Source of the DNA: a virus
Virus record (IMG/VR): IMGVR_UViG_3300037193_001286
Coordinates: 1 to 64,000 of that record
Length of the DNA stretch: 64,000 nt
Reading direction: 5' to 3' (one strand)
In this document: positions 1 through 64,000 of the stretch, piece by piece
Layout: the number at the start of each line of letters is the position of its first letter
Position numbering within the stretch: the stretch's first letter is position 1
Position numbers and translations under genes: made by a program
The notes under the pieces: model-generated
The model's input: only the letters and a program-made list of their open reading frames with translations
Told to the model about the DNA's origin: nothing
The model's database searches: none

Positions 1-1
1 C

Positions 2-190
2 AACCACCAGGGCGGGGTGCAGGTCTCTGAGACGCCGAAAGGCTATCGGATTTCGACGACCGGCGAGACGCTGAACTATCGCGATTCCCGGATCAAAGTT
101 TCACCTGACGGCGAATACCACTGGTGCAGCGCTGGCGGGCGCGACACCGGCCGGACGATCTGCCTGTATGCACCGCCGAAAGGATTCTGA
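2..190 (+). CDS. hypothetical protein, C-terminal fragment (5' end outside window)
   Basis: Frame 2 is open from the window edge (...SPDGEYHWCSAGGRDTGRTICLYAPPKGF*); the next ATG follows at 192. Confidence 0.6.
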   Translation, partial: NHQGGVQVSETPKGYRISTTGETLNYRDSRIKVSPDGEYHWCSAGGRDTGRTICLYAPPKGF

Positions 191-191
191 G

Positions 192-389
192 ATGCCCGAC
201 GATGAGACCGCGACCGGATACACCGTCGAAGAATACCGGCAAACGGGCGCGCTGCTTCTGTCGAAGAACGCTGAGAGAGTGGCGACGGTCGCGCTGGAAC
301 GGCGTGACATCATCGTTCACGCACTGATGATCGCCGCCGCTTTGGAGGCGCGCACTGGCAAACGTGGAGGCGACGGCAATGCAGGTTGA
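192..389 (+). CDS. hypothetical phage protein
   Basis: ORF in a tightly packed + strand operon. Confidence 0.5.
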   Translation: MPDDETATGYTVEEYRQTGALLLSKNAERVATVALERRDIIVHALMIAAALEARTGKRGGDGNAG

Positions 390-588
390 TGCACCTTTCA
401 GCGATGAACAGGTCGAGCGCTTAAACGCATGGCAGCGGCGCGACGACGTTCACCCGTTCACCTGCCCCGGCGACCGGTTGGACTGCGAACAACACCGCGA
501 ACTGATCGCCACGCGCGAAGGATGGGTGTGCCAGTGCGGCGCGTATCGCCAATACTGGGCACATGCCTTCATGGCCGGAGAACGATGA
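379..588 (+). CDS. hypothetical Cys/His protein (HPFTC...WVCQC)
   Basis: GGAGG RBS upstream; overlaps its neighbours. Confidence 0.6.
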   Translation: MQVDAPFSDEQVERLNAWQRRDDVHPFTCPGDRLDCEQHRELIATREGWVCQCGAYRQYWAHAFMAGER

Positions 589-929
589 TGCGAATCCGCG
601 TCTATTGGCCGGACGGCCGTGACGAAATCAGGCAGGTGCCAGAGCCAAAGAATTTCCGCGATCTGGCGGACTCGCTTGAGGTCGAGTTCATCGTGCCACC
701 GATAGAGCACGTAACCGTCTTCTGGTCGTTCGATGACGGCGATGAGCCGCGCTACCTCGACGCCTTCGTTTGCGAAGAAGGCCATCGGCTCCGATTGCCC
801 CTCAATAAGAAGGCCACGGAAATCTATCGCAACAACGTCCGCGTCCATTGTCCATCCGAATATGAACCGGTCACCATGCCGTACATCGCCGGGACAATGG
901 TGCTTTTTGAGGAGAAGGTCTGGCAATGA
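585..929 (+). CDS. DUF3846-like phage protein
   Basis: Motif 'FVCEEG..LRLPLNKKAT...IAGTMVL'; ATGA coupling. Confidence 0.5.
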   Translation: MMRIRVYWPDGRDEIRQVPEPKNFRDLADSLEVEFIVPPIEHVTVFWSFDDGDEPRYLDAFVCEEGHRLRLPLNKKATEIYRNNVRVHCPSEYEPVTMPYIAGTMVLFEEKVWQ

Positions 930-1228
930 ATGACGACCACCCCTTCATCGACGATCCGCAGCTCAAGCGCGTCTATGAGATCACCATGCAGTGCAGGGGG
1001 CACCTCAGAGGCAATGAGCCGGAGATCCAAGGCGCGGTCCTCGCCGATCTCGTCGCCACGTTCCTCGCTGGCCATGCTCCGGCGCTACGCGATGCCGCCT
1101 ATGAGCGTCTGGTCGAGTGGATCCAGCCGCTGGTGCAGGTCAATGAGGCGCTGATGTTTAAGGGTAAGGGCCACCCGGCCAAAGGCTTTTCGTTCGATGA
1201 ACCGTGGAGTGAACCTGATGGACCGTAA
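926..1228 (+). CDS. hypothetical phage protein
   Basis: ATGA overlap with the previous gene. Confidence 0.55.
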   Translation: MNDDHPFIDDPQLKRVYEITMQCRGHLRGNEPEIQGAVLADLVATFLAGHAPALRDAAYERLVEWIQPLVQVNEALMFKGKGHPAKGFSFDEPWSEPDGP

Positions 1229-1475
1229 TCAAATTCGCCGGGCGATCTCGGTATGGGCAGCCGATCAGGTGAATACGTGCGACAGCGCCCAAGAGCAGCG
1301 TGTCTTCATCGAGGAATTCATCAAGGTGGCGGTTGGTCTTGGGATCGCCCGTCTTCGCAGACTCGATCAGAAGGAAAAGAGGCAGGGCATAGACGAACTC
1401 AGCAAATTCGTGGCGCAAGCCATGGCGGGATCGGCCGCAAAGCTGATGGCACTCAAATCGAAGGATAAGGAGTAG
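1218..1475 (+). CDS. hypothetical phage protein
   Basis: GGAG RBS; packed operon. Confidence 0.5.
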   Translation: MDRNQIRRAISVWAADQVNTCDSAQEQRVFIEEFIKVAVGLGIARLRRLDQKEKRQGIDELSKFVAQAMAGSAAKLMALKSKDKE

Positions 1476-1479
1476 GGTT

Positions 1480-1782
1480 ATGAAAGTTCTGCTTATCGCT
1501 ACCGCTGCGCTGCTCGCCTCTTGCACAATGACAATGGATCAACAGGCAGCTGCGGCTCGCAACTACGACAAGATTTGCACCGCAGAGCCGCCACTTTACG
1601 CGGCATTCGTCAACGCCGCGACGACCAAGGGCGCATCCGAAAAGACGATGCGGCGGGCAGAGAGTTTCCACGTCGTGGTTACGACAATGTGCAGCACCCG
1701 GCCAACCGATTTCGTCACGGCGCTCGTTACGCTGGCGGCAGCGTATACGCAGATCGTCCAGATCAACGCATCTGTCAGGTAA
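1480..1782 (+). CDS. lipoprotein
   Basis: Signal peptide with lipobox LASC; AAGGAG RBS. Confidence 0.65.
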   Translation: MKVLLIATAALLASCTMTMDQQAAAARNYDKICTAEPPLYAAFVNAATTKGASEKTMRRAESFHVVVTTMCSTRPTDFVTALVTLAAAYTQIVQINASVR

Positions 1783-1834
1783 AATCAAAGGCGGGAATTC
1801 AAAGGCAAGGCGTCGTAAAAACAAGGAAGAAGAA

Positions 1835-2044
1835 ATGACCGACGAAAACGACGGCTACCTGACAAGCAACAAGGTGCTTGCGCGCTTTGACAACATCTCG
1901 CGCATGACGCTTCAGCGATGGGTTCGCGATCCGGACCTTGGTTTTCCTCAGCCGCTGATCATCGGCAATCGCTGGTATTTCAAGAAGTCCGAACTGGACG
2001 AGTTTGAAAAGCGCCGGAAGGAAAAATCGAGGGTGACGCAATGA
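1835..2044 (+). CDS. AlpA-family excisionase / recombination directionality factor
   Basis: 'ISRMTLQRWVRD..LGFPQP..IG...FKKSELDEF' AlpA HTH; integrase 2 kb downstream. Confidence 0.75.
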   Translation: MTDENDGYLTSNKVLARFDNISRMTLQRWVRDPDLGFPQPLIIGNRWYFKKSELDEFEKRRKEKSRVTQ

Positions 2045-2403
2045 GTTTCTGTCCGGCGACGATGTGCCCATTGATCGCGCCGGACGGCTCGCCCTGGACT
2101 GGGCAGAAGAATGCCGAGTGCCCGCAGGCAAGTTCCGGCTGTCTATGGTTCGATGATCGTCGAGGCCAGTGCGACGGCTGCAACATGGCGCATGAGCAGA
2201 TCGCCAGCGCCGCCGATGGCAGACCGGTTCCTGTTGCCGGTCCAAACCAGCCCAAGAGGACCGACCAGCGCGCCGCTCGCGATTACGAGTGCCCGCGTGC
2301 GCATGAGTGCCGATGGCAGATCGAGGCGGATCGCGAGGGTGGCTTGTGCCCTCCCCGCACCGCGCTCCGGCTGGGCCTCGATCCCCGGCTCTCCCTCTAT
2401 TGA
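2041..2403 (+). CDS. Cys-rich hypothetical protein
   Basis: ATGA overlap; repeated CP/CxW motifs. Confidence 0.55.
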   Translation: MSFCPATMCPLIAPDGSPWTGQKNAECPQASSGCLWFDDRRGQCDGCNMAHEQIASAADGRPVPVAGPNQPKRTDQRAARDYECPRAHECRWQIEADREGGLCPPRTALRLGLDPRLSLY

Positions 2404-2564
2404 AAATAGATAAATGCAGATTTGTACTTTCTATGGGGAAGTCCAAATTTGGATTTGCTATCGTTTTCGCATGTAATAGTGGATAACTCTGTCAGTATAT
2501 CGACTCCAGTCGGCCACGACTGCTACCTCTACTAGCGTTCTTAATCAGTAGAGGATGTTGCTAG

Positions 2565-2786
2565 ATGAAAAAGAACCGGCGTTTGAAAGGGCATAAGCCG
2601 CAAAAGCCACGCAAACGGTTTTCGGGTGATTTTATTGTCCGCTTTACGCCTGAAGGCATGGAGTTTGCGAAGCGATTGCTGGCCACGCGCGCCGATCCAG
2701 CGCTAAGAGAGCAGTTTGTGAAGGACTATCCAGATTTTGAGGAATTATTGGATGGTCGGCCGTCGCCATCGACGCAATTCGATTGA
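2565..2786 (+). CDS. hypothetical protein
   Basis: GAGGA RBS after an AT-rich intergenic region. Confidence 0.4.
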   Translation: MKKNRRLKGHKPQKPRKRFSGDFIVRFTPEGMEFAKRLLATRADPALREQFVKDYPDFEELLDGRPSPSTQFD

Positions 2787-2793
2787 CCGAAGA

Positions 2794-2848
2794 ACGTAGC
2801 GCGTCATGCTACTTTTCGCTTGCGGTACGTAGCGCGTCATGCTACGTT
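2794..2848 (+). promoter_or_regulatory. higBA promoter with two palindromic operators
   Basis: ACGTAGCGCGTCATGCTAC at 2794-2812 and 2827-2845 (GTAGC-N7-GCTAC); TTGCGG-N17-TACGTT ends just before ATG 2855, suggesting a leaderless mRNA. Confidence 0.65.
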
Positions 2849-2854
2849 CCAGCC

Positions 2855-3136
2855 ATGATCAAGAGCACCAAAGGCAAATACGTTCCGGCACTCATCGAAG
2901 GGAAAAGCCCGAAAGGCTTCCCGGCCGATCTAGCCGCAGTCGCCAGACGCAAGCTGTTGCTGGTCCACACCGCAACGCAGTTGAGCGATCTGACCGTTCC
3001 ACCCGGTAACCGCCTTGAGGCCTTGAAGCGGGATCGGATCGGACAGCATTCGATCCGCATCAATGATCAATGGCGCATCTGCTTCCGCTGGATTGACGGC
3101 GGCGCTGAGGACGTCGAGATCGTCGACTATCACTGA
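2855..3136 (+). CDS. higB: HigB (RelE-superfamily) toxin
   Basis: 'PPGNRLEALKRDRIGQHSIRINDQWRICFRW...VEIVDYH'. Confidence 0.9.
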   Translation: MIKSTKGKYVPALIEGKSPKGFPADLAAVARRKLLLVHTATQLSDLTVPPGNRLEALKRDRIGQHSIRINDQWRICFRWIDGGAEDVEIVDYH

Positions 3137-3148
3137 CAGGAGAGCGAA

Positions 3149-3445
3149 ATGATTTATTTTACCCCACCCATCCACCCCGGCGAGGTATTGCGCGAGGAGT
3201 TCCTGATCCCGTTCGGCATCAAGCCATACACGCTCGCGAAGCACATCCACGTCCAGCGTTCGCGCATCGAGCGGATCGCCGCAGAGAAGCAGCCGATCAC
3301 GCCGGACACGGCATTGCGCCTTGCTCGCTTCTTCGGCACGACGCCGGAGTTCTGGCTGAACCTTCAGGCGACCTATGACCTATCCGCCACCATGGCGGAT
3401 CACGGCGCTGAGATTGAGGAAATTGAGCCGCTGGCAGCGGCGTGA
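3149..3445 (+). CDS. higA: HigA antitoxin (HTH)
   Basis: 'HPGEVLREEFL...ITPDTALRLARFFGTTPEFWLNLQ'. Confidence 0.92.
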   Translation: MIYFTPPIHPGEVLREEFLIPFGIKPYTLAKHIHVQRSRIERIAAEKQPITPDTALRLARFFGTTPEFWLNLQATYDLSATMADHGAEIEEIEPLAAA

Positions 3446-3459
3446 AGGATACTGGGATA

Positions 3460-3939
3460 ATGAAGACCTATATCGCACTCGTGGAACCCGGCGACGAAGC
3501 GACCGCCCATGGCGTCACGTTCCCTGATCTTCCCGGCGTTCATTCCGCCGCCGATGAAGAAGGCGACATTCTCCACAATGCAATCGAGGCATTGCGGTTG
3601 TGGGCGGAAGACGAGGACATGCCGGAACCGTCCACCAAGGAGGCGATCTTGCAGCGTGAGGACGTCCGTGCGGCACTGGCGGAAGGCTCCTACCTTTTGG
3701 AGGTTCCTTTGATGGCGCTGGAAACAACCCGCTTCGACATTCAGGATTTCATCACCACTCCGGAGCACCAGATCGGCGTTTTGGGAGCGGCCTTTGCTGA
3801 CGGCGATCCTGATCTGATCGCGACGATCATCGCCGACATTGCCGAATCGTGGCGTCGGATCGGGCTGAGGAATGTCGCAATCGCGCCAGAAGAGGACGAT
3901 TGCAAGCGAGCCGCGATAGAGTTAGACAACAGTCGATAA
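3460..3939 (+). CDS. hicB: HicB-like antitoxin fused to a HI1420-like antitoxin N-terminal segment
   Basis: N-terminal 'YIALVE...GVTFPDLPGVHSAAD...NAIEAL'; C-terminal 'TTRFDIQDFI...AAFADGDPDLIA...DIA'. Confidence 0.65.
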   Translation: MKTYIALVEPGDEATAHGVTFPDLPGVHSAADEEGDILHNAIEALRLWAEDEDMPEPSTKEAILQREDVRAALAEGSYLLEVPLMALETTRFDIQDFITTPEHQIGVLGAAFADGDPDLIATIIADIAESWRRIGLRNVAIAPEEDDCKRAAIELDNSR

Positions 3940-3954
3940 CAGCCCCTAGCAGTT

Positions 3955-4220
3955 GACTGTTTTACCCCTGTTGTTACCCCGAGCAAAAATCGAAATCGCT
4001 AAGTGATTGAAATGATTGCATACCCAGGATTATGGCGGAAAACGAAGGAGCAACCGCTGAGGTAACTTTTTTACCCCCAGTAGACAACAGCGCTCCCGAT
4101 ATTTCTCCTGATTATCCAATCATATCAATACTATGTACATCACAGTTGACGACACCGGAAAACAGCTGTAATCATACCCCAGCGGTACACGATTTACCCC
4201 GGACTTTTTACCCCAAGGAA
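3955..4220. promoter_or_regulatory. putative attP with integrase arm-type repeats
   Basis: TTACCCC/ATACCCC repeats near 3962, 3974, 4071, 4174, 4194 and 4208 directly upstream of int; IHF-like sites near 3999-4011 (minus strand) and 4123-4135. Confidence 0.55.
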
Positions 4221-4226
4221 GCACCC

Positions 4227-5537
4227 ATGACCAAGTCAACCAAGCGGCAGCTGACAGACATCGCTGTCCGAAATGCGACATCGACCGACAAGCGTCAGGA
4301 GATACCTGACGGCTTCGTCTCCGGCCTCTATCTGGTCGTGCAGCCCTCCGGCAAAAAGTCTTGGGCCATGCGCTACAAGTTCGGGGATCGCAACATCAAG
4401 CAGACCATCGGTTCCTACCCGGAAGTCTCGCTTGGCAAAGCCCGCGAACAGGCGAAGACGATTTCCGAGTGCCGGGAAATGGGCGGCAACCCGCTTGCCG
4501 ACATCGTGATCCAGAAGGACAACAATCTCCTAGAAGTCGTATTCGAGAAGTTCCTAACCCTGCACGTCGAGAAGAAGAATTCGGCGGGCACCGCCTCTCG
4601 CCGCCGCAACGTCTTCCACCGCGAGATCGAGCCGCGCTGGAAAGGACGTGTCGTTCAGTCGATCAAGCGCCGCGACATCATCGACATGCTGGATGAGATC
4701 GCCGAACGCGCGCCGGTCATGGCCAACCGCATCCACGGCTTCCTGCGCAAATTCTTCAACTGGTGCGTCGACCGCGAGTACATCGAGCACTCCCCGATGA
4801 ACCGGCTGAAGGCACCAGTGGACGAGGAAAGCCGCGACCGCGTCCTCGATCACGATGAACTCCGATTGGTATGGCTTGGCGCAGAGCGCATGGGTTATCC
4901 CTTCGGTCCTATCGTCCAAGCGCTCATCCTGTCGGCGCAGCGCCAGCAAGAAGTGGGCGCGATCAGCCGGAATGAATTGGGCGGCGCTCGCGAATTCGGC
5001 AGCAACACGCCAATGTGGACGATCCCGAAAGAGCGGACGAAGAACAAGAAGTCCGATCACATCGTCCCCCTCACCCCGATGCTCGACGACCTGTTCAGCG
5101 CCCAGCCGAAGATCATCGGCGATAAGGACTTCATCTTCACCTACACCGGCAAGCGCGCCGTCACCGGCTATAGCCATGCGAAGGACCGGCTCGACGATCT
5201 GATCCGTGCTGTCCAGCGCGAAGAAGCCAAGGCGCGCGGTGAGAACCCGTCGAAGGTTCCGCCGCTCGCACACTGGACGTTCCACGATCTTCGCCGGACG
5301 GCCGCGACCGGCATGGCCGCGCTCAAGGTCGATCCGCACGTCATCGAGGCGGTGATCAATCACAAGTCCGGCAACATCAAAGGCGTCGCCGCCGTGTACA
5401 ACCGCTATCAGTATTTCGATGAGAAATATGAGGCGTTGCTGAAGTGGGAGAACGCCGTTAAGCGGATCGTCACTGGCGAGGACAACGTCGTCTATCTCAA
5501 ATTCAACGTCGTGAACGACATGGATGGTAACGCGTGA
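4227..5537 (+). CDS. int: tyrosine integrase with Arm DNA-binding domain
   Basis: 'GLYLVVQPSGKKSW' Arm domain; catalytic R (SAQRQQE), K (TKN), HDLRR, H (INH) and Y (YNRY). Start placed at the ATG after AAGGAA. Confidence 0.93.
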   Translation: MTKSTKRQLTDIAVRNATSTDKRQEIPDGFVSGLYLVVQPSGKKSWAMRYKFGDRNIKQTIGSYPEVSLGKAREQAKTISECREMGGNPLADIVIQKDNNLLEVVFEKFLTLHVEKKNSAGTASRRRNVFHREIEPRWKGRVVQSIKRRDIIDMLDEIAERAPVMANRIHGFLRKFFNWCVDREYIEHSPMNRLKAPVDEESRDRVLDHDELRLVWLGAERMGYPFGPIVQALILSAQRQQEVGAISRNELGGAREFGSNTPMWTIPKERTKNKKSDHIVPLTPMLDDLFSAQPKIIGDKDFIFTYTGKRAVTGYSHAKDRLDDLIRAVQREEAKARGENPSKVPPLAHWTFHDLRRTAATGMAALKVDPHVIEAVINHKSGNIKGVAAVYNRYQYFDEKYEALLKWENAVKRIVTGEDNVVYLKFNVVNDMDGNA

Positions 5538-6070
5538 TGAAGCGATCCTGCGGTGAATGCACCCTCTGTTGCAAGCTGCTGCCGGTGCCTGAATTCGGCA
5601 AGATGGCGAACACGAAATGCCAGCATCAGCGGTCGCACAAAGGCTGCGCGATCTATTCCAAGCGGCCGTTGAGTTGCCAGTTTTGGTCCTGCGGCTGGCT
5701 CGCATGGGATGACGCTGGTGGTCTATCGCGGCCGGATCGCGTGCATTACGTGATCGACATCATGCCGGACTACATCAGCATTCAGGACGACTACAGCCCG
5801 GAACGACCGACACAGGTGCCGGTCATTCAAGTCTGGCTCGATCCGAAGTATCCAGACGCTCACCGCGATCCAGCGTTGCGCGCCCTGATCAACAGCCGCA
5901 GCGAGAAAGAAGGCTGCGCTGCGCTCATCCGCACCGGGACCGAACAATCGGCCATCATCCTGTTCCCGCCCGCGCTCACTGGCGACGGCGAATGGCATGA
6001 GCGGGAATCGAACGTGAAGGTCGAGCAGCACCGGTTCGATGAGATCATCTCGGTGCTGGCCGACAGGTGA
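5534..6070 (+). CDS. YkgJ-like Cys-cluster protein
   Basis: 'CGECTLCC...C.H....GCAIYSKRPLSC..WSC.W'; coupled to int. Confidence 0.65.
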   Translation: MMKRSCGECTLCCKLLPVPEFGKMANTKCQHQRSHKGCAIYSKRPLSCQFWSCGWLAWDDAGGLSRPDRVHYVIDIMPDYISIQDDYSPERPTQVPVIQVWLDPKYPDAHRDPALRALINSRSEKEGCAALIRTGTEQSAIILFPPALTGDGEWHERESNVKVEQHRFDEIISVLADR

Positions 6071-6074
6071 TCGC

Positions 6075-6293
6075 TTACGATCCGACCACGACTCCCGGAG
6101 CGACCAGACCGGCGAACTGAAGCAGCACCACGACGGCGATCAGGACGCCGATCACCATGGCGACGACCTTGATCACCCGCCCGATAGGATCGGCAACCGG
6201 GAGATGGTCAACCGCATAGTTGATCAGCCAGACGACAACGCCGATCACCAGCAAAGTGACGGCAAGCGATATCAGTCCAGAGACGGTGAGCAT
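6075..6293 (-). CDS. small two-TM membrane protein
   Basis: AAGGAGG RBS; two hydrophobic helices. Confidence 0.6.
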   Translation of the reverse strand: MLTVSGLISLAVTLLVIGVVVWLINYAVDHLPVADPIGRVIKVVAMVIGVLIAVVVLLQFAGLVAPGVVVGS

Positions 6294-6415
6294 GGCTACC
6301 TCCTTGATGGAGGCGCGGCGACAGAAAACCGCGCCTCCTAGCCGGGCAGATACCGGGTGGCTGAATGTCGATCCCAACCGCCACCACGGCGACTGGGCAT
6401 TCAGCACTCTGCCGA

Positions 6416-6619
6416 CTATTCCATAATCTCAAGATGCCGCCTTGCCTTCTCTGGTAGGCGCTCATAGGCGTCTTCCAGATTGCCTTGCAAAATCGCCGTG
6501 GCAACGAATTCCATCAACAGGGCAGTCTCATAGGCCGTGATGTCTTCCTGCGGCGCGTAACGAAAATTGCGCGGTGGCCTAACCTTGAACTCTGCCTTTG
6601 TCGAAAAATCCTGCTTCAT
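6416..6619 (-). CDS. hypothetical protein
   Basis: ORF with RBS; 'YAPQEDITAYE' motif. Confidence 0.5.
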   Translation of the reverse strand: MKQDFSTKAEFKVRPPRNFRYAPQEDITAYETALLMEFVATAILQGNLEDAYERLPEKARRHLEIME

Positions 6620-6705
6620 TCCCTGTCACCTCTGGCGTCTGCTTCGTTTTCCGCCATTGCGGGCACGATGATACCAGATAGGTAACAACGCGCGCCAGTG
6701 CCCCG

Positions 6706-7983
6706 CTACGTCGGTTTGTAGAACCGTATCCAATCGAGGGCCATGTCGCAGGGGAACGTCGTGTCGGTCGTCGGATCGCCCGGCCAACTGCCGCCCAGCG
6801 CCATGTTCAACAGCACATACCATGAGGCGGTCGGTGCGCGGTTCTCCATCTCCACCGTCTTCTTGCCGTCGATGTCAAAGACCAGACGCTGCGCGCCTAG
6901 CTCGATCCCGAAGGTGTGAAAGGCCGTCAGGTCTTCGGTGATTCCGAGCGCACGGATGTCGATGGGATAACCCAACTGCTGATGGCTGCCAGCCGCGCTC
7001 GACCAGTGCTGCGTCGTATAGAAGGTCCAAGCGTTATGACCGGAGTTGATCGGCCATTCCATCATGTCGATTTCCGGTGGCCAGTTAAAAGGCGGCATCG
7101 GCATTAGCCAGAACGCGGGCCATGCGGCGCGCTCGCCAAGAACCGGCATGGCAAACCGGGCTTCCACCCGGTCGCCGACCGTAACGGTGCGCAGCTTCCG
7201 GGATGTGATCATCGACGCGGTGTGCTTGAACGGCTCATATCCGATCACCTCCTTGGTCGTCGGCTCGACAACCGGCCGCCATGGGCAGAGCGTCGTCTTT
7301 CCGGCTGCATCCAGAACGCCGTCCGGGAAGTGTTCGGAGCGGAGAATTCGCTTGCCACTGACAATGGGGATTGGATCGGTTGCCGGATATAAGGCCGGAT
7401 CCACATAAAGCCCCAGCTCCTTATTGCCAGGCTGCGTCCGGCCGTGGGCTGGCCGTGATTGCCAGCAAGGCGAACCGTCTGGCGCTAACCCGGTATCGGT
7501 CGCCTGAAATCCGTCGATGAAGTTTGTCTCGTAGGCGACGGCAAACCCGGATTTGACGCCTGACGGAACGGTATCGCTAAAGGTGATCTTGCCGATCTGC
7601 CTCGCCACCGAAGCCCCGGCGATCGTCGAACTCAGGACTACCTCGATAGTTTTGCCGGGTGCATTGTTTCCCTTGAGCTGGATGACGATGTCCTGCTCTG
7701 TGGCCTCGCCCGGATGAAAGATGAACTTGCCAGACGCCCGAAGGTAGTTGGTGCCCTCATTGGTGCCGACGCCATTGCGCGTCAGCCACGAGCCGATGAC
7801 GGTATTACGGGGACTGCCGCTAAGCGAAAGCTTCAGGCGCGCTTCCAGCGCGTTCGGTAAGACGATGGCATCCGCAATAGTCACCTTGATCGATGTGGAT
7901 GCTTTCTCCGCAGTCAAGAAGTCCAGCCACCGCGAATTGAAGCCGATCAGATAGTCGATGTCTGGCGTGGATAGACGGGTCAT
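6706..7983 (-). CDS. GH16 endo-beta-glycanase (ExsH/laminarinase-like) with N-terminal Calx-beta-like domain
   Basis: 'WPAFWLMP...WPPEIDMME' (ExDxxE catalytic motif), 'FHTFG' and 'LNMALGGSWPG'. Confidence 0.8.
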   Translation of the reverse strand: MTRLSTPDIDYLIGFNSRWLDFLTAEKASTSIKVTIADAIVLPNALEARLKLSLSGSPRNTVIGSWLTRNGVGTNEGTNYLRASGKFIFHPGEATEQDIVIQLKGNNAPGKTIEVVLSSTIAGASVARQIGKITFSDTVPSGVKSGFAVAYETNFIDGFQATDTGLAPDGSPCWQSRPAHGRTQPGNKELGLYVDPALYPATDPIPIVSGKRILRSEHFPDGVLDAAGKTTLCPWRPVVEPTTKEVIGYEPFKHTASMITSRKLRTVTVGDRVEARFAMPVLGERAAWPAFWLMPMPPFNWPPEIDMMEWPINSGHNAWTFYTTQHWSSAAGSHQQLGYPIDIRALGITEDLTAFHTFGIELGAQRLVFDIDGKKTVEMENRAPTASWYVLLNMALGGSWPGDPTTDTTFPCDMALDWIRFYKPT

Positions 7984-8115
7984 AGCGAGTCCTTCCATGG
8001 GGAGTGGGCGTCATCTCGACGGCCGTTAATTTCAGAGGATGCCAGCGATCATGATGCTGCCGACCAACAATGCGGCGAGCACGAGAATCACGATGGCTTC
8101 GCTCTGGTGCATGGT

Positions 8116-8430
8116 TCACTGTCCGCTTGGCGGAACCCTCTTGCCTTCAAGAAGCGCGATCCTGCGGCGCAGATGGCGGATTGTGTTTTCCTGTCGCATC
8201 GCCAGCTTCTCTGCGATCACCAGTTCGTCACGCTGGCGCTGGATGATAGCGTTCAGTTCGCCGCGCTCCTCCTGCAACTGGTCGGTCAACTCTCGGAAGC
8301 CAGTCGTTATGGAAGAACCGAGATCGACGCGCGTTCGCGACCGCGCGACATAGACCGTTCCGAAGACGGTGACGATTGCGGTCACGACAGCGCCGCCAAA
8401 CGTGAGCAACGGAGCAAGGTCGAAATCCAC
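8116..8430 (-). CDS. single-TM coiled-coil protein, holin-like candidate
   Basis: N-terminal TM followed by a coiled coil; lies in the lysis cassette. Confidence 0.5.
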   Translation of the reverse strand: MDFDLAPLLTFGGAVVTAIVTVFGTVYVARSRTRVDLGSSITTGFRELTDQLQEERGELNAIIQRQRDELVIAEKLAMRQENTIRHLRRRIALLEGKRVPPSGQ

Positions 8431-8433
8431 ATC

Positions 8434-8619
8434 TCATTCCTTCGGCTCGACCGTCTCGACGAATTTCTGATGCTCGTTATGCATTCGTTCGATGTGTTCT
8501 TGAAAGGCGGTCGCTATTTCCTCTTTCGCTTGCCGGATCGAAATCCGGTAAGTGATGATTCCGCAGCTGATGGCAACTACGAACGTTGCGGTGACGGTGA
8601 CGAAGGCCGACATATCCAT
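8434..8619 (-). CDS. small single-TM protein
   Basis: Abuts the stop codon of the upstream gene; N-terminal hydrophobic helix. Confidence 0.5.
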   Translation of the reverse strand: MDMSAFVTVTATFVVAISCGIITYRISIRQAKEEIATAFQEHIERMHNEHQKFVETVEPKE

Positions 8620-9000
8620 TTATCCGGTCCTTTGCAGTCTGCGATCCGCAAGATAGTCGTTGATGACCATGCCCGCCGTTATGACAGAGACGGCAGCCAT
8701 TGCCGCGCGGATCAGGATGTCCAGACGGTACACGCCGGTAAACAGAGTGACGACCGATGTCAGGTGCGAAAGCCCGCATAGAAAAATGAATGCGCCGAAC
8801 AGGAGGCGCATCGAAGGCCTGATGCGGGTGCGCGGCACTTGCTTGATGAAAATCAGTGATATGCCGATGGCGAAGTATGCGGCGAACGTCGAGAGATCGG
8901 CGAGCACGTAAAGGAAGATCATCAGCGGATCGTTGGTGAGGCAGATCGCATGCTGGCTATAGCGCTCCGCGCCGAAAAAATTCAGAATGTTATTCCACAT
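8620..9000 (-). CDS. stand-alone ETR1-type ethylene/Cu-binding domain (3 TM)
   Basis: 'ADLSTFAAYFAIG...LLFGAFIFLCGLSHL...AAVSVITA' aligns to ETR1 'SDFFIAIAYFSIP...VQFGAFIVLCGATHL...AVVSCATA'; D35/Y42/I45/I72/C75/H79 correspond to ETR1 D25/Y32/I35/I62/C65/H69. Confidence 0.75.
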   Translation of the reverse strand: MWNNILNFFGAERYSQHAICLTNDPLMIFLYVLADLSTFAAYFAIGISLIFIKQVPRTRIRPSMRLLFGAFIFLCGLSHLTSVVTLFTGVYRLDILIRAAMAAVSVITAGMVINDYLADRRLQRTG

Positions 9001-9463
9001 TGCGCACTACCTCGAATGGGAACTGAACGAGCACGTCCTGTTGCGAGTGCGTCGGGCACGAGCTATCGACGACTGAGCGATAAAGCCACCGACCGGGATA
9101 AACGCTTTCCGGCAGCTGAATATAGATTGTGGCATCGTCGGTTCGCTTGATCTCGGTCGACATGATGGGGCGACTGAGCACCACTGTTACTGGCGGCCCT
9201 CCCCCTTGATAGGTGAAGCTGGAAATGATTGTGCCGGGACAGGAGGCATTCCGCCGCGTGGACATCCGATAATGGAGGGCACCCCTGTAAGGAACGCTCT
9301 GGGAAATGTCGCTTGGCCCTTCGGTGACCTGGACGACCGGCCCCTCGACCGCGAAGTTATAGAGCACGCCGAACGAGATCGCCCCGGCAATAAGCGCAAC
9401 GCCTGCCGCCTGAGCGAACCAATACCACACGGTCGCGAGATATGCGGGGAACCTCATCGGCAC
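8990..9463 (-). CDS. membrane-anchored protein with probable periplasmic beta domain
   Basis: One N-terminal TM and two Cys; AGGAGG RBS; overlaps the ethylene-binding-domain gene. Confidence 0.6.
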   Translation of the reverse strand: MPMRFPAYLATVWYWFAQAAGVALIAGAISFGVLYNFAVEGPVVQVTEGPSDISQSVPYRGALHYRMSTRRNASCPGTIISSFTYQGGGPPVTVVLSRPIMSTEIKRTDDATIYIQLPESVYPGRWLYRSVVDSSCPTHSQQDVLVQFPFEVVRNVE

Positions 9464-9466
9464 CTC

Positions 9467-9682
9467 CTACTTCCAGCACTTCTGCGCCCGGCCGAACGCA
9501 TTGTGTGCGGCGACGCCCTTCCCTGTGGGCGTCAATTCCGGATCACTTGCCAACTTGACGGCTCCTCCGGGGACTACGGGAATCTTCCTCCACCCCGCGC
9601 AATTGCTGGCATTCGTCGTGCACCCCGCCACCAAGAAGCTCATTGCAAAGAGCAATGCCATCCAAACCTTGAATCCTGTCAT
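9467..9682 (-). CDS. o-spanin (Rz1-like lipoprotein)
   Basis: Lipobox LVAGC; overlaps the i-spanin in another frame. Confidence 0.7.
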   Translation of the reverse strand: MTGFKVWMALLFAMSFLVAGCTTNASNCAGWRKIPVVPGGAVKLASDPELTPTGKGVAAHNAFGRAQKCWK

Positions 9683-9839
9683 CGATCCGCTCCCTTTTTT
9701 CGATAGCGGCTATCGTGTCCTTCAATTGCTCTGTCCGCAGATCGCTACGGCCCTTCAGATAGCCAGCGCCGAACAACAGCACGGCGGCGATAAGTACCCC
9801 GGCGACAGCGCCCCATCTGCCGGTCAACAGAGCGATCAC
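9543..9839 (-). CDS. i-spanin (Rz-like)
   Basis: N-terminal TM plus helical domain, directly after the endolysin. Confidence 0.65.
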   Translation of the reverse strand: MIALLTGRWGAVAGVLIAAVLLFGAGYLKGRSDLRTEQLKDTIAAIEKRERIDDRIQGLDGIALCNELLGGGVHDECQQLRGVEEDSRSPRRSRQVGK

Positions 9840-10708
9840 GCCAGAGCCTCCTCATTCAGATTGAGCGCATCGACCAGGCGCTCCTTCTTGCGCTTGGCAT
9901 ACCAGCGATAAGCGATCCCGCCAGCAGCGAGCATGGCACCGCCGATGGCGAGCACGGCAACTGTCGTCGTGATCCAGTCCCCGGCCGAACTGAATGGCGT
10001 GAGTTGTTCCTGCAAGGTTTGCAGGGTGCCAGCTATACCTCCGGCACCAATGCCGCCGCCTGTCGCCGCATCGGCGGGTGCTGGCGATGGCGGCTGCTGA
10101 GCGTCTTCGATCTGCGCCTTGTTCTCGCCCCCCGCGATGAAGGCGACCTGCGCGACTTGCTTGCTGCCTTCGGCTTCTGCCTTTCCGATCTTGCGGACGC
10201 TCTCGACTCGTCTTGTCCAGCCGCCAGCGAACGTCGGCCATGGCTTGAGCGCCTTCAGAAATGACATGCGACGGTCGCACATTCGGTCGACCAATGCCGC
10301 GTGATTTTCCGTAGCGTCAATCGCGGCAAGAGTGCCAACCCCGATTACGCCATCGATCTTGCCGTGATAGGTCGAGCCAAGCGCCCGCTGTAGCCACTTG
10401 ATCGACTGTCTTGGACCACTGTTTACGGCCCCGTCAAAGACCGCGTAATCGACGCCTTTGGGGAGCTTGTCGCCCTGTATCGTAACCCAATATTGCTCGC
10501 GATAAATTTCGTCGCGCTCGTGCGCCGTCATCTGCTTGACTGAACGCGTCGGCAGTTTCTTACGGCGTCGATAGGCATCGTAAACGCGCTGCGTCACGCC
10601 CTGGTTGGTGGCCCCGCCCGGATCGAGCGGATGGTTGCTGTATCCGCCCTCATGGACGAGCACCCGCGCGAGACATGTCTTGAAGCGTGTGGATCGTGTG
10701 GTAGCCAC
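9836..10708 (-). CDS. GH108 endolysin with PG-binding domain and C-terminal TM
   Basis: 'HEGGYSNHPLDPGGATNQGVT', 'FDGAVNSG' and 'FAGGWTRRV'. Confidence 0.9.
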   Translation of the reverse strand: MATTRSTRFKTCLARVLVHEGGYSNHPLDPGGATNQGVTQRVYDAYRRRKKLPTRSVKQMTAHERDEIYREQYWVTIQGDKLPKGVDYAVFDGAVNSGPRQSIKWLQRALGSTYHGKIDGVIGVGTLAAIDATENHAALVDRMCDRRMSFLKALKPWPTFAGGWTRRVESVRKIGKAEAEGSKQVAQVAFIAGGENKAQIEDAQQPPSPAPADAATGGGIGAGGIAGTLQTLQEQLTPFSSAGDWITTTVAVLAIGGAMLAAGGIAYRWYAKRKKERLVDALNLNEEALA

Positions 10709-10727
10709 GACGTTACCTCATAGTAGG

Positions 10728-11057
10728 TTAGGCCCCTCCTGCGGCGGCATAGGCGTTCGATCTGGCATCCCAAATCTGGCCCATGGCGTATTCGATATCG
10801 CCGTCCGGAACTGCGTCGCCGCCACCACTTTCGAGTGTCGCGGCAATCGTCGGGTTTGATGCCGCGATGTGAAGTGCGAGCAGAATCGCCTTGTCCTCGC
10901 CAGTCATGACGCGACCCGCATAGGCCATCCTGTTGGCGTGGTTCGGGGTAGTGTCCGCTTCTGTCGCGACGTTCTGCGCAGCCTTAAGCGCAATGAACGC
11001 GACGCGGGTGTAGAAGGTGGGATTGGACGCGGCAGTGATGATGTCTTTGGTCGCCAT
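10728..11057 (-). CDS. hypothetical virion-associated protein
   Basis: AAGGAG RBS; lies in the late operon. Confidence 0.55.
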   Translation of the reverse strand: MATKDIITAASNPTFYTRVAFIALKAAQNVATEADTTPNHANRMAYAGRVMTGEDKAILLALHIAASNPTIAATLESGGGDAVPDGDIEYAMGQIWDARSNAYAAAGGA

Positions 11058-11071
11058 CGGTCGGTATCTCC

Positions 11072-11389
11072 TTATTGCGTGGGGAAAAGCTGGTTTGTTG
11101 AGCCGAAAATATCGGCAAGGGATGGCCCGCCTGTCAGGTCGGCCGGCGCGGTGGTGATTTGCTCGTTAAGGCTGGCTGTCGGTGGAACGTAGGGCTGGCG
11201 CGGGAAGTCTGGATTGTCTGCGAGCCATTGCCGAATGAGCGGCGAGATCCCATAAGGATCGTCCGGGCGCGAAACAAACCGGGTGTCATGGGTCGCCCCG
11301 GTAGTGTCGGTGATGTTGCAATCAACGAGGAAAACGTCTGCCTCGTTGGTGGTGTAGACTGCCGATACGGAATTCAGTTGTGGTTCCAT
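11072..11389 (-). CDS. putative tail fibre assembly protein
   Basis: Coupled to the tail fibre gene; 'RPDDPYG...PYVPP'. Confidence 0.5.
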   Translation of the reverse strand: MEPQLNSVSAVYTTNEADVFLVDCNITDTTGATHDTRFVSRPDDPYGISPLIRQWLADNPDFPRQPYVPPTASLNEQITTAPADLTGGPSLADIFGSTNQLFPTQ

Positions 11390-12645
11390 CAGGCTACCCT
11401 TTCAGCAAGTGTGAAACTGGCACCGCTCACCGTCGCTACCCCGCGCGCTCGCCACGTCCCCGCAAGCGCCGTGCCGGTTCCTGACAGGGTGTACAGTGTT
11501 GTTCCGGTGGCTAACCGAACGACGGCGGTGGCATTCCTATTGACCGAAGCATCGTCAATCAGGACCGTATGGCCGACTGGGAAACTCGTAGTGGTGTCGA
11601 CCGTCGTCGTTGATACCTGCGCAAAGCCGGTGCTGTTGATGCCGTCGAGCGTTCCCGCATTCACGAGACCGGACAGAGCAGCTGCAAGCTGCGACGGAGT
11701 CGACGGGCGAAGGTAGTTATTCGATACCGTGTCGATCTGCGTCATGATGAAGCCGATGGTGGCGTTCGTCGTGTCGTATTCCGACCGGAACAGGCGGGCC
11801 GCTATGTCACCACTGGAATCACGCTTGGCGAGCGTGTTGGCCGTCCCTGCGAGGGCATCAACCGGCTGATTGCCCGCGTGCCAAATCTCGTTGCCGAACG
11901 TAAGGGCTTTGTTGGTATCCCCTTCGAGCTGCAATGGATACGGCGCTTCGTATGCGCCGTCGCCGGTACGGTCGACCAGCACATAGAAATTTTGTCCATC
12001 GACGTGCATCCAAAAGTCATAGGCGCTCGCCGTCGTATCGGTGAGCTTGATACTTGGCGCAGCCGCTTGGACCTCAATCCCGGCCGTTGTGTTGGTGCCG
12101 ATGATGACTGTCTGCCCGCCTTCGGAGATGTTCAGTGTCCCGTCGACCGTGACAACGCCAGCGGTCGAGATGTTCAGGTATGACGTGAAAACGCCGCTCA
12201 CCCATTTGCCGAGGCGAAGCGTGGCGTTGTTTGCGCCGATCAGCCCGGCGCTGTTGGCGTCGTTGCCGAACATGAGCGCTGGCGTCGTGCTGTTCTGCCG
12301 GTTGACGGCAAAGACCGAATTGCCTTCCGCACCCGTCGTGACGCGCGCATCCTGTACGGCAACGAGGGCATTGGCGACGGCTGTCGACGTGCCATTGAAA
12401 ACCACTGCACTGTCGAGTGTGACAGTGCCGCCCATGTACCTAGAAACCGCTTCCCATGCAGTGTTGGCCGAGTTGCGCACCTGCATCCGGCCGGTGGAGG
12501 TGTTGAACCAGAGCTGCCCGGCAACCTTGACGGTCGGCTCGACCGTGCCGGAATTCGAGGAGAATAGCGCCGCGAGCGCTGCGTTGATGTCGGTGCGCAC
12601 CGCAAGGCCGGGACCGTTATCAATAACCTGATCGTGTTGCGCCAT
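11389..12645 (-). CDS. tail fibre protein
   Basis: 'MAQHDQVIDN..GLAVRTDINAAL...AGQLW' anchor, 'WHAGN' and terminal 'GTWR.RG'; follows TipJ. Confidence 0.75.
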   Translation of the reverse strand: MAQHDQVIDNGPGLAVRTDINAALAALFSSNSGTVEPTVKVAGQLWFNTSTGRMQVRNSANTAWEAVSRYMGGTVTLDSAVVFNGTSTAVANALVAVQDARVTTGAEGNSVFAVNRQNSTTPALMFGNDANSAGLIGANNATLRLGKWVSGVFTSYLNISTAGVVTVDGTLNISEGGQTVIIGTNTTAGIEVQAAAPSIKLTDTTASAYDFWMHVDGQNFYVLVDRTGDGAYEAPYPLQLEGDTNKALTFGNEIWHAGNQPVDALAGTANTLAKRDSSGDIAARLFRSEYDTTNATIGFIMTQIDTVSNNYLRPSTPSQLAAALSGLVNAGTLDGINSTGFAQVSTTTVDTTTSFPVGHTVLIDDASVNRNATAVVRLATGTTLYTLSGTGTALAGTWRARGVATVSGASFTLAERVA

Positions 12646-12657
12646 GGCGCGTCCTCC

Positions 12658-15600
12658 TTAATAACCGTGCGCCGACCAGTCGAAGGTGCGCGCGGCAGCG
12701 ATAAGCGCACCCCCGTTCAAAAGTTCTAGGTCGAAGCCGGTTCTTGACTTGTTGGTGATGCGGAATGTGTCGCCAGCGACGCCATTCTGAATCGCTACGG
12801 ATATCGACGGCGTGTAGGAGAATTTCACAGTGAAGTTGACGCGCATCTTGGCTTGCGTCCAAGCGACGTCGGCACCCTGCTCCATCTTCGAAGAGACGTC
12901 GGCGATGATCGACAATTCCTCGACGGCGACGTTCTGCCCGTCCGGCGCGTCCAGCCACGCCTGAAACTGGAAGCCGCGCCCGATGTACTCGCCGGATATG
13001 AACTGCGCCCATGGGGACCATACCGCTGTCCCCGACGCCGGATCGTTATCGGTCTGGCGAACGCGGATCGAAACCATCCCATCGCCGTCGTCAAATGTGC
13101 TGTCGAAGCTCTGATAATTGTCCACCAGACCGTTGCGCTGGTCGATGAAGACGTCGGACTCGTAAAACGGGAAGGCCAGCATATCGACGGAAAGGATGAC
13201 CGGAAAAACGCCGCCCATGTCGATCCTGTTGCTGAACGTATAGATGCCGGTTCCCACGTTCTCGTCGGTAATGACAATCCATTCCTGCGGTAGGCGGATT
13301 GAGACGTTGGATTTGCTGCCAGCCCATGTCGGGCTTTCGCTGATGCGGATGTATTGCTTGATCCGCTGCGTCGTAAGATTCGTTACGACTGTGCTGGCAT
13401 TGGCGGAAAAGATGCCGCTGATGTCGATGGCTTTGATGAGATACGTCCCCGGACGATAGGGCAATTCCGCCGTCGTCGCCGTGCCGGGGATTGAGGTGAG
13501 AACCTTGTTCGCGTTCACCCACGTCACGCCGCTGGTGCGCGACGAGTGGCGAATTTCGTAAGCACCGCCAATCATGACATCGAGTTCGGCAGACGGTGCC
13601 CACTGGAAAAGCGCGATGTCGCCTTTGACCTGAATGCGGAAATTGGCGACGTCGGCAGGTGGTGCGGTGCGCCCAATGACGGTGTACTTGATCTTTGTCG
13701 TAGCGCCGCGCCGACCGAGCATGCTGATCGGCGTCACCCATATATCGTAGTCGCCCTCCTGAACCTCGATATCGTGTGCCGTCTGGTCGACGCGCGTCCT
13801 GATCCAGTTGCCGTCCTTCGGCCGCCAGGCGATCTCGAACGCTGGCGCGGCCGATTGCCACGAAACCAGCATGCGAACGCCGATGGATATGGGCGACAGA
13901 GCGACAAGATAGTCTTTCGCATTGAGGCCGGAGATGCCCGGCACGCCGCCGATATTGGAGATGTCGACCTTCGGGAGGGGAACGTTCTTTTCGACGTATG
14001 CCCACTTTTCCGGCAGATGCCGAACCGCCGTCATTTCGTAGCGGTCACTTTCGCGTTGCCGGGCGGTCATGACGCGCCAGAGCGTCGGATTAAGATCGCT
14101 CGATGCAATCACGTAAATTGTGTCGGGCAATGGTGCCGTCGTAAAGGAGACGCCAAGCACTGTCCGCGATCCGGCCGAGGCGGTTACCTGCGATGTCGCC
14201 ACCGTCCCGTCAGGCAGCACGCATGAAGCGTAATAGACGCGTCCGGATACGATGGTGATCGGCGCATCGAGCGTCAGCTGCGTCTTCGTCGCCGCGACAA
14301 GCCTGCCGCCCCGGCGCTCGCCGCCGATATTGACATCCGCCACTTTGACGATGTCGCCCGGCCGCGCCCATGCCGCCTCAAGCCCGGCCACGAAATCGAC
14401 CGTCTCGGCTTCATAGTTGTCGGTGTACATCGCCCATTTGCCGACACGGATAGCCTGAGCTTCAGACGTGCAGCCGATGGCGTCGATTTCCTCGCGCAGC
14501 AGACCGTATTTGGAAATCGACGTGACATCCTCGACGAGGGCTGGCCGCCGCTCGCCCAGATTTTCCGGGTCGTTCCAGTAGACGGTGTACATGTTATGAC
14601 GGGCGCGAACGTCGCCACCGTGATAGTTGAATGCGCCGTCGATGACGTTGGCGTTGGTATAGAGCGCGACGGGATCGGACGGCATGTCGGCGATGGCGAC
14701 CATCTGCCCGCCAGACCAGTAGGTGGCACCCCGGAAGACAGAGGCCATAGAGGCAAGAAGATCGAACGCTTCCTGTTGGGAGCTGATCACCGCGTTACAG
14801 GTGAAGCGCGGCTCGGTTCCTCCTTGCCCGTTAGGCACCAGCCCATCGCACCACTGGGCGATCTTGTAGAGCGTCCATTTGTCGATATCGGTAGCCTTGA
14901 CGAAATCGCCGAGGCCGTAGCGACTTTGCGTCACAAGATCATAGAAAACCCACGCCGGATTGTTGGTCCATGCCTGCTTGAATGTCCCGGTCCATGTGCC
15001 TGTATACTTCCGCGTCTCCGGGTCGTAGTTCGATGGCACCTGCACCAAGAGGCCCTTGATGTCGTAGGTGCGCTTCGGGATCGACTGAAATTGCTCCGCG
15101 TCGATGGTCACGCCCATCACGGCAGACAGCGTGTAGTTCACCTTCGAATCGATGATCGACGTGAAGGAATCCCAATAGAGATCGTTTTGCAGTTTCAGTT
15201 GCGTCGAGTCGGCGGTGATGCGCCTGATCTGGATATCCCACGGCGGATTCCCGATCAGGTCGAATGTCAGGGATCGCTGGTAGCGGGTGTTCGTCTTGCC
15301 GCTGATCTCATGCCGGGTGACCAGCTGATAGCCGCCGCCATTCGACTGCAAATATATTTCGAAGATCAGGCTGGTGCCTCTGATGTCGCCGTCGTCTTCC
15401 TGCCTCTGAAGTGCCGGAACAGAGACCGTGACGCGACAGCGATCAATATCCCCGTTTATGATCGTGCGGGTGATCGGGGTCGTAGTCTTGACTTGCAGGT
15501 TTACGGCGGTTTCCGCCTGTTGCGCGGCAAAGCCCGACAGTAGCGGTTGGTCCGGCCAACCAGAGTTCCCGGCGATTGTCCAGTTCGAAAAGTTAGACGT

Positions 15601-15819
15601 TCCGTCAGCGTTCTCAACCGGCACGCCGTCGAAATAAACCGACTTCGCACCATCGACCGGGCCGACGATAGGCCCCTCGCTCAAAAGGTCGATGATGCGA
15701 GCGGTCTGTCTCGACTTCAGCGAGTTCGGGGCTTCGGTTCCGCCGCCGCCACCGCGACCGCGTTTACCGCCACCACCACTACCCGCAATGATCGCCGGGA
15801 ACTGGGAACGCATGTTCAT
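12658..15819 (-). CDS. tail tip / host specificity protein J
   Basis: 'IIDLLSEGPIVG', 'AWTNNPAWVFYD' and 'EPRFTCN' lambda J motifs. Confidence 0.9.
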   Translation of the reverse strand: MNMRSQFPAIIAGSGGGGKRGRGGGGGTEAPNSLKSRQTARIIDLLSEGPIVGPVDGAKSVYFDGVPVENADGTSNFSNWTIAGNSGWPDQPLLSGFAAQQAETAVNLQVKTTTPITRTIINGDIDRCRVTVSVPALQRQEDDGDIRGTSLIFEIYLQSNGGGYQLVTRHEISGKTNTRYQRSLTFDLIGNPPWDIQIRRITADSTQLKLQNDLYWDSFTSIIDSKVNYTLSAVMGVTIDAEQFQSIPKRTYDIKGLLVQVPSNYDPETRKYTGTWTGTFKQAWTNNPAWVFYDLVTQSRYGLGDFVKATDIDKWTLYKIAQWCDGLVPNGQGGTEPRFTCNAVISSQQEAFDLLASMASVFRGATYWSGGQMVAIADMPSDPVALYTNANVIDGAFNYHGGDVRARHNMYTVYWNDPENLGERRPALVEDVTSISKYGLLREEIDAIGCTSEAQAIRVGKWAMYTDNYEAETVDFVAGLEAAWARPGDIVKVADVNIGGERRGGRLVAATKTQLTLDAPITIVSGRVYYASCVLPDGTVATSQVTASAGSRTVLGVSFTTAPLPDTIYVIASSDLNPTLWRVMTARQRESDRYEMTAVRHLPEKWAYVEKNVPLPKVDISNIGGVPGISGLNAKDYLVALSPISIGVRMLVSWQSAAPAFEIAWRPKDGNWIRTRVDQTAHDIEVQEGDYDIWVTPISMLGRRGATTKIKYTVIGRTAPPADVANFRIQVKGDIALFQWAPSAELDVMIGGAYEIRHSSRTSGVTWVNANKVLTSIPGTATTAELPYRPGTYLIKAIDISGIFSANASTVVTNLTTQRIKQYIRISESPTWAGSKSNVSIRLPQEWIVITDENVGTGIYTFSNRIDMGGVFPVILSVDMLAFPFYESDVFIDQRNGLVDNYQSFDSTFDDGDGMVSIRVRQTDNDPASGTAVWSPWAQFISGEYIGRGFQFQAWLDAPDGQNVAVEELSIIADVSSKMEQGADVAWTQAKMRVNFTVKFSYTPSISVAIQNGVAGDTFRITNKSRTGFDLELLNGGALIAAARTFDWSAHGY

Positions 15820-16223
15820 TAGGCATTCTCCGGAATCCAACGCCGCTTGGACCGACCAGGCGGATAGTAGGTTTCAGGATCGGGTAACGGCGGCGGCGGC
15901 TCCTGCCGCAGCGCCTGGATGCTTTGAGTGATCTCATCCGACGTCGTCTGCTCCGATGCGGTCTGATCGGATGTGCCGATCTCGCTTGGCTCCGCTGCGG
16001 GGGTTGGCGTTGGAGTCGGTGCTGCCGGTTCCGGCGCTGGTGCAGGAGTAGGCTCTGGCGTCGGCGCTGGTTGCGACGGCTCCGGGGTTGGAGTCGGAGT
16101 AGGCGTCGGCGCTGGAGTCGGCGTCGGAGTGCCGGGAGTGGCCGGGGTGGCAGGCGTAGCCGGAGTGGCTGGTACAGCCGGATCGGTAGCCTGTGATTTT
16201 GCTTTACGCGTAGCCATGCTCAT
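15819..16223 (-). CDS. Pro/Thr-rich low-complexity protein
   Basis: AGGAGG RBS; (PAT)n/(PT)n repeats; TAATG coupling to J. Confidence 0.55.
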   Translation of the reverse strand: MSMATRKAKSQATDPAVPATPATPATPATPGTPTPTPAPTPTPTPTPEPSQPAPTPEPTPAPAPEPAAPTPTPTPAAEPSEIGTSDQTASEQTTSDEITQSIQALRQEPPPPLPDPETYYPPGRSKRRWIPENA

Positions 16224-16228
16224 TCCTC

Positions 16229-16822
16229 CTATGCTGGACGGTTCCAAACCCAATTGTTGCCGCTGGTCGTGCCGAGGTTTTCGGAGACCTCAAGCCCGGC
16301 CGAAACCACGACTGAGCCAACGAAGCAGCGGCCGTAAACGAGAGGGACAGGAACCCCCTGTTCGGTGACATTCTCCGGTCCGCTGAAGATGTAATTTTCG
16401 TTCTTGTTGCTATCCGCGCCGGTCGGCTTTTTCGGTTTCGGCGAGAGAAGCAGTGACGCGCCGACCAGGAGGCCGAGCGTGATCACCCCGGCGAGGACGT
16501 TTGCGGTAACGCCAGCCCCGACCAGCGCCGTCGTCAACGACAGGATCGGCGCGAAAATCCGGCCTTCGATGATCGGGCAGATATCCATTTCGCGAGAGAC
16601 CGGAAAATTCGCCACGTCCGGGCAGTTGGTCTCGTCTCGCCAGTCACCATCGACCAGAAGCGCGTAATGACCGACAGCAAGGAAGTCGCGCCGGAAGCCG
16701 GGAAAATTGGCGTCGAGCGCTTCTATGGCCTCACGCGGGGATGAGATCGCAAAGTGATGCTCCGCGCCGTATTGGCTGGCGAGAGGACCATGCAGACGAA
16801 CGGTGACGAGGTTATTCCTCAT
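16229..16822 (-). CDS. tail assembly protein I
   Basis: 'VRLHGPL...EAIEAL' and 'YIFSGPENVTEQGVPVPLVYG'. Confidence 0.85.
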   Translation of the reverse strand: MRNNLVTVRLHGPLASQYGAEHHFAISSPREAIEALDANFPGFRRDFLAVGHYALLVDGDWRDETNCPDVANFPVSREMDICPIIEGRIFAPILSLTTALVGAGVTANVLAGVITLGLLVGASLLLSPKPKKPTGADSNKNENYIFSGPENVTEQGVPVPLVYGRCFVGSVVVSAGLEVSENLGTTSGNNWVWNRPA

Positions 16823-17576
16823 AGGCTCGCCCCCATACCTGATAGTCCTTGGGAAGCGGCGGCGGTGCATCCAGCAGCGTTTCGTGGCGCAAATGCAGAA
16901 CCGTCGCCTGTTGATAGACGCCGCCATAGACTTCGCGGACGGAAAGCCGCCCAAGCATCTGGTGGAGCATCACATCTGGATGCAGGAAAAGGCCAAGGTG
17001 GTTGACGACCTTCGACGGCCAGATACGCATGCCGATCACGTCGCAATGCCGCCACTCGTCATTGACCTCGACGAACCCGGCATCCTTGAACTGTTGCGTG
17101 ATGATGTCCTCGCCGCGCTCCCACCAGAGCCAGCGACGATCAAAGTCCGGCAGATCCAGACCGGCGTAATCCTTCAGCCCGTCCCGGATCAGCCCGAAGC
17201 AGTCATGCGTTCCCCATGCCCATTTGCGGCCGATGAGAGGTGCGCGCCAGCCGCTAGGCTCGATCACCGCATAATTGCCGAGCGGCCAAGAGACGATGAG
17301 CCACGGCTTGCCGGTGGACTCGCACATTGCTCGATCCGCATCCGACGCGATTGGCGGACCGTAAACGTGGCTATGAACGATAGCCTCGATTACATGCTCC
17401 TTCGCCAGCGCGAGATATTCCTTCATGTCCATGACGAAGGTGTCGTAATCCGTCGCCCGGTTGGTGATGGGGAAGAACTCGCCGTCAGCCACCACCCCGC
17501 ACGACTCAAGCGGCTGGCACTCTTCCGCATGCGCGAGAGCTGCTTCGATGATCGTGTCGTTCGCCGCCCACGTCAT
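16812..17576 (-). CDS. tail protein K (JAB + NlpC/P60)
   Basis: 'ESCG', 'HSH...S.AD', 'DCFGL' and 'NHLG'. Confidence 0.88.
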   Translation of the reverse strand: MTWAANDTIIEAALAHAEECQPLESCGVVADGEFFPITNRATDYDTFVMDMKEYLALAKEHVIEAIVHSHVYGPPIASDADRAMCESTGKPWLIVSWPLGNYAVIEPSGWRAPLIGRKWAWGTHDCFGLIRDGLKDYAGLDLPDFDRRWLWWERGEDIITQQFKDAGFVEVNDEWRHCDVIGMRIWPSKVVNHLGLFLHPDVMLHQMLGRLSVREVYGGVYQQATVLHLRHETLLDAPPPLPKDYQVWGRAYEE

Positions 17577-18268
17577 TGGCGCACCAACAGGCTTGCGGGG
17601 AATGCTGACGTGCGCAGTATTCCCTTGCCGAAACGCGCCTCACAGGCGGAAATTGTCTTACGGCATTGATCCTTGGCAGGGTCGGTCGTCGCGTTGCCGT
17701 CGATGTCCTGAACTGGCGGACCGGCATAGGAGCATTCGGCGGATCGATAAACCCACTGGCACACTCCGGCGATGACCTGACGGCGCGGCAGATGGACGCC
17801 CTGCACGTCGAACTTCACCGCAAGCTCGATCTCGACGAAAACCGGGTTTTCATTCGCCTTTCGGGCCACGTAATAGATTTCATCGGGAAATGACGTTGCA
17901 GAATTGGCGTAAGGATTGCCGTTCGGGAAGTTCGCCGCGTCGAGGTATTTGCCGAGTGTGCGCTTGCGCGTCACCTTGGCGTTAAGGCCATCGGCGATCG
18001 AGCGGAGATAGTTCCCAAGCTCCCCGCCGATGTTGGCGGCTCGCAGCGTCGGGCGCGGCAATTTGTCGGCTACCGAAACCTCAAACCCGGTCGCCTCGAT
18101 TGGCAGCGGATCGTAGGTCTGGCCCTGCCAAATGATCGCGCCATTCGTGACGGTCGTTCCCGGATGCCAGCGCAAGATGCCGCCGCCGATGGCGGTCGCA
18201 TCCCAGACGAACATCTCCACCATTTCGAGTGCGCCCAACTGAGTGACGTCTGAACGGACGGTGCTCAT
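17573..18268 (-). CDS. minor tail protein L
   Basis: 'RKRTLGKYLDAANF' and the Fe-S Cys motif 'CQWVYRSAEC.Y...DQC.K..SAC..RF'. Confidence 0.9.
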   Translation of the reverse strand: MSTVRSDVTQLGALEMVEMFVWDATAIGGGILRWHPGTTVTNGAIIWQGQTYDPLPIEATGFEVSVADKLPRPTLRAANIGGELGNYLRSIADGLNAKVTRKRTLGKYLDAANFPNGNPYANSATSFPDEIYYVARKANENPVFVEIELAVKFDVQGVHLPRRQVIAGVCQWVYRSAECSYAGPPVQDIDGNATTDPAKDQCRKTISACEARFGKGILRTSAFPASLLVRQ

Positions 18269-18657
18269 GCGGTCACCCCGTAGGCTTTGACGAACTCGGC
18301 GGAAAGCGTGCCCCAGAACTCAGGCACCTTCACCCACCCCACCCGTTTGTTGCGCTTGTAAGTCCAGTCGACCTTCCATTTGTCGCACCAGACCTGGTGC
18401 AGGTTGCCGGTCGGCTGCTCCTTGAATAGGAAGGAGCTGCCTTTGCGCGCGATCAGGTAGGCGACCATCGCCTCGACCACGTCCTTCGGCCGGTTTTCCC
18501 AAGTGAGCGTCCACTTCATGTCGACGGCGTTGATGCCATCGAGCGTCCGCTGGGCGTAGCCATCACCGAAGCTGGCGACGCGCAGTCGCACGTCTTGCTG
18601 CCGACCGATGGTCGGGATGTCCGGGATCCAGCAAGTGACTGTTCCGTCGAAGGCCAT
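18265..18657 (-). CDS. minor tail protein M (distal tail)
   Basis: 'FGDGYAQR..DGIN'. Confidence 0.85.
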   Translation of the reverse strand: MAFDGTVTCWIPDIPTIGRQQDVRLRVASFGDGYAQRTLDGINAVDMKWTLTWENRPKDVVEAMVAYLIARKGSSFLFKEQPTGNLHQVWCDKWKVDWTYKRNKRVGWVKVPEFWGTLSAEFVKAYGVTA

Positions 18658-21575
18658 TACGCAGGAACCCTCCGCAATAAACCGCCCGGCCGCGACTCGC
18701 GGACTATTTCGGCTTGGATCAGCTTCTGAATGTTGGCACCGAATTGCCGCGCGCTGTCGTTGTCGGCGGCGACCGATCCGGAGCGCGACATGTCGATGGA
18801 AATGTTGCCGAGCGAGGTGGATGAATTGTCGATGTAAGCGCCGCCAGTCTTGCCGACCATGTTGCGCGGGATGACTGCCTCGCCAGCCTGTAGGATCGCC
18901 GGATACTCATTCGGCAGGAGGCCGTTGTGCAGACGCGGCGCGTTGGCAAACAGCGCTGGTGACACGCGCCGCCTCGGTCCGCTCCATGCCGGTCCAACGA
19001 TGCCGCCGCCGTGCATGGTCGGAGCTGCCGGGAATGGAAGGCCGGGAATAATCCCGCCGCCGCCGAACATCCCGCCCAAGACGCCGCCAAGCGCGTTCTT
19101 GGCGAACAGCGCCTCGATCGCCATGTTGATCAGGCCGTCGATGACGCGATCCAGCATGTTCCTGAAGGCATCACCCGCCGAAACGCCATTGCGCAAATCA
19201 TTGACGAAGCCGGAGACCGCTGTCTGCGCCGTCTGGATGATCTGTTGATTGTACCGCTCTTGTTCAGCCGACAGCTGCTTCTGGGATCGCTGGAAGGCGT
19301 CCATTTGAGCCTTCGCAGTGGCAATTGCTGTCGTCTGTTGCAGAATGGCCTGGCTTTGCGCGGTGGTGACGGTCGCCCCCTGAGTGCGCAGTTGCTGCTC
19401 GATCCTCAGAGCTTCATTGGCGGCTTCTTGAGACACCTTGTTTTGATCGATGGCGACGCTTGACGCACCGAGCTGCACTACTTGTTGCGACAGCAGCGCG
19501 CTTTCCTCGCGCAGAGATTGAATGCGCGCCTCGAAACTTTCCGCCTGTTTAGACGCCTCCTGCATCCCCTTGATGCGGCCGTATTCGTCAGCCTGTCTCT
19601 TGAGTTCGGCAGTCTCGGCAGCTGTCAGCGTCCGCCCTTCTTCCGCCGCCTTCTTCGTCGCTTCGCGGCTGAGTTCGGCGAACTTCAGAGCTGCTTCTTC
19701 CTTGGCGACCTTCTGATCGATCCCGGCGTTGATCTCGCCGCGAATGGTCGCTTGTTCCCGGAGCGCCGAGTTCTCTTCGGCGATGTCGGACGCGCCTACA
19801 GTGGCCGCTGCGCCAGAGACCTTCTGCTGAAAAGCAGCAATCGTTTCAGCGACGGTGCGACCGCCGATCAAAGTCGGATTGAGTTCCGCTACGCGCCCGC
19901 CGAGGACATCGGCCGCACGCGCGTTGGGATTGGCCGACAGGAGTTTTGTCGCACCCCCTGGTCCAAGCACATGCGCCATGTAGCGCGATACATTGTTGAG
20001 GGCGACGCCATGCTTGGTGAGGATGGCGTCGTTCTGGCGAGTGAACTCGTCGAAGGCCGCTTTCTGAACGGCGACGTTGTTCTTTTGCGCCCTGATCTGC
20101 TCTGTCGTCAGCCCTGCGAATTGAGGCAGCGATTTCAGATACGGGATCAACCCCTCAAAGGTCTTGTTGATGAACTGAAAGAGGCCGCTTGCCGATGAGT
20201 TCGGATTCTGCGCGTTTGGTCTGCCGCCAGATTCAAGCTTGGAGACGATTTTCGCGTAGTCATCAAGACCGCCGACCGCGAGGTTGGCGAAATCCATTGC
20301 CGCCTGTGTGCCGATCTCTTGCAGCGCGTTGGCTTTGGCGAGGTTGGCGGCATAGATTTCCGCCTGGCCGTTGGCGTTCGCCAGCGCGAGCCTGTGCTGT
20401 TCCAGCACTTGCTGCACCTTGTCCAGCGCTGGCTTGCCGATCTTCTCTATCGCCTCGACAGCCTTGTTGTATTCCTTCTGCGCGTCTTCCGCCCGCTTCG
20501 CCTTTTCGGCCGAACCATCAAGTCCCTTTGTTAATTGGTTCGTCGCTTTCTCGTTCTTGACGATCTCGGCGATCAGCGTGCGCATGTTCCCGATGACGTC
20601 ACGGACGTCCGGACCGGCCGTGAGGAAGGCCTTCGCCAGCGCCTCGTCGAGTTCCACGAAGCTTACCGCGCCCTTGTCGGCTTGCTCGACCATCGCCTGC
20701 AGTTCGGGCGACAGGGCGCTGAACTCTTCGGCTATTCTTGCGACGCCGATGGCGGCTTGACCGGCCGCCGTTTTCAGGCCATCCCATTCCTCGCGTATCG
20801 CCTTGATGGCGGCGGAATCGTTAGCTTCGACGGCGGCCCTCATCTTCTGGGTAAGTTCTTGGACCTTCGCCAGAGCCGCCCGGCTGGCGTTCGGATCGAA
20901 CTCCATTGACGTTTCGAAGACCTGGGTGCGGAACCCTTCTCTCAGCTTTTGATATGCATCCCGCTGGGCCAATGCATTGGCGTCGGCGACCGCCTTGCTC
21001 GTTTCCCCGAATTCCGTCAGCCCATCCATCGCATCGCCGTAGGCCTCTTTAAGACCTGAGATGACTTCGGAATGCCGCTTCCACATCTCATCCGCTTTTT
21101 CTGCTTCATTTGACGAGCTGCTGACGTATTCAATTGCCGCCTGCGTGAGGTAACCGAAGCCGAGAATGAGACCGGAGATTGCCAGCGACGCTGGACTTAG
21201 CAGCGAGCCAAATGCGCTCATGAGGCCTTTCAAGAGGCCACCCTTGCCCAGCTCGCCGACCGCCTGCTGTACCTGCCCCGCCTGCTGGACCATGATCGTG
21301 AATGGTGAGGTGCCGGATAGCAGCCCTTGAGTGATATCGTTCAGTTGGAAGGACAGGTTACGCACGCCCTGTTGCGCTTGTTTCGCTCCTTTCTCGACCG
21401 ACCTGCCGATGTTGTTCATCTGCTGATCGACCTCGCGGCCAGCGCCAGTGAAGCCCTTCTCAATGCTGTCGGTGGTCTGCTTCGTCAGAACGCCAGCACG
21501 CTTGAGGGTGTTTTCGAGGCTTTTGATATTCGCCTCAATTTGCAGGACCAGTCTGGTTTCTTCAGGCGTTGCCAT
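18657..21575 (-). CDS. tape measure protein with lytic transglycosylase domain
   Basis: 972 aa, helical; 'NLSFQLNDI...SPF..MVQQ' and SLT-like 'ESGG.PNAQNP.SSASGLFQF'. Confidence 0.9.
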   Translation of the reverse strand: MATPEETRLVLQIEANIKSLENTLKRAGVLTKQTTDSIEKGFTGAGREVDQQMNNIGRSVEKGAKQAQQGVRNLSFQLNDITQGLLSGTSPFTIMVQQAGQVQQAVGELGKGGLLKGLMSAFGSLLSPASLAISGLILGFGYLTQAAIEYVSSSSNEAEKADEMWKRHSEVISGLKEAYGDAMDGLTEFGETSKAVADANALAQRDAYQKLREGFRTQVFETSMEFDPNASRAALAKVQELTQKMRAAVEANDSAAIKAIREEWDGLKTAAGQAAIGVARIAEEFSALSPELQAMVEQADKGAVSFVELDEALAKAFLTAGPDVRDVIGNMRTLIAEIVKNEKATNQLTKGLDGSAEKAKRAEDAQKEYNKAVEAIEKIGKPALDKVQQVLEQHRLALANANGQAEIYAANLAKANALQEIGTQAAMDFANLAVGGLDDYAKIVSKLESGGRPNAQNPNSSASGLFQFINKTFEGLIPYLKSLPQFAGLTTEQIRAQKNNVAVQKAAFDEFTRQNDAILTKHGVALNNVSRYMAHVLGPGGATKLLSANPNARAADVLGGRVAELNPTLIGGRTVAETIAAFQQKVSGAAATVGASDIAEENSALREQATIRGEINAGIDQKVAKEEAALKFAELSREATKKAAEEGRTLTAAETAELKRQADEYGRIKGMQEASKQAESFEARIQSLREESALLSQQVVQLGASSVAIDQNKVSQEAANEALRIEQQLRTQGATVTTAQSQAILQQTTAIATAKAQMDAFQRSQKQLSAEQERYNQQIIQTAQTAVSGFVNDLRNGVSAGDAFRNMLDRVIDGLINMAIEALFAKNALGGVLGGMFGGGGIIPGLPFPAAPTMHGGGIVGPAWSGPRRRVSPALFANAPRLHNGLLPNEYPAILQAGEAVIPRNMVGKTGGAYIDNSSTSLGNISIDMSRSGSVAADNDSARQFGANIQKLIQAEIVRESRPGGLLRRVPA

Positions 21576-21578
21576 GGG

Positions 21579-21797
21579 CTACTGCATCCTCGTCAGCGGA
21601 ACTGGTTGCTGCTGTTGCATCCATTCCCAGATTTCATCCGCTTCCTTCGATCCCAACGATCCAGACGAGTCCTCGCTTGAGTTCGCCTTGATCCAACCTT
21701 CGACCGCTGCCATGAATTCCCACATCGACAGCCGGTCCACGTCGCGAGGCGTCAGCCCGACGACAGCTCCGGTTCCGTAAATCGCGGCAAATCTCAA
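21579..21797 (-). CDS. tail assembly chaperone, frameshifted (GT-like) segment
   Basis: 'LTPRDVDRLSMWEFMAA'; frame is open upstream to a G-GGG-GAG slippery site. Confidence 0.65.
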   Translation of the reverse strand: MRFAAIYGTGAVVGLTPRDVDRLSMWEFMAAVEGWIKANSSEDSSGSLGSKEADEIWEWMQQQQPVPLTRMQ

Positions 21798-22198
21798 TTT
21801 ACCGTTGGGGAGATCGTCGAGTCGGTCTCCCCGCTTGGTGGACTTGCCGCTTCGCTCTCCCCCAAGCCTTCCTCCGGAGCGCCGATGAGACCGGCCCCAA
21901 GGACACGCTTGGCGAGCGCCATGTTTTCCATGGGCGGCCGTTCCTCGACGTACATCTGGACGAGCTTGACGGCTCTGGCCGGGGCCATGCCGCCACCGAT
22001 CAGTCCGCAGCGGATGATTTCCCGGATGTCCTCAACCCGCCACGCGCCGGACTCCAGAAGCCCGAAGATGAACAGCGGTCCCATGTCGCGGGATTCCTGC
22101 AACATCCGGATCGCCCCGTAGTTCATGCAGAAGTCGTAGGTGCCATCGGCGAATTCGGCCGTGAACCGGGCGTTGCGAATTGCGTTCTCAGCCATCAC
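21794..22198 (-). CDS. tail assembly chaperone (GTA-gp10-like)
   Basis: 'WRVEDIREIIRCGLIGGGM'; lies between the major tail and tape measure genes. Confidence 0.75.
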   Translation of the reverse strand: MMAENAIRNARFTAEFADGTYDFCMNYGAIRMLQESRDMGPLFIFGLLESGAWRVEDIREIIRCGLIGGGMAPARAVKLVQMYVEERPPMENMALAKRVLGAGLIGAPEEGLGESEAASPPSGETDSTISPTVN

Positions 22199-22203
22199 TC
22201 ACC

Positions 22204-22902
22204 TCACGCCGGGGTCCAGACGTCGGCGATCTGGCCGTCCGATTGAGCGTTGAAGCCGAGCGTGACGCGACCACCCTGCTCCGCACCGAACGTCAGCTGG
22301 TCGACGATGAAGTCGCCAGTGAACGTCTTCATGCCGGTGGTGAACTCGATCTCGACCTTGAGCGGGATTGAGAAGGTCGAGATTGCAGCGTCGTTCCAAT
22401 CAGGCACGGACTCGGCTGCGGCAACGCCGTCGCCGGATACAGTGATCGACAGGTTCTGAACGTCGCGGGCGATCCACGATGGAGCGTCCGGATCGTCGCA
22501 ATCGGGAATATCGATCTCTTGCAGGTTCTTGGAGATTTGCAGGTTCTTGGTGGTAAGACCGCACGGCGAAGAATAGGTGATCGTGCCGCTTGGGTCAGTC
22601 ACGCCCGCTACGCCGGTCGTCTGCGCTGACGGTGCGGCGGAAAGATCGACGCCGATGGTGAACGTGTTGTTGGTCGTGTTGACGTTGGAAACCATCCGTC
22701 TGCCGTTGGCCACGGCCATGGCACCCGTCAGGCCGGAAATCTCGACCGTGTCGCCGTTGTGGAATTTGGAGATATCGGCGCTGGCGACCGTGGCGACCGC
22801 TGGATTGGCGTTCGACACGCTTGTCAGATTGACCGCCACTTCCGGATAGGAACCGAGCAGGACTCGCATCTTGCCGAATTTTGCTGTGGTAGGCTGTGCC
22901 AT
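22204..22902 (-). CDS. major tail tube protein with inserted beta domain
   Basis: 'PCGLTTK...PDCDDPDAPSW...SITVSGDG'; AAGGAG RBS. Confidence 0.8.
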   Translation of the reverse strand: MAQPTTAKFGKMRVLLGSYPEVAVNLTSVSNANPAVATVASADISKFHNGDTVEISGLTGAMAVANGRRMVSNVNTTNNTFTIGVDLSAAPSAQTTGVAGVTDPSGTITYSSPCGLTTKNLQISKNLQEIDIPDCDDPDAPSWIARDVQNLSITVSGDGVAAAESVPDWNDAAISTFSIPLKVEIEFTTGMKTFTGDFIVDQLTFGAEQGGRVTLGFNAQSDGQIADVWTPA

Positions 22903-23019
22903 GGATGAGGCTCCTTCAGAACGCCGCGTAAGTCGGCCGTTACGGGGATGGGGCGTCTCCGACGCTCCTTAAGGCCTTGCCCAAGGGCCGTTACGGGCAG
23001 GAAGGTTAGGCCCTCCAAA

Positions 23020-23430
23020 CTATGGTCTGCGCTCGATGAACGCGTTGAGATCGACGACACCGTGGCTCGTGAGGCCGTCTGGATCGCGCAGCACGCGGAT
23101 GCCACGACACTGGATCATCACCAGAGCGTTTTCGGTGAGCTGAATGTCGCGCTCATGCACGGCATTCCGGACTGCGTTGCAAATGCGCTTCGCTTCCGGG
23201 AAGCCGACCGCGCGCGACCAAACGTCCAGCTGGAAACTGATGTCGGAACCGAAAATGCAGTCGGCATCGTCCTCGACGTCGAAGGTCGGTCCGCAAGAGA
23301 TGTAAGGGAAAACCACGTTTTCCGGGACGCGATCATAGGCGCGTCTATCGACGAGCTGGACCAATTCCGGGTCGTTTCTCAGCACGTCCACGACAACACC
23401 CTGTAACTCCAGATCAGGAGAGATCGCCAT
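23020..23430 (-). CDS. tail terminator (DUF3168)
   Basis: 'YDRVP...FPYI..G...LDVWSR...RDPDGLTSHG'. Confidence 0.85.
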   Translation of the reverse strand: MAISPDLELQGVVVDVLRNDPELVQLVDRRAYDRVPENVVFPYISCGPTFDVEDDADCIFGSDISFQLDVWSRAVGFPEAKRICNAVRNAVHERDIQLTENALVMIQCRGIRVLRDPDGLTSHGVVDLNAFIERRP

Positions 23431-23963
23431 TAAGCCGCCTCCCCTTTCTGTACGCCCTGGTTCTTAAGCGCCTTCTGAACGGCAACCCTCATAGCGCGCG
23501 AGATGCGACGTTCCATATTCTTCCGCTCTGAGCGGTAGGTCGGGAAGATGTGCGGCTGCGCCGGCGAGCCTGGATGAGTGACCTCAATCGCCGATCTCAG
23601 CTGCCCGTCACGGCCACGGAAGACGAGGCGGGGCGCGTTCTTTGCGCGGATCGTGTGCGGCAGGGTGCCGAATTCAATGAAGTGCCAAGTCCACAAGGCG
23701 AAGATACCGACAGCGTTTGGATCGGTGGTCTTCCGAATGCCGCCTACCAACTTGGAATCTGGTCGATCCGCCAGCCGCGCTGCATGAATGGATTGGCGAT
23801 ACTTGCCGGTAGCACCGACCGGCGCTCTGGTCTGGATCTTCTCAGCCAGCTCGCGCCCAACCTTCATCTGCATGCCCGCAATCGCGGTGACGACGTTTGG
23901 CTCGATCTGCGCCATCCGCTTCAGGAGATCGTTGCGGCCGTTGAACTTAGCTTTCAGCGCCAT
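23430..23963 (-). CDS. HK97 gp10-like tail completion protein
   Basis: 'APVGATG...SI', 'HFIEFGT' and 'AQPHIFP'. Confidence 0.8.
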   Translation of the reverse strand: MALKAKFNGRNDLLKRMAQIEPNVVTAIAGMQMKVGRELAEKIQTRAPVGATGKYRQSIHAARLADRPDSKLVGGIRKTTDPNAVGIFALWTWHFIEFGTLPHTIRAKNAPRLVFRGRDGQLRSAIEVTHPGSPAQPHIFPTYRSERKNMERRISRAMRVAVQKALKNQGVQKGEAA

Positions 23964-24135
23964 CTTCGCTTGCCTTCGCCTTTCTGGCCGGTGCCTTTGC
24001 TTCTTCGGCGGCACCTGCGGCGATTGCCGCTTCACCAGCGGCGCGCGTCACGTTCTCCTGCCGACCGGCGCGATAGGTGATGGTCACCTGCGCTGTCGGC
24101 TTCCAGTCGAAGTCGCGATTGAAGGTAACCCACAT
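23947..24135 (-). CDS. small virion protein
   Basis: GAGGA RBS; 'VTFNRDFDW...YRAG...AIAAGAA'. Confidence 0.55.
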   Translation of the reverse strand: MWVTFNRDFDWKPTAQVTITYRAGRQENVTRAAGEAAIAAGAAEEAKAPARKAKASEDGAES

Positions 24136-24145
24136 GACACTGTCC

Positions 24146-24496
24146 TCACGTTGCAACGTTGGATTCGATCATCATTTCGAAGATCGCTTGGGTTCTGTCC
24201 TGATGGATTTCGCGGATATTGAAGACCGTGCCGCGCCGAACGTCAGTGACCTGCCAGTCCGGAGTGACCTGTTCAGTCTGGTCCGAAGCCCAGACCTGCA
24301 TCAAGACGACGCTCTTACTGTCCAGCCGTGCGGCCATGACGGTTTCGCTGCCCCTGAGATGAGTGAACTTGGCCGGTTCGCGAAACCGCTCGATCCAGTC
24401 ACCGGCAACTTCATTGCCGTAACCATCGTCCAGCATCTCGCGAGAGGAGAAGGCGACCAAGTCCTTCATCTGGCCAGCGCCGAACTTCTGCGGCAT
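24146..24496 (-). CDS. head closure / head-tail adaptor
   Basis: 'DDGYGNE...W...G.ETVMAARL'. Confidence 0.8.
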   Translation of the reverse strand: MPQKFGAGQMKDLVAFSSREMLDDGYGNEVAGDWIERFREPAKFTHLRGSETVMAARLDSKSVVLMQVWASDQTEQVTPDWQVTDVRRGTVFNIREIHQDRTQAIFEMMIESNVAT

Positions 24497-24593
24497 GGCG
24501 AATCCTCATACGGAAAACCCCGGCTGGCGGCCGGGGCGTTCTCGAAACCTATTTTTCAGGAGTACCGTATTGTTGACTCAGACGTGCGCACAG

Positions 24594-25040
24594 TCAACGC
24601 TCTTTGTCGATCAGGAGCGCAATTTCCGTCAGGTGAATCTTCAGCATATCGACAGCGGTATCACGCTCGCGGCGCGTCTTGTAGAGATCGCGGATATGAA
24701 ATCCGTCACCGCAGACCTTTGAGAGAAGCTGGAAACCGTGGACCCCGACCACCGTCCGGTAGCGCGCCAATTCCTTCTTCGCGGTATCCCTTGCCGCTAC
24801 ACGGTCGGACGTTCTTGGCGCGTTATCGACGCGTTCGAACATCATCGCCGGGCGTGACACATCGACGAACCGTTCCCAGAGATCGCGGAAGCGAAGCGCT
24901 GCGGCAACCTGCGCCGCGTCAAGAAGGCCGTGGCTGGCCAGCGAGACGATCGATGACTCCCGCATCGCGACAACGGGCGCTTTCTCCCTTTGTTGGGGGT
25001 AGTCCGTCGTCTGCGGTTTTGGGTTTCGAAGCGCCATCAA
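24594..25040 (-). CDS. hypothetical protein (DUF6456-like)
   Basis: 'GLLDAAQVAAALRFRDLWE'; followed by a hairpin near 24518-24537. Confidence 0.45.
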   Translation of the reverse strand: MMALRNPKPQTTDYPQQREKAPVVAMRESSIVSLASHGLLDAAQVAAALRFRDLWERFVDVSRPAMMFERVDNAPRTSDRVAARDTAKKELARYRTVVGVHGFQLLSKVCGDGFHIRDLYKTRRERDTAVDMLKIHLTEIALLIDKER

Positions 25041-25041
25041 T

Positions 25042-25587
25042 TCATGCCCTTGGTATCCAGTTGCCGAGAAGCAGGTCGTTCATCCATTGCGGCACCTGCT
25101 CTAGGCTGTAGGAAGCGATACTCTCGCGGTTCTCATAGAAGTATGCGGTGAGCCTCAGCGTAATATCGGTCACCGATGGCGGAAGGTTGGCCATGCTCGC
25201 AAAGCCCGCGATCAGCGTCACCTTTAGACCGGCCGGGATCGCCGCTTTGTCGAGCCGTTCGAAGTACCACCGCAAGGTCTCATGATTGGCGTAGATTCGG
25301 TACTGCGCGGTGACGTCGCTACCAAGGCTGTCCAATGCCGTCATGCCGTCAATCGGCTGGACTGGCGTCGGCAGCAACACCTTTCCGTTGGGTGGCGTCC
25401 ATTCGACGGTCCTTGTGAAGACGAACCATCCGGCGTGTCTTTCGAACAGGTCGATGGCACGCGACAAGCAGAGCCTGATGTACTCGTCATCATCGTCGAA
25501 TGTCACGCGCAGATGCGACTTGGCGATAGACAGCATATTCGCTGGGAGTGTCGCCCGGTCCACGCCGATGATCAGCCAATCGCTCAT
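25042..25587 (-). CDS. head-tail connector (HK97 gp6-like)
   Basis: 'AKSHLRV...DDEYI' and 'AYFYENRE'. Confidence 0.85.
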   Translation of the reverse strand: MSDWLIIGVDRATLPANMLSIAKSHLRVTFDDDDEYIRLCLSRAIDLFERHAGWFVFTRTVEWTPPNGKVLLPTPVQPIDGMTALDSLGSDVTAQYRIYANHETLRWYFERLDKAAIPAGLKVTLIAGFASMANLPPSVTDITLRLTAYFYENRESIASYSLEQVPQWMNDLLLGNWIPRA

Positions 25588-25591
25588 TGGA

Positions 25592-27121
25592 TCAAGCCCC
25601 TATGCTGTCAACTGTCGTCGGAATGTCGATTGCCACCCATGCGCCATTCTGTCGGACATACATCTTTCCATCGCTGGGAGCGTCGCCAATCTTGCTGGCG
25701 ATCCCGGCGTCATACGTTGTTTTGAGGACCGTTTCGGCCCATGCCAAGCTTCGACGGGCGTAAGCTTTCCCGTCGTTTGGCGCTTCGCTGGTTTTGCTGG
25801 CAATGCCCGCGTCGTAGGTGGCCTTTGTTACGGTCGCAACCCACGCCGCGCCCTGCCGTCCATAGATATTCGTGTCGTTCGGCGCATCACCGATCTTGCT
25901 GGCGATACCCGCATCGTAAGTCGCCTTTGTGACAGTCGTAACCCATGCCCCGCCCTGACGCCCATAGATGTTTGTATCGTTGGGAGCGTCGCCGATTTTG
26001 CTCGCGATCCCAGCGTCATAGGTGGTCTTCAGGACCGTTTCGGCCCATGCAAGGCTGCGGCGCGCATAGGCTTTACCGTCGTTCGGTGCCTCGCTCGTCT
26101 TGCCGTTGATTGAGGTTTGCAGGGACGCGACGGCGGCATCGTGCGTCGCTTTCGTGACCGTCACGATCCACGCCGCGTTTTGCCGCGCATAGGGGTTACC
26201 ATCAGTTGGTGCGTCTTCCGGAATACCATCGGCACCTGCCGGGCCTTGCGGCCCCTCTGGCCCTTGTGGTCCGGTTAAGCCTTGTGGCCCTTCCGGTCCC
26301 GCTGGTCCGATTGGCCCAATTTCGCCCTGCGGTCCGGCCGGACCTTGCGGACCGATCAAGCCTTGCGGCCCCGGCTCACCCTGCGGTCCAGCCGGTCCAG
26401 TTAAACCTATCGGCCCTTGCGGCCCTTCTGGCCCCATGATGCTTCTGCCGGTATCGGTCCACTGCGTGCCGTTCCACTGCCAGAGTTGGCCATTCAAGCG
26501 ATTGAGCCATGTATCGCCGAACTCCATTCCGGTCTGGACGGGATCGCCCTCGCCGGAATACATCGAAACGCCGTCAACGCCAGCGGGACCAGCTGGCCCC
26601 TGCGGCCCGGCTGCACCTTCTGGTCCCGGTGGTCCCACTGGACCCTCCGGCCCAATCGGCCCGATTTCGCCCTGCGGCCCCTGCGGTCCCGGTTCACCCT
26701 GCGGCCCGGCTGGACCGGTTAAGCCTATCGGCCCTTGTGGCCCTTCCGGCCCAATTGGTCCAATCTCGCCCTGCGGTCCAGTTAATCCCTGCGGCCCTTG
26801 CGGCCCCTGCGGACCTTGAGGGCCTGGCGGACCGGGAACGCCGTCGCCACTGCCGCCGCCGCCACCACCGCCACTGCCGGTAACGTCGCTAAGTGGCACC
26901 CATTCGCCGTAACGGCGGGCGTAAGTTTCCCCACCATCCTCCGGCACGTCTTTTACCAGCGGAATTCGCTCACCACCGATCAGGAGCTGTTCCTGTTCTT
27001 CGTCGAAAACAAGTGTCTCGCTGCCCTTCAACCGACTGTCGCCTTCCCAGACGGCAATCTGATCCTTCTTACCTGATCCGATCAGGGCTCGTTGGTGAAG
27101 GGTAAGCGGTTGATCGTTCAT
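25592..27121 (-). CDS. collagen-like head fibre/decoration protein
   Basis: Two Gly-X-Y tracts plus repeated (D/E)APxDxxxYxRxxxxW units. Confidence 0.75.
25650..26220. repeat. intragenic tandem repeats of ~90 bp
   Basis: Repeated '[15 protein letters not shown]' and '[14 protein letters not shown]...[12 protein letters not shown]' units. Confidence 0.75.
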
Positions 27122-28572
27122 TCACCGCGTTCCTCGTGATAACGGTCGAAGAAGCCGCGCAAACTTACAGGCTGCCGACGCCCATCCTCGAATACGAAGA
27201 TGATACCGAAATTATCAATGTCCTCGATCACCTTTTCGATACCAGGACCAGTTGGCCCTGCCGGGCCGCGCGGTCCGCGTTCGCCCTGCTTGCCGCGACT
27301 GCCTGCCTTGGCCGCAAGCATCCAGCCATCACCGGGCAGCGGTCCGGGATTGTTCCGCCGTGCCATCCAAAGCGATCCGTCCATCGCTACGAAGTCTCGC
27401 GCCCGGTAGTCGGCATCGGGATCATAGAGGCCACGCGCTTCGCCGGGGTAGGTATCCTCACCCTTGAGAGCGACTGGTGCCCAATCCTCATGCGGCGGTC
27501 GCTTCGCCGTCAGGCAGCGCGCCGCCCATGTCGAGCCATCGCAGTGAACAAGCACGCCTTTCTCGTAAGCCCCGCCTTCCTCCCATACGAGAGGAGGATC
27601 GAAGGTGCCGCGTTCACCTTTTTCACCGCGTTCGCCCTTTGGGCCGGGTGGCCCTGCTTCGCCGCGCAAACCGCGAGGACCGGTTTCGCCTTGCGGTCCG
27701 GGATCGCCGCGTTCGCCGCGCTCACCCCGCTCGCCTTGCGGTCCTGGTTCGCCTCTCTCTCCTCTTTCACCGGCTGGACCGGTTTCGCCGCGCTCGCCTT
27801 TTTCACCGCGCTCGCCGCGTTCACCGGGATCGCCCTTTTCCCCCTTCTCACCGGGATCGCCACGTTCACCGGGTTCACCGCGCTCACCCTTTTCGCCTTG
27901 TGGACCTTGCTCGCCGGGCGGACCTTGCTCGCCGTCCAGCCCAGCCGGGCCGGGTTCACCTTGCGGCCCCTGTTCACCGGGATCACCTTTTTCACCTTTT
28001 TCGCCGGGTGGCCCCTGCTCGCCCTGCGGACCGGGTTCGCCATCCTTGCCAGCTGGACCAGCCTCACCGGGTTCACCCTTCTCACCCGGTTCACCTTGCA
28101 AGCCCCGCTCGCCCTGCGGACCGGGTGGTCCTGCTTCACCGGGATCACCGCGCTCGCCGGGTTCGCCGCGCTCGCCTTGTGGCCCTTGCTCGCCGCGTTC
28201 GCCAGCCGGACCTGTTTCGCCCGGATCGCCGCGCTCGCCCTTCTCACCCTGCTTGCCTCTTTCGAGCGCAGTCACGACTGCCAGTTTCTCGCGGATGTCG
28301 AGTGATAGTTCGCGGAAGTTTTGACGTTGTGTGTCGTGCTCACTTTCCATGCACACGACAACACGTTCCACCACGTCTGCGGTGATCTCCTCGATGAGGC
28401 CGTCAAGGCGCGTGCGCAGTTCGTCGGCGGTCCTGCCGGTTTCTTCTTCCCGCGCCATGATCTGATCAGCGATCTCGCGGACTTCATCGATACGGGCGTT
28501 CAGCTCCTTTTCGGCTTCACCTATTGCGAGGCCGCATGCCCTGAGAATGTGATCCTGGTCAAGCCGCATCAC
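27118..28572 (-). CDS. collagen-like protein with N-terminal coiled coil
   Basis: About 70 contiguous Gly-X-Y triplets and C-terminal carbohydrate-binding-like W/Y motifs. Start uncertain (28572 or 28602). Confidence 0.75.
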
Positions 28573-30064
28573 GCGCCTCTTTTCTCGCGCCACGGATGGC
28601 ATCCAGCGCGAACATGTCTTTCACCTGATCGGGGACGCCGTCCTTTTCTTCTTCCTCAGCTTCGGCCGCCGGCGGCGGCGCAGGCGGGGCTTCCGGAGCT
28701 TCCGGCGCTGGCGTTACCGGTTGCTCATTCTCTGTCTGCGCCCATGCCGACAGCGGAACGACTTGCTGCTGAACGCGCGGTTCTTTGCCATATCCGCCCG
28801 GAACGGCTGGCAGTTCCTCAGTGTTGCGGGCCTCGTCCGGTGCATAGATACCACCTTGCACGCCTCGCGCCAGTGCCTCGATCCGGTCCTTGTAAGCGAC
28901 GCGAAGAAGCGCGCGCGTATCAAATTCCACGTACTCATCAGGCCATCCCTTGAGGCCGAAGAACTGGTCGAACGCCACCTCGATGTGGTTGATCGCATAG
29001 CCGAGGCCACGAGAGAGCCAGAACTGCATCAGCGCTTCCGTCGAGGAAAACGTGCCCTTGTCGGCGAGACCGAGGATTGCTGGCGGGACGCCATAGACCA
29101 TGAAGATTTCGTCTTGCGTCAGCTTCAGCGCTTGGGCGACTTCCGAGTCCTTGGCGCTCATCGCCACGCCCTTGAACTTCATGCCGTTGGTGAGGATCGG
29201 CGGTCCCGCGTCGAGATTGTCGATGCCACGCCACGTCTCATTCAGCCGCGCGCGCAGTTCGGTGATTTGCTCCTTGGTGAAATTCAGATCGGTTTCGATC
29301 ACGCCGGGCGGGCGGTTCATGTTGCCGAAGAAGTTGATCAGCTGCTGGCCGATCAGGCGTTGCGCCATGATGGCGTCGGAAGCGTGCCGGAGCGGCGGCA
29401 CGCCCTTCAGCCAGTTGCCGCGTTCGGCTTCAAGCTTGACATGCAGCACGTCGCGCGCGGGCACGATCCGCTTCTTGTTCATGTGAGCGTAGCCGCCCAA
29501 TGAGACCGCCATCGGATCATAGCCAGCTGCGGAAACAGCGTCGGCCTCAAGGACGTTGTTGCCCGCCAGCTCATAGAAAATCTGCTGGTCATCGCCGACG
29601 ATTGCCTGTGATTGCCTTGGATCGAACGGATGCAGCGCGTCCACCTCGAAACGCGAATTGCGTGTGGCCAGGTGGTAGCTATTGCCGTCGATATAAAGGT
29701 TGCGGACGAGATTGAGGATGAAATCCGAACGCGACTGATAGTCGTTCGGATCTCTGAGGATCCGCGACAGCGCCGAATTGGTCACCCGCTCGCGCCCGCC
29801 GTCTCCGGTTGCGCGCCAGTGGTCACCGGGACACTGGGCTATCGTCTGGGCATAAGCTGAAACACATGCCTCGACCACTGCCGACACGCCGCCATTGCCG
29901 CGTATCGGATCGTAGTTCATTTGCCAGTAGTTCCAATGCTTACCCCATTCGTTCGGCAGAGCGCCGTCCGGGAAATGAACTACCCACGGTCCTTCGCGCG
30001 GCGCTCCCTCTTGTTTGGAAGCGCCTCGAAAAGGCTTGAGCAACGTGTCAAGCCAGCTTGCCAT
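28559..30064 (-). CDS. HK97-type portal protein
   Basis: 'LYIDGNSY', 'DVLHVK...GVPPL' and 'YGVPPAILG'. Confidence 0.92.
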
Positions 30065-30070
30065 CGGATT

Positions 30071-30421
30071 TTACTCGTCCTTTGGCTTGGATACCGATCT
30101 GGTTTTGTAGGCTTCGCCGGTCTTGTCGGCTTCAAGCGTTCGCGTCTGCGCAGATGTCGTGGTCTCCGACCCTTCATCCTGCGTGGCGGTTTTCCGCGTC
30201 CTTTTGGCCGGTTCTTCCTCGCCGCGAAGCTTCCGAGCTGCCGTCACGGCCGCCTCCAACGCTTTTTCGTGATCATATTCCTTGGCTGGCTCATCGCTCG
30301 CCGCAGCGTATGGATCGATTGCCCAGCCATCCCGGATCGCTGCTTTTGCGACATCGGCCGGGACATCAATATGTTGCCCCGCGTAGGGGCCAACGGTCGC
30401 TTGAATGCGCTGTGTCGTCAT
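30071..30421 (-). CDS. hypothetical head-region protein
   Basis: GGGAG RBS; lies between the capsid and portal genes. Confidence 0.55.
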   Translation of the reverse strand: MTTQRIQATVGPYAGQHIDVPADVAKAAIRDGWAIDPYAAASDEPAKEYDHEKALEAAVTAARKLRGEEEPAKRTRKTATQDEGSETTTSAQTRTLEADKTGEAYKTRSVSKPKDE

Positions 30422-30443
30422 GGCGGTCTCCCTTTGCCAAAGG

Positions 30444-30472
30444 AACCGGCCCGGCGCTAAACCGGGCCGGAA
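30444..30472 (-). terminator. hairpin terminator after the capsid gene
   Basis: CCGGCCCGG-N8-CCGGGCCGG followed by TTCCTTT on the minus strand. Confidence 0.55.
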
Positions 30473-30489
30473 GAAGGTTGTTCAAAGGA

Positions 30490-32457
30490 TCACCAGTTGA
30501 CGCCCTGTACGGCTGCGATCATCCCGGCGCGACGCATTGCCCACTCGACATAGAGGGTCATGCGAACGCCGACAGTGTCAGTCTGCCAGAGCGAGCGGAT
30601 CGGGCTTGCCGTTGCTGGCGTAGCACCGCCAGTGACGAGCGGCGCGGGCGTCGTGTCTTCCTCGTGGATCGTTGCCTGATCGGAGATCGAGAACCGGGGC
30701 GTATCGCCGTTCGCCGAGGCGAAGTCGGCAGCATCGACCGCGATGACGGTATCCGCAGGCACCGTGTTGGAGACGAGGAAGGTGACGTTCAGCCGCTGGG
30801 CAGCTTCCGCCTGGTTGAAGATGAACTCGCCCGTCGAGGACTGCGCCCAGTTGACGCCCATGCTCTGGACCGGGTTCATGATGATGGCGATGTTGCGGCC
30901 ACCGCCATTCGCGGTGATCGCTCCCACGAGCGCCTTGAAGTCGGCGATCATGGCCAGCGGACCGCTGGGGTTCGCGTCGGGCGTTAGCGGGGTGACACCG
31001 TTCAGGAGACCTGCCGGGCGCACCACCGATCCAGCGACATCGTCGAGCAGGTAGGAGTCGATGGACTCCATCGTGTCGTCGGCCATCGCCTGACGAATGA
31101 CCGCCTCGATCGCCGGGACCGAATGCATGGCCAGTTCTTCAGTGAAGGTCGAGATCACTGCCAGCTTCTTGGGCGTCAGCGTGATAGTGGTGAGACCGAT
31201 GCGGCGAACCGGCTTCGGTGCACCCTCACCTACCCAAGAACCTGCGAGCTTCGGCGTATTGGCGCGGGCCGGAATCTTGAGCGACGCGTTCGCGCCGAAC
31301 GAGAACCGGACGCCAAGGTTGGACAGCCTCGTATAGATCGACTCCGGCATCAACCGGTCGATAAAGTCGAGGTTGGCCTGCTGCACCAATTCGGCAGCCC
31401 AGCCCGGCGTGGTCGTGTTTGCCGGGTTGGTCACGGCCCTGAGAACGACTTCCGTCATTTCGTCGTTGCCATAGACCGCCTGCATGGCTTCAAGCGGGTT
31501 CTGCTGGCGCATGCGCGCGAGGAAGTGCACGACGCCCGCACGGACGAGGAAGTCGCCCGGCTCGACCTTCTTCTTCGCCATGGCGAATGGTCGCTTCTGA
31601 TCAGCCGGTGCCTGACGCTGCGGCTGCTGAAGCTGCGGCTGCGGTTCTTCCGAGTCCCTGGAATTGGCCGTCGTAAGCGCGAGGGCGCGTTCGGCCGACT
31701 GAAGGGTGACGAGCTGCTTCTGAGCGACGGCGATACGGCCGTCCTCGCCGCGAGCCAGTTCTTCCAGCTCAATCTGTTCGGCTTCGTCGAGTTCTTCCAT
31801 GCCGGTAAGCACGGTGAGGCGGTCGCGCAGGTCATTCAGAGTCGTCTGCGCCGCCTTGATGCGATCAGCGAGTTTCATTGATTTTCTCCCGGATGCAGGG
31901 AGTTGCGGCTTGGCGATCTTGCCTGGGGAACCGCCTTCTCCATCCAGCTCCGGTGCGGCGATCTTGCCATAGAGCTGGCGGCTAACGTCGGCGGGAAGAG
32001 CCAACGAGCGGCCGATTTGCAGCGCGTTGGGATTGGCGGGAACGGCGACAAGCGAGCATTCGACAAGCTCGCTCTTGAGGTAACGGTATGGCCCCCAGCT
32101 GCCAGCGTCCTTGTCTATCGGCTCCTTGTCGATGGGGCGGAAACCGACCGACACGGCCTTGAGGATGCCTTGCTTCCAGAGGCGACGAATATTGTCGACG
32201 AGTTGACTGGTGCCTTCCTCAGCCAGCTTGAGGCGGCCGATCAGACGGCGACCCTCGACGCGCACATTCTCCCAAGTTCCGACGATGGCGTCGGAATGGT
32301 GATTGAACAGCGCGATGGGGTTCTTCTTGAAGGACGATAAATCCCAACCGGCAGCGAGAATGATCTCGCCGTAACGGTCTACAGTTTCGTCGGAAAGGAC
32401 ATATTCGGAAGGATCGCGTTCGGACTGCCTGGCGGTGCGATAGACGATCTCTTTCAT
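30490..32457 (-). CDS. prohead protease-major capsid fusion (HK97 fold)
   Basis: N-terminal 'NPIALFNH', 'VSVGF' and 'ECSLVAVPANPNA'; C-terminal 'WVGEG..KP' and 'SLWQ'. Confidence 0.92.
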   Translation of the reverse strand: MKEIVYRTARQSERDPSEYVLSDETVDRYGEIILAAGWDLSSFKKNPIALFNHHSDAIVGTWENVRVEGRRLIGRLKLAEEGTSQLVDNIRRLWKQGILKAVSVGFRPIDKEPIDKDAGSWGPYRYLKSELVECSLVAVPANPNALQIGRSLALPADVSRQLYGKIAAPELDGEGGSPGKIAKPQLPASGRKSMKLADRIKAAQTTLNDLRDRLTVLTGMEELDEAEQIELEELARGEDGRIAVAQKQLVTLQSAERALALTTANSRDSEEPQPQLQQPQRQAPADQKRPFAMAKKKVEPGDFLVRAGVVHFLARMRQQNPLEAMQAVYGNDEMTEVVLRAVTNPANTTTPGWAAELVQQANLDFIDRLMPESIYTRLSNLGVRFSFGANASLKIPARANTPKLAGSWVGEGAPKPVRRIGLTTITLTPKKLAVISTFTEELAMHSVPAIEAVIRQAMADDTMESIDSYLLDDVAGSVVRPAGLLNGVTPLTPDANPSGPLAMIADFKALVGAITANGGGRNIAIIMNPVQSMGVNWAQSSTGEFIFNQAEAAQRLNVTFLVSNTVPADTVIAVDAADFASANGDTPRFSISDQATIHEEDTTPAPLVTGGATPATASPIRSLWQTDTVGVRMTLYVEWAMRRAGMIAAVQGVNW

Positions 32458-32501
32458 GACTCAGCAACCCTGCTTGAAAAGGTTGCTGGTCCATTTACAC
32501 C

Positions 32502-32720
32502 CTACCTGCGTAACATGTCCGTTACGTCAGCCCTGTTATGCCGGTCGGCGAGCGACTTAAGGCGGGCATAGGTGTCGTATGAAGGTCTGGACGTTTCCCC
32601 AATGGACAGTCGCCAGAGGGTTTGACGCGAGAGGCCTGTTTCGCGGGCTATCTCGCTCTTGGTCATGCCGGTACTTTCGATGCCAGCTATGATCGCTGCG
32701 AACTTTTCCGCATCCGTCAA
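32502..32720 (-). CDS. HTH DNA-binding protein
   Basis: 'MTKSEIARETGLSRQTLWRL..G..RPSY'. Confidence 0.7.
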   Translation of the reverse strand: MTDAEKFAAIIAGIESTGMTKSEIARETGLSRQTLWRLSIGETSRPSYDTYARLKSLADRHNRADVTDMLRR

Positions 32721-32858
32721 TCGTCTTCCCTATCCATCTATCCTTGTTGCGCAAATTATAAACCAGTGCTGGATCGCAACAAAATCATCAAATTTGCCTT
32801 TACAATTGAGCAAATCTGACTATATTTGCCACATCTCCCCACGCAAGGAACAACAGAC

Positions 32859-33137
32859 ATGGACGCATACGATCTGATCAAATGGCGCGAGATGCATTTT
32901 GGCCCGGACCGCAAGAGTGCGGCTGAGGCGATGGGGATCGCGTACAATTCTCTGAAGGCCTACGAGACCGGCAAAAGCATCCCGGCGTATATCCCGCTGG
33001 TCTGCGCGGCGATTGCGGCCGACATCGGCCCATGGAAACTGCCAGCCAAGCTGATGAAGGAGAAGAAAGCCAACCCCGTAATCACCCCGACGTCGAGGCC
33101 TCGCGGCAACCCAAATTGGACGAGCAAAGCATCATGA
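32859..33137 (+). CDS. HTH (XRE-like) protein
   Basis: 'AAEAMGIAYNSLKAYETG'; AAGGAA RBS; promoter upstream. Confidence 0.65.
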   Translation: MDAYDLIKWREMHFGPDRKSAAEAMGIAYNSLKAYETGKSIPAYIPLVCAAIAADIGPWKLPAKLMKEKKANPVITPTSRPRGNPNWTSKAS

Positions 33138-33490
33138 AGACCTACGTCCTCTTGCCTAATCGGATGATCGCTGAAGCTGGCTTCATGGACTGGGCGGTCT
33201 GGTTCGAAGATGCTGGCGATGAGCGGGTTGTCGCACAGTCTGAAACAGAGATGCATGCGGTAAGCACCGTCTTTATCGGGATCGATTATCGGGTTTTCGG
33301 CAAGGGTCCGCCGCTTGTGTTCGAAACGATGGTCGTTTCGAAAGGTGGCGGTGAATTCGACTGGGAAGATGATCACGGCCAATGGCGTTATTCGTCATGG
33401 GATGACGCTGAGGCTGGCCATCACGCGGCTCTGCGGCGGGTGCTCAAGGCCGAAGCCGAGGCAGCAAAGACGATTGCGGGGCAAGCATGA
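33134..33490 (+). CDS. hypothetical phage protein
   Basis: 'VSTVFIGID...PPLVFETMV...RYSSW.DAEAGH'; ATGA coupling. Confidence 0.65.
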   Translation: MKTYVLLPNRMIAEAGFMDWAVWFEDAGDERVVAQSETEMHAVSTVFIGIDYRVFGKGPPLVFETMVVSKGGGEFDWEDDHGQWRYSSWDDAEAGHHAALRRVLKAEAEAAKTIAGQA

Positions 33491-33780
33491 TTGCAAAATC
33501 GGAAAATTTCCGGAATCGCAACATACCCGGAAAATGGATCGTCACCGTGCCGCTCTGGCGCAATGGAAAGGGCGTTCCCATCGATGAGCGCCTAGGGCAG
33601 CTGGAAGCGTTCAAAGAGTTGACCGGGCACTATGCCGCGCCCTTTGAAAGCGAGGAAAAGGCCGACAGCGCCGCCTATTTATGGTCTCAGGCGTTGGGTT
33701 TCAGCGTCGAGGCAAAACGGCGCGGACCGGCCATTTCAGCAGAAGACTCCGACAGGATCGTTGCCGCAGCCACAAAATAA
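33487..33780 (+). CDS. hypothetical protein
   Basis: ATGA coupling; followed by a hairpin at 33783-33806. Confidence 0.5.
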   Translation: MIAKSENFRNRNIPGKWIVTVPLWRNGKGVPIDERLGQLEAFKELTGHYAAPFESEEKADSAAYLWSQALGFSVEAKRRGPAISAEDSDRIVAAATK

Positions 33781-34087
33781 AAAGGCCGGGGATGATACCC
33801 GGCCAAGATCAGGAGAAAATGTGAACGACAAGCCAAAGAGCCACTTGAACGTTGACAGTGTGCGGTCATGCCGTAGCCGCGTCAAGTCTGCCGTTAGCTA
33901 GGCTTCTTTCTCCTTGATAGTCGGCCTATCACGAAACCGGTCACGAACAGACATGCCATGCGTCCAACCGGTTTGAAAAACTGGAAGAGAATTTCGCTAA
34001 GCAGGAGGATGTTGTCGAAGTGCGTGGTTACGAAATTGGTAACGATGCCCACGGACAACATGCGCGCCAGCGAGCGCGCCCTGCTTA

Positions 34088-34483
34088 TCATTGCAGCGTC
34101 TTCTTCACTTCGCTCGAATATGCAACAAGTTCGTCGCCTTGAAAGACCAGCAACAGGTCCGCATTGCGCTCGACGATGTGCTGGATCGTCGGCAGATCAA
34201 TGAAGTCGACACCGTCGTCACCGCCGAATGTGGCGCGTTTCGCTTCCCACCAATCGTCAAACTCCATCGTCGTCGGATCGCACTCATCGGCATAGACGAC
34301 AGGAGGCTTTTCCCCTTCGCCGAACACGCCGTTATGCATCAGATAGACGCCGTGGTCACCAACCAGCCAAAAGCCCGGCCCAGTCTCCTCGTCATGAAGG
34401 GTTCGGACACCCTTCAGCCAAGCGACTTCCGCCGCCAGTAGCAGTTCCTTCAGCTTGTCGTGTTTGAACGTTAACTTCCTCAT
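34088..34483 (-). CDS. DUF3085-like protein
   Basis: 'LVGDHGVYLM...YA..CDP...WW......FGGDDGV.FI'. Confidence 0.75.
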   Translation of the reverse strand: MRKLTFKHDKLKELLLAAEVAWLKGVRTLHDEETGPGFWLVGDHGVYLMHNGVFGEGEKPPVVYADECDPTTMEFDDWWEAKRATFGGDDGVDFIDLPTIQHIVERNADLLLVFQGDELVAYSSEVKKTLQ

Positions 34484-34692
34484 TGCCCCAACCCCATAAT
34501 GCGGCGCACACTTCGCGCCAGTTTTGCTGCTTCTCTTTGATGGACGCGCGCATCGCGCAGGTCGTCATCGGTAGTTTCGCCCTTTTGCCATGACCGCGAG
34601 CTGCAATATTCCTTGGCGGCGCGGTCCTGTAACCTCGCCACGACGTCCAAGCTGGCGATGCCCGTATTGCGATCCTCGTTGGTCATGACCAT
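34480..34692 (-). CDS. hypothetical protein
   Basis: Coupled to the DUF3085-like gene. Confidence 0.45.
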   Translation of the reverse strand: MVMTNEDRNTGIASLDVVARLQDRAAKEYCSSRSWQKGETTDDDLRDARVHQREAAKLARSVRRIMGLGQ

Positions 34693-34741
34693 TTGCCCCT
34701 TTGTTTTGGATGGGGGCCAGCATACGCCAGCCCCCTTTTAT

Positions 34742-34990
34742 TCAGCAGGAAAGGCTGTAGCTGCAATCCGTGCCGAAGGAGTCATACGACTTCTGTTGGC
34801 CGACCTTGCCAGTGTAGGGATTCGTATTCCCCTGATAGGAGTAATTGTTATCCCGGACACCGTCAGCCGATGAGCGGAAGTGTCCCTGAACGTAGGTGCC
34901 GTCGCTACGCGTGTAGCCGTTGACATATTCATCGGCGAAAGCGGGTGCGGCAGTAACAATAATCGCCATAGCAGCGAGCATGCTTTTCAT
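34742..34990 (-). CDS. small secreted protein
   Basis: Signal peptide; 'YVNGYTRSDGTYVQGH...NNYS..GNTNPYTG'. Confidence 0.7.
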   Translation of the reverse strand: MKSMLAAMAIIVTAAPAFADEYVNGYTRSDGTYVQGHFRSSADGVRDNNYSYQGNTNPYTGKVGQQKSYDSFGTDCSYSLSC

Positions 34991-35067
34991 TTCGGTTTTC
35001 CCATCTGAGCGTGCCATCTTCGGGATCGGAATGCTCAATCCGACCGACGCCCTCGCGAGCGTTTCGG

Positions 35068-35514
35068 CTATTTTCCGGGACGCTTCCATTTGTCGCCCAA
35101 CTCGGCATTCGGGCCGCACCAGTGGCGCAGCCGCGCCAGCTTGGCGTCTCTGCCGGGCTGGTATGGTAGGGCGACGCCATCGCGGATCATTTGCTGGCCA
35201 ATATTGACTTCGCCGACATAAACATGGGCCAGCATACGACCGTAACGATCCCTGCCAGTTGCCTCATAGGATACGGTTCCGCTGTCGAGCAGGGCGCGAA
35301 GATGCTCCTTTGCCGCAAGGCCGAGGATCAGTTCATTCTCGCAACGCGATCTGAATGTCTCAGGCGTATCGAGTTCCGTGATCCGGATCGTGACGCCATC
35401 AACACGGATGGTATCGCCGTCGATAATGTTTACGTTGCTCGCATTGGCAGTAGAAAAGGCAAGCGTCGTCGACGCGACAGCGAATGCCGCTACTAAAGGA
35501 AGTATTTTGTACAT
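35068..35514 (-). CDS. secreted thermonuclease (SNase family)
   Basis: Signal peptide; 'IDGDTI...IR...DTPE' and 'DRYGRMLA'. Confidence 0.85.
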   Translation of the reverse strand: MYKILPLVAAFAVASTTLAFSTANASNVNIIDGDTIRVDGVTIRITELDTPETFRSRCENELILGLAAKEHLRALLDSGTVSYEATGRDRYGRMLAHVYVGEVNIGQQMIRDGVALPYQPGRDAKLARLRHWCGPNAELGDKWKRPGK

Positions 35515-35517
35515 AGT

Positions 35518-36021
35518 TTATCCCAGCATGGCGCGTATTGCGCCGATAAGAGTCGACCCTATTACGATAAGTAATATGATTTCTGCTATATTGTACATTT
35601 TAGACTTCGGTGAATTACAAGACATTGGTCTTGGCTCCACATCAGACTTTAGTCTTACTGTCACGAACGTACCGCTATAACGAATCGCATCCTCCATTTC
35701 GAAGGTGAGCCGACGAAGGTCGTTGACCAGCGGTCGATACCGGCGCACGAAAGCTCCACCCGCTCTCATTAGTTGTGGTTCCAGCGGCTCTAGGTTGCGT
35801 AGCATGCCCTCTATCAGGGTGCGTTGGTGAGTAACCTGCTCGACAATATTGGGTATCGGGTGGGCGCGCAGCATCTGGACAGTTTGCGACGCCATCATAT
35901 AAGTGCGGGAAAGGTTCTCGATGACCGAGTCGCCTTCCTCTTGCAGCGGCAGAAGGTCATCGTTCTCATCCGCGTCCCGATGACGCTCAAAGGCCGGATG
36001 CGCGGTGATGTCGATAATCAT
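35518..36021 (-). CDS. hypothetical protein with C-terminal TM
   Basis: AGGAAA RBS. Confidence 0.45.
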   Translation of the reverse strand: MIIDITAHPAFERHRDADENDDLLPLQEEGDSVIENLSRTYMMASQTVQMLRAHPIPNIVEQVTHQRTLIEGMLRNLEPLEPQLMRAGGAFVRRYRPLVNDLRRLTFEMEDAIRYSGTFVTVRLKSDVEPRPMSCNSPKSKMYNIAEIILLIVIGSTLIGAIRAMLG

Positions 36022-36050
36022 CGAAGTTTCCTAATAGGTTACACAACCGT

Positions 36051-36248
36051 CTAATATAATCTCAACGCGCGGCTGTCGGCCTCAAGCTGAAGCGCTTCCT
36101 TGAGCAGCGGTGTGGTGACATTGCCCCTGATACGCGATACGCGAAGTTGGCCCTCGCCTCGCTCGTTTCGGTACTCAAAAAGGTCCAAAACCCACCTTTC
36201 ACCCTCGTATTCGACGGCAAAATCGATGTCAGACCGCACTTTCCTCAT
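36051..36248 (-). CDS. hypothetical protein
   Basis: Short ORF only. Confidence 0.35.
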   Translation of the reverse strand: MRKVRSDIDFAVEYEGERWVLDLFEYRNERGEGQLRVSRIRGNVTTPLLKEALQLEADSRALRLY

Positions 36249-36406
36249 AGAAACACACATAGCGAGATACCCCCTAAAAATGTATGGGTCTTGTCATTTC
36301 TCTGTGTACTTGTTTTTATGCCTTGTCATTTCCCTGCGTACTTGCTTAACTTGGAATTACCCCGAGGGCAAGTGTTAATGTACATAAATGTTGGATAGAG
36401 AAGGCT

Positions 36407-36619
36407 ATGGCAATCCGATCACCGAACGGCACGGTTACGATGCACGTCAACCTTTCGCTGCTCGGCGACATGCCTCAGCGCATCGACCAGGCGCGAGAGA
36501 CTGGCGAGACAAGAGCCGCATTTATTCGAGGTGCGATTGAGCGCGAGCTGGAACGCCGTGCCTATCGCGATGATGTCGCCGCACAAAAACGAGAAGCCAA
36601 TGGATTGGCCGCAAAATAA
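36407..36619 (+). CDS. ribbon-helix-helix-like regulator
   Basis: 'RID......ETRAAFIRGAIERELERR'. Confidence 0.6.
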   Translation: MAIRSPNGTVTMHVNLSLLGDMPQRIDQARETGETRAAFIRGAIERELERRAYRDDVAAQKREANGLAAK

Positions 36620-36654
36620 CCCCCCGTCAAAACCTTTGAGAGAGGACTCCTTTG

Positions 36655-36939
36655 ATGGCAAACGTTGTGCCAATCGCATCAGCTACGGCTTTCAAGAAAG
36701 CCAAGACTGTCCATACGGACGATGGAGAAGTGAATTTCGCTAACGTCTATGAACTGACAAAATTCGTCGCCGCAGAAATACGCGCCTCGAAAATGAAGTT
36801 CACCAAACTTGCGGACAAAGCTGGCTGCTGCCCGGCCACCGTTTCAAATCTCGCTCATGGCGTTACCCGCGATCCGCGCACCGGAACGATGTTGAACATT
36901 CTCCGCGTTCTGGGCTTCCGCGTCATCGTCCGCCGATGA
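36655..36939 (+). CDS. HTH regulator
   Basis: 'LADKAGCCPATVSNLAHG..RDPR..TM..IL..LG'. Confidence 0.65.
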   Translation: MANVVPIASATAFKKAKTVHTDDGEVNFANVYELTKFVAAEIRASKMKFTKLADKAGCCPATVSNLAHGVTRDPRTGTMLNILRVLGFRVIVRR

Positions 36940-36977
36940 CCGCTCCCTTCTACAAAATCGAAAGGTGAGGCAGCAAC

Positions 36978-37430
36978 ATGGATATCCTTGACAAGATCAG
37001 AGATGAGATCGCAGAGCATGAGCGCGAGATCGAGCGGCTTACTATCGCCCTCGACGTGATGGAAAGGCTGGCCAAGAAGGGCGTACTGAAACCCACTTCG
37101 TCGAAGCCCGCACCGATGTTCACGGTGAAGAGGGTTGGCGGGAAGAAGGCTGCGCCAGCGAAACCTTCCGGTATGCCAATGACGGACCGGATCATCGCGG
37201 CGGTCGAAGCTAACGGCCCTCTGACGTCGAAGCAGATGAAAACTCTGATCGACTTCAGTGGGCGGAAACCGAACTCGCTTTATACCTCGCTGGGCGATCT
37301 ACTTAAGCAGAACAAGCTGATACGGGATGGCAAAGTTTATCGCCTTGCTTCGCGCAAGGAGACGACGCCAGAAGCGCCGGTTGAAACGGAAGCTGAAAGC
37401 AGCGAAGGCGGTCATGCAGCTGCCGCCTGA
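36978..37430 (+). CDS. hypothetical protein with coiled coil and wHTH-like C-terminus
   Basis: GAGG RBS. Confidence 0.55.
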   Translation: MDILDKIRDEIAEHEREIERLTIALDVMERLAKKGVLKPTSSKPAPMFTVKRVGGKKAAPAKPSGMPMTDRIIAAVEANGPLTSKQMKTLIDFSGRKPNSLYTSLGDLLKQNKLIRDGKVYRLASRKETTPEAPVETEAESSEGGHAAAA

Positions 37431-37656
37431 CAATGTGTTGCCAATGTGGGTGGTCTGTCGGTCTCCGGCAGACTATCCGGGCAAGTTCACCGCCCGGTGT
37501 CAGTACGTTTGCGCTGGGGGCGTCACTCTTGTTGCAAGGGAAGTGATGGTTTGCGACCGCCTGATCACTATCCGGCGCAAGATGATCGGTGCAGGGCTGA
37601 CGCGCCTTCCGCGACAGCCTGACGATGAACCGCAAATCCTTGAGGTTTGGGTGTGA
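37414..37656 (+). CDS. hypothetical phage protein
   Basis: 'P.DYPGKF.AR...L.RLPR...D.PQILEVW'. Confidence 0.55.
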   Translation: MQLPPDNVLPMWVVCRSPADYPGKFTARCQYVCAGGVTLVAREVMVCDRLITIRRKMIGAGLTRLPRQPDDEPQILEVWV

Positions 37657-37964
37657 AGAAGCGTGACTGGTATGTCGAGCATCGACAGCGTTGGATCATG
37701 GAGATGCTGGACATCTATGGCTTCATCAATCGAAACCATCTGATGAAGAAGTTTGGCGTCTCGACGGCGCAAGCAGCGCTCGACTTCCGCGATCTGCAAG
37801 ACCGCTATCCAGACGCGATGATCTACAACGAGAGCGCCAAGCGTTACGAAAAGCTGGAAAGAGACGTCGAAGATGGCCCGCAAGAGTCGCAGGAAGTACA
37901 GGACCACTATGTTCGATTGCGGCGACGGCGCGCATCGCGTCGCAACCGTCGTGTCGCCCAATGA
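37653..37964 (+). CDS. stand-alone CapW/BrxR-like winged-helix domain
   Basis: 'GFINRNHLMKKFGVSTAQAALD...YP.AM.YN.SAKRY'; GTGA coupling. Confidence 0.6.
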   Translation: MKKRDWYVEHRQRWIMEMLDIYGFINRNHLMKKFGVSTAQAALDFRDLQDRYPDAMIYNESAKRYEKLERDVEDGPQESQEVQDHYVRLRRRRASRRNRRVAQ

Positions 37965-38349
37965 AGGTCCGCTTCGATTTCGGCGTACCCCTTGCGCGGA
38001 ATGCCCATGGCGCAAGGATGCGCCCCTTGAGGCCTTCCCAGCAAACGCCTACCGCCATTCGGCCGTGACCGCATGGGACATGGCCCAGAATGTTTTCTCC
38101 TGTCACATGTCAGGGATCGAGAAAGGTGCCGTCTGCGCCGGGTTCCTGCATCGTGGCGCTGAGCACAATCTGTCGATCCGGATGGCGATCATCACCAACC
38201 GGTTTGACTGGGCCGATCTGCCTGACAGCCCGGTCGATCTTTACGAGAGTTATCGCGCCATGGCTGAAGCCAACGGCGTTCCGGCCGACGATCCGATGCT
38301 GACGCCATGCCGGGCAAACAGGAAGTTTGAACGAAGGACAACTCGATGA
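37873..38349 (+). CDS. DUF6283-like Cys/His protein
   Basis: 'PCAECPWR...FSCH...CAGFL...HNL'. Confidence 0.6.
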   Translation: MARKSRRKYRTTMFDCGDGAHRVATVVSPNEGPLRFRRTPCAECPWRKDAPLEAFPANAYRHSAVTAWDMAQNVFSCHMSGIEKGAVCAGFLHRGAEHNLSIRMAIITNRFDWADLPDSPVDLYESYRAMAEANGVPADDPMLTPCRANRKFERRTTR

Positions 38350-38531
38350 GCGGCATGATGGAACAGTACCGCTGCGAGCGGTGCAAGGAAGAGTTCTATT
38401 CGAACTGGACCGACGCCGAGGCGCGCGAGGAATTCGCCCTCACCTTTGGACGCGAAACAAAGCCCGAGGACGCCGTGATTTGTGACGATTGCTACAAAGA
38501 ACTGAAGGCCAAGTTGCTGGCCGCTGATTAA
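38346..38531 (+). CDS. small Zn-finger protein
   Basis: CxxC...CxxC. Confidence 0.55.
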   Translation: MSGMMEQYRCERCKEEFYSNWTDAEAREEFALTFGRETKPEDAVICDDCYKELKAKLLAAD

Positions 38532-38555
38532 CTATTTGAGGGAAAGGACCATACG

Positions 38556-38993
38556 ATGCAGAAGGCACTCAGCAAAGGGGAGTTCAAGACACCTGCCCGC
38601 GCTCCGCAGCAGCGGAACAGGAAGGTCAATGACCGCGAAAAGGAAATCAGCGTCATCGTCGGCCAGAATCTGAAGACGCTGCGCGCGATGGTCGGGATGT
38701 CGCAAATGACGTTGGCCGACTATCTGGGGGTTACATTCCAACAGGTGCAGAAATACGAGAGTGGGGCGAACCGTGTCAGCGCCCCGAAACTGGTGATGAT
38801 GTCGGAAATCTTCAACACGCCGGTCACGACCTTCTTCTCCAATACTGGAATAACGGCGAAGGAAGAGAGCGTTTTGCCAACCTTCGGAAAGCATGGCATT
38901 CGCGCGGCAAGGCTCATCGAGACAATGCGGCCGGGGATGCGCGGCGCGGCGATCCGGGTATTGCAGACGCTTGCGGATGATAGTGACGTCTGA
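38556..38993 (+). CDS. XRE-family regulator
   Basis: 'GMSQ..LA..LGVTFQQVQKYESGANRV'. Confidence 0.85.
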   Translation: MQKALSKGEFKTPARAPQQRNRKVNDREKEISVIVGQNLKTLRAMVGMSQMTLADYLGVTFQQVQKYESGANRVSAPKLVMMSEIFNTPVTTFFSNTGITAKEESVLPTFGKHGIRAARLIETMRPGMRGAAIRVLQTLADDSDV

Positions 38994-39244
38994 TGAACGA
39001 TGATAACGACAACGTCACTCCCTTCCAAAAACGGAAACGGAAAACCCCTCCGGAGTACGGGCGACTGATTCCACCAGCAAGCAACGACCCCAGAGACCTT
39101 CTGATGGGGAGGATCATCGATCAGCTCTATCACCTGCAAAATCGCGTTGCATGGCAAGAGAGGATCAGCCTCGTGCTGTTTATCGCACTCGTTCTTGTGT
39201 CGTTAGGTGATGTGCTTCGGCTGATTGACAGGTGGCTGAAATGA
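38993..39244 (+). CDS. hypothetical membrane protein
   Basis: TGATG coupling; C-terminal TM. Confidence 0.45.
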   Translation: MNDDNDNVTPFQKRKRKTPPEYGRLIPPASNDPRDLLMGRIIDQLYHLQNRVAWQERISLVLFIALVLVSLGDVLRLIDRWLK

Positions 39245-39441
39245 CAGAGACCGCAGATCGCGTAAGTTTCACCGAAAATGGCACGCTCGATGAGATCGTC
39301 GCCTCGCGCGGCGCGCACTTAGAGCGCGTCGGCAAAAGCGAATGGTTCCTGACCTTCGGTCATGGTGACGGATCGGAGACAGCGCTCTGGTTTACATCGA
39401 AGGATTTGGTTCGGCCGAATTTGGAGAAGCGTGCACCATGA
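39241..39441 (+). CDS. hypothetical protein
   Basis: ATGA coupling. Confidence 0.45.
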   Translation: MTETADRVSFTENGTLDEIVASRGAHLERVGKSEWFLTFGHGDGSETALWFTSKDLVRPNLEKRAP

Positions 39442-39620
39442 CGATGGATGTGATCCGCGAAACAGCGACCACGGCATCGCTTTTGGCCATGGTCATGTAT
39501 GCTCTGTTTCAGCTTCGAATTAACCGCCTGATGCGCAAACGGATCGAGCTGCTTGAGATGCTGGTATACTGGCAAGGACAGTTCAATGATGGGACATCGC
39601 GAAAGAACGAAGGCGGCTGA
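39438..39620 (+). CDS. hypothetical membrane protein
   Basis: ATGA coupling. Confidence 0.4.
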   Translation: MTMDVIRETATTASLLAMVMYALFQLRINRLMRKRIELLEMLVYWQGQFNDGTSRKNEGG

Positions 39621-39742
39621 GACGGCCGTCTTCTCCGATTGGCGCAAGGTGACCAAATACATGCGGAAGCCTCGCCGCGTGCACTACTGGAAGAAGCTGT
39701 TCTCACGGCGCGTCCGCAGGGAAGCCAAGGCGGAACTGCGCG

Positions 39743-39964
39743 ATGACCGATAGATTCTATTTCAAGGAGTGGCGCAAGTTCGCCGGGCTCTCGCAAGAGG
39801 AGGTGGCGCGCGAGCTGGGAATGAAGCGCCAGACACTTTCTCGCATAGAGAGCGGGCAAGCTGATTGCTCCATCAGTTTTGTGAAGGGGTTCGCCGATCT
39901 GGTCGGATGTCGGCATTTTACCGATCCCCTCACGCGCCCGCCTGACGGTCGTCCTGATGACTGA
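39743..39964 (+). CDS. XRE-family HTH protein
   Basis: 'KEWRKFAGLSQEEVARELGMKRQTLSRIESG'. Confidence 0.8.
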   Translation: MTDRFYFKEWRKFAGLSQEEVARELGMKRQTLSRIESGQADCSISFVKGFADLVGCRHFTDPLTRPPDGRPDD

Positions 39965-40046
39965 GCGCGCGGCATTCTGGATTTCCGTTGCCATCGCCCT
40001 CGCCCTGGTCTTTTTCTTGGCTGCCGCCGCGCTATGATGGGGCGTC

Positions 40047-40274
40047 ATGAACCTCGTTCGTACCCAATCGATGCCGCCATTTGACCTGAAGGTCTATTAT
40101 CAACGGCGGCACCACCGCTTCATCGTGCAGGTGTCGCATCAAGACGGCCGGAGCATCGTCGAGCACGTCGATGCGACCTATGAGCCGGTGGTCGGCATCG
40201 ACTTTTCAGACAATGAAGAGATCAGCCTCGTGGCTGAGGAAATCTGCCGCCGCATGGAGCAAGGCGCGCAATGA
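40047..40274 (+). CDS. hypothetical protein
   Basis: ORF in a packed operon. Confidence 0.45.
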   Translation: MNLVRTQSMPPFDLKVYYQRRHHRFIVQVSHQDGRSIVEHVDATYEPVVGIDFSDNEEISLVAEEICRRMEQGAQ

Positions 40275-40537
40275 AGTCTATCCGTGAAATCATCGCTTAC
40301 AACAAGGAGCGGATGAAGGACTGCGAGGATGAGATCGCTCGCATCCAGAAGCTGCGCGAGAGCAAGGCTGTCACGACCGATGATCACGACAAGTGGATCG
40401 AGGGCTGGCGCGAGACGCGGGCGTTCTGCCGCGACACTATCGCCTATCTGACGACTCTTGAGCACTTCCAGAAGGCGTTAAAGAAGAAGCCCCCAAGCGG
40501 CGGCAACCGTGGGGGCTTCAACACTACTCGTCAGTAG
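40271..40537 (+). CDS. hypothetical protein
   Basis: ATGA coupling. Confidence 0.45.
   Translation: MKSIREIIAYNKERMKDCEDEIARIQKLRESKAVTTDDHDKWIEGWRETRAFCRDTIAYLTTLEHFQKALKKKPPSGGNRGGFNTTRQ
40480..40518 (-). terminator. terminator downstream of the TROVE gene
   Basis: AAGCCCCCA...TGGGGGCTT hairpin with a T-rich tail on the minus strand. Confidence 0.55.
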
Positions 40538-41855
40538 CTTCCTGTAGCACCGGCTGGCCGATGCCTTCGGCAGCTGCGATGTATCGCAGGATGCCTTCAG
40601 AGAAGCCGTCGATGTGCGTCCAGCCATTGCCGTAACCGACGCCGTTCCGGTAGGAAGCGACGTTGATCATGTAGGCACGATCCGCACGCGGCGGCGGCAC
40701 AACGTCTGCCGTCTGCTCATCGGAGATGACGATCAGGCGGTCATGCCACTCACGGTTCGCACGCTCGATGGCCCTACCAAGATAGGTGCCCATGTGCATC
40801 TGCGAGCTGATCACCGCATCGACGCCAGCCATGCCGCGACGCGCCGGGACTTCCTTGATGTCATTCGAGAACGAAAACACCCGCAAGTCGCCGTTGATCA
40901 CCGACGCCAGAGCGGCGGCGGCATCCATCCGCATCATGTCCGAACGCTGCGATAGCCGCGTGTTCATCGAGCCGGAGACATCGACGAGGACAATCGTCTT
41001 GCCCGGCAGCTCGACGCCTTCAGACACCGCCTCGACCAGCGCCTGATCGATCACCCCTTCCAGCTGCGGCGCGGCGCGAGCGGCAGCAACGTAGCGGAAC
41101 GGGAAGACCATCTTGGCACCACGGCGAGCAAGGATCGCCTCCTTGACCAGATCGAGGTCGGCACCTGCCTCGACCATGTTGCGCAGGTTGCGCAACAGAG
41201 CGAGGTAGCCGATCTTCCCCTCCCGGATCAGGCGTTCGAACGTCTCCTTCTTGTCGGCACCCCCGGACAGCGCGACTTCCCACGTATCCGGCGTCACCAG
41301 CTCACGGTTGGCGAGCCGCTTGTAGAGCGATTCACGCTCCGGCGTCTTGCCCTTGGCGTGCGACAGGAACAGCACGTCGCGAAGGCGGACCATGCCGTCA
41401 CGGTCATACTTCGCCAGCGAATACTCGTTGAACTTGTCGAAGGCAGCAGCCAGCCCGCGCTTCATCTGGGCGGACAGCGGACGCTTGCCGCCACGCCAGT
41501 AGAGCGCAACCAGTTCTGCCAGCTCATCCGGGCGCGTGATCGTCGCGGTGATCGCCTCGGCAACGCCGGGACCGCCTCGACGGACCAGATCGAGAAGCAG
41601 CATCAGTGGTGCATGGCGAAGGCCGTGGACGGTACGCGCCTCGACAGCGAGCGCCGCAACGTCGTCCTTCTTCACCTTCTCTGCGGTCACCATGATGCGG
41701 TCGGCGATGGTCTCCCCGTCCTCGTAGAACTGGTTTTCCCATAGGAGACATGCGAGCACGGACCGGCGCAGCTGCAAGATCGGCGAAAGTCCGCCGACAG
41801 CGCGAGCGCCCTCGTGGGTGAACTCAGTCTTCCGGATTGGCTTGTTGGTGCGCAT
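40524..41855 (-). CDS. rsr: Ro60/Rsr TROVE-domain RNA-binding protein with vWA domain
   Basis: 'LRRSVLACLLWE..FYE', 'RPDEL', 'Y.LAKY', 'TWE', 'ALLRNLRN' and MIDAS 'DVSGSM'; AAAGGAA RBS before ATG 41855. Confidence 0.9.
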   Translation of the reverse strand: MRTNKPIRKTEFTHEGARAVGGLSPILQLRRSVLACLLWENQFYEDGETIADRIMVTAEKVKKDDVAALAVEARTVHGLRHAPLMLLLDLVRRGGPGVAEAITATITRPDELAELVALYWRGGKRPLSAQMKRGLAAAFDKFNEYSLAKYDRDGMVRLRDVLFLSHAKGKTPERESLYKRLANRELVTPDTWEVALSGGADKKETFERLIREGKIGYLALLRNLRNMVEAGADLDLVKEAILARRGAKMVFPFRYVAAARAAPQLEGVIDQALVEAVSEGVELPGKTIVLVDVSGSMNTRLSQRSDMMRMDAAAALASVINGDLRVFSFSNDIKEVPARRGMAGVDAVISSQMHMGTYLGRAIERANREWHDRLIVISDEQTADVVPPPRADRAYMINVASYRNGVGYGNGWTHIDGFSEGILRYIAAAEGIGQPVLQEATDE

Positions 41856-41919
41856 GATCGAAATTCCTTTGGTTGGCCTACGCCACCGTGGGTTTTCCAT
41901 CAGCGCCCAGGAGGAAGGT

Positions 41920-41988
41920 GGGCGGGAATAATCGCCAGACGGTCTGGACATCATTTCAAGTGAAGTAACCGTCAGCTTCGCCACGCCC
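41920..41988 (-). ncRNA. Y RNA-like unit (short); 4th of array in transcription order
   Basis: GGGCG-TGGCGAAG-CTGACGG-TTACTTC-insert-CCGTCTG-..ATTCC-CGCCC, with self-complementary ends. Confidence 0.75.
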
Positions 41989-41997
41989 GTTTTCCGG

Positions 41998-42104
41998 TCC
42001 AGCGGGAACTATCGATACGGTCACATGCCTGATTTGAACAGGCACCACCCGGCTTAAAGCCGATGGTTCATCCACGAAGTATCCGTATCTTACGCCACGC
42101 CGGA
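41998..42104 (-). ncRNA. Y RNA-like unit with hairpin and T-arm; 3rd of array
   Basis: Same scaffold (GATACGG/CCGTATC); insert has TCGG-CTTTAAG-CCGG and T-arm GCCTG-TTCAAAT-CAGGC. Confidence 0.78.
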
Positions 42105-42113
42105 GAAAACGAA

Positions 42114-42251
42114 GGGTCTGGCGGGAATTGACGAAATCGGGCTTTTTGCTGTTGCTCTACCGCTGAGCTAACCCCCTTTCGGGGGTACTGGATTCGAACC
42201 AATGACCTACAGTTTATGAGAAGTATCCGATCTCTTCGCCACGCCAGACCC
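42114..42251 (-). ncRNA. yrlA: YrlA-type Y RNA (circularly permuted tRNA mimic); 2nd of array
   Basis: 10-bp terminal stem GGGTCTGGCG/CGCCAGACCC; T-arm ATTGG-TTCGAAT-CCAGT; acceptor stem ACCCCC-GAAA-GGGGGT; D-arm GCTC-AGCGGTA-GAGC. Confidence 0.88.
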
Positions 42252-42273
42252 TATAAGAATCTCCATAGCGCCA

Positions 42274-42337
42274 ACGGGAATAAGCGGAAACGGTCTGGCT
42301 CTCTATTGACAAGAAGTAACCGTTACCTTCGCCACGT
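42274..42337 (-). ncRNA. Y RNA-like unit (short); 1st of array
   Basis: ACG-TGGCGAAG-GTAACGG-TTACTTC-19 nt insert-CCGTTTC-..ATTCC-CGT. Confidence 0.72.
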
Positions 42338-42347
42338 CAGCAATTAA

Positions 42348-42376
42348 GGAGTAAATGCAAATTTGTCGGATTGCAA
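42348..42376 (-). promoter_or_regulatory. promoter of the Y RNA-rsr operon with CAAATTTG operator
   Basis: TTGCAA-tccGACAAATTTGCAtt-TACTCC (17-bp spacer), ending about 10 nt before the first Y RNA. Confidence 0.55.
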
Positions 42377-42461
42377 GCTTGTAATTACCTAATAGGCATA
42401 TTATCACTATGTACAGAGACGGCCGCTGGGGCTGTCTTCGCTAATTTTGGAGAAACTCATC

Positions 42462-43565
42462 GTGTCGGACGTAATCATTTGCGGCTTCGCCGCCACCATC
42501 CAGTACATCAATCCCAAAAATGTTGAATTCGATATTCACCCGGCAGCCAAGCTGTTTCCAGTCCCGACTTCGGAGGATCGCGCGGCGCTCAAGGCGTCGC
42601 TCGTCGAGCACGGTTTCAGCTCGACCAATCCGATCATCGTCTATGCGGATCGCAATCAGATCGTCGATGGACGGACACGCTGGGCCATCGAAAAGGAGCT
42701 GAAGCGCGACTTGGAAATCCCGGTTGCGTTCGTCCAATTTCCCGATGACGAAGCTGCAAAGCGCTTCGCGCTGTCGCAGAACCTTGGCCGTCGCCACCTC
42801 ACCCGCGAGCAGCGCGACCAGATGATCAACGATCTCGTTTTCGACGGCTGGGCGGTCAAGGACTTGGCCGAGATGTTCGGCATCTCCGAATCGGCCGTCA
42901 CCAAGATCACGACGGAAACCCGCGATCTCATCGAAGAAGAACGCAACAAGAAGATCGTCGCCCTTGTCGACGAAGGTAAAACGCAGCGCGAAGTGGCTGA
43001 GGAAGTCGGCGTCAACGCGGCGACCGTGAACCGCGTGTTGCAGAAACGGACAAAATCCGAAATCGCAACGGACGGCAGCTGGCTGAACAAAAAGCCCGCC
43101 GTCGAGCCTGTCGTCAAGCCGACCGAAATCGATCCGCTGAAGATCACCGCCGTCCAAGCCAAGCAGGACGAGAAGATCGAGCGTCAGGTCGCCAAGAAGG
43201 TCGAACAGGCTCTCAAGGTCGAGCGCAAGAAGCTCGACAAGGAATTCGACGTGAAGGTCCGCGAGGCTGCCGACGCCTTCGTCAACCAGAACATCCTGCC
43301 GGTCTATGGCAAGCGCATCGAGCTGGCCGAACAGATCATCGCCTCGCACAAGGGCGTCATGACGAAGTCCCAGTTCCGCAAGGTGCTGTCTGTCCTTCAC
43401 CCGGATTCGACGCAGGATGAGGAACACAAGAAGAAGCTCGCTGCTGTCTTCGACATGTTCAAGTCGCTGGAACCGGTGCTGATCGAACCCAAGACGGCCG
43501 AAATCGAGCCGCTGGCGGCAACCGTCGAAGAATTCACCGCCAAGAAGACGCGGAAGGCTGCATGA
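42462..43565 (+). CDS. ParB/Srx N-terminal domain protein with HTH motifs
   Basis: 'HPAAKLFP...LKASL.EHG...PI......IVDGRTR...NLGRRHLT'; GGAGA RBS before GTG. Start uncertain. Confidence 0.7.
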   Translation: MSDVIICGFAATIQYINPKNVEFDIHPAAKLFPVPTSEDRAALKASLVEHGFSSTNPIIVYADRNQIVDGRTRWAIEKELKRDLEIPVAFVQFPDDEAAKRFALSQNLGRRHLTREQRDQMINDLVFDGWAVKDLAEMFGISESAVTKITTETRDLIEEERNKKIVALVDEGKTQREVAEEVGVNAATVNRVLQKRTKSEIATDGSWLNKKPAVEPVVKPTEIDPLKITAVQAKQDEKIERQVAKKVEQALKVERKKLDKEFDVKVREAADAFVNQNILPVYGKRIELAEQIIASHKGVMTKSQFRKVLSVLHPDSTQDEEHKKKLAAVFDMFKSLEPVLIEPKTAEIEPLAATVEEFTAKKTRKAA

Positions 43566-43966
43566 TGCGCGCGATCCTGATCGATGCCGTCGAAAAGACG
43601 GTGACAGAAATTGACATGGACGGGAAGCTTCAGAGCCTTTACCGGCTGCTTGGCTGCAATCTGGTCGAGGCAGTGGAGCTGGATGATCGTCATTCCCTCT
43701 GGGTCGACGAGGAAGGCTTGATGGTCGAAAATCCCGGCCCGTTCTTCGCCTTCAAGGGTGGCGAGCGCCCCTACCCGTTCAAAGGCGTCATCCTTGGTGA
43801 CAACCACCAAACTGGAAGCAACACCGATGCCGTCGTTCCGCTGGACGTCGTCCAAAGCGTGATCGAATGGCCCGATGTCGAGTTTGCCGGTTTCGAGGAA
43901 ATCAATGAACCCGGCATTCTTTACGGCGTGCGGGCGGCATTCAGGGACAAAGGGGCGGACGAATGA
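43562..43966 (+). CDS. DUF3846-like protein
   Basis: 'LQSLYRLLGC..VE......LWVDEEGL'. Confidence 0.6.
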   Translation: MMRAILIDAVEKTVTEIDMDGKLQSLYRLLGCNLVEAVELDDRHSLWVDEEGLMVENPGPFFAFKGGERPYPFKGVILGDNHQTGSNTDAVVPLDVVQSVIEWPDVEFAGFEEINEPGILYGVRAAFRDKGADE

Positions 43967-44133
43967 AAGCGATCATCTGTCTCTGCGCCGTGATCGTCAC
44001 GGCCATCGCCATCTACTTCTTCTGGCAGGATCGCGCCGAAAAGGCGGCTTACGCCAAGAATGAAATCTGGCGGAAGCACGATCAAGCGGTCCGGGGCCTT
44101 GAAGAGGCCTACGGCATAGATTTGGACAAATGA
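43963..44133 (+). CDS. small single-TM protein
   Basis: MKAIICLCAVIVTAIAIYFFWQD...; ATGA coupling. Confidence 0.4.
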   Translation: MKAIICLCAVIVTAIAIYFFWQDRAEKAAYAKNEIWRKHDQAVRGLEEAYGIDLDK

Positions 44134-44135
44134 GA

Positions 44136-44396
44136 ATGAAGAGATTCCTCATCGCTGCCGCAGCGATTCTTGCGGCAACTGGCGCATATGCCGTCGATAC
44201 CTACGAGATCGAAGTCGCCGCCGACGATGAACTGTTCATCATCAACGGCGAGCGGTTCGAGTCGAAAACCTACTGCCTCGGATGGGAAGAAGGCGAAGAC
44301 GTGATCTTCATCGACGGTAGCGCGAACGGCGTCTGCCTCTCAGCCGAACTCTACAATTTGAATCGCAGGGAATCCTGCGAAGTCTGGTGCGAATGA
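44136..44396 (+). CDS. small secreted Cys protein
   Basis: Signal peptide; 'DELFIINGE.F..KTYC...C.VWCE'. Confidence 0.6.
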   Translation: MKRFLIAAAAILAATGAYAVDTYEIEVAADDELFIINGERFESKTYCLGWEEGEDVIFIDGSANGVCLSAELYNLNRRESCEVWCE

Positions 44397-44428
44397 TTAC
44401 TGTCGCACCTAAATCAACAAACGAAATG

Positions 44429-44451
44429 AACCGCCTTCGGGCGGTTTTTTT
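44429..44451 (+). terminator. rho-independent terminator
   Basis: AACCGCC-TTCG-GGCGGTT-TTTTT between convergent genes. Confidence 0.8.
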
Positions 44452-46057
44452 ACGCGATCAGCGCGTCGATATCGACCGAGTTTTCCGTCTCAAGCTTCAG
44501 TGCCGCAATCGCCATGATCGCCGCCACGGCAGGGTCTATGCGCCCGGTGGACTTCGATTTTTCCGGCTTGCGGTTGTTCGCGGCGTCGAAAGCGACCACG
44601 ACGTTGGACATCGCCCAGCGCAGCACCGGATGCCCGCCATGGCGGATGCGCCCCTGTAGCGCCAGCTCCTCGACCAGATCGAGCGACGGCCCCATATCCT
44701 TGAAGCCTTGGCCGTGGCTCATCAGCGGTATGATAAGCCCCTGCCGCGCCAAGGATTGCCGGAAAACGTCGATCCGCCAGCGGTCGTAAGCGATCTTGTG
44801 GAACGGGATCGTCTTCGACAGCTCGCCGATGTCACGCGCAAGGAAGTCGTAATCAAGCGCCTCGCCCGGAACCGGGATCATCAGATCGCGATCCGCCCAT
44901 GCCCGGTATGGCGCACGGTCGCGGATGGCGCGCGCGTCGAGCGTATCATTCGGCGTCCAGATGCGCGGCATCAGATGGATGATGCCCTCGTCATCCTCGA
45001 CCGCCATCACCAGCGCCGAAAGGTCCACCCTCGCCGACAGGTCGAGGCCCGCGCCGACTTTGCGATCCGAATAGAACAATGCCTCATTGATTGCCTCATC
45101 CCCCCTCGCCCAGACCGCCTGAGTGAGGAATGGAGCTTTAGCCTGGACGCGCTGGTTCAGGTACAGATTGCGCACCGACGCTTCCAGCGCGGGCAGCTTC
45201 ACGGCGCGGCCCATCATCGTGCGGAACTCGTCGATGTCGCGATAATCGCCCAGTGTCGGATTGGCCTTCAGCCACTGCTTTTCGTCGAGCAGCTTGCACT
45301 CTGGATCGGCGGCATAGAGGTGAACCGTGAAGGTCTCGTCCTCGATCACGCCCGCCTTCACTTTGAGGCCATAGTCGATCAGTTCGGAAAGAAGGTGCTC
45401 ATCGCTCGCCGCTTGCGTCGAAATAACCATCATCAGCGGCTCGACCTGCGATCCAAGCGACGTCATCAGCGCGTCATAGAGCGCCGAATTCTTCGACTGG
45501 GCCAGCTCGTCATAGATCACGAAATCCAGACCCTCGCCGAATGCGCCACCGGCATCCGCTGAGATCGCCGTGTAGGTCGAGCCGTCCTCCTTGTGGACGA
45601 TCACCTTCGACGAGTTGATCACCTTCAGCTTCTTCATCAAGGCGCGATTGCGGAAGACGATGGTCGCGACCAGGCGGTGGATGATGCCAGCTTGCTTGCG
45701 GGTCGTCGCGGCGCTGACGATCGTCGAGTTCGGCTTCTTGAATGGACCGACCAGGTGCAGCAGCAAGATCACCGCCGCAAGCAGCGATTTCCCAGCGCGC
45801 CGGCCGACTGAAAGTATCCCTTGCCGCCTTTTGCGCCGCCCATCCTCTGTTCTGGGGTTATAGACGTCCCGGATGAAGTCGATCTGGAACTGTCGAAGGC
45901 GAAGCGGCTGGTTGACATATTTACCGGCCGGGACGACCAGCGAATGAGCGAACGCGATGGCCAAGCCCGATGGCAGATCCCAGTCCTCTTTGGGAACGTC
46001 CAGCGCCTTCATGCGTCGATGCCGGAGTTGCCGTTTGTCCTTCACGATCTGGTCCAT
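44450..46057 (-). CDS. terL: terminase large subunit
   Basis: Walker A 'GRRAGKS', Walker B 'VIYDEL', 'ISTQ', nuclease 'GLDLS...DLSA' and 'RIDPAVA'. Confidence 0.93.
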   Translation of the reverse strand: MDQIVKDKRQLRHRRMKALDVPKEDWDLPSGLAIAFAHSLVVPAGKYVNQPLRLRQFQIDFIRDVYNPRTEDGRRKRRQGILSVGRRAGKSLLAAVILLLHLVGPFKKPNSTIVSAATTRKQAGIIHRLVATIVFRNRALMKKLKVINSSKVIVHKEDGSTYTAISADAGGAFGEGLDFVIYDELAQSKNSALYDALMTSLGSQVEPLMMVISTQAASDEHLLSELIDYGLKVKAGVIEDETFTVHLYAADPECKLLDEKQWLKANPTLGDYRDIDEFRTMMGRAVKLPALEASVRNLYLNQRVQAKAPFLTQAVWARGDEAINEALFYSDRKVGAGLDLSARVDLSALVMAVEDDEGIIHLMPRIWTPNDTLDARAIRDRAPYRAWADRDLMIPVPGEALDYDFLARDIGELSKTIPFHKIAYDRWRIDVFRQSLARQGLIIPLMSHGQGFKDMGPSLDLVEELALQGRIRHGGHPVLRWAMSNVVVAFDAANNRKPEKSKSTGRIDPAVAAIMAIAALKLETENSVDIDALIA

Positions 46058-46067
46058 GGATCAAAGC

Positions 46068-46532
46068 TCAATCCCCGGCACCATCCATCAGCCAACCCAT
46101 CTCGTCATCGGGATCGACTTTCGTCGCCATGATCCGCTGGCGAGCGACCGGCGACAGCCCCAGCTCCGCGCCGCAGGCATGCATCTCCCGCTGTAACCCG
46201 TTCATGGCCGAAAGCAGCGGATGTTTGATCACCCCTTGAGGCGTCTTCACCAGCATCCCATCCGCCTTGACCGCCTCGTCAGCCTCCCGCCACCTCGCCC
46301 AAGCGACCACGTACCTCTCCATGATCGACGTGTCGGCCCTGGCGAGCACTCCGGCCGGTAAAGAGGCGACAACGAAGCGCCAAAGTGCCTTTTCGGTCGG
46401 CGTGAGATGATCTGGTGGTTCCAACGTGCCAACGCCCTCGATGCGTGGTCCCTGGCCCTTTTTCCCTACATGGGAGCGGTCGCCCTCGCTTTCCTTGACG
46501 ATTGCGAGCTTTGGTTTGCGTCCTTGCATCAC
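46068..46532 (-). CDS. terS: terminase small subunit (P27 family)
   Basis: 'GRKPK', 'PPDHL', 'HPLL' and 'ELGLSPVAR'. Confidence 0.88.
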   Translation of the reverse strand: MMQGRKPKLAIVKESEGDRSHVGKKGQGPRIEGVGTLEPPDHLTPTEKALWRFVVASLPAGVLARADTSIMERYVVAWARWREADEAVKADGMLVKTPQGVIKHPLLSAMNGLQREMHACGAELGLSPVARQRIMATKVDPDDEMGWLMDGAGD

Positions 46533-46629
46533 TGATACCCGTCAAAATGCGTTTTTCCTCATATAGGGCTACAGGTTACCGGAAAGGCAACCATTTCGCC
46601 AAATAGGGCCAAAAAGATTTTCCCGAAAG

Positions 46630-46710
46630 TGGTAGTTGTTGGGGGCCGCCGGTCCCGGCCGGGGTATATGACGTTTTGCTAATACCCCCCCCCTCCTCCG
46701 CCCTGGTTGG
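46630..46710. other. probable cos / packaging site
   Basis: Intergenic between HNH and terS (HK97-type layout), with a G9 run on the minus strand and GC-rich inverted repeats. Confidence 0.5.
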
Positions 46711-46777
46711 CGGCCGTCCCGCCTGCCGTTCGACGATCGTCGAGAGGCCGGAGCACTTCGAGCCTTTCGGCCTAGGC

Positions 46778-47155
46778 CTATCGGCCGCTATGCCGCCTCT
46801 TTAGCCGGGCTTGCGTTGTCGGATCGATTGGAGCGGGACGGTTGACCGTGTCGATTGCGGCCGTGTTGTCGGATTGGTTCCATGGGTGATTAGGATCGAT
46901 AGGCATGCCGGACTCGTCGCATGCTCCGGCTAACGTGCCACGGTCATAAGCGGCCGTAAGGACTCCATGGTGAAACTTGCATAACGATTGCAGATTGGAC
47001 GGATCGAGTCGGCGATTAGGCGCATTCTTGACCGTGACAATATGGTCCACAAAAACCGCACGCTTTCCGCATCCTTTAACGACGCATGCAGGATTGTGCT
47101 TTAGATGCTTTGCCCGGAGTCGGTTCCATTCTTTGCTCTGGTAAAATCCCGGCAT
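46778..47155 (-). CDS. HNH endonuclease (gp74-like terminase cofactor)
   Basis: 'FYQSKEW...C...C....VDHI...NLQSLC..HH'; adjacent to terS. Confidence 0.85.
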   Translation of the reverse strand: MPGFYQSKEWNRLRAKHLKHNPACVVKGCGKRAVFVDHIVTVKNAPNRRLDPSNLQSLCKFHHGVLTAAYDRGTLAGACDESGMPIDPNHPWNQSDNTAAIDTVNRPAPIDPTTQARLKRRHSGR

Positions 47156-47179
47156 TTCATCAAACCTGCAAAATAGGCC

Positions 47180-47208
47180 TTGCTATTCGTCAAACTTGCC
47201 TTTATGTA
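47180..47208 (+). promoter_or_regulatory. early promoter (related copies at 48026, 49073, 50445)
   Basis: TTGCTA-N17-TATGTA with GTCAAACTTGCC in the spacer. Confidence 0.65.
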
Positions 47209-47246
47209 CATGGTCAACAACAACCACACACATAAGAGGCAAGGCA

Positions 47247-47729
47247 ATGATAACCGCTCAAGAGCTAGTTAACCGTGAAGTGCACTATTGCGTTTCCAGT
47301 CTCGTTTCCACGCTTGCCGGTGGCTATTCGGTAGTTGACCATAAAGCCCGCGACCTAAGCGAGCTTACCGAGCAAGCGGCCGAATTGTGCTACCCCATAG
47401 ACGATTACGAGGAAGCCGCTATTCAAGCCGGTTGGACTCGCAATGCGCATAACGGCATGTTCGTTGCGCCTACCGGGCATGAGCCACGCATGGCCGATTA
47501 TGACGATTGGCGCGAGCTTTGCGAAGATAACGACATTGAACCGTATCAGCGCGAAGTGTTCGAACACTGGATTGTGTCAGATTGGTTTGCGGACAAGCTC
47601 GCCGAAAAAGGCGAAAAGGTCGACAAGGACTTTGCCGGTTTGACCGTTTGGGCACGTACCACGACGGGACAAGCAATCTACATGGATAGCGTCATTGAAA
47701 CCATTCACGCGGAATTGGTTGCGCGCTAA
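47247..47729 (+). CDS. hypothetical early protein
   Basis: AGGCAAGGCAATG start motif; 'EVFEHWIVS.W...WARTTTGQAI'. Confidence 0.7.
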   Translation: MITAQELVNREVHYCVSSLVSTLAGGYSVVDHKARDLSELTEQAAELCYPIDDYEEAAIQAGWTRNAHNGMFVAPTGHEPRMADYDDWRELCEDNDIEPYQREVFEHWIVSDWFADKLAEKGEKVDKDFAGLTVWARTTTGQAIYMDSVIETIHAELVAR

Positions 47730-47765
47730 CGCGCGCGACTCTCTCTTATTAGGGAAGGCAAGGCA

Positions 47766-48011
47766 ATGAAGCGCTGGAATAACACAAACAAAGTTATCGT
47801 TTCGCGGGACGAAGTCGCACGGTTCAACAGTCAATGGCCGTGCAGCGAATTGCGCGACTCGCGTTCCTATTGGTTTGAGTTTGACGACAATGGCGACTTA
47901 GTCGACCACGATGTCCCGCAACAGGATGACGGGACGGCGGCGCGCGCGATGGCGGACGATTGCCGCGCATGGCTCTTCGATGACGACACTCCGGAATGGT
48001 CCGACAAATAA
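47766..48011 (+). CDS. hypothetical early protein
   Basis: AAGGCAAGGCAATG start. Confidence 0.65.
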   Translation: MKRWNNTNKVIVSRDEVARFNSQWPCSELRDSRSYWFEFDDNGDLVDHDVPQQDDGTAARAMADDCRAWLFDDDTPEWSDK

Positions 48012-48090
48012 TCACATTTGCCCTATTGCTATTAGTCAAACTTGCCATATGGATATGTGCATAGACAACGCGTCACGAAAGGCAAGGCAA

Positions 48091-48339
48091 ATGAAACGCA
48101 TTCTCGCAACCGCAACCGCTCTTTTCGCGCTCGCAAGCTCCGGCTTTGCGGCCGAGTCCGCACGCTATGAATTGCGCGTGGAATACAGCGGAAACGTCTA
48201 TACGGCCGATTATGGCCTAACCGGAGACGATTGCTTGATTGCTCTGGATCAATTCCGGGCAAAGCGCATGCTTGAAATCAGCTCCGGAGACTTCGTTTTG
48301 ATAGCGGACGACTCCGCAAGCTCTTGCGTAGGGGAGTAG
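48091..48339 (+). CDS. secreted hypothetical protein
   Basis: AAGGCAAGGCAAATG start; signal peptide. Confidence 0.6.
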   Translation: MKRILATATALFALASSGFAAESARYELRVEYSGNVYTADYGLTGDDCLIALDQFRAKRMLEISSGDFVLIADDSASSCVGE

Positions 48340-48344
48340 CGGCA

Positions 48345-48650
48345 ATGGCAAAAGTCACGGTTGATAATTCGGGCAATCTGTATCCGGGCACGGTCTCAAT
48401 TGCGGACTTGGCCCAGTTTCTTCCAATCCTGAACAACGACTCCAATTGGCTCGACATCTATCTAGTCGAGTCCGCGATGGCGGAAGCATGGCCGCATGAA
48501 ATCGAGCGGTTCGAATATGAGTTTGCAACCGGCTATTCGGCTTATTTCAAGGACGGGACGGCAATTCATATAGGCGCGTGGATGGATAGGGACGAACACG
48601 AGTCCGCGCGTCTGTGGCGCGCTATGAAGGCAAAGGAAGCAAGGCAATGA
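48345..48650 (+). CDS. hypothetical early protein
   Basis: GGAG RBS and GGCAATG start. Confidence 0.6.
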   Translation: MAKVTVDNSGNLYPGTVSIADLAQFLPILNNDSNWLDIYLVESAMAEAWPHEIERFEYEFATGYSAYFKDGTAIHIGAWMDRDEHESARLWRAMKAKEARQ

Positions 48651-48877
48651 ATTTTGCACAATCGGCAACATGCGGCTTTGTGGAGCTGCTAGACGCAAAA
48701 GGAGACGGTTCGCACTTCATTCGTGCAGCTCATATCGTCCGGATTAGTCCGGCATTTGACGCGGATGGCGTATGGACGCATTGCGACGTTTGGACAATCG
48801 ACGGCCGCACGACATGCGTTAACGCGACGTTTGAGCAAATTGCGGAAGCGATTGAAGCGGAGACGGCAAGGCAATGA
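48647..48877 (+). CDS. hypothetical early protein
   Basis: AAGCAAGGCAATG start. Confidence 0.6.
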   Translation: MNFAQSATCGFVELLDAKGDGSHFIRAAHIVRISPAFDADGVWTHCDVWTIDGRTTCVNATFEQIAEAIEAETARQ

Positions 48878-49050
48878 CAACGGTCAACAGCTACGAAAAA
48901 GCCGCGCGTCTAGCTGGTTGGGAGCTTCGCACTTTCGGCAATGGAGTCGCGAAATGGTGGAATCCGCAAAATGATGACGGAAGCCGCTATGTCAACAACG
49001 AACGCGCGTCTCGGTACATCTGCGAAGATTACGGCATAAAGCCGGAATAG
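48874..49050 (+). CDS. hypothetical early protein (58 aa, not in ORF track)
   Basis: GGCAAGGCAATG start; MTTVNSYEKAARLAGW...ICEDYGIKPE. Confidence 0.6.
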   Translation: MTTVNSYEKAARLAGWELRTFGNGVAKWWNPQNDDGSRYVNNERASRYICEDYGIKPE

Positions 49051-49138
49051 GCACAATTAATCAAATTTGCCATTGCTATTAAGCAAGTTTGCCTATATGT
49101 AAGAAGGCATAGGGCAAACACGCTTTGGAGCGAGGCAA

Positions 49139-49279
49139 ATGCATAACCTACCGGCTTTCATTTCTTTCAACGTCGCGGCCGTCGCGCTGATTCTCATGAT
49201 TGCGATTCCCGGCAATCCGCTGAACGAACTAACGCGCGGCGCAATCCAGACTTTCGTTTGTGAAGGGGCTTGCAAATGA
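49139..49279 (+). CDS. small membrane protein
   Basis: GGAG RBS and AGGCAAATG start after promoter 49073. Confidence 0.45.
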   Translation: MHNLPAFISFNVAAVALILMIAIPGNPLNELTRGAIQTFVCEGACK

Positions 49280-49800
49280 TCACGGCAAAACCAGAGATGA
49301 CCGCTCACTATTTGGGAGTCGTTCGCGGCCGTTGCGACGGTCAACCGATTGTTGACGTCATGACGGGAAAGGTTTTGCCCGGTATCTGCCGGACATACGT
49401 TCCATGCCAACTAGACGGCAATCATGCTTATTTCGATCTGGGCGGCTATTCGTGGCGCGTTCCGCTCGATGGCACGGCTTGTGAGCGGTTGCCACGGACT
49501 CACGTTTACGTGTTGCACCTTTCCAAGTCCCGCAACGGATTCGGAAAGCCAACCGTGCCCGCTATCCGCTCCGCTCACACTGGGCACTATATCGCGGAGA
49601 CAGGCACAACAGTTAAGCCGGATTCGGCCGCTATTCGCGCGGCATTGCCTCACTACTACCGGAAAGCGTTTGACCGCGCGTGCGGCGCAATCTGGTTTGA
49701 TAAACACGACGACAACAAACCGGCTTACATAACGTTACGGGACGCGCGCGGCCGTTACCTGAACACGGTCTATTGTCTATTGAGCAAGATGGAAGGTTAA
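49276..49800 (+). CDS. hypothetical early protein
   Basis: ATGA coupling. Confidence 0.55.
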   Translation: MITAKPEMTAHYLGVVRGRCDGQPIVDVMTGKVLPGICRTYVPCQLDGNHAYFDLGGYSWRVPLDGTACERLPRTHVYVLHLSKSRNGFGKPTVPAIRSAHTGHYIAETGTTVKPDSAAIRAALPHYYRKAFDRACGAIWFDKHDDNKPAYITLRDARGRYLNTVYCLLSKMEG

Positions 49801-49804
49801 GGCA

Positions 49805-50416
49805 ATGCCGGAATTCATCCTGAACACTGACGGCGCAACGGCCGATAATTGGCACAATCTCGACTCCTTCACGCAAGGCTTTATTGAAGCCGCGTTTTTC
49901 TCCGATTCCTCTTGCTTTGACTCGTCCGAGTTCTTCGGAGATGAGGCACAAGAGCGAGTCCGCGAAGGACAAGCGGACGGAAGCATTCCGAATGATGCGG
50001 GACCGTCCGATATAGACGCGGAGTCCCTTGCCAAGGTTAAGGCCTTTTGCGCGGCATTCCAGACGCGTGCAGCGGACGTTCTAACGGAAGCTTACGAACG
50101 CGAGTATGACGAAACGCAAGCCGGACGGGACTTGTATTTCACCTATGCCGGGCACGGAGTCGGCTATTGGGATAGGGATGCATTGAAAGCCAATGACGCG
50201 GACTTAGAAGAGTATGAGCGTTTGACGGCCGTTATGATTGCAAACCGCGACAACAATGCAAAATGGGATGAAGCGCTATCCGCACGGCATGAGGTGGAAT
50301 CGCGAGGCATAGGGAAACGGCTTTCCAAGCTTTGCGGCCGTGGCGAAATCAATCTGGATGCATACGAGTCGGAAGAGTCGGAAAGCGGTTTTTACGTGTC
50401 GTTTTATATCGGCTGA
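49805..50416 (+). CDS. acidic hypothetical early protein
   Basis: AAGGCAATG start; 'GRDLYFTYAGHGVGYWDR'. Confidence 0.65.
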   Translation: MPEFILNTDGATADNWHNLDSFTQGFIEAAFFSDSSCFDSSEFFGDEAQERVREGQADGSIPNDAGPSDIDAESLAKVKAFCAAFQTRAADVLTEAYEREYDETQAGRDLYFTYAGHGVGYWDRDALKANDADLEEYERLTAVMIANRDNNAKWDEALSARHEVESRGIGKRLSKLCGRGEINLDAYESEESESGFYVSFYIG

Positions 50417-50511
50417 TTTATGTACATTTTTTTGATTTAGGCTCTTGCCTATTCGTCAAATTTGCTCTTATATACCTCTCAGGCAAACACAAATGCATGA
50501 GAGGTTTTTTT

Positions 50512-50739
50512 ATGAAGAACATGACTCGCCATACCGGCAAGCTTGAAATTATCAAGCGCTTGCCTTCGTCCGCAAACGGCAATCCGCGATACCTGCTTAA
50601 GGTTGACGGTTGGACTTGCCGCACGGCCGTAGACTCTTCGCTCGGTTATTCCGTCACCAATTTTGACGGCAAAACCGTGCACGCGACAATCGGCACACAT
50701 TACGGCAATGCAACACTGGACTCGGTTCAGCTCGCTTAA
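50512..50739 (+). CDS. hypothetical early protein
   Basis: GAGG RBS after promoter 50445; 'SANGNPRY'. Confidence 0.6.
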   Translation: MKNMTRHTGKLEIIKRLPSSANGNPRYLLKVDGWTCRTAVDSSLGYSVTNFDGKTVHATIGTHYGNATLDSVQLA

Positions 50740-50756
50740 CTCCGAAAGGCAAGGCA

Positions 50757-51005
50757 ATGACAACGGTTATGCTCGACTCATACGATCCGGTAAAGAATAG
50801 CGGCGGACTCTGCCGTGACTTCACGACAGACGGTTTTCCTATTCGCCTTTATCAGCATAGGACGCGGAAAGAACGCGGCTTTGCGGTTCAGTACGGAAAG
50901 CAATTCGACATTTACCTAACCTATTCGGAAGCGTGCAAAAAACTAGGCGAAGCGCTCATGCATGACGCGGCTTGCCGTGGCGAACTCGACAACGAAAGGG
51001 ATTAA
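50757..51005 (+). CDS. hypothetical early protein
   Basis: AAGGCAAGGCAATG start. Confidence 0.65.
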   Translation: MTTVMLDSYDPVKNSGGLCRDFTTDGFPIRLYQHRTRKERGFAVQYGKQFDIYLTYSEACKKLGEALMHDAACRGELDNERD

Positions 51006-51007
51006 TC

Positions 51008-51250
51008 ATGATACCGATTAACGTTCGCGTCTTTAACTTTGGCACGGTTCAATTCTGGAATAGTTACCGCAAACATACGAACGCGCGGACGTGGCGCGGA
51101 GCAATGCGCACATTTGCCGCGCAACACGGCAAAGCAATTGCAATGCGTTGCGACGGTTCAGCATTCCTCGTTTATCGCGACGAAGGCAATAAGAGCGGAT
51201 TCCGGCAGGAAACGATTCCCGCGTCCAATGTTCAATGGCTCAACATTTGA
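51008..51250 (+). CDS. hypothetical early protein
   Basis: AAAGGG RBS. Confidence 0.5.
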   Translation: MIPINVRVFNFGTVQFWNSYRKHTNARTWRGAMRTFAAQHGKAIAMRCDGSAFLVYRDEGNKSGFRQETIPASNVQWLNI

Positions 51251-51318
51251 ACGGCTTATAGAGCGGCCAATCTGGGCCGCTCCGGTAAACCGTTAATCAG
51301 GCAAGGAAAGACAAGGCA

Positions 51319-51717
51319 ATGACATACCATTTCAAATGGCAATCCGGATACATGGGAACCGTCGATTATATGGTGACGGATTCAACCGGGACATTTCGCG
51401 CGGAGCTTAGAACGCAATTAGGCGATTACGAGCGCTCGATTTTGAACTATGACGCGGACGGAATCGCAAAGCACGTCGAGTCCACAATCGGACTTCTTAC
51501 ACGTTGCGTTTGCGACAACCACGGCGAAATTTTACCGGAGACAATCGCCGCTTTTAACGCATGGCGCGCGGACGAACACGCGCGGCAAATGGCGCATATG
51601 CGCGCGCATCCGGAGCGATACGGGACGGAATTTAATGAGCCATGGTTTCAACCGCCTAAACCGGTGCACGCGGGACGTTGGAGTGAACAAACCGGCTGGA
51701 CTCGTGTAGGGGAATAA
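51319..51717 (+). CDS. hypothetical early protein
   Basis: AAGACAAGGCAATG start. Confidence 0.6.
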   Translation: MTYHFKWQSGYMGTVDYMVTDSTGTFRAELRTQLGDYERSILNYDADGIAKHVESTIGLLTRCVCDNHGEILPETIAAFNAWRADEHARQMAHMRAHPERYGTEFNEPWFQPPKPVHAGRWSEQTGWTRVGE

Positions 51718-51722
51718 CGGCA

Positions 51723-52046
51723 ATGGAAAAGCAAACGACGTTCCGCAAACATAGCTGGAAAGTCCCGGTGCGTGCGGGAAAGACTGTCGAGCAAAACGGC
51801 TATGCTACGGCTAATTTCGGCATACATAAACACTATGACAATTGGTGTGTAACGCATTTGCCTACCGGGCTTGCGATTGACTATTTCCGCTCCAAACGGC
51901 TTTCCATGGTCAAATCAATTGTTGCGCGTGCGGAAACGGTTTTCGATTGGTCAACCGGAGCGGACGTCTATGAAATCGCGGCACATAACCGAATTGACGC
52001 GCGCGCATTCAATGACGCGGTGCGGGACATTGGACGCGGTCAATAG
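51723..52046 (+). CDS. hypothetical early protein
   Basis: GGCAATG start; 'W.VTHLPTGL'. Confidence 0.6.
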   Translation: MEKQTTFRKHSWKVPVRAGKTVEQNGYATANFGIHKHYDNWCVTHLPTGLAIDYFRSKRLSMVKSIVARAETVFDWSTGADVYEIAAHNRIDARAFNDAVRDIGRGQ

Positions 52047-52058
52047 AAAGGCAAGGCA

Positions 52059-52448
52059 ATGGCAAATCACGACACAAGCCGCTTTTGGGCATGGTTTGAC
52101 GCCACGCGGAACGCTGCAATCCAGACGGATGACGGCCGCAAGTTTCATGCGGCTGGATTCGACCTAACCCATACCGGAGGAGGTTGCACGGCATGGGAAC
52201 GCGCCATACCGGGCACGGATTGGCTTATATGGATTGCTACCAGTGAAGCCGGGCATGAATTGACTCCAGCGGATATTGAAGCCGGAGACGATTTTGGCGC
52301 GTGGATTGTGCACAAGGAAGAGTCGCACCATTCGCGCGCGCAAAACGCGAACACGGTTGAAGGCGTATTGAAGATAGCGGACGAAATGGCCGCGACCGTG
52401 CAGCGTGGCGAAATAGACTCGCTTCATATGGAATACGTCCACTACTGA
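52059..52448 (+). CDS. hypothetical early protein
   Basis: AAGGCAAGGCAATG start; 'HTGGGCTAW'. Confidence 0.65.
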   Translation: MANHDTSRFWAWFDATRNAAIQTDDGRKFHAAGFDLTHTGGGCTAWERAIPGTDWLIWIATSEAGHELTPADIEAGDDFGAWIVHKEESHHSRAQNANTVEGVLKIADEMAATVQRGEIDSLHMEYVHY

Positions 52449-52540
52449 CGGCTTATAGACGGCCGCGCGTTGCGTTTTCGGAGCAATTCCGATTCCGCAA
52501 TGCGGCCGTTCAATAAACTGTTGAGAGGAAAGGCAAGGCA

Positions 52541-52735
52541 ATGCCCGAGTTTGTTGTAATCGCGCATAGGCGCAACGGAAGCGTTTTCGGAGCGGCAACC
52601 GCTATCTGTAAAGACGCGGACGGCAAAGAAAAGACTTATCCAACGCGCGACGCGGCCGACTCCGCTGCAAAGCGCTATAACGACAGAACCACGTCACCAA
52701 ACGTCTATTACACTGTTGAGGAAATGGCGCGATGA
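52541..52735 (+). CDS. hypothetical early protein
   Basis: AAGGCAAGGCAATG start. Confidence 0.6.
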   Translation: MPEFVVIAHRRNGSVFGAATAICKDADGKEKTYPTRDAADSAAKRYNDRTTSPNVYYTVEEMAR

Positions 52736-52959
52736 ATGACTCCATTCTAGCGGACGATACCCGCTATATCATGCGCCGCGACGCGGACGGCCGTTTATTG
52801 GTTCTGACGTTCAGCAATGATGAATTTGCCGACTATTGGACGGCCGCGCAAATAGAGCGTTTCGGCCGCGCGTTACCAGTGACGCGGGACGGATGCACCT
52901 TCGCGGACATGGCCGCATGTACGGCCGAAACAATGCAGCATTGGAGCGAAACGCCGTGA
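52732..52959 (+). CDS. hypothetical early protein
   Basis: ATGA coupling; GAGG RBS. Confidence 0.5.
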   Translation: MNDSILADDTRYIMRRDADGRLLVLTFSNDEFADYWTAAQIERFGRALPVTRDGCTFADMAACTAETMQHWSETP

Positions 52960-53592
52960 TTGCTCCGGAGCTTGAAAATGATGGATAGACCGTTGCGCGC
53001 TGCTAGTCCGCTAGTGGCGCGTTTCCGCATGTTTCGGAGTCTTGCCGTGAACCGTCCAACCGGTTGACGGGACGACTCCGCGTGGCTTGCGGCCGTGGCG
53101 CGGCCGTGCAGCGCGATTCCAGCTCCGGCATGGTGGTTGACCGTCCGGAGCGAAGAAAACGCGTGTACGGCCGTTTATGGCGGTTTGCCTTGCGTGGTTT
53201 CGTTGCCGCATCCCGTTCCATGCTCCGGCATTGGCGCGGAGACGTATGGAAGCGGTTGCGACTCGTCCGGCATGCCGGGAACGGCAAGGCTTAAGACGCG
53301 TTGTGCGGCCGTCTGTGGCGGTTTGGCCGCTTGCCGCTCCGGTTCCATGCCCGGCGATTGGCTAATGGAAGGTGGCGGAAGCGTTCTATGCGCAATGCAA
53401 CCGACGCGTTGCAAAGCAGCCCCTTGAAGCCCCAGCCCATCCCCTAGATTGCGAATTTGGTAGCGACCAGGGCCGGGGGGGGTATCCCGGTTGCTTTTAA
53501 AAAAAATTTTTGGGCACGCTTCCCAAGGCCGGGCGCAAAAAAAGGGCCGGTGAAAAAAATCCGGCCCGAAAAATCTGGGAGGGAATTCCATT

Positions 53593-53898
53593 CTACACGA
53601 CGTCGTATTTTTCATCAGGGAGTTTTTTCTCCAACCGCTTTGTCTTTTCGTTCAGCCCAGCGACGACGCATTCTAGGGCGTCATCCCTGTCCCTGTATTT
53701 GTGCAGGAACCGCTTGATCAATCTGTCCAGTTTCCTGTCGAAATCATCGTCCATCGAGGTGTCGGCAACGCGGTCCGGTTCAGGTGGACCATACAGGCGG
53801 GAATTGATCAGACATTCCAAGTCATCCACCACTAGGTCGAGCGTTGCGAGCCTCGTCGCGATCTTAGTTACGTCATCAGCATCTTCTTCTTCTCTCAT
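53593..53898 (-). CDS. hypothetical protein
   Basis: GGAGG RBS. Confidence 0.45.
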   Translation of the reverse strand: MREEEDADDVTKIATRLATLDLVVDDLECLINSRLYGPPEPDRVADTSMDDDFDRKLDRLIKRFLHKYRDRDDALECVVAGLNEKTKRLEKKLPDEKYDVV

Positions 53899-53919
53899 AG
53901 CGACATCCTCCCATGGCGC

Positions 53920-54294
53920 TTAAATACCGGCTCTGATCCGGGTGATTTCAGAGCGCATGGCTTGCACCAGTGCTTCCAGATCGCCGGATGCCTCATGCAC
54001 CGCCTTGAAGATCGGGGAGGTCGGCCGTTCTGCGCGGTCGATTTCTGCCGGGGATGCCGGTCCGACGAGGCTGTCCGCCAGCTTGATCAGGTCGTGATAA
54101 ACCTCATCGACGGCGCGGATCGCCAGATGCAGGTGCTCGACCGGGCCGGTGGTCACCACCTGGCGGGGTTTGGCTTGCGGTAAAGCGCCCAGCCGCGTGG
54201 CACCTCCTGCGCTGGGAGCGAACTTGCGTGCAATCGACACGTCGTCGGCGGCAATAGCCTCGGCAAGGCCAGCTTCAAGTGTCTTGTCATTCAT
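53920..54294 (-). CDS. hypothetical protein
   Basis: GAGGAG RBS before MNDKT. Confidence 0.55.
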   Translation of the reverse strand: MNDKTLEAGLAEAIAADDVSIARKFAPSAGGATRLGALPQAKPRQVVTTGPVEHLHLAIRAVDEVYHDLIKLADSLVGPASPAEIDRAERPTSPIFKAVHEASGDLEALVQAMRSEITRIRAGI

Positions 54295-54547
54295 TTGGGT
54301 TTCTCCTCTGGTGATAACGTTCACGAAGTTTGTCCATCAATAGGTCGATTGCAGTCGTGTCGTCCAACGGCCCTTCCCGCTCCTGATCGAACAACTCGAC
54401 GATCATGCGCATGTAGGCCATGTATTCGGTATTCTTCGCGTGCTTGCAGATAGTGCCCGCCATTATTCCGGTGACATAGACCGCCAACTGGACTGGCATG
54501 TCGCTGGTCTCGATCTCTTTGATCAGCGCGTCGATATTTGTCATCAT
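54287..54547 (-). CDS. hypothetical protein
   Basis: GGAGGAG RBS. Confidence 0.5.
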   Translation of the reverse strand: MMTNIDALIKEIETSDMPVQLAVYVTGIMAGTICKHAKNTEYMAYMRMIVELFDQEREGPLDDTTAIDLLMDKLRERYHQRRNPNE

Positions 54548-54562
54548 CGCTCCTCCGCTCTC

Positions 54563-54760
54563 CTACCTGAGCGTGATTTCGATGTGCAGTTGACCGCCTT
54601 CATCTTCCCAAAAGGTTGTTCCGCCAGCTTTGACATAGCCGTTCAGCCCTTCTTGCCTGTCAGACGAGACGTAATCACCGCTCTGCGGGACCACCGGCAA
54701 ATCCAATTCGAACATCTGATATTCAGGACCATCGGTGTATTTCTTGATGGCGATCTTCAT
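54563..54760 (-). CDS. hypothetical protein
   Basis: GGAGG RBS. Confidence 0.5.
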   Translation of the reverse strand: MKIAIKKYTDGPEYQMFELDLPVVPQSGDYVSSDRQEGLNGYVKAGGTTFWEDEGGQLHIEITLR

Positions 54761-54855
54761 TGCACCCTCCTATATCGCCGTCCACGCCCAGAGGCTGAGC
54801 GCGAGGATCGAGAACAGCACGAGGGCAAGCGCGGAATTGATTAGCGCGTCGTAGC

Positions 54856-55239
54856 TCATGACACCGCCTTTAGAACGCGGACATACCAGACGTTCTCGAT
54901 GTCCTGATTGGTGATCTGCTTCAGATCGTCGGGGGTCTCGATGGTCGACCACCAGCTTTCGAAGCCATAGACCAGCTCGCCGGTTTCGAAGACGAACATG
55001 CAGGGATTGGAGTAGGTGCGCTGAAGCGTCAACAGCTCGCCGTTCTTGACGACGGGGGCGACGCCGATGGGCATGTCGCCCAGATAGAGGCCAAGCCGGG
55101 TGATGTCTTCGCTCGCCTTGCGGACGGCGACATAGGAACCCTGCGCGGATTGCTTGAACAGCGGCTGCTTGACGCGCGGCACCATGACTTCATCGACGTC
55201 GATCTGAACGACGCCTTGCGGGATGTTGACGACGCTCAT
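54856..55239 (-). CDS. hypothetical phage protein
   Basis: 'GLYLGDMP...NP..FV......YG.ESWW..I....DL..IT..DI.NVWYV'. Confidence 0.6.
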   Translation of the reverse strand: MSVVNIPQGVVQIDVDEVMVPRVKQPLFKQSAQGSYVAVRKASEDITRLGLYLGDMPIGVAPVVKNGELLTLQRTYSNPCMFVFETGELVYGFESWWSTIETPDDLKQITNQDIENVWYVRVLKAVS

Positions 55240-55595
55240 TCCGTCTCCCTCCCCTTTATGGCGTGCAGCACTGCAAGGCAGATCGCCAGCGGTTCGGTGC
55301 TTCCCCTTACATCAAACGGGTGATTGAGCGAGCCGATGCCCCAGCCGCCTTCCGCATCCGCATCGCGCTGCTCATAGGTGATGCGCGCTGCCGGATTCAG
55401 GCCGGTCCAGATGGTCATTGAGTATCGGCGATCCGGTGTATCCGGGAAAACCGTCTTAAACAGGATGAGCGCCGCGTCGATGGAGGCGGTGGGATACCCC
55501 TCGATCATCTCGAAATATTCGTTCAGCATCTCGTCGAGGTTGGCGTCTGGGCCGGTCGCGGCCCGCAGTTTTTCGATCAGTTCTTCGATCATCAT
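55236..55595 (-). CDS. hypothetical phage protein
   Basis: 'LRAATGPD..LD...T.SIDAA..L...PLAICLA.L'. Confidence 0.6.
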   Translation of the reverse strand: MMIEELIEKLRAATGPDANLDEMLNEYFEMIEGYPTASIDAALILFKTVFPDTPDRRYSMTIWTGLNPAARITYEQRDADAEGGWGIGSLNHPFDVRGSTEPLAICLAVLHAIKGRETE

Positions 55596-55613
55596 GACCC
55601 TTCTCCTCGTTGG

Positions 55614-55853
55614 TCACTGGCGTCCGTCGAATTGCTCCACTTCCTCGCGGCCGTGCAGCCTGACGAGGCGGATAAGCATCTGCCTTTCGGTCGCCAGCTG
55701 CCGGGCCATGTCGGTCACCCAAGGCAGTCTCTCTTCATCCGCCGCCATCAACGGCATCCATTGCCCGTTTATCGAGACTGCGCATAGGCCTTCGATCCCG
55801 TCTGTGTCGACAGAAACCGCTACCCACACCTGGTCGATCCTGGTAATGTTCAC
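55614..55853 (-). CDS. hypothetical protein
   Basis: GAGGGGG RBS. Confidence 0.5.
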   Translation of the reverse strand: MNITRIDQVWVAVSVDTDGIEGLCAVSINGQWMPLMAADEERLPWVTDMARQLATERQMLIRLVRLHGREEVEQFDGRQ

Positions 55854-55994
55854 TGATTCCCCCTCACCCTTGGATTTTTAGCCTAGCCCGAGCGGGCCAG
55901 GTATACTTACCCATTGGGTATTATTTGTCCACCGCTATTCTTTGTATATGGATAGCTTCAGCTCGACCTGTGGAAGCCTCTACAGAAAAGGTCT

Positions 55995-56216
55995 GTAATT
56001 TATCCCCCGCAGTGGGTTCTATAAAAATCAATGACTTAACAATGGAGTGCGGGGTATGCGGGGTATGAAATAGGTCAAACGCGCGGAACTAACAGTCGTG
56101 CACGACTGATTGTTTGGGTGAAAGTAACGGAATCATACCCCGCACACCCCGCAGCGGTTCGCTAACGTATTGATTTTCCACAAACGGGTGCGGGGGAAGC
56201 GCGGGGGATAAAATTT
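55995..56216. other. dyad-symmetric candidate replication origin (CCCCGC iterons and two IHF sites)
   Basis: Nested inverted repeats centred on the palindrome CAGTCGTGCACGACTG (56093-56108). Confidence 0.6.
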
Positions 56217-56229
56217 TCGCGAGCGGATT

Positions 56230-56520
56230 TCAGTCGAGAAAGACGATCTCAAGCCCAAGATATTCAGCAAGAGCGTGCTCCACCTTCGCACCCTTGGAAT
56301 GTTCCCAACCGGGAAGCATCGCCATGCCCTCAGCATGGGCAATAATCCATGCGATACCGACCAGCATGTATTCGACAGGCTCGCCATCGGTGTGGTCCGT
56401 CATCTCGGCCGGATTGAAGACGAAGTGCCCGGCAGCGCGCAGATCGACCGCTGCCTTGTGAAATGTCGGATAGTTGTATTCGGGATGACCGTTCATCGGG
56501 CCAGCCAGATAGAGCCGCAT
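56230..56520 (-). CDS. DUF4406 / nucleoside deoxyribosyltransferase-like protein
   Basis: 'YLAGPMNG.PEYNYP.F...NPA...LPGWE.S.GA..E..LA'. Confidence 0.8.
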   Translation of the reverse strand: MRLYLAGPMNGHPEYNYPTFHKAAVDLRAAGHFVFNPAEMTDHTDGEPVEYMLVGIAWIIAHAEGMAMLPGWEHSKGAKVEHALAEYLGLEIVFLD

Positions 56521-56529
56521 GGATGCCTC

Positions 56530-58080
56530 CTATTCGAGCGTCTGTAACGTCCAGCGCATGATGCCGTTACGGTCCGGCTTGCCGACCAGTTTCCGCCGCA
56601 GCAGCACACGATCCTTCCATCGCTTCAGCCAGTAGCCGAACTGGCGCGCGTCGAGGTCGCCCTTGACGTTGCTGGCTACCTGCTTGACGACTTCCTGCCA
56701 GATGCCGGTGTCGGAAGTGATCAGGTGCGCGGCCGTGTCCTGAATGAAACCACCGTCAAGTTCGGTCGGCCAGTTCATGAAGACCGCTTCCGCCTTGTTG
56801 CGCTCCTCGTCATTGGCGCGAAGGCTGGTCATCGACACGCAAGGGTCTTCGTAGCCCAGCCAGCAGAGCGCTTCGCGAACCGTCTTCGACCATCGCTCAT
56901 AGGACGCCAGCGGCGGCAGACGCGCCGGGCGCTTGGCCTTGAGGTAGGAGCTGACGACGGTCAAGGCTGCGGCGACATACCGTCCCCGGTCAACGAGGAT
57001 GTGCCGATCCGGGCGGCCCCGATATTCGTGCTCCTCCGGCTTCTCCTCGTTGCGGTCCACGGTTGCCAGAATGGTGCGGCGCGTCAGGTCCGCCATCACC
57101 TGCAAATGGTTGCCGTTGGCGAACCATGTCACCCGTTGCTCGATCCGCGTGAGACTGGATGTGCCCAGCGGCCGGACGTCCACCACCGGTTCCGTCAGCG
57201 CCTGGCACAAGAGCGGCGAGTTGATCCGGTTGACGACGTTGTCGAGCGAGATGATCGGCATCCCCGCCATCATCACCGCCGTCAGGCGCTTTTCGAATTC
57301 CTCGCCCTTCTCTGCCGGTGGAATGACCGGGCATGGTCGGCCGGTGGCGATAAGGCTGGCGAGAGTCGACAGGTAGCTCTTGCCTGAACCGGGTGTCGGC
57401 GCTGTCACCGCGTGCAGCGGTGCTGTCGGCAGGATGCCACGGCAGACCGGCGTGATCAGCATCGAGAGCGCCACCGAACGCGATTCCTCGCCGACGAACT
57501 GGTATTCCTCAAGCAGCTCGTGCAGGACGTTGATCGCGCCGATGGCCTCGCCCTTGTCCGGCTCACTCTTTATCGCTGGCAGCGCCGGAAGATCGGCGAG
57601 CAACAACCTCGACGGTCGGTGCACGCCGGGTTCATCGACGATGTCGCCGTTTGATTCCAGCGTCTGCGCCGGGACGATGTTCGTCACTTCCGGAAATGGC
57701 CAGTGGCCGATCCGCGAGAGGATCAGCCTGGCGATGCTCTCCGGCGCATCGGTCATCACCCAATCGCGCCGCCGATTGTCGTACTTGAAGAAGATGCAGG
57801 CTTCTTCCATCAGATGGATCATTCGGCCCATGGTCACCGCCACAAGCCGGACGTTGCGGACCGGGATGTATTCGCCACCTTCCTCGCCAACCGTGTCGGC
57901 CTCGATTGCTATCACCAGCTGGCCAGCCGAGACGTAAACCGGGACATCGCGTTCCAGAATTGCGTCCTCGACTTCGATGCAGGTCGCGACCTGAGTGCCG
58001 GGCATGAGTTCGATTCGTTTGCGGTCCAGTTTTGGCGTCTTGTTGAGCATTTTTTCTTTCCCGTCATCGTCATCGGTCAT
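56530..58080 (-). CDS. replicative AAA+/SF3-like helicase (no primase domain visible)
   Basis: Walker A 'APTPGSGKS', Walker B 'ISLDN', 'RPLG' and 'FANGN...DLTRR'; ATGA coupling at 58080. Confidence 0.75.
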   Translation of the reverse strand: MTDDDDGKEKMLNKTPKLDRKRIELMPGTQVATCIEVEDAILERDVPVYVSAGQLVIAIEADTVGEEGGEYIPVRNVRLVAVTMGRMIHLMEEACIFFKYDNRRRDWVMTDAPESIARLILSRIGHWPFPEVTNIVPAQTLESNGDIVDEPGVHRPSRLLLADLPALPAIKSEPDKGEAIGAINVLHELLEEYQFVGEESRSVALSMLITPVCRGILPTAPLHAVTAPTPGSGKSYLSTLASLIATGRPCPVIPPAEKGEEFEKRLTAVMMAGMPIISLDNVVNRINSPLLCQALTEPVVDVRPLGTSSLTRIEQRVTWFANGNHLQVMADLTRRTILATVDRNEEKPEEHEYRGRPDRHILVDRGRYVAAALTVVSSYLKAKRPARLPPLASYERWSKTVREALCWLGYEDPCVSMTSLRANDEERNKAEAVFMNWPTELDGGFIQDTAAHLITSDTGIWQEVVKQVASNVKGDLDARQFGYWLKRWKDRVLLRRKLVGKPDRNGIMRWTLQTLE

Positions 58081-59540
58081 GCGAACAACCATTGATTTGA
58101 GCGAAGCATCAGCACCTGTTTCTTGGCGCGGGTGATGCCGGTGTAGACCAGACGTCGCGCTTCCAGAGCGTCGCCGTTCCAGCCGGAATAGAGAAAGATC
58201 ACGCGCCCGAACTCCGCGCCCTGGACGGCGTGAACCGTCACGGCCCACGCGTATTCCAGCACCGTTACCAGCGCTTCGCGATCATAGGTTTCCTGAAAGT
58301 ATTCGACTTCGCCCTTGGCCTTATCGATGGCCCGGCGATAGTCCGCCTCGTCGCCGTCCTGATAGGCCCATTGCAGCATCGAAAGCGGGAAATAAAGCGG
58401 CTCCGGCTCAAACACTCTCGGCATCTCCCGGTTCGGCGTGCCGTCCTCATACGCCCGCTTCAGCCAGATTCTCCGCAGATGTTCGTGGTCGATCAGATCG
58501 AGCCGCAGATAGCCCTCCGGCGCATAGTCCGCATCCTTCGGCGGGAACGCCAGCTCCTTGCCCAGCGTCAGCATCATGGCGTTCTCAAAACCGTACTTGT
58601 TGCGCCGCCGCACGAGGAACCGGTCGCCGCGCATCAGCGGCCGGTCAATGCCGCAGCGGAATAGCGCCCTGCGGATCGCCGTCGTCGCCAGCCGTCTCAG
58701 CCGGTGATAAGGGGCGATGATGATGTCGGCCGCCCTTCCCCATCGTCCCCATTCCTCGTCATCGATATTGGCGAATGGCTGCTGGCGGCGGAAGGACGGC
58801 GAGGTGCGGACCGTGAACTGGCCATAATCGCCATCGTCGAAATGCGCCTGATCCTGCCGGAACAGGTTGCCGATCTGCGGGATGTTTGTCCCGCTGCCGC
58901 GCTCGATCTTCGTCAGCTCGTAGCCGACCGGGATCGTCTCGAATGCATTGTGGTGATGGCCAACCGGTGGGAGCTGGAAACTGTCGCCCAGAAGCAGGAT
59001 GCGGCATTTGGTATGCTCGACGATGTAATCGTAAATTTCCGGCTTCACCATCGAGTATTCGTCGATCACGAGGATGTCATTCTCGCCAAGCTTCGTCACT
59101 TGGCCTTGCGTGTCGAGGACGAAAATGTCCTTGAGGTATCGATCAACGTCGACCAGTTTCGAGCGCAACCATGGCCGCGTGTCCTGCGTCAGCTCGCCGC
59201 GCTCAACCCGCTGTTCCAGTCCGGCGAGCGCCTTGAGATATTCAGGTGTCTCGATCTTCTCGTGGCGGTAAAAGAGGGCGGCGACGGTCTTGCAGGGGAT
59301 CGGGCAATTCTTCAATTCGAGGCTGTTGGACAACCGTTTGGTGGCGATGTGCGAGACGCTTGATCCGATGGCTTCGACGCCGGGAAGCCGATTGAGAATG
59401 TGCGGGACGGTGTATGTCTTGCCGGTTCCGGCCGCGCCGTCGAGTTTGAACCATCGGTCGTTTTCGAAGGCCTTCAGCGCTGCCTCGACTGCGTGCTGCT
59501 GCCCGCCGTTCAGGACGCTCGCGCCGGTCCGCCGCCTCAT
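58077..59540 (-). CDS. RecD/Dda-like SF1B helicase
   Basis: 'GAAGTGKT', 'IDEYSM', 'GD.FQLPPV', 'YA.TVH.VQG.E' and 'YTGITRA'. Confidence 0.88.
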   Translation of the reverse strand: MRRRTGASVLNGGQQHAVEAALKAFENDRWFKLDGAAGTGKTYTVPHILNRLPGVEAIGSSVSHIATKRLSNSLELKNCPIPCKTVAALFYRHEKIETPEYLKALAGLEQRVERGELTQDTRPWLRSKLVDVDRYLKDIFVLDTQGQVTKLGENDILVIDEYSMVKPEIYDYIVEHTKCRILLLGDSFQLPPVGHHHNAFETIPVGYELTKIERGSGTNIPQIGNLFRQDQAHFDDGDYGQFTVRTSPSFRRQQPFANIDDEEWGRWGRAADIIIAPYHRLRRLATTAIRRALFRCGIDRPLMRGDRFLVRRRNKYGFENAMMLTLGKELAFPPKDADYAPEGYLRLDLIDHEHLRRIWLKRAYEDGTPNREMPRVFEPEPLYFPLSMLQWAYQDGDEADYRRAIDKAKGEVEYFQETYDREALVTVLEYAWAVTVHAVQGAEFGRVIFLYSGWNGDALEARRLVYTGITRAKKQVLMLRSNQWLFA

Positions 59541-60109
59541 TGATCACCTCCCATGGGGTTTTCGCGCGCGATCCGCTTCAGCGCCGTAAGCATCTCGGCG
59601 CGTGTCAATCGCAAGCCTTGCCGCAGCAAATACTCATAGAGGCCGGAGGCATCCGTCTCGGTGAGCACCCGCATGGTGAAGTCCGGTTCCCAGTCGTCCG
59701 GAAGGCGACCCTTGAGCATGATCTTTTTGGTCGCCAGATCGAAACCAAGGATACCAGAAAGCGCCGGGTCTTCCCTCATCGCAATCGCGGCGTTTGCCGC
59801 TCCCTTGAGCGGTTTGCCGGTGTCGTCCCGGATGAGTTGCTGATGCCATTCCGGCGTTTGCGGCTTTCGCGGTCGCGGCGGATTGAAGCCGCGCTGCCGG
59901 TATTCCTCGGCGAATTTGCGGAACTGATCTTTCTGGCAATCCGGCCGGTGCGTCTCGCCCTGGTCGGCGTCGCACCAGAGGCATCCGCCATCGTGGCGAA
60001 CGGCTTGCTCGAATTCCGGGCCGAACGTCCCGTTCCTCAGCGCCATGAAGAAAGTCACGAACGATCGACGATCGAGGTCAACGAGGAAGCGGAGCATATC
60101 CTTAGACAT
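59537..60109 (-). CDS. hypothetical replication-region protein (VapE N-terminus-like C-terminal half)
   Basis: GGGAGGGG RBS; 'N...A...DP.L.G.LGFD'. Confidence 0.45.
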   Translation of the reverse strand: MSKDMLRFLVDLDRRSFVTFFMALRNGTFGPEFEQAVRHDGGCLWCDADQGETHRPDCQKDQFRKFAEEYRQRGFNPPRPRKPQTPEWHQQLIRDDTGKPLKGAANAAIAMREDPALSGILGFDLATKKIMLKGRLPDDWEPDFTMRVLTETDASGLYEYLLRQGLRLTRAEMLTALKRIARENPMGGDQ

Positions 60110-61412
60110 CGCCCCTCCCCCAGTCCTCGACGAGCTGGATGCGCTCGCCAACCCAACGACCGACATTGACCGCCCATGCGTTGCCTATCGCCCGGTAGCG
60201 TGGCCCGTCCGGCGAGTGTGCCCTGCCGCGCCATGGAACATTGGTCCAGTCGTCCGGCAGCCCTTGCAGACGTTCGCATTCTCGCGGGGTTAATCGGCGA
60301 ACCGCGTAGGCGGTCGGCACGAAGGCACCCTGATCGAGATCGTTGCGCCAACCGCGCGCGCCGTCGCCAGCGCCCAACGGCTGGGCCACCGCCAGCTGGC
60401 CGCCGGCGTTTGCGTGGCTGCCGTCGAAGTTCATCGCCCGCATCGCAGGTGTTGCGCCGTCGTCGCCGAAACCATGCCGTTTGGAATCGAAGGCGACCGC
60501 TTGGCTGTAGCCGTCCTCGTCGAGGGAACCGGGGATGTCGGCGGGCACAGGATCCTGTCGCGCATTGAACGCGATCAGCGCGCCTCGCTCGCTCGGCATG
60601 CGGTTGGTGCTCGCGGCCATGCCAGCGGTGAGCGCATGAGCGATCATCGTCTGGCCTTCATCCATGGTGGTATTGACGCCCTTGTGCATGCGGGCTGTCA
60701 GGCCGTTGGCAACTCCGGGGACGGCGATGATGTCGTCCTGTCCTCTGGAGTCTCCGGGTCGTTCAACGCCCCGGCCACTGCCTGTAAGGCATGAAGCAGT
60801 AGGTCGGGCATAACCTTGCCCCGACGCGCGGCGCGGCGCAGGATTCCAGCGCAGGCTTTCCGGCTCAAGTAATACTTGCGCGGGACGTCGCCAGTCGGTT
60901 CCAAGATATCCGACAACGAACACACGGTTCCGTCGTTGGGGGACGGCGCGAGCGTGACCGGCCACTCGGACATATTGAGCGTCAAGCACTCGCCAGGCCG
61001 CAGAATACCCGCTGACTTCCAGCCCTCTGAGGAGCGTTTCAAAAGCCCGTCCTTGGTCCTGCGACAGGACACCGGGGACATTCTCCCATATGATCCACTG
61101 GGGGCGATAATGGCGAATGATCGCCAGATAGGCGAACATGAGTCCGCCACGCGGGTCATCCAGTCCCTTGCGCAATCCGGCGATAGAAAATGACTGACAG
61201 GGGCTTCCGCCGCAAACAAGGTCAACTGATCCAAGGTCTGGCCACCCTTCATATGCGGTCACGTCACCAAGGTTGGCGACATCCGGGAACCGATGCGCGA
61301 GAACGGCGGATGCGAACCTGTCCACCTCGGCATGGGCGACGCACTGCCAGCCAAGCGGCTCGAATGCGAGCGATGCAGTGCCGATGCCTGAGAACAGGTC
61401 GAGATAACGCAT
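60102..61412 (-). CDS. C5-cytosine DNA methyltransferase (alpha chain)
   Basis: 'LFSGIG', 'GGSPCQSFS', 'ENVPG', 'QRRNR', 'RRLTPRECERLQGLP' and 'GNA'. Confidence 0.93.
   Translation of the reverse strand: MRYLDLFSGIGTASLAFEPLGWQCVAHAEVDRFASAVLAHRFPDVANLGDVTAYEGWPDLGSVDLVCGGSPCQSFSIAGLRKGLDDPRGGLMFAYLAIIRHYRPQWIIWENVPGVLSQDQGRAFETLLRGLEVSGYSAAWRVLDAQYVRVAGHARAVPQRRNRVFVVGYLGTDWRRPAQVLLEPESLRWNPAPRRASGQGYARPTASCLTGSGRGVERPGDSRGQDDIIAVPGVANGLTARMHKGVNTTMDEGQTMIAHALTAGMAASTNRMPSERGALIAFNARQDPVPADIPGSLDEDGYSQAVAFDSKRHGFGDDGATPAMRAMNFDGSHANAGGQLAVAQPLGAGDGARGWRNDLDQGAFVPTAYAVRRLTPRECERLQGLPDDWTNVPWRGRAHSPDGPRYRAIGNAWAVNVGRWVGERIQLVEDWGRGDV
60698..61252 (-). CDS. overprinted methyltransferase beta polypeptide (EcoHK31I-type)
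   Basis: Alternate frame inside the MTase gene: 'CSLSDILE...VP.KYYLS.KAC.GILRRA..RGK'. Confidence 0.65.
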   Translation of the reverse strand: MKGGQTLDQLTLFAAEAPVSHFLSPDCARDWMTRVADSCSPIWRSFAIIAPSGSYGRMSPVSCRRTKDGLLKRSSEGWKSAGILRPGECLTLNMSEWPVTLAPSPNDGTVCSLSDILEPTGDVPRKYYLSRKACAGILRRAARRGKVMPDLLLHALQAVAGALNDPETPEDRTTSSPSPELPTA

Positions 61413-61419
61413 TTCAGGC

Positions 61420-61617
61420 TCACTCTCCTTCTTCTCCTCTGGCCTTCATCATCTCGTCGGCAATGAAGTACGCGCGATCCCAGACGTCGCCGCCCGCGTT
61501 GTTGGCGAGCAGCCCGACAAGCGCCTGTCCGGCGAACCAATCACGCAGGTCCATGCCGCGAGCCGGATCGCCCCAGCTCTCAGGTGGCGACAGCGCTGGG
61601 AAGGCTGGGATGCTCAT
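61420..61617 (-). CDS. hypothetical phage protein
   Basis: 'GMDLRDWFAGQAL...AY.IAD.M..AR'. Confidence 0.7.
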   Translation of the reverse strand: MSIPAFPALSPPESWGDPARGMDLRDWFAGQALVGLLANNAGGDVWDRAYFIADEMMKARGEEGE

Positions 61618-62132
61618 GCCATCTTCTCCCAGAAGCGGATTTCATGGACGGATGAGGCCCAGAGGCCGATCAGGATCGCCTCGGCTTCATCGACGGATCG
61701 GTATTTGATGTTCAGGTGCTGGCAGGTCTCTTTGGCGCGGCGCTTGGCCACCTCGCGCGACAGCTTTCCGTCGCCCAGAATTGCCGCTCGCCATGTGGCG
61801 ACCGCGACGCCCAGAAGGTGGATGTCGAGCGCTGCGCCGACGCCAATGATCGCGCCTTCGATATTGTGCAGGATCATCGACGCCGCGTTCGGCGTGACGA
61901 ACCCTTCGTTACCGGGCAGCAGTCCCTTCTTGCCGTACATCTTGATCGAGCGGATCGCCCGTTCGAAGACAATGACCTTCGGTCGCCACTCGCCGACAAG
62001 CAGCGTGAACTTCTGGGCGAAGTCCTCGACGCCATCGGATCGCAACGTGCCGGATGCCATGCACTCTCGACCGTCGAAGATCGCCCAACCGGACGCGGTC
62101 TTGGATGGATCGACGGCGAGGACGCGCATCAT
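61614..62132 (-). CDS. RuvC-like Holliday junction resolvase
   Basis: 'VLAVDPS...GWA', 'IVFE', 'TWR' and 'DEAEA'. Confidence 0.75.
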   Translation of the reverse strand: MMRVLAVDPSKTASGWAIFDGRECMASGTLRSDGVEDFAQKFTLLVGEWRPKVIVFERAIRSIKMYGKKGLLPGNEGFVTPNAASMILHNIEGAIIGVGAALDIHLLGVAVATWRAAILGDGKLSREVAKRRAKETCQHLNIKYRSVDEAEAILIGLWASSVHEIRFWEKMA

Positions 62133-63607
62133 GCCGCACCCCCGAACAATGGCCCGGCGTCGAGTTCGGCTTTTCCGGATCGCTTGATAATCTCGCGCGC
62201 TTTCTCATCCGGCCCGGCGAGGCAGAGCCGCATGCGTTCGGCGATGTCTTGCTGATATTCCGGTTCGCGCTCGACCAGGATCGCGTTGAAGCCTTCGCGC
62301 CAAGCCGCCTCGCCGGTCGTTCCGGTTCCAGCGAATGGATCGAGCACGGTGCCACCGGGCGGTGTCACCAGCCGCACGAGGTATTGCATCAGATCGACAG
62401 GCTTCACGGTCGGATGTTTCGATCCGATGCGGTCCTCGGCGTCGGCTTTGGCAGAATAGAAAAGGCTCGATGGCGGCACGCCCGCACGGCGCGCGCCCGG
62501 TAGCATGGCGAAGTCGGTCGCGCCTGCCTTGTCGTAGCGCCGCAAGGCCGATGGCTCGTCCGGCCGGGCCGCATAGAAGAAGCGAGCTGCGGAACCTGTG
62601 TCCTTCACGCCGGGGCGCGTGATCCCGTTCGCCCCACCATGGTAGCCCATCGTTCCGTTGGGATCGTTGTTCCCGCCGATCTGCCCATCGACCTGCGGGA
62701 AGCACGCGATCACCTCGTCGCTGCCGTCGTGGATGACGTTCGCGGGCCAGCGGCCGGTCGAGGTGTCGATCTCGCCGGTCCGGTTGCTGCCGTTCTTTCC
62801 ATCGCCATAGCAGTTCAGAGCCGCTTCGCCGCGATGCGTGAACTTCGGTACGCCGTCCGGAGCATGAACCCGGCACGCGTCGATGTTCACCGCGCCCGTT
62901 TCCCAGAACAGGATGTTGGCCGCGCCGTTCCTTTCGGTGAAGGGCTTCTGGCCCATATAGATCGGCTCGATGGCTGGTTTCAGCGACTGCCCGCCGTAGT
63001 GCCAGCCGTTCCACCTTGCCGCTTCCGCCGATCCCGGAACGTAAGCGCCCGGTTGATAGACGCGATCCTCAAGCTTTTCCCAGCTGCCGTCCTTGTTCTG
63101 GTCCGCGCCTGGTCGGATGCGGCGCACGGTATTGCCGTTCGCCATCTTCTCACCTTCCCGGCCCAGCTCCTTGTCGATGGCGCGGGCGGCATTGTGTGCC
63201 TTCGGGAACCCGGAACCGAAAATCCATGCGATCAGCGGATGGGTGATGAAGCCCGCGTCTTCGATGGCGACCGACATTCGGCCGAAGCCGCGCGTCGAGG
63301 CGAAGGCCAAAACGTAACCGCCCGGTTTCAGAACGTGGAAGACGGCTTTCCATGTCTCGACACGGAAAGCGACGTCGCCGCCGTCCCAGAGCTTGTTCAT
63401 AAAGCCGCGAGCGGTGCGCTGATGCGGCCCGCTTTTCGTCCGAGTCTTGTCGGTTCGACCGGTCTTGGCGAAGCGCTTGGTGATACTGTGAAGATGGTAC
63501 GGCGGATCGCAGACGACGGCATCGACGGAATTCTCCGGCATGGCCGCGAGCGCGTCGAGGCAGTCGCCGGGATACAGGATGACGCGGCCGTCGAGGAACG
63601 AGATCAT
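62129..63607 (-). CDS. N4/N6 DNA methyltransferase (beta class)
   Basis: 'DPPY', 'HPTVKP' and 'LDPFAGTGTT'; ATGA coupling at 63607. Confidence 0.9.
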   Translation of the reverse strand: MISFLDGRVILYPGDCLDALAAMPENSVDAVVCDPPYHLHSITKRFAKTGRTDKTRTKSGPHQRTARGFMNKLWDGGDVAFRVETWKAVFHVLKPGGYVLAFASTRGFGRMSVAIEDAGFITHPLIAWIFGSGFPKAHNAARAIDKELGREGEKMANGNTVRRIRPGADQNKDGSWEKLEDRVYQPGAYVPGSAEAARWNGWHYGGQSLKPAIEPIYMGQKPFTERNGAANILFWETGAVNIDACRVHAPDGVPKFTHRGEAALNCYGDGKNGSNRTGEIDTSTGRWPANVIHDGSDEVIACFPQVDGQIGGNNDPNGTMGYHGGANGITRPGVKDTGSAARFFYAARPDEPSALRRYDKAGATDFAMLPGARRAGVPPSSLFYSAKADAEDRIGSKHPTVKPVDLMQYLVRLVTPPGGTVLDPFAGTGTTGEAAWREGFNAILVEREPEYQQDIAERMRLCLAGPDEKAREIIKRSGKAELDAGPLFGGAA

Positions 63608-63816
63608 CGGCGAGGTCTCCGATGGTCCCGCTGGTGCCAACAGCGGTCATGGTGCTCTTCGCAAAAAAACGAGCCGCGAATGACCGGCTTGCCACAAAAC
63701 ATATACCAACCTGTGATGGTATGGTCCTCATGAACCGGGAACCGACACTGCCGGTCATTGAGGGTATGGAGGGGTGCATTGCATTGTGACTGCTGGGCCG
63801 GTTCAGCTGGCTGCAT
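63604..63816 (-). CDS. GcrA C-terminal (sigma70-interacting, Cys/His) domain only
   Basis: 'L.TL..RQCRFPV........FCG.P...GS.FC.EH'; GGGAGG RBS before ATG 63816. Confidence 0.7.
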   Translation of the reverse strand: MQPAEPAQQSQCNAPLHTLNDRQCRFPVHEDHTITGWYMFCGKPVIRGSFFCEEHHDRCWHQRDHRRPRR

Positions 63817-63883
63817 GATGGTCCTCCCAAACAATAGTACAGGCACGCGAGCGCGGGACGCTCAACGCGAGGGCGGCTGCCTA

Positions 63884-64000
63884 CTAGGTTGCGAACACGT
63901 CCGGCCGCAGTCGTTCACGCGGGATTCCGAAGTGCTTTTCGATAAGGACTGCCTTCTCAGCCGTAATGCGCTTGAGGCCGGTTTCGTAGCGTGAGACCTG
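63884..64000 (-). CDS. Cro/YdaS-like HTH protein, C-terminal part
   Basis: QVSRYETGLKRITAEKAVLIEKHFGIPRERLRPDVFAT*. Confidence 0.7.
   Translation of the reverse strand, partial: QVSRYETGLKRITAEKAVLIEKHFGIPRERLRPDVFAT

What the first reader, a model, noticed from the sequence alone, without database searches (positions are those of the whole stretch)
8116..9463. Stand-alone ethylene-receptor (ETR1-type) binding domain inside a phage lysis cassette
Seen: the 126-aa, 3-TM ORF 8620-9000 contains 'ADLSTFAAYFAIG', 'FGAFIFLCGLSHL' and 'AAVSVITA', plus an N-terminal H-x-x-C motif. D35, Y42, I45, I72, C75 and H79 sit at a constant +10 offset from ETR1 D25, Y32, I35, I62, C65 and H69; only P36 is replaced by G. 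There is no GAF, kinase or other output domain. The gene follows the endolysin and spanins and is tightly packed with three single-TM ORFs (8990-9463, 8434-8619, 8116-8430). Known: these residues form the Cu(I)/ethylene site of plant ETR1; bacterial versions such as Synechocystis Slr1212 are fused to signalling domains; ethylene is a root hormone that controls nodulation. Inference: a rhizosphere phage may sense ethylene or copper at the membrane and adjust holin/antiholin-like partners (lysis timing), or may interfere with a host receptor by heterodimerising with it.
Basis: partly seen in the sequence, partly recalled or inferred. Interest (0 to 1): 0.9.

Follow-up and report, generated by a model that had tools for sequence, protein, structure and literature searches.

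The report
Phage stand-alone ethylene-receptor-type membrane protein
A complete soil phage of rhizobia-like bacteria carries, inside the gene cluster it uses to burst its host, a small membrane protein that is a true copy of the copper-binding membrane domain of plant and bacterial ethylene receptors but has no signalling part. It most likely helps to make or time the membrane lesion at lysis and does not relay a hormone signal; nothing about its function has been tested.

Summary
ORF 8620-9000(-) encodes a 126-aa, 3-TM protein that matches Pfam ETR1_N (PF25487) at 66 bits against a cut-off of 27. It keeps the Cu(I) ligands (C75, H79) and ends with no output domain.

The window is a complete 73.9-kb temperate siphovirus-like genome. 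The gene sits in one tightly coupled late operon: endolysin, i/o-spanin, u157, ETR1_N, d61, d104.

The protein belongs to an all-short clade (127 leaves in my tree). Every member whose context I could read lies in a phage or prophage. Robust cell-wall hydrolases of five families lie within 2 kb, including in the lytic marine Maribacter phage Molly.

C75 and H79 are invariant, and dN/dS (0.07-0.10) is the lowest in the cassette. But the Pro36 equivalent is Gly in 88% of the clade, and the Lys91 signal-output equivalent is non-basic in about half. The copper site is therefore kept, while ethylene sensing is doubtful.

A canonical holin (Phage_holin_10) co-occurs in one relative, so the protein may be an accessory (pinholin- or antiholin-like) and not the sole holin.

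No paper in the searched library describes this. The scan has made the same kind of find at least 8 times on other DNA. The function is untested.

The parts
9836..10708 (-). Endolysin: GH108 + PG_binding_3, Gly-rich linker, C-terminal TM (aa 248-266) with a weakly Phage_holin_10-like tail
   Evidence: Pfam PF05838 9.3e-28, PF09374 1.1e-10, PF23987 E 0.034. phrog_315 endolysin 4.3e-53. BLAST 7e-5 of the tail to the PF23987 holin of L020. The tail is conserved in L001-L004.
9543..9839 (-). i-spanin-like protein (98 aa, N-terminal TM)
   Evidence: phrog_12535 5.4e-13; weak Rz-like spanin PHROGs. Its start overlaps the endolysin stop by 4 nt.
9467..9682 (-). o-spanin-like lipoprotein (71 aa, lipobox LVAGC), overlapping the i-spanin gene in another frame
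   Evidence: phrog_37499 5.3e-6, Rz-like spanin phrog_1275 E 0.019; sequence.
8990..9463 (-). u157: N-in TM anchor plus a periplasmic Ig/FnIII-like beta-sandwich with two invariant Cys (SCPG, SxCP). A recurrent upstream partner of the ETR1_N gene. Likely true start is the ATG at 9457.
   Evidence: Alignment A2. AF2 pLDDT 82.6. Foldseek finds only generic Ig-like folds. Co-located with ETR1_N at 27-38% identity in L006, L007, L018 and L020. Its stop overlaps the ETR1_N start by 11 nt. Atlas clusters are 73-82% viral.
8620..9000 (-). Stand-alone ETR1_N protein (126 aa, 3 TM, predicted N-out/C-in). Cu(I)-ligand equivalents C75/H79; D35, Y42, I45, I72 kept; Pro36 equivalent is G46; Lys91 equivalent is R98; periplasmic H17-x-x-C20.
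8434..8619 (-). d61: 61-aa protein, N-terminal TM plus a short charged cytoplasmic helix
   Evidence: ORF and TM. Conserved in L001-L004 at 62-67% identity, with a weak match in L018. The ETR1_N stop abuts its start.
8116..8430 (-). d104: N-out TM plus cytoplasmic coiled coil. The most constant downstream partner of the ETR1_N gene.
   Evidence: Alignment A3. Found next to ETR1_N in L001-L007, L019 and L020. phrog_2658 'hol-like chemotaxis' 4.1e-6. An analogous TM+coiled-coil gene 64 precedes the ETR1_N gene 65 in phage Molly, but without detectable homology.

Best explanation
ORF 8620-9000(-) encodes a true but output-less member of the ETR1_N (ethylene-binding-domain) family, and it has become a phage lysis-cassette protein.

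Shown: it is made from the same tightly coupled late operon as the endolysin and spanins.

Predicted: it inserts in the inner membrane with three helices, N-terminus in the periplasm and a short basic tail in the cytoplasm. This is the class I holin topology.

Inferred from the invariant Cys75/His79 and mostly conserved Asp35: it keeps the intramembrane Cu(I) site.

Inferred: it oligomerises. Together with the TM/coiled-coil protein d104 and the periplasmic Ig-like protein u157, it forms or gates a small membrane lesion. That lesion decides when the membrane-tethered endolysin gets access to the wall, which is a holin-class role (pinholin- or antiholin-like accessory). It does not relay a signal to a kinase.

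Open: whether the copper site only stabilises the fold or lets a small ligand or the redox/copper state tune the timing.
For: Homology: PF25487 at 66 bits vs cut-off 27.

Clade: all-short, 127 leaves, no fused member.

Context: all 12 members with readable context are in viral contigs or prophages.

Operon: genes from the endolysin to d104 overlap or are 0-3 nt apart and have SD sites. No promoter-like or terminator-like site lies between genes; the one terminator-like hit lies inside the ETR1_N coding sequence and is within chance expectation.

Association with cell-wall hydrolases of different families, all within 2 kb:
- GH108: window, L001-4, L008
- PF11860 muramidase: L005, L020
- GH19: L006
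- Phage_lysozyme2: L007
- amidase, directly adjacent, in the lytic Maribacter phage Molly, for which the authors list no holin

Side of the hydrolase: the module lies upstream of the hydrolase in L007, L008 and Molly, and downstream in the window, L005, L006 and L020.

Origins: at least three separate viral short clades in the tree.

Selection: dN/dS 0.07-0.10, lower than the endolysin. C75 95/95 and H79 94/95.

Topology and charge distribution fit N-out/C-in with a basic tail.

Precedent for pore formation by this domain: rice OsERS1/2 conduct cations as homo-oligomers, independent of Cys65 (PMC13261662).

No canonical holin was found among the other TM ORFs of the window.
Against: There is no experiment of any kind.

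The protein matches no known holin family in Pfam, PHROGs or NCBIfam.

In the Chelatococcus prophage L020, a bona fide Phage_holin_10 gene sits in the same cassette. The window's own endolysin carries a holin_10-like tail. The ETR1_N protein therefore need not be the hole-former.

Holins are usually poorly conserved and lack invariant polar TM residues, unlike this protein.

The lysis cassette lies at the distal end of the late operon near the integrase, a place where morons also sit.

In four viral loci (L009-L012) no hydrolase was seen in the short flanks. In L013 the neighbour is only a DUF5675 protein.

The Phage_lysozyme2 protein of L007 could be a tail lysin.
Confidence: 0.5

Rival explanations
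1. It is the phage's main holin: a 3-TM class-I-type hole-former recruited from the ETR1_N fold. The copper site is only structural.
For: It is the only multi-TM protein in the window's cassette. It has N-out/C-in topology and a short basic tail. It sits in the holin position directly before the amidase in Molly, where no holin is annotated. No canonical holin exists elsewhere in the window. There is channel precedent for the domain.
Against: A canonical Phage_holin_10 co-occurs in L020, and a holin_10-like tail sits on the window's endolysin. Purifying selection is very strong and polar TM residues are invariant, both atypical for holins. No holin-family match.
Confidence: 0.2
2. One reading: a ligand-sensing module that binds plant ethylene (or copper) and shifts lysis timing through its holin/antiholin-like neighbours.
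For: Six of the seven ETR1 binding positions are kept, and D35, C75 and H79 are present. Bacterial ETR1_N domains with all seven positions do bind ethylene (AzoEtr1, PMC11819568). Near-identical DNA occurs in soil metagenomes. Ethylene increased OsERS1 currents.
Against: The Pro36 equivalent is Gly in 84/95 of the clade, against Pro in 164/170 sensors. The Lys91 equivalent is non-basic in about half of the clade. Relatives occur in marine Flavobacteriia phages and other non-plant habitats. No binding data exist.
Confidence: 0.12
3. A membrane cargo unrelated to lysis, for example superinfection exclusion or another envelope function of u157/ETR1_N/d61/d104, that merely travels next to the lysis genes.
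For: The position is at the end of the late operon near the integrase. u157 is a type II membrane protein with a periplasmic Ig-like domain, as some exclusion proteins are. No lysis family hit.
Against: There is no room for an own promoter or terminator, and the genes are tightly translationally coupled to the spanins. The module is present next to the amidase in a strictly lytic phage without an integrase. The association recurs with unrelated hydrolases on either side. No PADLOC hit.
Confidence: 0.13
4. A decoy that heterodimerises with a host ETR1_N sensor kinase and blocks or hijacks its signalling.
For: ETR1-type domains dimerise. Stand-alone ETR1_N genes sit beside separate sensor kinases in some bacteria (L049, L061, L063). 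Two prophage hosts also have a long ETR1_N sensor.
Against: Only 34/301 sampled genomes of the order have any ETR1_N gene, and the Bosea host has none apart from the prophage copy. The phage clade is diverged from the sensors. The linkage is to lysis genes, not to regulators.
Confidence: 0.05

Closest known systems
Ethylene-binding domain of ethylene receptors (Pfam PF25487 ETR1_N): Arabidopsis ETR1/ERS1, Synechocystis SynEtr1, Azospirillum AzoEtr1
   Same: Significant HMM match. Three TM helices. Cys/His Cu(I) ligands in TM2. Asp in TM1. Tyr and two Ile positions. The N-terminal extracytoplasmic Cys-containing segment.
   Different: No GAF, kinase, GGDEF or other output. The Pro36 equivalent is Gly. 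The Lys91 equivalent is Arg here and non-basic in half of the clade. The TM2-TM3 loop appears 3 residues shorter. Encoded by a phage next to lysis genes. Ligand binding is untested.
Class I holins (e.g. lambda S105) and pinholins (phage 21 S68)
   Same: Small inner-membrane protein with predicted N-out/C-in 3-TM topology and a short basic cytoplasmic tail. Encoded in the lysis cassette of a late operon. Small-residue-rich TM3.
   Different: No sequence or profile similarity to any holin family. No dual-start motif. Far stronger conservation, with invariant Cys/His. No functional data.
Accessory lysis regulators and antiholins (P2 LysA, P1 LydB, T4 RI)
   Same: Non-enzymatic membrane proteins in lysis cassettes that co-occur with a separate holin, as in L020.
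   Different: No homology. The Atlas lead from u157 to LydB failed both the HMM and the profile tests.
Rice OsERS1/2 'hormone receptor-type ion channels' (PMC13261662)
   Same: The same domain family is reported to conduct cations as a homo-oligomer. The N-terminal Cys is needed and the Cu-site Cys is not.
   Different: These are full-length plant receptors measured in oocytes and yeast. Nothing is known for the bacterial or phage proteins.

Membership tests
ETR1_N domain family (PF25487) | Profile match above the curated gathering score | tested here: met
   66 bits vs 27, E 3.7e-18. Same by six-frame search. 8118 representative relatives at E<=1e-3 with the clade profile.
ETR1_N domain family (PF25487) | Three transmembrane helices, N-terminus extracytoplasmic | tested here: met
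   AF2 helices 25-51, 62-88 and 91-125, pLDDT 86.4. Hydropathy. Orientation is inferred from the +5 charge of loop 52-64 and the basic C-tail (positive-inside rule).
ETR1_N domain family (PF25487) | Cu(I) ligands Cys65 and His69 in TM2 | tested here: met
   C75 and H79. 95/95 and 94/95 in the short family, 13/13 in viral loci, 170/170 in long sensors. Roles as given in PMC10266040 and PMC13261662.
Functional ethylene-binding domain (as defined for AtETR1, SynEtr1, AzoEtr1) | All seven residues required for ethylene binding in AtETR1 (Asp25, Tyr32, Ile35, Pro36, Ile62, Cys65, His69). 'Seven residues' is confirmed in PMC11819568; Asp25/Cys65/His69 in PMC10266040. | tested here: not met
   Six of seven are present. 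The Pro36 equivalent is G46: Gly in 84/95 of the clade, Pro in 96/98 and 68/72 long sensors.
Functional ethylene-binding domain (as defined for AtETR1, SynEtr1, AzoEtr1) | Asp25-Lys91 polar bridge that couples binding to output (PMC10266040) | tested here: inconclusive
   The window has D35 and R98. That column is K/R in 163/170 long sensors, but R39, V23, T20 and K5 of 95 in the short family. The equivalence of the column to Lys91 is inferred, not aligned to ETR1.
Functional ethylene-binding domain (as defined for AtETR1, SynEtr1, AzoEtr1) | Saturable ethylene binding and Cu(I) binding | not testable with these tools
   Needs a radioligand assay and a Cu(I) competition assay.
Ethylene receptor / ETR1_N sensor protein (signal transducer) | Cytoplasmic output domain (GAF, HisKA/HATPase, HWE_HK, PAS, GGDEF, STAS) after TM3 | tested here: not met
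   A stop follows residue 126. The whole clade is 106-163 aa. Cellular relatives of 380-930 aa carry PAS/HK domains.
Holins | Small membrane protein with at least one TM and a charged C-terminus, encoded beside the endolysin | tested here: met
Holins | Membership of a described holin family | tested here: not met
   No holin hit in Pfam, PHROGs or NCBIfam. In BFVD, only a Molly-like protein was found, at E 3e-3; holin models scored E about 1.
Holins | Lethal, energy-poison-triggerable hole formation that releases the endolysin | not testable with these tools
   Needs expression and lysis assays.

The most novel reading that the evidence does not exclude
A ligand- or redox-gated lysis clock. 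The Cu(I) site inside a pore-forming ETR1_N oligomer would let a small copper-binding molecule (ethylene or another alkene, O2, NO, CO, cyanide), or the cell's copper/redox state, open or hold shut the lesion that triggers lysis. This would be the first small-molecule-gated holin-class protein. It would also hint that the ancestral activity of the ethylene-receptor membrane domain is that of a channel.
Probability: 0.12. Interest if true: 0.9.

Novelty: new variant of a known kind. Interest (0 to 1): 0.66.

Why it matters
The ethylene-binding domain is known only as the input module of signalling proteins. Here it forms a sizeable, strongly conserved clade that exists only as a bare membrane domain in phages and is linked again and again to the enzymes that burst the host.

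That gives phage-lysis research an undescribed holin-class candidate with a metal site. It gives ethylene-receptor research a minimal, easily expressed version of the domain, useful for structure work, copper chemistry and the recently claimed channel activity.

If ligand or copper state affects lysis timing, this would be a new way for phages to read their environment.

Tried and rejected
- The protein-atlas search could not read d104.
- No solved structure of the ETR1 membrane domain matched the clade profile.
- The word-indexed search for longer relatives found one histidine kinase only.
- Foldseek of u157 against the PDB gave only generic Ig/FnIII folds, with no copper chaperone or cupredoxin among the listed matches.
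- The Atlas lead u157 ~ P1 LydB (score 0.87) was rejected: PF16084 has no hit in the virus record, and hhalign gives probability 0.7%.
- Molly gene 64 vs d104: no homology, only the same architecture.
- PADLOC: no hits.
- The 26-aa hydrophobic ORF after d104 is not conserved.
- No cultured close relative of the phage was found by tblastn of one tail-fibre-like protein.
- No RNA holder was listed for the region. One RNA run laid on it gave 0 reads from about 2% of the run, which is no test of expression.
- Literature searches for phage or holin together with ethylene receptor or ethylene-binding domain returned nothing relevant.
- Wang et al. 2006 (PMC1785413) is not held.
Full report
**What is there**

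The window is the first 64 kb of a 73,858-bp virus record with direct terminal repeats, rated complete. PHROG matches give a lambda-like late operon on the minus strand:
- large terminase, 44450-46057
- capsid/protease, 30490-32457
- portal, 28559-30064
- tape measure, 18657-21575
- central tail fibre J, 12658-15840

The late operon is followed by a tail-fibre gene and a lysis cassette. An integrase lies on the other strand at 4032-5537.

The lysis cassette holds these genes, in order:
- An endolysin at 9836-10708: GH108 + PG_binding_3 with a C-terminal TM.
- An i-spanin-like gene at 9543-9839.
- An overlapping lipoprotein gene at 9467-9682.
- Four small membrane-protein genes: u157 (8990-9463), the ETR1_N protein (8620-9000), d61 (8434-8619) and d104 (8116-8430).

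All junctions are overlaps or gaps of 0-3 nt, each with a Shine-Dalgarno sequence. No promoter-like or terminator-like site lies between the genes. The only terminator-like hit lies inside the ETR1_N coding sequence, and the total number of hits is below the shuffled expectation. The seven genes therefore read as one late transcription unit.

**Is it really an ethylene-receptor-type domain?**

Yes.
- Pfam ETR1_N matches at 66 bits (cut-off 27) over residues 27-113.
- AlphaFold2 with 38 relatives gives a confident model (pLDDT 86.4): two short N-terminal helices and three long TM helices.
- Loop 52-64 is strongly basic and the C-terminal tail is basic. The predicted topology is therefore N-out/C-in, as in ETR1.
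- C75 and H79 lie in TM2 with the Cys-x3-His spacing of the Cu(I) ligands Cys65/His69. D35 lies 40 residues before C75, as Asp25 does before Cys65 (numbering from PMC10266040 and PMC13261662).
- I could not align Arabidopsis ETR1 itself, because no tool returned its sequence.

**The family**

A word-indexed search found 96 clusters of 106-162-aa relatives, nearly all flagged PF25487. The named ones come from Rhizobium ruizarguesonis (80% identical), Mesorhizobium, Chelatococcus, Bradyrhizobium and Methylobacterium.

A full HMMER search with the clade profile found 8118 representative proteins. The best ~25 are all short, and after them come long sensor proteins.

In a FastTree of 328 domains, the window's protein lies in an all-short clade of 127 leaves (support 0.70). 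Two further all-short viral clades (L009/L011/L012, support 1.0; L008/L013) branch elsewhere among the sensors. Cellular relatives at 35-44% identity are the N-termini of 380-930-aa PAS/histidine-kinase proteins.

**Conservation**

Retained in the short family:
- C75: 95/95
- H79: 94/95
- Y42: 93/95
- I72: 95/95
- D35: 86/95

Altered in the short family:
- The Pro36 equivalent is Gly in 84/95. In long sensors it is Pro in 96/98 and 68/72.
- The column where sensors have a conserved Lys (K/R 163/170) is R39, V23, T20 and K5 of 95. I take this column to be Lys91 of ETR1, the partner of Asp25 in signal output (PMC10266040).

Other points:
- The N-terminal H17-x-x-C20 is general to bacterial ETR1_N domains (98/98 long sensors).
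- Pairwise dN/dS against four sister phages is 0.07-0.10. This is the lowest in the cassette; the endolysin is 0.15-0.23.

The metal site and fold are therefore under strong constraint. One ligand-binding position and the output bridge are not kept the way they are in receptors.

**Context elsewhere**

- Sister phages L001-L004 share the whole cassette.
- L006 (46% identity): GH19 endolysin with a hydrophobic tail, a 67-aa TM protein, u157, ETR1_N, d104.
- L007 (57%): tail genes, u157, ETR1_N, d104, then a Phage_lysozyme2 protein.
- L005 and the Chelatococcus prophage L020: PF11860 muramidase, a lipoprotein, a TM protein, (u157), ETR1_N, d104.
- The Bosea prophage L018: a probable PG-binding/GH19-like protein (both hits below cut-off), a 2-TM protein, u157, ETR1_N.
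- The Methylobacterium locus L019: ETR1_N and d104 in a decayed prophage.
- A low-GC viral contig, L008: a 171-aa ETR1_N protein 1.1 kb before a GH108 endolysin.
- The cultured lytic Maribacter phage Molly: its 289-aa ETR1_N protein (E 1.5e-16) lies directly before the amidase. It is preceded by a TM+coiled-coil protein with the architecture of d104 but no detectable homology to it. The authors list only the amidase as a lysis gene and no integrase (PMC8776804).

Five robustly identified hydrolase families (GH108, PF11860 muramidase, GH19, Phage_lysozyme2, amidase), on either side of the module, in temperate and lytic phages of two phyla: this is the kind of pattern by which holins are usually recognised.

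**What limits the holin reading**

- In L020 the TM protein just before u157 is a true Phage_holin_10 (44 bits, cut-off 27).
- The C-terminal tail of the window's endolysin resembles that holin's second TM and its basic stretch. A hole-former other than the ETR1_N protein may therefore be present.
- The ETR1_N protein hits no holin family.
- No canonical holin was found among the other TM ORFs of the window.

I therefore commit to a holin-class role in the broad sense: forming or gating the lesion, most likely as an accessory pinholin- or antiholin-like component working with d104 and u157. My confidence is about 0.5. The sole-holin version is a separate rival at 0.2.

A 2026 report that rice OsERS1/2 conduct cations as homo-oligomers, dependent on the N-terminal Cys pair and not on Cys65 (PMC13261662), is a precedent for pore formation by this domain. 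It concerns full-length plant receptors only.

**The partners**

- u157 is an N-in anchored periplasmic beta-sandwich with two invariant Cys (SCPG, SxCP). Foldseek finds only generic Ig/FnIII folds. An Atlas lead to the P1 antiholin LydB failed both tests.
- d104 is an N-out TM followed by a cytoplasmic coiled coil. L008 and L013 carry a coiled coil on the C-terminus of the ETR1_N protein itself.

- Lysis-timing control is compatible with the data.
- Ethylene as the signal is weakened by the Gly at the Pro36 position, the variable Lys91 position and the non-plant relatives.
- Interference with a host receptor is unlikely. Only 34 of 301 sampled genomes of the order have any ETR1_N gene, and the Bosea host has only the prophage copy.
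- Near-identical DNA occurs in soil metagenomes and in runs of a coded organism.

**Novelty**

The domain family and bacterial ETR1_N sensors are known (PMC7700396, PMC11819568). I found no paper linking the domain to phages or lysis.

Earlier notes of this scan report the same kind of find on at least eight other stretches of DNA, including a 126-aa rhizobial phage protein and Molly. I reached the same reading before opening them.

What I add here:
- the Pro36 and Lys91 contrasts
- the canonical holin in L020
- the holin-like endolysin tail
- the dN/dS ranking
- the tree
- the split cellular receptors
- the channel precedent

Noticed in passing
window 9836-10708 (-); L001-L004; L006:3999-5291: The GH108 endolysin ends in a Gly-rich linker plus a TM and a KRKKER stretch. 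This tail weakly resembles the Phage_holin_10 holin of L020. The tail is conserved in sister phages, and an analogous two-segment hydrophobic tail sits on a GH19 endolysin. This may be an endolysin-holin fusion or a membrane tether.
   Followed up: partly
window 6706-7998 (-) and 6075-6407 (-): Two genes lie between the ETR1_N module and the integrase. One is a 430-aa GH16-like protein (phrog_17064, E 1.8e-196). The other is a small 2-3-TM ORF (weak phrog_23151) whose likely true start is an internal Met, which would give about 72 aa. Their function is unknown.
   Followed up: no
L049:6914-9815, L061:788-4193, L063:6968-8117: In some cellular genomes (Exilibacterium, a Rickettsiales MAG, an alphaproteobacterial MAG), a stand-alone ETR1_N gene overlaps or abuts a separate PAS/CHASE histidine-kinase gene. 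These look like split receptors, in which the domain would signal in trans.
   Followed up: partly
window 8032-8112 (-): A 26-aa hydrophobic ORF starts 4 nt after the d104 stop. It is not conserved in L001-L007, so it is probably not a gene.
   Followed up: yes
window 38993-39244 (+): An 83-aa TM ORF scores 21 bits against Pfam ABA_GPCR (cut-off 22.1). This is probably chance similarity between TM segments.
   Followed up: no
L014:5872-6930: A viral contig encodes a 352-aa protein joining ETR1_N, a coiled coil and a STAS domain. This is a sensor-type architecture on a contig classed as viral.
   Followed up: no
window 9457-9463 (-): u157 more likely starts at the ATG at 9457 (AGGAGG 6 nt upstream) than at the GTG at 9463. 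The ESM Atlas record also starts there.
   Followed up: yes

What the first reader, a model, noticed from the sequence alone, without database searches (positions are those of the whole stretch)
40524..42376. Phage Ro60 operon with a tandem array of four different Y RNAs
Seen: upstream of and co-oriented with the TROVE/Ro60 gene are four repeats of one scaffold. On the minus strand each reads terminal stem-TGGCG(A/T)A-7-bp stem-(T/A)TACTTC-[variable insert]-complementary stem-..TTCC-terminal stem. The inner stems differ between units but keep pairing (GATACGG/CCGTATC, AGATCGG/CCGATTT, CTGACGG/CCGTCTG, GTAACGG/CCGTTTC). One promoter precedes the array and one terminator follows rsr. Known: bacterial Ro60 (Rsr) binds Y RNAs, YrlA mimics tRNA, and rsr/yrl pairs occur in some phages. 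Inference: this is a modular cassette in which one protein is loaded with four cargo RNAs. No rtcB or rtcR is present in the window, so the cassette may act in counter-defence or redirect host RNA decay (PNPase) instead of belonging to the usual RNA-repair operon.
Basis: partly seen in the sequence, partly recalled or inferred. Interest (0 to 1): 0.9.

Follow-up and report, generated by a model that had tools for sequence, protein, structure and literature searches.

The report
Phage Ro60 gene with four Y RNAs
A complete 74-kb soil phage genome carries a gene for the RNA-binding ring protein Ro60 (Rsr), preceded by four small RNA genes that share one conserved "handle" but carry different tRNA-like inserts; this is a typical member of the known bacterial and phage Ro60/Y-RNA system, whose multi-RNA arrays turn out to be the rule in this branch of the family.

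Summary
On the minus strand, four back-to-back units (42341-42270, 42251-42114, 42104-41998, 41988-41920) share one scaffold. They lie 64 nt upstream of a TROVE+vWA (Ro60/Rsr) gene (41855-40524).

A covariance model built only from these four units found 300 listed matches in 99 homologous rsr loci, all on the rsr strand. Across them, 95% of stem cells pair, and all 17 modelled pairs show compensatory changes. In whole-genome searches the handle occurs only next to rsr. Unit 2 is a YrlA-type tRNA mimic (Rfam YrlA, E 1.5e-7, below the gathering score). Unit 3 has a T-arm. Units 1 and 4 are short hairpins.

Arrays of 2-8 such units are the norm in this Rsr clade, and four is the commonest size in bacterial genomes. 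The short / YrlA-type / T-arm-type / short order recurs in a phage whose Rsr is only 46% identical.

So this is a new member of a known kind (Chen 2014; phiLo Ro60/Yrl1-2, 2025), not a novel system. This scan has noted similar arrays on other DNA many times.

One added point: many family members carry a register-exact anticodon-arm mimic. This makes them near-complete permuted tRNAs, some annotated as tRNAs in cultured phages. The function (counter-defence or PNPase control) remains untested.

The parts
42348..42376 (-). Promoter-like region. It has a -35-like TTGCAA (42376-42371), the near-palindrome CAAATTTG in the spacer (42365-42358) and a weak -10-like TACTCC (42353-42348). The predicted start lies near the first base of unit 1.
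   Evidence: The motif TTGC-N7-CAAAYTTG occurs at 5 sites against 0.6 expected. It aligns with sites at 47180, 48026 and 49073, and with the region upstream of the L001 array. The generic sigma-70 scan does not find it. That it is a promoter is inferred.
42270..42341 (-). Y RNA unit 1 (72 nt, short type). It has a 7-bp terminal stem, UGGCGAAG, an inner stem GGUAACGG/CCGUUUCC with one U-U mismatch, UUACUUC, and an apical 5-bp hairpin with the loop GUCAAUA.
   Evidence: R1 scores 78.1 bits and R2 66.2 bits, E 3.8e-14.
42114..42251 (-). Y RNA unit 2 (138 nt, YrlA type). It has a 10-bp terminal stem, the handle, and a tRNA-like insert. In tRNA order the insert reads: CUCAUAA, ACUGU, variable loop AGGUC, T-arm AUUGG-UUCGAAU-CCAGU, closed acceptor-like stem ACCCCC-GAAA-GGGGGU, UA, D-arm GCUC-AGCGGUA-GAGC, and ACAG, which pairs back with CUGU.
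   Evidence: Rfam YrlA RF02553 scores 41.3 bits, E 1.5e-7, over the full model but below the gathering score of 69. R1 scores 107.3 bits. Fold. ARAGORN calls no tRNA.
41998..42104 (-). Y RNA unit 3 (107 nt, T-arm type). It has a 7-bp terminal stem, the handle variant UGGCGUAAG, a perfect 7-bp inner stem GAUACGG/CCGUAUC, and an insert made of one long hairpin followed by a T-arm GCCUG-UUCAAAU-CAGGC. The hairpin can be drawn with a 7-nt loop CUUUAAG or a 3-nt loop. There is no D-arm or acceptor stem.
   Evidence: (z -3.1). R1 scores 102.8 bits and R2 49.8 bits, E 6.3e-10.
41920..41988 (-). Y RNA unit 4 (69 nt, short type). It has a 5-bp terminal stem, UGGCGAAG, an inner stem GCUGACGG/CCGUC(U)GGC, UUACUUC, and an apical hairpin with the 7-nt loop CUUGAAA. 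This loop has the same letters as a CU-NNN-AA anticodon loop. The UUGAAA core is shared with units in L001, L002 and L004.
   Evidence: R1 scores 66.3 bits and R2 53.7 bits.
40524..41855 (-). rsr, encoding a Ro60-like protein of 443 aa (TROVE/HEAT ring domain plus a vWA domain with a DVSGS MIDAS-type motif). The start is the ATG at 41855, preceded by AAAGGAA.
   Evidence: Pfam TROVE 8.6e-11, VWA_CoxE and VWA_2. PHROG 850 'RNA-binding protein' 2.1e-46. The best solved relative is Thermus phage phiLo Ro60 (9KOP/9L5Y), E 1.9e-24 over residues 13-426. GC3 is 0.79. Relatives of 45-76% identity occur in 125 loci.
40480..40519 (-). Intrinsic-terminator-like hairpin GAAGCCCCCA...UGGGGGCUUC followed by UUCUUU, starting 5 nt after the rsr stop codon. 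It lies where the convergent plus-strand ORF 40271-40537 ends, so it may act in both directions.
   Evidence: Fold gives dG -27 kcal/mol, z -3.2. The terminator scan did not list it. Function is inferred.

Best explanation
This is a stand-alone phage transcription unit that makes a Ro60 (Rsr) ribonucleoprotein set.

Proposed mechanism:
1. One promoter at about 42376-42348 drives a transcript of roughly 1.9 kb. It holds four Y RNAs followed by the rsr mRNA and ends at the hairpin at 40519-40480 (inferred).
2. The 9-18-nt spacers leave no room for internal promoters. The four RNAs are therefore cut out of the precursor and trimmed to the base of their terminal stems. This is inferred; the precedent is M. 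smegmatis YrlA and YrlB, which are processed from one precursor upstream of rsr (PMC4201824).
3. Each RNA binds the Rsr ring through the shared handle, which consists of the terminal stem, UGGCG(A/U)AG opposite ..UUCC, the inner stem and UACUUC. Conservation, covariation and exclusive linkage to rsr are shown here. Binding itself is inferred from the published GNCGAAN0-1G Rsr-binding motif.
4. The variable inserts give each particle a different partner surface. Unit 2 is a YrlA-type tRNA mimic, unit 3 has a hairpin plus a T-arm, and units 1 and 4 are short hairpins.

By analogy with Deinococcus Rsr/Yrn1/PNPase and phiLo Ro60/Yrl/PNPase, the particles most likely tether Rsr to host PNPase or to tRNA-binding factors during infection. 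They would modulate host RNA decay or blunt an RNA- or tRNA-directed defence. This functional step is inferred and not tested.
For: Scaffold and folds.

Family conservation: R1, built from the four units alone, finds 300 listed matches in 99 rsr loci, all on the rsr strand and nearly all just upstream. Pairing is 95% against 37-51% in slid controls, and 17 of 17 pairs show double changes.

Exclusive linkage to rsr: R2 finds exactly 4 matches in this genome. It finds 4 in a 9.3-Mb genome whose locus L110 is a Bradyrhizobium chromosome, 4 in a 5.2-Mb genome, 8 in CcrColossus, 5 in Xanthomonas phage 10KY502B and 5 in Brevundimonas phage Kikimora. All of these matches fall within about 2 kb of the rsr locus fetched from each genome.

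Identity of the units: unit 2 matches Rfam YrlA over the full model (E 1.5e-7). The handle contains the published GNCGAAN0-1G motif (PMC4201824).

Conserved array grammar: the window reads s-A-T-s, L026 (Rsr 46% identical) reads s-A-T-s, L001 s-A-s-T, and L011 and L022 s-A-T. Of 86 loci, 71 have at least one unit with both T and D arms.

Tight packing: 77 of 172 spacers are 20 nt or shorter.

Protein: Rsr is full length and homologous to a solved phage Ro60 that binds two upstream Yrl RNAs and host PNPase (PMC12135203).

Gene orientation: plus-strand genes flank the cassette on both sides.
Against: There is no expression, processing or binding evidence for this phage. No RNA run holds the sequence, and the two RNA runs laid gave zero reads.

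Unit 2 is below Rfam's gathering score, and the other three units match no Rfam family.

The promoter is weak by sigma-70 consensus.

In the precursor fold, unit 1's terminal stem competes with another pairing.

The biological role in infection is entirely by analogy.
Confidence: 0.8

Rival explanations
1. The repeats are cis-acting structures in the rsr 5' leader rather than stable trans-acting RNAs. For example, they could be repeated Rsr-binding sites that autoregulate rsr translation or stability.
For: The units lie in the leader of rsr on the same strand, with no room for their own promoters. A half-handle GGUGGCGUAGG lies at 41887-41877, next to the ribosome-binding site.
Against: In some relatives the units lie downstream of rsr (L024, L013, L039, L027). 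In Salmonella, yrlBA follows rsr (PMC7790460). The inserts are conserved tRNA-like modules that a leader would not need. M. smegmatis units upstream of rsr accumulate as Rsr-bound RNAs (PMC4201824). The half-handle is not conserved in L001.
Confidence: 0.07
2. Only unit 2 (the YrlA type) is a working Y RNA. Units 1, 3 and 4 are decaying duplicates without a function of their own.
For: Only unit 2 matches a curated RNA family. The inserts of the short units are poorly conserved between relatives.
Against: All four handles keep pairing through compensatory changes and score E<=6e-10 with the family model. The same short / YrlA-type / T-arm-type / short composition and sizes recur at 46% Rsr identity in L026. 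Short units lead most arrays. The UUGAAA loop of unit 4 is kept in L001, L002 and L004 while the stems change.
Confidence: 0.06
3. The units are rearranged or degenerate tRNA genes, a tRNA-derived repeat array that merely sits next to rsr and does not work with it.
For: The inserts contain canonical T-arm, D-arm and variable-loop sequences. In cultured phages, annotators and ARAGORN call tRNAs inside such units.
Against: ARAGORN finds no tRNA in the window. The acceptor end is closed by a loop. Every unit is wrapped in the non-tRNA handle, and that handle is found only beside rsr in whole-genome searches.
Confidence: 0.03

Closest known systems
Bacterial Rsr with YrlA/YrlB Y RNAs (Salmonella rsr-yrlBA-rtcBA; M. 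smegmatis yrlA-yrlB-rsr; Rfam RF02553; Chen et al. 2014, PMC4201824)
   Same: Both have a TROVE+vWA protein and RNAs within 4 kb on the same strand. Both have the 5' motif GNCGAAN0-1G in a long stem formed by the two RNA ends. Both include one RNA with T-arm, closed acceptor stem and D-arm plus shorter companion RNAs. In M. smegmatis the RNAs lie upstream of rsr and are processed from one precursor.
   Different: Here there are four units rather than the two described. There is no rtcB, rtcA or rtcR. Unit 2 scores below Rfam's gathering threshold. The additional invariant UACUUC and UUCC elements of this clade are not part of the published description that I could read.
Thermus phage phiLo Ro60 with Yrl1 and Yrl2 (PDB 9KOP, 9L5Y; PMC12135203)
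   Same: Both are phage-encoded Ro60. phiLo Ro60 is the best solved relative (E 1.9e-24). Its Y-RNA-like genes lie directly upstream of the gene and have a CGAA-containing bulge. No PNPase match was looked for in this phage. In phiLo a ternary complex with host PNPase attenuates PNPase activity.
   Different: phiLo has two RNAs, neither reported as tRNA-like. The host is a thermophile. I could not test the phiLo RNAs against model R2 because no record accession was at hand.
Deinococcus radiodurans Rsr with Yrn1/Yrn2 and PNPase (the RYPER complex)
   Same: Several small RNAs are encoded upstream of rsr (four, a-d, were originally seen). The Y RNA tethers Rsr to PNPase. Yrn1 has a T-arm-like loop.
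   Different: The Deinococcus RNAs are a more metazoan-like lineage. phmmer did not reach the Deinococcus Rsr structure at E<=1e-3.
Escherichia phage Bas63 gp130, a Ro60-like protein that counters the Ppl defence system (PhageMaP preprint, PMC11482910)
   Same: It is a phage Ro60-like gene next to a run of genes annotated as tRNAs, which the authors suspect to be Y RNAs. It gives experimental support for a counter-defence role of a phage Ro60.
   Different: gp130 was identified by structural similarity only. Its RNAs are uncharacterised, and its relation to this clade was not tested here.
Vertebrate Ro60 with Y1-Y5 RNAs
   Same: One ring protein is served by two to four distinct Y RNAs that share a Ro-binding stem and differ in an effector loop.
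   Different: The vertebrate genes are transcribed separately by Pol III and have no tRNA-like module.

Membership tests
Ro60/Rsr protein (TROVE + vWA) | TROVE (HEAT-repeat ring) domain | tested here: met
   Pfam PF05731 scores 42.1 bits against a cut-off of 23. PHROG 850 scores 2.1e-46 over residues 9-429.
Ro60/Rsr protein (TROVE + vWA) | C-terminal von Willebrand A domain with a MIDAS motif | tested here: inconclusive
   VWA_CoxE (22.6 bits) and VWA_2 (21.4 bits) match residues 286-380 but fall just below their cut-offs. A DVSGS motif is readable in the sequence. The domain is covered by the full-length alignment to phiLo Ro60.
Ro60/Rsr protein (TROVE + vWA) | Closed ring fold with a central cavity | not tested
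   No structure was predicted. The fold is inferred from homology to 9KOP/9L5Y over residues 13-426 (E 1.9e-24).
Bacterial Y RNA / YrlA family (Rfam RF02553; Chen 2014) | Encoded within about 4 kb of rsr on the same strand | tested here: met
   The four units lie 64-486 nt upstream of the rsr ATG on the same strand. The same holds for all 300 listed matches in 99 loci.
Bacterial Y RNA / YrlA family (Rfam RF02553; Chen 2014) | GNCGAAN0-1G motif near the 5' end, within a long stem formed by the 5' and 3' ends | tested here: met
   U1, U2 and U4 read GGCGAAG, and U3 has the variant GGCGUAAG. The family consensus is GG(C/U)G(A/U/C)AG. The stems covary.
Bacterial Y RNA / YrlA family (Rfam RF02553; Chen 2014) | tRNA-like domain with T-arm, closed acceptor-like stem and D-arm (at least one RNA per locus) | tested here: met
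   Unit 2 has all three. Unit 3 has the T-arm only. Units 1 and 4 have none, like YrlB-type companions.
Bacterial Y RNA / YrlA family (Rfam RF02553; Chen 2014) | Score at or above Rfam's gathering threshold | tested here: not met
   Unit 2 scores 41.3 bits against the gathering score of 69 (E 1.5e-7). There are no gathering-level hits in the window. I therefore file it as a diverged relative of YrlA, not as an Rfam-level member.
Bacterial Y RNA / YrlA family (Rfam RF02553; Chen 2014) | Bound and stabilised by Rsr; discrete processed RNA | not testable with these tools
   No RNA data exist for this phage.
rsr-yrl-rtcBA RNA-repair operon | RtcB ligase (with or without RtcA) in the operon and a divergent RtcR | tested here: not met
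   No RtcB or RtcR match occurs in the 73.9-kb genome. A Bradyrhizobium relative (L085) does have rtcB directly after rsr, while other sampled relatives have unrelated genes there.

The most novel reading that the evidence does not exclude
The variable inserts may not be arbitrary cargo. They may be a panel of tRNA-part mimics that includes true anticodon-arm mimics.

Evidence from the family:
- Among 67 distinct T-arm units with a 5-nt RGGUY variable loop, I counted back in exact tRNA register. 33 have a stem with at least 4 of 5 pairs at positions 27-31/39-43. 29 of those have a Y32-U33...R37 seven-base loop. Shifted registers give 0-1.
- CU-NNN-AA is by far the commonest flank of 7-nt loops, with 34 cases against 7 for the next.
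- The 'anticodon' triplets vary (UGU, GUU, GGU, CAG, GUG, UUU, GAA, CAU and others).

In the window, unit 4 has the loop CUUGAAA. Unit 2 has a single-stranded CUCAUAA at positions 32-38.

The arrays could therefore be Ro60-held decoys, sensors or inhibitors for anticodon nucleases or tRNA-modifying enzymes. Phages would carry the set that suits their host's defences. A competitive-inhibitor role for YrlA was already floated by Hughes et al. 2020 (PMC7790460).
Probability: 0.2. Interest if true: 0.8.

Novelty: new member of a known kind. Interest (0 to 1): 0.45.

Why it matters
For this window alone the result is ordinary: another phage with Ro60 and Y RNAs.

The comparative picture is more useful:
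- Tightly packed arrays with a modal size of four and a conserved order of module types are the standard format of this Rsr clade, in phages and in bacteria.
- The handle is found only next to rsr.
- Many modules are near-complete permuted tRNAs with an anticodon arm.

This gives three practical benefits:
- A sequence and structure model for annotating these RNAs.
- An explanation for some doubtful 'tRNA' calls next to rsr in cultured phages (CcrColossus, Xanthomonas 10KY502B, Brevundimonas Kikimora).
- Culturable systems in which the long-open question of what bacterial and phage Ro60/Y RNA particles do can be tested.

Tried and rejected
- Rfam at gathering thresholds gave no hit in the window.
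- ARAGORN found no tRNA or tmRNA in the window, so the units are not ordinary tRNA genes.
- The generic sigma-70 scan found no promoter, and the terminator scan missed the rsr terminator.
- Sequencing runs: no RNA holder is listed. Two RNA runs of 'organism A' gave zero reads and are no test. DNA contigs from other soil samples carry the identical array.
- Literature: the supplement of Chen 2014 and the 2020 Annual Review (PMC10870794) are not held. I therefore could not check whether several units per genome were already tabulated there.
- Searches for YrlC, YrlD or Yrn3 found nothing relevant.
- The minus-strand ORF 42441-43427 upstream of the array is probably spurious (no family hit, GC3 0.62). 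The overlapping plus-strand ParB-like ORF is the real gene.
- I considered a fifth unit at 41887-41877 (GGUGGCGUAGG). R2 does not match it, and it is not conserved in L001.
- I did not predict the Rsr structure, because sequence homology to a solved Ro60 was judged sufficient.
- I did not test the phiLo Yrl1 and Yrl2 RNAs against R2, because no accession was at hand.
Full report
CONTEXT. The window is the first 64 kb of a 73,858-bp IMG/VR virus record with direct terminal repeats, rated 100% complete by CheckV. It comes from soil metagenomes. A large terminase lies at 44450-46057 on the minus strand. Its best cultured relatives are HK022/HK97-like siphoviruses at only 43% identity. The finding therefore sits in a complete, novel tailed-phage genome, not in a prophage.

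OBSERVATION. On the minus strand four units lie head to tail:
- U1, 42341-42270, 72 nt
- U2, 42251-42114, 138 nt
- U3, 42104-41998, 107 nt
- U4, 41988-41920, 69 nt

The spacers are 18, 9 and 9 nt. U4 ends 64 nt before the ATG (41855) of a 443-aa ORF that runs to 40524.

All four units align at both ends (A1). Each has a terminal stem of 5-10 bp, an unpaired U, and GG paired with the CC of UUCC. Then come CGAA (CGUA in U3), an inner stem of 7-8 bp ending in CGG, (U/A)UACUUC, and a variable insert. The return strand follows: CCG.., three or four bases, (A/G)UUCC and the terminal stem.

Single folds recover this shape (z -1.5 to -3.1). So does the fold of the whole 490-nt leader for U2-U4.

The inner stems of U1 and U4 each contain a U-U mismatch or bulged U. 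U3 carries the handle variant GGCGUAAG.

The ORF is a Ro60/Rsr homologue. It matches Pfam TROVE and two vWA models and PHROG 850 at 2.1e-46. It aligns over its full length to the solved Thermus phage phiLo Ro60 (9KOP/9L5Y, E 1.9e-24).

IS IT MORE THAN CHANCE? I built covariance model R1 from the four window units only. I searched it against 99 loci fetched by the Rsr protein: 45 IMG/VR phage contigs and 54 bacterial genome contigs.

- R1 gave 307 matches at E<=1. All 300 listed are on the rsr strand, and nearly all lie in the 2.5 kb upstream.
- On the 150 best, 95.0% of stem cells form a standard pair, against 37-51% when the 3' partner is slid by 1-3 columns. All 17 pairs show changes on both sides. 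This alignment was fitted to the model, so it leans towards the structure, but the margin is very large.
- The second-generation model R2 finds exactly four matches in the phage's whole genome.
- Whole-genome searches found 4 matches in a 9.3-Mb genome (locus L110, a Bradyrhizobium chromosome), 4 in a 5.2-Mb genome, 8 in CcrColossus, 5 in Xanthomonas phage 10KY502B and 5 in Brevundimonas phage Kikimora. All of them fall within about 2 kb of the rsr locus fetched from each genome.

The handle is therefore a specific companion of rsr.

WHAT THE UNITS ARE. The family consensus is: stem, U, GG(C/U)G(A/U/C)AG, inner stem ..CGG, (U/A)UACUUC, insert, CCG.., G.Y.U.R.UUCC, stem. It contains the GNCGAAN0-1G motif that Chen et al. 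2014 (PMC4201824) proposed as the Rsr-binding element of YrlA and YrlB.

U2 matches Rfam YrlA over the full model (41.3 bits, E 1.5e-7). It stays below the gathering score of 69.

Read in tRNA numbering, U2 runs as follows:
- CUCAUAA (positions 32-38)
- ACUGU (39-43)
- AGGUC (variable loop)
- AUUGG-UUCGAAU-CCAGU (T-arm)
- ACCCCC-GAAA-GGGGGU (closed acceptor stem)
- UA-GCUC-AGCGGUA-GAGC (U8, A9 and the D-arm)
- A-ACAG (26-30), which pairs back with CUGU

U2 is thus a YrlA-type tRNA mimic in which the handle enters at the 5' edge of the anticodon loop.

U3 has a hairpin plus a T-arm (GCCUG-UUCAAAU-CAGGC) and nothing else. U1 and U4 are short hairpins of the YrlB kind. The four units are indeed different from one another.

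HOW COMMON ARE ARRAYS? With R1 at E<1e-3, 86 loci have units. The counts are 1 unit in 12 loci, 2 in 20, 3 in 22, 4 in 20, 5 in 9 and 6 in 3. R1 undercounts: with R2, most of the bacterial loci L100-L125 have three to five units, four being the commonest, and two have seven.

I classified units as short (s), T+D arms (A) or T-arm only (T). The window reads s-A-T-s. L026, whose Rsr is only 46% identical, also reads s-A-T-s, with near-identical unit sizes (69, 132, 112, 65). L001 (76% identical) reads s-A-s-T. L011 and L022 read s-A-T. Of 86 loci, 71 have at least one A unit.

Spacers are 20 nt or shorter in 77 of 172 cases.

A four-unit array is therefore the typical format of this clade, not an exception. 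The module types are conserved, which argues for division of labour rather than redundancy.

TRANSCRIPTION UNIT. The generic sigma-70 scan finds nothing. However, TTGCAA-N5-CAAATTTG at 42376-42358 belongs to a motif with five sites in the window against 0.6 expected. It aligns with three plus-strand sites (47180, 48026, 49073) and with the region just upstream of the L001 array. A weak TA-initial -10 would place the start near the first base of U1.

After the rsr stop codon there is a GC-rich hairpin followed by UUCUUU.

The neighbours on both sides are plus-strand genes:
- A ParB-like/HTH gene at 42447-43565 (PHROG hits, GC3 0.78).
- Small ORFs ending at 40537 (GC3 0.72-0.79).

The cassette is therefore an isolated minus-strand unit. 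Related rsr-plus-array cassettes sit in quite different phages: 43-kb Xanthomonas phages and 280-356-kb Caulobacter and Brevundimonas jumbo phages. This fits a mobile module.

RtcB and RtcR are absent from the genome. That is not unusual. Among ten downstream ORFs sampled from seven relatives, only Bradyrhizobium L085 has rtcB directly after rsr.

MECHANISM. Shown here:
- a conserved, covarying handle
- its exclusive linkage to rsr
- co-orientation and tight packing of the units
- a tRNA-like module in U2 and a T-arm in U3
- conserved array grammar

Inferred from the literature:
- Rsr binds the handle.
- The units are cut from one precursor, as for M. smegmatis YrlA and YrlB (PMC4201824).
- The inserts tether Rsr to partners such as PNPase. 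This is known for the Deinococcus RYPER complex. In phiLo, the Ro60-Yrl-PNPase complex attenuates PNPase activity (PMC12135203).

A counter-defence role is plausible. The Ro60-like gp130 of phage Bas63 counters the Ppl system (PMC11482910). Nothing here tests that role. I found no RNA data.

AN EXTENSION SEEN IN THE FAMILY. I tested this.

- Seven-base loops of the form CU-NNN-AA closed by at least 3 bp occur in 46 of 243 units, against 2.2 in shuffles (maximum 8).
- Among 351 distinct non-T-loop candidates, CU..AA is the top flank combination, with 34 cases against 7 for the next.
- I took 67 distinct T-arm units with a 5-nt RGGUY variable loop and counted back in exact tRNA register. 33 have at least 4 of 5 pairs at positions 27-31/39-43. 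29 of these have a Y32-U33...R37 loop. Registers shifted by 1-4 bases give 0-1.
- In those units the UUC of the invariant UACUUC is the start of the anticodon stem.

Many long units are therefore near-complete cloverleaves, permuted between the D-arm and the anticodon arm and closed at the acceptor end. The published YrlA model has no anticodon loop (bioRxiv 10.1101/312249). The hairpin upstream of the T-arm was called 'V' in PMC4201824.

In cultured phages such units overlap annotated tRNAs:
- tRNA-Thr in 10KY502B
- tRNA-Gln in CcrColossus
- tRNA-Ser in Kikimora

ARAGORN's calls are inconsistent: tRNA-Ser in Kikimora, none in CcrColossus, and a tRNA-Glu inside a different unit of 10KY502B.

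In the window itself the signal is modest. U4 has the loop CUUGAAA on a weak stem. U2 has CUCAUAA at positions 32-38 without a contiguous stem, and U3 has an ambiguous CUUUAAG. U1 does not fit.

Related loci are not independent, so these counts overstate the number of evolutionary events.

VERDICT. This is a new member of a known kind: a phage Ro60 gene with Y RNAs. Phage examples have been known since 2014, one was studied biochemically in 2025, and Deinococcus offers the precedent of four small RNAs upstream of rsr.

This scan has already reported similar handle-plus-insert arrays next to Ro60-like genes on much other DNA. I could not find the array format or the anticodon-arm reading in the papers I could open, but two key sources were not available to me.

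Noticed in passing
L127:4326-4459(-), L128:5014-5180(-) and 4716-4851(-), L129:4384-4517(-): In three cultured phages (Xanthomonas 10KY502B, Caulobacter CcrColossus, Brevundimonas Kikimora), the 'tRNA-Thr', 'tRNA-Gln' and 'tRNA-Ser' annotated just upstream of rsr lie inside (the Kikimora call overruns the unit by one base) full Y-RNA units. These units have the handle and a closed acceptor stem. ARAGORN agrees only for Kikimora. These calls are probably permuted tRNA mimics, not decoding tRNAs.
   Followed up: partly
family-wide (L001-L129), e.g. L011:2179-2313, L045:2335-2468, L048:400-534: Many long units carry a register-exact anticodon arm (5-bp stem, CU-NNN-AA loop), then AGGUC and a T-arm. 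The UUC of the invariant UACUUC starts the anticodon stem. The triplets vary (UGU, GUU, GGU, CAG, GUG, UUU, GAA, CAU and others).
   Followed up: yes
window 42358-42376(-), 47180-47198(+), 48026-48044(+), 49073-49091(+): A shared promoter/operator-like motif, TTGC-N7-CAAAYTTG, occurs at 5 sites against 0.6 expected. It links the Y RNA/rsr cassette to three plus-strand sites further along the genome, which suggests common regulation by one DNA-binding protein.
   Followed up: partly
window 41877-41887(-): A half-handle, GGUGGCGUAGG, without UACUUC or a return strand lies between unit 4 and the rsr ribosome-binding site. Model R2 does not match it, and it is not conserved in L001. It could be a remnant of a unit or an Rsr-binding site on the mRNA.
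   Followed up: partly
window 42447-43565(+): The gene diverging from the array is a ParB-like/HTH protein on the plus strand (PHROG 2159 at 2.1e-13, GC3 0.78). The overlapping minus-strand ORF 42441-43427 is probably not a gene. A hairpin with a T-tract on the plus strand (42416-42438) sits just before it.
   Followed up: partly
L085:1806-5282(+): A Bradyrhizobium relative has four handle units, then rsr, then an RtcB ligase gene directly downstream. The same RNA family therefore also serves the classical RNA-repair operon.
   Followed up: partly
L128:4392-5587(-): Caulobacter phage CcrColossus carries eight handle units in about 1.2 kb upstream of its rsr gene. This is the largest array seen here in a cultured phage.
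   Followed up: partly
window 42322 with 42287, and 41969 with 41937 (minus strand; approximate positions): U1 and U4 have a U-U mismatch at the same place in the inner stem. Across the family the two middle pairs of that stem are unpaired in 22 and 36 of 150 sequences. A conserved irregularity there may be part of the protein-binding site.
   Followed up: no

What the first reader, a model, noticed from the sequence alone, without database searches (positions are those of the whole stretch)
41920..42337. Each Y RNA displays a different anticodon-loop-like element: a possible decoy panel against anticodon nucleases
Seen on the minus strand. Unit 42114-42251 is a tRNA opened at the anticodon: CTCATAA (CAU, Met/Ile2-type loop), 3' anticodon strand, AGGTC variable loop, T-arm, GAAA-capped acceptor stem, D-arm. 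Unit 41920-41988 has TCA-CTTGAAA-TGA (UGA, Ser-type loop in a mini-stem). Unit 42274-42337 has TTGTCAA (GUC, Asp-type). Unit 41998-42104 has TCGG-CTTTAAG-CCGG (UUA, ochre-type) followed by a T-arm. All four fit the YU-NNN-AN anticodon-loop pattern. Known: several anti-phage toxins (PrrC, VapC, PARIS AriB, retron PtuAB) cut specific tRNA anticodon loops. Inference: Ro60-protected RNAs may act as a varied set of decoys, or as sensors of tRNA cleavage. Heptamer matches are short and could arise by chance.
Basis: partly seen in the sequence, partly recalled or inferred. Interest (0 to 1): 0.85.

Follow-up and report, generated by a model that had tools for sequence, protein, structure and literature searches.

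The report
Anticodon-arm mimics on phage Y RNAs
A soil phage carries four small partner RNAs (Y RNAs) for its Ro60-like protein; two of them bear a look-alike of a tRNA anticodon loop, and about 130 related loci show that this look-alike arm is a real, conserved and fast-changing feature of the family, which suggests that these RNAs are recognised by proteins that read or cut tRNA anticodons.

Summary
The stretch is an array of exactly four Y RNAs, with no terminator-like site before the rsr (Ro60) gene of a 73.9-kb temperate phage. In the window alone the four heptamers are not remarkable: the chance that all four inserts hold one is about 0.11. Folding supports only U4. U1's loop lies in another register, and U3's heptamer is closed into a long hairpin.

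Comparison with 131 related loci changes the picture. Directly after the conserved GGNUACUUC box, many Y RNAs carry a 5-bp stem and a 7-nt loop reading Y-U-NNN-R-(A/C). This holds for 102 of 343 units, against 9.8 ± 3 in shuffles. The stem covaries and the triplet is hypervariable. A34 is avoided and G37 follows G36, as in real tRNAs.

U2's CUCAUAA aligns to that loop (custom model, 85 bits) but lacks the 5' stem strand. U4 is a mini version. U1 and U3 do not qualify.

Chen et al. 2014 called this hairpin the "V" arm. Hughes et al. 2020 had already proposed YrlA as a competitive inhibitor of an anticodon nuclease. The decoy idea therefore gains a structural basis but stays untested. The scan has noted related tRNA/Y-RNA chimeras on other DNA.

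The parts
42269..42338 (-). Y RNA U1 (short). It has the Ro-binding-type 5' motif GGCGAAG, a 7-bp upper stem (42320-42326 with 42287-42293), the box UUACUUC and a 19-nt insert.
   Evidence: Sequence; fold; the box plus lower-stem motif is found only four times in the whole 73.9-kb genome.
42299..42315 (-). U1 hairpin UUCUU-GUCAAUA-GAGAG. It has the shape of an anticodon arm (5 bp, 7-nt loop, U at loop position 2), but G32 and U37 break the anticodon-loop pattern.
   Evidence: Minimum-energy and centroid fold; related units have 6-8-nt loops.
42114..42251 (-). Y RNA U2, a YrlA-type circularly permuted tRNA mimic. T arm 42187-42203; acceptor closed by GAAA 42171-42186; D arm 42154-42168; distal 5' strand of the anticodon-stem equivalent plus linker 42141-42152.
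   Evidence: Rfam YrlA 41.3 bits, below the gathering score of 69; fold z=-5.29; custom model R1 85.2 bits, E=4e-20.
42204..42220 (-). U2 anticodon-loop homologue CUCAUAA (42214-42220), then the 3' stem strand ACUGU and the variable loop AGGUC (42204-42213). The local 5' stem strand is missing, shown as a 3-nt deletion against the family model.
   Evidence: The R1 alignment puts CUCAUAA in the anticodon-loop columns; the nearest relative L001 has UUCAUAA at the same offset.
41999..42103 (-). Y RNA U3, T-arm-only class. Single-stranded motif GUGGAUGAA 42067-42075; 10-bp hairpin 42045-42066; T arm 42027-42043. It has no acceptor or D arm.
   Evidence: Fold; R1 33.3 bits through the Y stems and T arm; 29 relatives of this class.
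41920..41988 (-). Y RNA U4 (short), with a mini anticodon-arm mimic UCA-CUUGAAA-UGA at 41951-41963 (loop 41954-41960).
   Evidence: The hairpin is in the minimum-energy fold. It is the only window unit that passes the strict hairpin-plus-pattern test. L001 has the same loop CUUGAAA on a different stem (CUU/AGG), and L002 and L004 keep YUUGAAA.
40524..41855 (-). rsr, the Ro60 homologue (TROVE + vWA, 443 aa), directly downstream of the array.
   Evidence: Pfam TROVE 8.6e-11; PHROG 850 RNA-binding protein 2e-46; 92 phage records hold homologues.
42356..42377 (-). TTGCAA...TTTGCA element just upstream of U1, the probable promoter/operator of the array-rsr unit. This is inferred.
   Evidence: Similar TTGCAA-N-TTGCAA(C) elements lie 20-40 nt upstream of the first Y RNA in L001, L002, L003, L004, L022 and L046; the sigma-70 consensus scan found nothing.

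Best explanation
SHOWN. The stretch is an array of four Y RNAs, the RNA partners of the phage's Ro60/Rsr protein. It comprises one YrlA-type tRNA mimic (U2), one T-arm-only Y RNA (U3) and two short ones (U1, U4).

In this Rsr clade (Alphaproteobacteria, Acidobacteriota and their phages), a hairpin follows the conserved GGNUACUUC box. This is the 'V' stem-loop of Chen et al. 2014. It is an anticodon-arm mimic with these features:
- a 5-bp stem whose first three 5' bases come from the box;
- a 7-nt loop reading Y32-U33-NNN-R37-(A/C)38;
- in tRNA-like units, a 5-nt AGGUC-type variable loop and the T arm after it.

The triplet changes about seven times faster than its flanks, yet it obeys real tRNA rules. 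A34 is avoided, G37 follows G36, and A37/A38 follow U36. In the window, U2 keeps the loop (CAU type) without its own stem, and U4 keeps a mini arm (UGA type). U1 keeps only the shape, and U3 has none.

INFERRED. The arm is an effector-recognition element. It gives a Ro60-bound, non-chargeable RNA the look of one particular tRNA species to proteins that read anticodon loops. The most likely use is as competitive bait for anticodon nucleases in the contest over cutting and repairing tRNAs.

My confidence is about 0.85 for the structural reading. It is about 0.45 that the arm is read by anticodon-loop-binding proteins, and about 0.25 for the nuclease-decoy version specifically.
For: Four units and no more in the genome. 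rsr lies directly downstream and no terminator-like site lies between.

Hairpin plus pattern occurs in 102 of 343 unique units, against 9.8 ± 3.0 in shuffles (maximum 18 in 200) and 58 of 1683 control ACTTC sites. Short units alone give 29 of 88, against 2.3 ± 1.6.

In 53 units chosen only by box-to-T-arm distance, the stem positions pair in 52, 52, 43, 47 and 44 of 53. Pair 31-39 switches between C-G (30), A-U (18), U-A (3) and G-C (1). The pair count is 94.9% paired, against 79.7% in shuffles and 34-60% when the partner is slid.

The full six-helix fold on 29 units has 21 of 32 pairs with compensatory changes and 0 of 500 shuffles as good.

All 151 hits of the custom model lie on the rsr strand. 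Loop length peaks at 7 nt (56 of 93), and U33 is present in 49 of 49.

Entropy at positions 34-36 is 1.6-2.0 bits. Close pairs differ at 0.41 per loop site against 0.057 per flank site.

A34 occurs in 3 of 102 loops. G36-G37 has odds ratio 13 (p=4e-7), or 9.5 (p=3e-4) on unique loops. Other G-G neighbour pairs show nothing, and real tRNAs from the same loci give 8.75.

48 of 86 loops are identical to a real tRNA loop with that anticodon, against 39.1 ± 2.9 after permuting the flanks.

tRNA finders are fooled. ARAGORN units tRNAs, the Rfam tRNA model passes its threshold on 3, and GenBank phage records label them tRNA-Thr, tRNA-Ser and tRNA-Gln.

U2's CUCAUAA aligns to the loop columns. U4 and L001 share CUUGAAA on different stems.

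A link to tRNA damage is in print (Hughes 2020), and rtcB follows rsr in L099.
Against: No expression, binding or cleavage datum exists for any of these RNAs. No RNA reads were recovered.

In the window itself the evidence is thin. U2 lacks the stem, so its 'loop' is one strand of a large internal loop. U4's stem is 3 bp, plus 2 more beyond a U·U mismatch. U1 and U3 fail.

Only about 30% of units carry the arm, and many arrays have none.

The statistics are not corrected for shared ancestry. The seed of model R1 was chosen using the pattern, so lean towards it.

The commonest triplets (Thr, Asn, His, Leu) do not obviously match the known targets of anticodon nucleases. That comparison rests on my own knowledge.

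The same secondary structure can be read as a long variable arm, as in Chen 2014.
Confidence: 0.45

Rival explanations
1. The hairpin is an evolutionary leftover used only as scaffold. It is the anticodon arm of the tRNA (or tRNA dimer) from which YrlA-type Y RNAs arose, and it is kept as a stable U-turn hairpin (the 'V arm') for folding or nuclease resistance. The triplet then drifts freely and means nothing.
For: The dimeric-tRNA origin model is in print (Sim and Wolin 2018, as cited by Wang et al. 2018). The Y 5' strand plus the arm plus the T arm scores as a tRNA. The triplet is near maximum entropy. Only about 30% of units keep the arm, and window U2 has lost its stem strand. Chen 2014 suggests that the tRNA fold protects against nucleases.
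Against: Free drift does not predict A34 avoidance, a G36-G37 coupling as strong as in real tRNAs, the U36-A37/A38 coupling, or the excess of loops identical to real ones. The 5' stem strand is fixed by the Y box, so whole arms are not being re-imported from tRNA genes; the loops change in place. The loop length stays at 7 nt and U33 is nearly invariant. CUUGAAA is kept while its stem is replaced.
Confidence: 0.3
2. The arm acts as a tether rather than a decoy. It recruits a tRNA enzyme to Ro60 or to its substrates, in the way Deinococcus Y RNA tethers PNPase. Candidates are an anticodon-loop modification enzyme, a synthetase anticodon-binding domain, or the RtcB ligase.
For: Tethering is the one demonstrated Y RNA mechanism (Chen 2013, as summarised). 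YrlA is a substrate of TruB and DusA. The loops carry the sequence determinants U36-A37 and G36-G37, and 24 of 102 have U33-G34-U35; that these are enzyme determinants is from my own knowledge. rtcB lies next to rsr in L099.
Against: No enzyme is known to need Ro60. A tether for one conserved enzyme would not need a hypervariable triplet. The window phage has no RNA ligase or tRNA enzyme among the roughly 25 ORFs scanned.
Confidence: 0.15
3. It is chance. The heptamers are coincidental matches to a loose pattern in short inserts.
For: The window-only test gives a joint probability of about 0.11. U1 and U3 fail on folding and on homologues.
Against: At family level the enrichment is about ten-fold, with covariation. 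U2's heptamer aligns to the family's loop columns, and U4's loop is conserved in four relatives.
Confidence: 0.05
4. The units are precursors of working tRNAs. The tRNA-like units would be cut in the acceptor loop, given CCA and charged, and would then serve as spare or nuclease-resistant tRNAs.
For: M. smegmatis YrlA is cut by RNase P and receives CCA. The units with the arm have all four tRNA arms.
Against: The acceptor stems are 5-6 bp closed by tetraloops with no encoded CCA. The Y stem interrupts the junction between positions 26 and 27. Short units have no tRNA body. Window U2 has no closed anticodon arm.
Confidence: 0.03

Closest known systems
YrlA (Rfam RF02553; Chen et al. 2014, PMC4201824; Wang et al. 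2018, 10.1101/312249)
   Same: It lies next to rsr. It has the 5' GNCGAAG motif, a T arm, an acceptor closed by a loop and a D arm, in the order T-acceptor-D. Chen et al. also note a 'less-conserved fourth stem-loop upstream of T (V)' that starts at a conserved YUAY; this is the same hairpin and the same UUAC of the box.
   Different: The Rfam model does not reach its gathering score on U2 (41.3 against 69) or on any of 20 homologous loci. Salmonella YrlA 'lacks the anticodon loop'. Here the V hairpin has anticodon-arm geometry, tRNA-like 36-37 rules and a hypervariable triplet. I found none of this in the texts I could read.
Short Y RNAs (Salmonella YrlB; the multiple Y RNAs of M. smegmatis and D. 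radiodurans; Thermus phage phiLo Yrl1/Yrl2, PMC12135203)
   Same: Several Y RNAs per rsr locus share the Ro-binding stem and differ in the distal module. Phage-encoded examples are known.
   Different: About a third of the short units here carry a mini anticodon arm directly on the Ro-binding stem. This is not described for those RNAs.
D. radiodurans Yrn1 'anticodon arm' (Chen et al. 2014)
   Same: It is a Y RNA modelled with a 5-bp stem in the position of an anticodon arm.
   Different: The Yrn1 loop has 6 nt, the orientation relative to the T and D arms is the other way round, and no variable triplet or tRNA-like loop rules were reported.
YrlA as a competitive inhibitor of an anticodon nuclease (hypothesis in Hughes et al. 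2020, PMC7790460)
   Same: YrlA is not cut by the damage-induced nuclease and might compete with tRNAs for it.
   Different: It was proposed for a YrlA without any anticodon loop. The family here supplies the missing anticodon-like element, in many isoacceptor flavours.
Other tRNA mimics with anticodon-domain look-alikes (TYMV tRNA-like structure; tmRNA with SmpB)
   Same: They are non-tRNA molecules that imitate the anticodon domain as well as the elbow.
   Different: Those have free CCA ends and are charged and used by the translation machinery. These RNAs have closed acceptor stems and a Ro60-binding stem.

Membership tests
Bacterial/phage Y RNA (Rsr partner) | Encoded next to rsr (TROVE + vWA), on the same strand | tested here: met
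   rsr is at 40524-41855(-) and the array at 41920-42338(-). All 151 model hits in relatives lie on the rsr strand.
Bacterial/phage Y RNA (Rsr partner) | GNCGAAN0-1G motif near the 5' end (Chen 2014) | tested here: met
   GGCGAAG in U1, U2 and U4; GGCGUAAG (a variant) in U3 (definition).
Bacterial/phage Y RNA (Rsr partner) | The 5' and 3' ends pair into a bulged stem | tested here: met
   Predicted in all four units. In relatives the lower and upper stems are 92-94% paired, with 10 of 13 pairs compensatory.
Bacterial/phage Y RNA (Rsr partner) | Bound by Rsr in the cell | not testable with these tools
   This needs immunoprecipitation. No RNA reads were found.
YrlA (RF02553) | T arm, loop-closed acceptor stem and D arm, in that order, inside the Y stem | tested here: met
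   U2. U1, U3 and U4 do not have this.
YrlA (RF02553) | Reaches the Rfam gathering score | tested here: not met
   41.3 bits against 69. No homologous locus out of 20 reaches it. This is therefore a divergent branch rather than a member by the curated cut-off.
tRNA | Open acceptor end and standard arm order | tested here: not met
   ARAGORN finds none in the window. The acceptor is closed by GAAA and the arm order is permuted.
Anticodon stem-loop mimic | 5-bp stem closing a 7-nt loop | tested here: inconclusive
   The family meets it. Window U4 has 3 bp, plus 2 more beyond a U·U mismatch. U1 has 5 bp and a 7-nt loop. U2 has no local stem. U3 does not meet it.
Anticodon stem-loop mimic | Loop reads Y32-U33-NNN-R37 | tested here: inconclusive
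   U2 (CUCAUAA) and U4 (CUUGAAA) meet it. U1's folded loop GUCAAUA and U3 do not. In the family, 47 of 53 and 44 of 49 meet it.
Anticodon stem-loop mimic | tRNA-like rules inside the loop (A34 rare; G37 after G36; A37/A38 after U36) | tested here: met
   at family level and without phylogenetic correction.
Anticodon-nuclease decoy or sensor | Binds or is cut by an anticodon nuclease and changes tRNA cleavage or survival | not testable with these tools
   This needs biochemical and genetic assays.

The most novel reading that the evidence does not exclude
Ro60 carries a set of isoacceptor-specific anticodon-arm baits. Each Y RNA would imitate the anticodon arm of one tRNA species closely enough to be recognised, and perhaps modified or cut, by proteins that read that anticodon. 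An rsr array would then be a tunable panel that soaks up or reports attacks by anticodon nucleases, and the triplets would evolve quickly to follow the nucleases met by the phage or cell.
Probability: 0.2. Interest if true: 0.85.

Novelty: new variant of a known kind. Interest (0 to 1): 0.6.

Why it matters
The effector of YrlA-type Y RNAs is still unknown ten years after their discovery. If the hairpin next to the Ro-binding stem is an authentic anticodon-arm mimic with a fast-changing triplet, the search narrows to proteins that read anticodon loops: nucleases, loop-modifying enzymes and synthetase domains. Simple experiments then become possible, such as triplet swaps, modification mapping and nuclease competition.

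It would also tie Ro60/Y RNA particles of bacteria and phages directly to the contest over tRNA cleavage and repair, which so far rests on operon neighbourhood.

There is a practical point as well. tRNA finders and GenBank records label the 5' halves of these Y RNAs as tRNA genes in phage genomes.

Tried and rejected
- Rfam at gathering threshold over the window found nothing, and ARAGORN found none.
- Megablast of the locus against phage records found no match.
- Expression: no RNA holder was listed. The two RNA runs I laid (about 2% of each was read) gave no reads, which is no test.
- Fixed-register pairing over all 334 units at once gave only a weak signal, because unit types are mixed. It was replaced by classes defined without reference to the hairpin.
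- 'Panel' test: no array of 21 repeats a triplet, but about one repeat is expected by chance, so this is not evidence.
- Phage specificity was rejected. The arm is as frequent in chromosomal loci as in viral contigs.
- U3 as an ochre-type loop was rejected.
- U1 as an Asp-type loop was rejected.
- I considered testing whether the body of each tRNA-like unit matches the isoacceptor named by its triplet. I did not run it, because there were too few real tRNAs from matching hosts. One hint: L002 pairs a UGG loop with a GCGC-type D stem (that this stem is tRNA-Pro-like is from my own knowledge), but L005, with the same loop, has the common GCUC type.
- The reviews by Sim and Wolin (2018) and Sim et al. 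(2020) are not held, so my statement that the anticodon-like nature of the V hairpin is undescribed covers only the papers I could read.
- No supplements of Chen 2014 are held.
Full report
WHAT IS THERE. On the minus strand, 41920-42338 holds four units built on one plan. Each has a 5' strand GGCGUGGCG(A/U)AG, a 7-nt upper-stem strand, the box GG(A/U)UACUUC, a variable insert, the complementary upper-stem strand, and a 3' tail ending (A)UUCCCGCC. The box combined with the lower-stem motif occurs four times in the whole genome and nowhere else.

The next gene downstream, 40524-41855(-), is a Ro60/Rsr homologue. It matches Pfam TROVE plus vWA and PHROG 850 at 2e-46. No terminator-like site lies between the units and rsr.

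The genome is a single 73,858-bp contig. It carries an integrase, portal, capsid/protease, terminase subunits and DNA methylases. It is held by soil metagenomes. It is therefore a temperate phage.

A ParB/HTH gene (42447-43565, +) is transcribed divergently from the array. The 5' motif is the GNCGAAN0-1G motif of bacterial Y RNAs (Chen et al. 2014). These are four Y RNAs, which I call U1 to U4 in transcription order.

All four heptamers are at the stated places, and the anatomy of U2 is right. Rfam's YrlA model matches it at 41.3 bits (E=1.9e-7), below the curated 69. The fold shows the T arm, a GAAA-closed acceptor and the D arm, with z=-5.3.

As a window-only observation, however, the heptamers carry little weight. 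Shuffled inserts contain a YU-NNN-A-N heptamer with probability 0.35, 0.88, 0.75 and 0.47, so all four do by chance about one time in nine.

Folding supports only U4, where UCA-CUUGAAA-UGA is in the minimum-energy structure. U1 folds as UUCUU-GUCAAUA-GAGAG. That is a 5-bp stem and a 7-nt loop, but in a different register that breaks the pattern. U3's CUUUAAG pairs up into a triloop on a 10-bp hairpin. U2's heptamer has no stem of its own.

RELATIVES. I fetched 45 viral and 80 genomic loci that encode relatives of this Rsr, plus six phage records. A motif scan found 358 Y units on the rsr strand, against 13 on the other strand. Most loci have 2-5 units.

Reading them showed a recurrent structure directly after the box. 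It is UUCG(A/C), then a 7-nt loop, then (U/G)CG(A/G)G. In tRNA-like units a 5-nt AGGUC and the T arm follow.

The evidence that this structure is real:

- Offset. In 95 tRNA-like units the YU-NNN-R-N heptamer sits 17 nt (54 units) or 16 nt (25 units) before the T stem. At other offsets the count is 0-19.
- Enrichment. 102 of 343 unique units have a stem of at least 3 bp closing such a 7-nt loop at the box. Shuffles give 9.8 ± 3.0, and other ACTTC sites give 58 of 1683. Short units alone give 29 of 88, against 2.3 ± 1.6.
- Covariation. In 53 units picked only by box-to-T-stem distance, the five stem positions pair in 52, 52, 43, 47 and 44 of 53. Pair 31-39 switches between C-G, A-U, U-A and G-C. 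The pair-counting tool gives 94.9% paired, against 79.7% in shuffles (0 of 500 as high) and 34-60% when the partner is slid.
- Whole fold. A six-helix structure drawn by hand on 29 full units comprises the lower and upper Y stems, the anticodon-like arm, the T arm, the closed acceptor and the D arm. It is 94.9% paired, with compensatory changes at 21 of 32 pairs.
- Model search. A covariance model built from it (R1) finds 151 hits in 100 loci, all on the rsr strand. Where both stem strands align, the loop length peaks sharply at 7 nt (56 of 93). With a 7-nt loop and at least 4 bp, U33 is present in 49 of 49 and position 38 is A or C in 49 of 49. The seed was chosen using the pattern, so this last step leans towards it.

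WHY IT LOOKS LIKE AN ANTICODON LOOP AND NOT JUST A HAIRPIN.

- Positions 34-36 are the most variable of the whole module, at 1.6-2.0 bits.
- Among pairs of units whose 38 flanking nucleotides differ at three positions or fewer, the loop differs at 0.41 per site against 0.057 per flank site.
- There are 33 different triplets.
- A at position 34 occurs in only 3 of 102 loops, although A is common at positions 35 and 36.
- G37 follows G36 with odds ratio 13 (p=4e-7), or 9.5 (p=3e-4) on the 62 distinct loops. No other neighbouring G-G association exists. The 116 genuine tRNAs found in the same loci show the same coupling (odds ratio 8.75).
- U36 goes with A37 and A38 in both sets.
- 48 of 86 loops are letter-for-letter a real tRNA loop with that anticodon, against 39.1 ± 2.9 when flanks and triplets are re-paired (p=0.003).
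- Programs are fooled. ARAGORN units tRNAs. Rfam's tRNA model passes its threshold on three. GenBank records annotate the Y 5' strand plus arm plus T arm as tRNA-Thr (Xanthomonas phage 10KY502B), tRNA-Ser (Brevundimonas phage Gurke) and tRNA-Gln (CcrColossus).

BACK TO THE WINDOW.

- U2. R1 scores it at 85.2 bits (E=4e-20) and aligns CUCAUAA to the loop columns, with a 3-nt deletion of the stem's 5' strand. The closest relative (L001, Rsr 76% identical) has UUCAUAA at the same place and also lacks a local stem. U2's heptamer is therefore homologous to the family's anticodon-like loop, but it is displayed in a large internal loop.
- U4. It is the mini version. L001 keeps the same loop CUUGAAA on a different stem (CUU/AGG instead of UCA/UGA), and L002 and L004 keep YUUGAAA. 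This loop is conserved within the sub-clade rather than variable.
- U1. It belongs to a class whose loops vary in length from 6 to 8 nt and share a UGCAU-like core. It has the shape only.
- U3. It belongs to a T-arm-only class of 29 units. The hairpin before the T arm has a 4-nt loop in 19 of them, mostly GNRA or UUCG tetraloops. The bases after the box form a recurrent single-stranded GG-NN-GA(A/C) motif. Its heptamer is coincidental.

WHAT IS KNOWN. Chen et al. 2014 described YrlA RNAs in more than 250 bacteria and phages. [quoted passage not shown] That is this hairpin, and the YUAY is the UUAC of the box. They mention an 'anticodon arm' only for Deinococcus Yrn1, with a 6-nt loop.

Wang et al. 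2018 state that Salmonella YrlA lacks the anticodon loop. They also cite the model that YrlA arose from a dimeric tRNA transcript. That model naturally explains an anticodon arm in front of the T arm.

Hughes et al. 2020 showed that tRNA fragments induce the rsr-yrlBA-rtcBA operon. They suggested that YrlA's tRNA-like domain may competitively inhibit the anticodon nuclease. Iyer et al. 2021 list phage TROVE proteins with a tRNA-like partner under RNA repair.

In the papers I could read I found no statement that the V hairpin has anticodon-loop geometry, tRNA-like loop rules or a hypervariable triplet. Two reviews were not available.

MECHANISM. Three things are shown: the architecture, its conservation, and its anticodon-like statistics.

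The rest is inferred. The 5' stem strand is fixed by the Y box, so whole arms are not re-imported from tRNA genes. The loops change in place and still obey tRNA rules. That points to selection by something that reads real anticodon loops.

The acceptor is closed (5-6 bp plus a tetraloop, with no CCA), so the RNA cannot be charged. What remains is binding.

I therefore favour a bait or recognition role for anticodon-loop-reading proteins. Competition with anticodon nucleases is the leading version, and tethering of a loop-modifying or repair enzyme is the second.

The feature is equally common in chromosomal and viral loci (30% of units in each). It occurs next to rtcB in a Bradyrhizobium locus. 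It is thus a property of the Rsr system and not a phage invention.

The main rival is a leftover arm kept for folding only. That explains the hypervariable triplet but not the A34 avoidance or the 36-37/38 couplings. None of the statistics is corrected for shared ancestry, and no expression or binding datum exists.

VERDICT. The finding is a new variant of a known kind, namely Y RNAs whose 'V' stem-loop is an anticodon-arm mimic. Earlier notes of this scan describe related tRNA/Y-RNA chimeras on other DNA. Interest is moderate to high, because it makes the long-open question of the YrlA effector directly testable.

Noticed in passing
L126:1325-1392; L127:1299-1373; L128:664-731: GenBank records of Xanthomonas phage 10KY502B, Brevundimonas phage Gurke and Caulobacter phage CcrColossus annotate 'tRNA-Thr', 'tRNA-Ser' and 'tRNA-Gln' directly upstream of rsr. 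Each of these is the 5' strand of a Y RNA plus its anticodon-like arm and T arm, not a tRNA gene.
   Followed up: yes
L003:2192-2300: One Y unit holds a tRNA-like body in natural order (hairpin, D arm, anticodon arm with UAC, AGGUC, T arm) between the Y stem strands. The Y stem therefore takes the place of the acceptor stem. This is a third topology, beside the permuted YrlA type.
   Followed up: partly
window 42356-42377 (-); L001, L002, L003, L004, L022, L046 about 20-40 nt upstream of the first Y RNA: A TTGCAA-N-TTGCAA(C)-like near-palindrome precedes the first Y RNA in several relatives. It is probably a shared promoter/operator. The sigma-70 consensus scan found nothing there.
   Followed up: partly
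window 42447-43565 (+): A 372-aa ParB-like/HTH protein is transcribed divergently from the Y RNA array. L001 has a similar HTH gene in the same position, and the CcrColossus and Gurke records have a 'putative HTH domain DNA-binding protein' upstream of their arrays. It is a candidate regulator of the operon.
   Followed up: partly
window 42067-42075 (-) and 29 T-arm-only units in relatives: The T-arm-only Y RNA class shares a single-stranded GG-NN-GA(A/C) motif directly after the ACUUC box. A stable 4-nt-loop hairpin (mostly GNRA or UUCG) then abuts the T arm. Some short units carry a similar UGGUGAAA.
   Followed up: partly
L128:600-1500: CcrColossus has at least five Y units before rsr. Two have anticodon-like arms (CUG and GUU). 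Two have bodies that look like class II tRNAs, with a long extra arm and a GUGGCGGA-type D arm.
   Followed up: no
L095:2183-2457; L099:2178-2457: Some arrays hold both an arm-bearing tRNA-like Y RNA and, next to it, an arm-less one in which the box runs almost directly into the T arm (the classical YrlA layout).
   Followed up: no
window 40912-41871: In one soil run, a second lower-depth contig joins 40912 to 41871 with 790 other letters in between. This may be a related strain with a different rsr 5' part. Only about 21 nt match on each side, so it is weak.
   Followed up: no
window 25592-28602 (-): Two adjacent large genes carry collagen triple-helix repeats, and one also has a fibritin C-terminal domain. 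They are probably tail fibre proteins of the phage.
   Followed up: no
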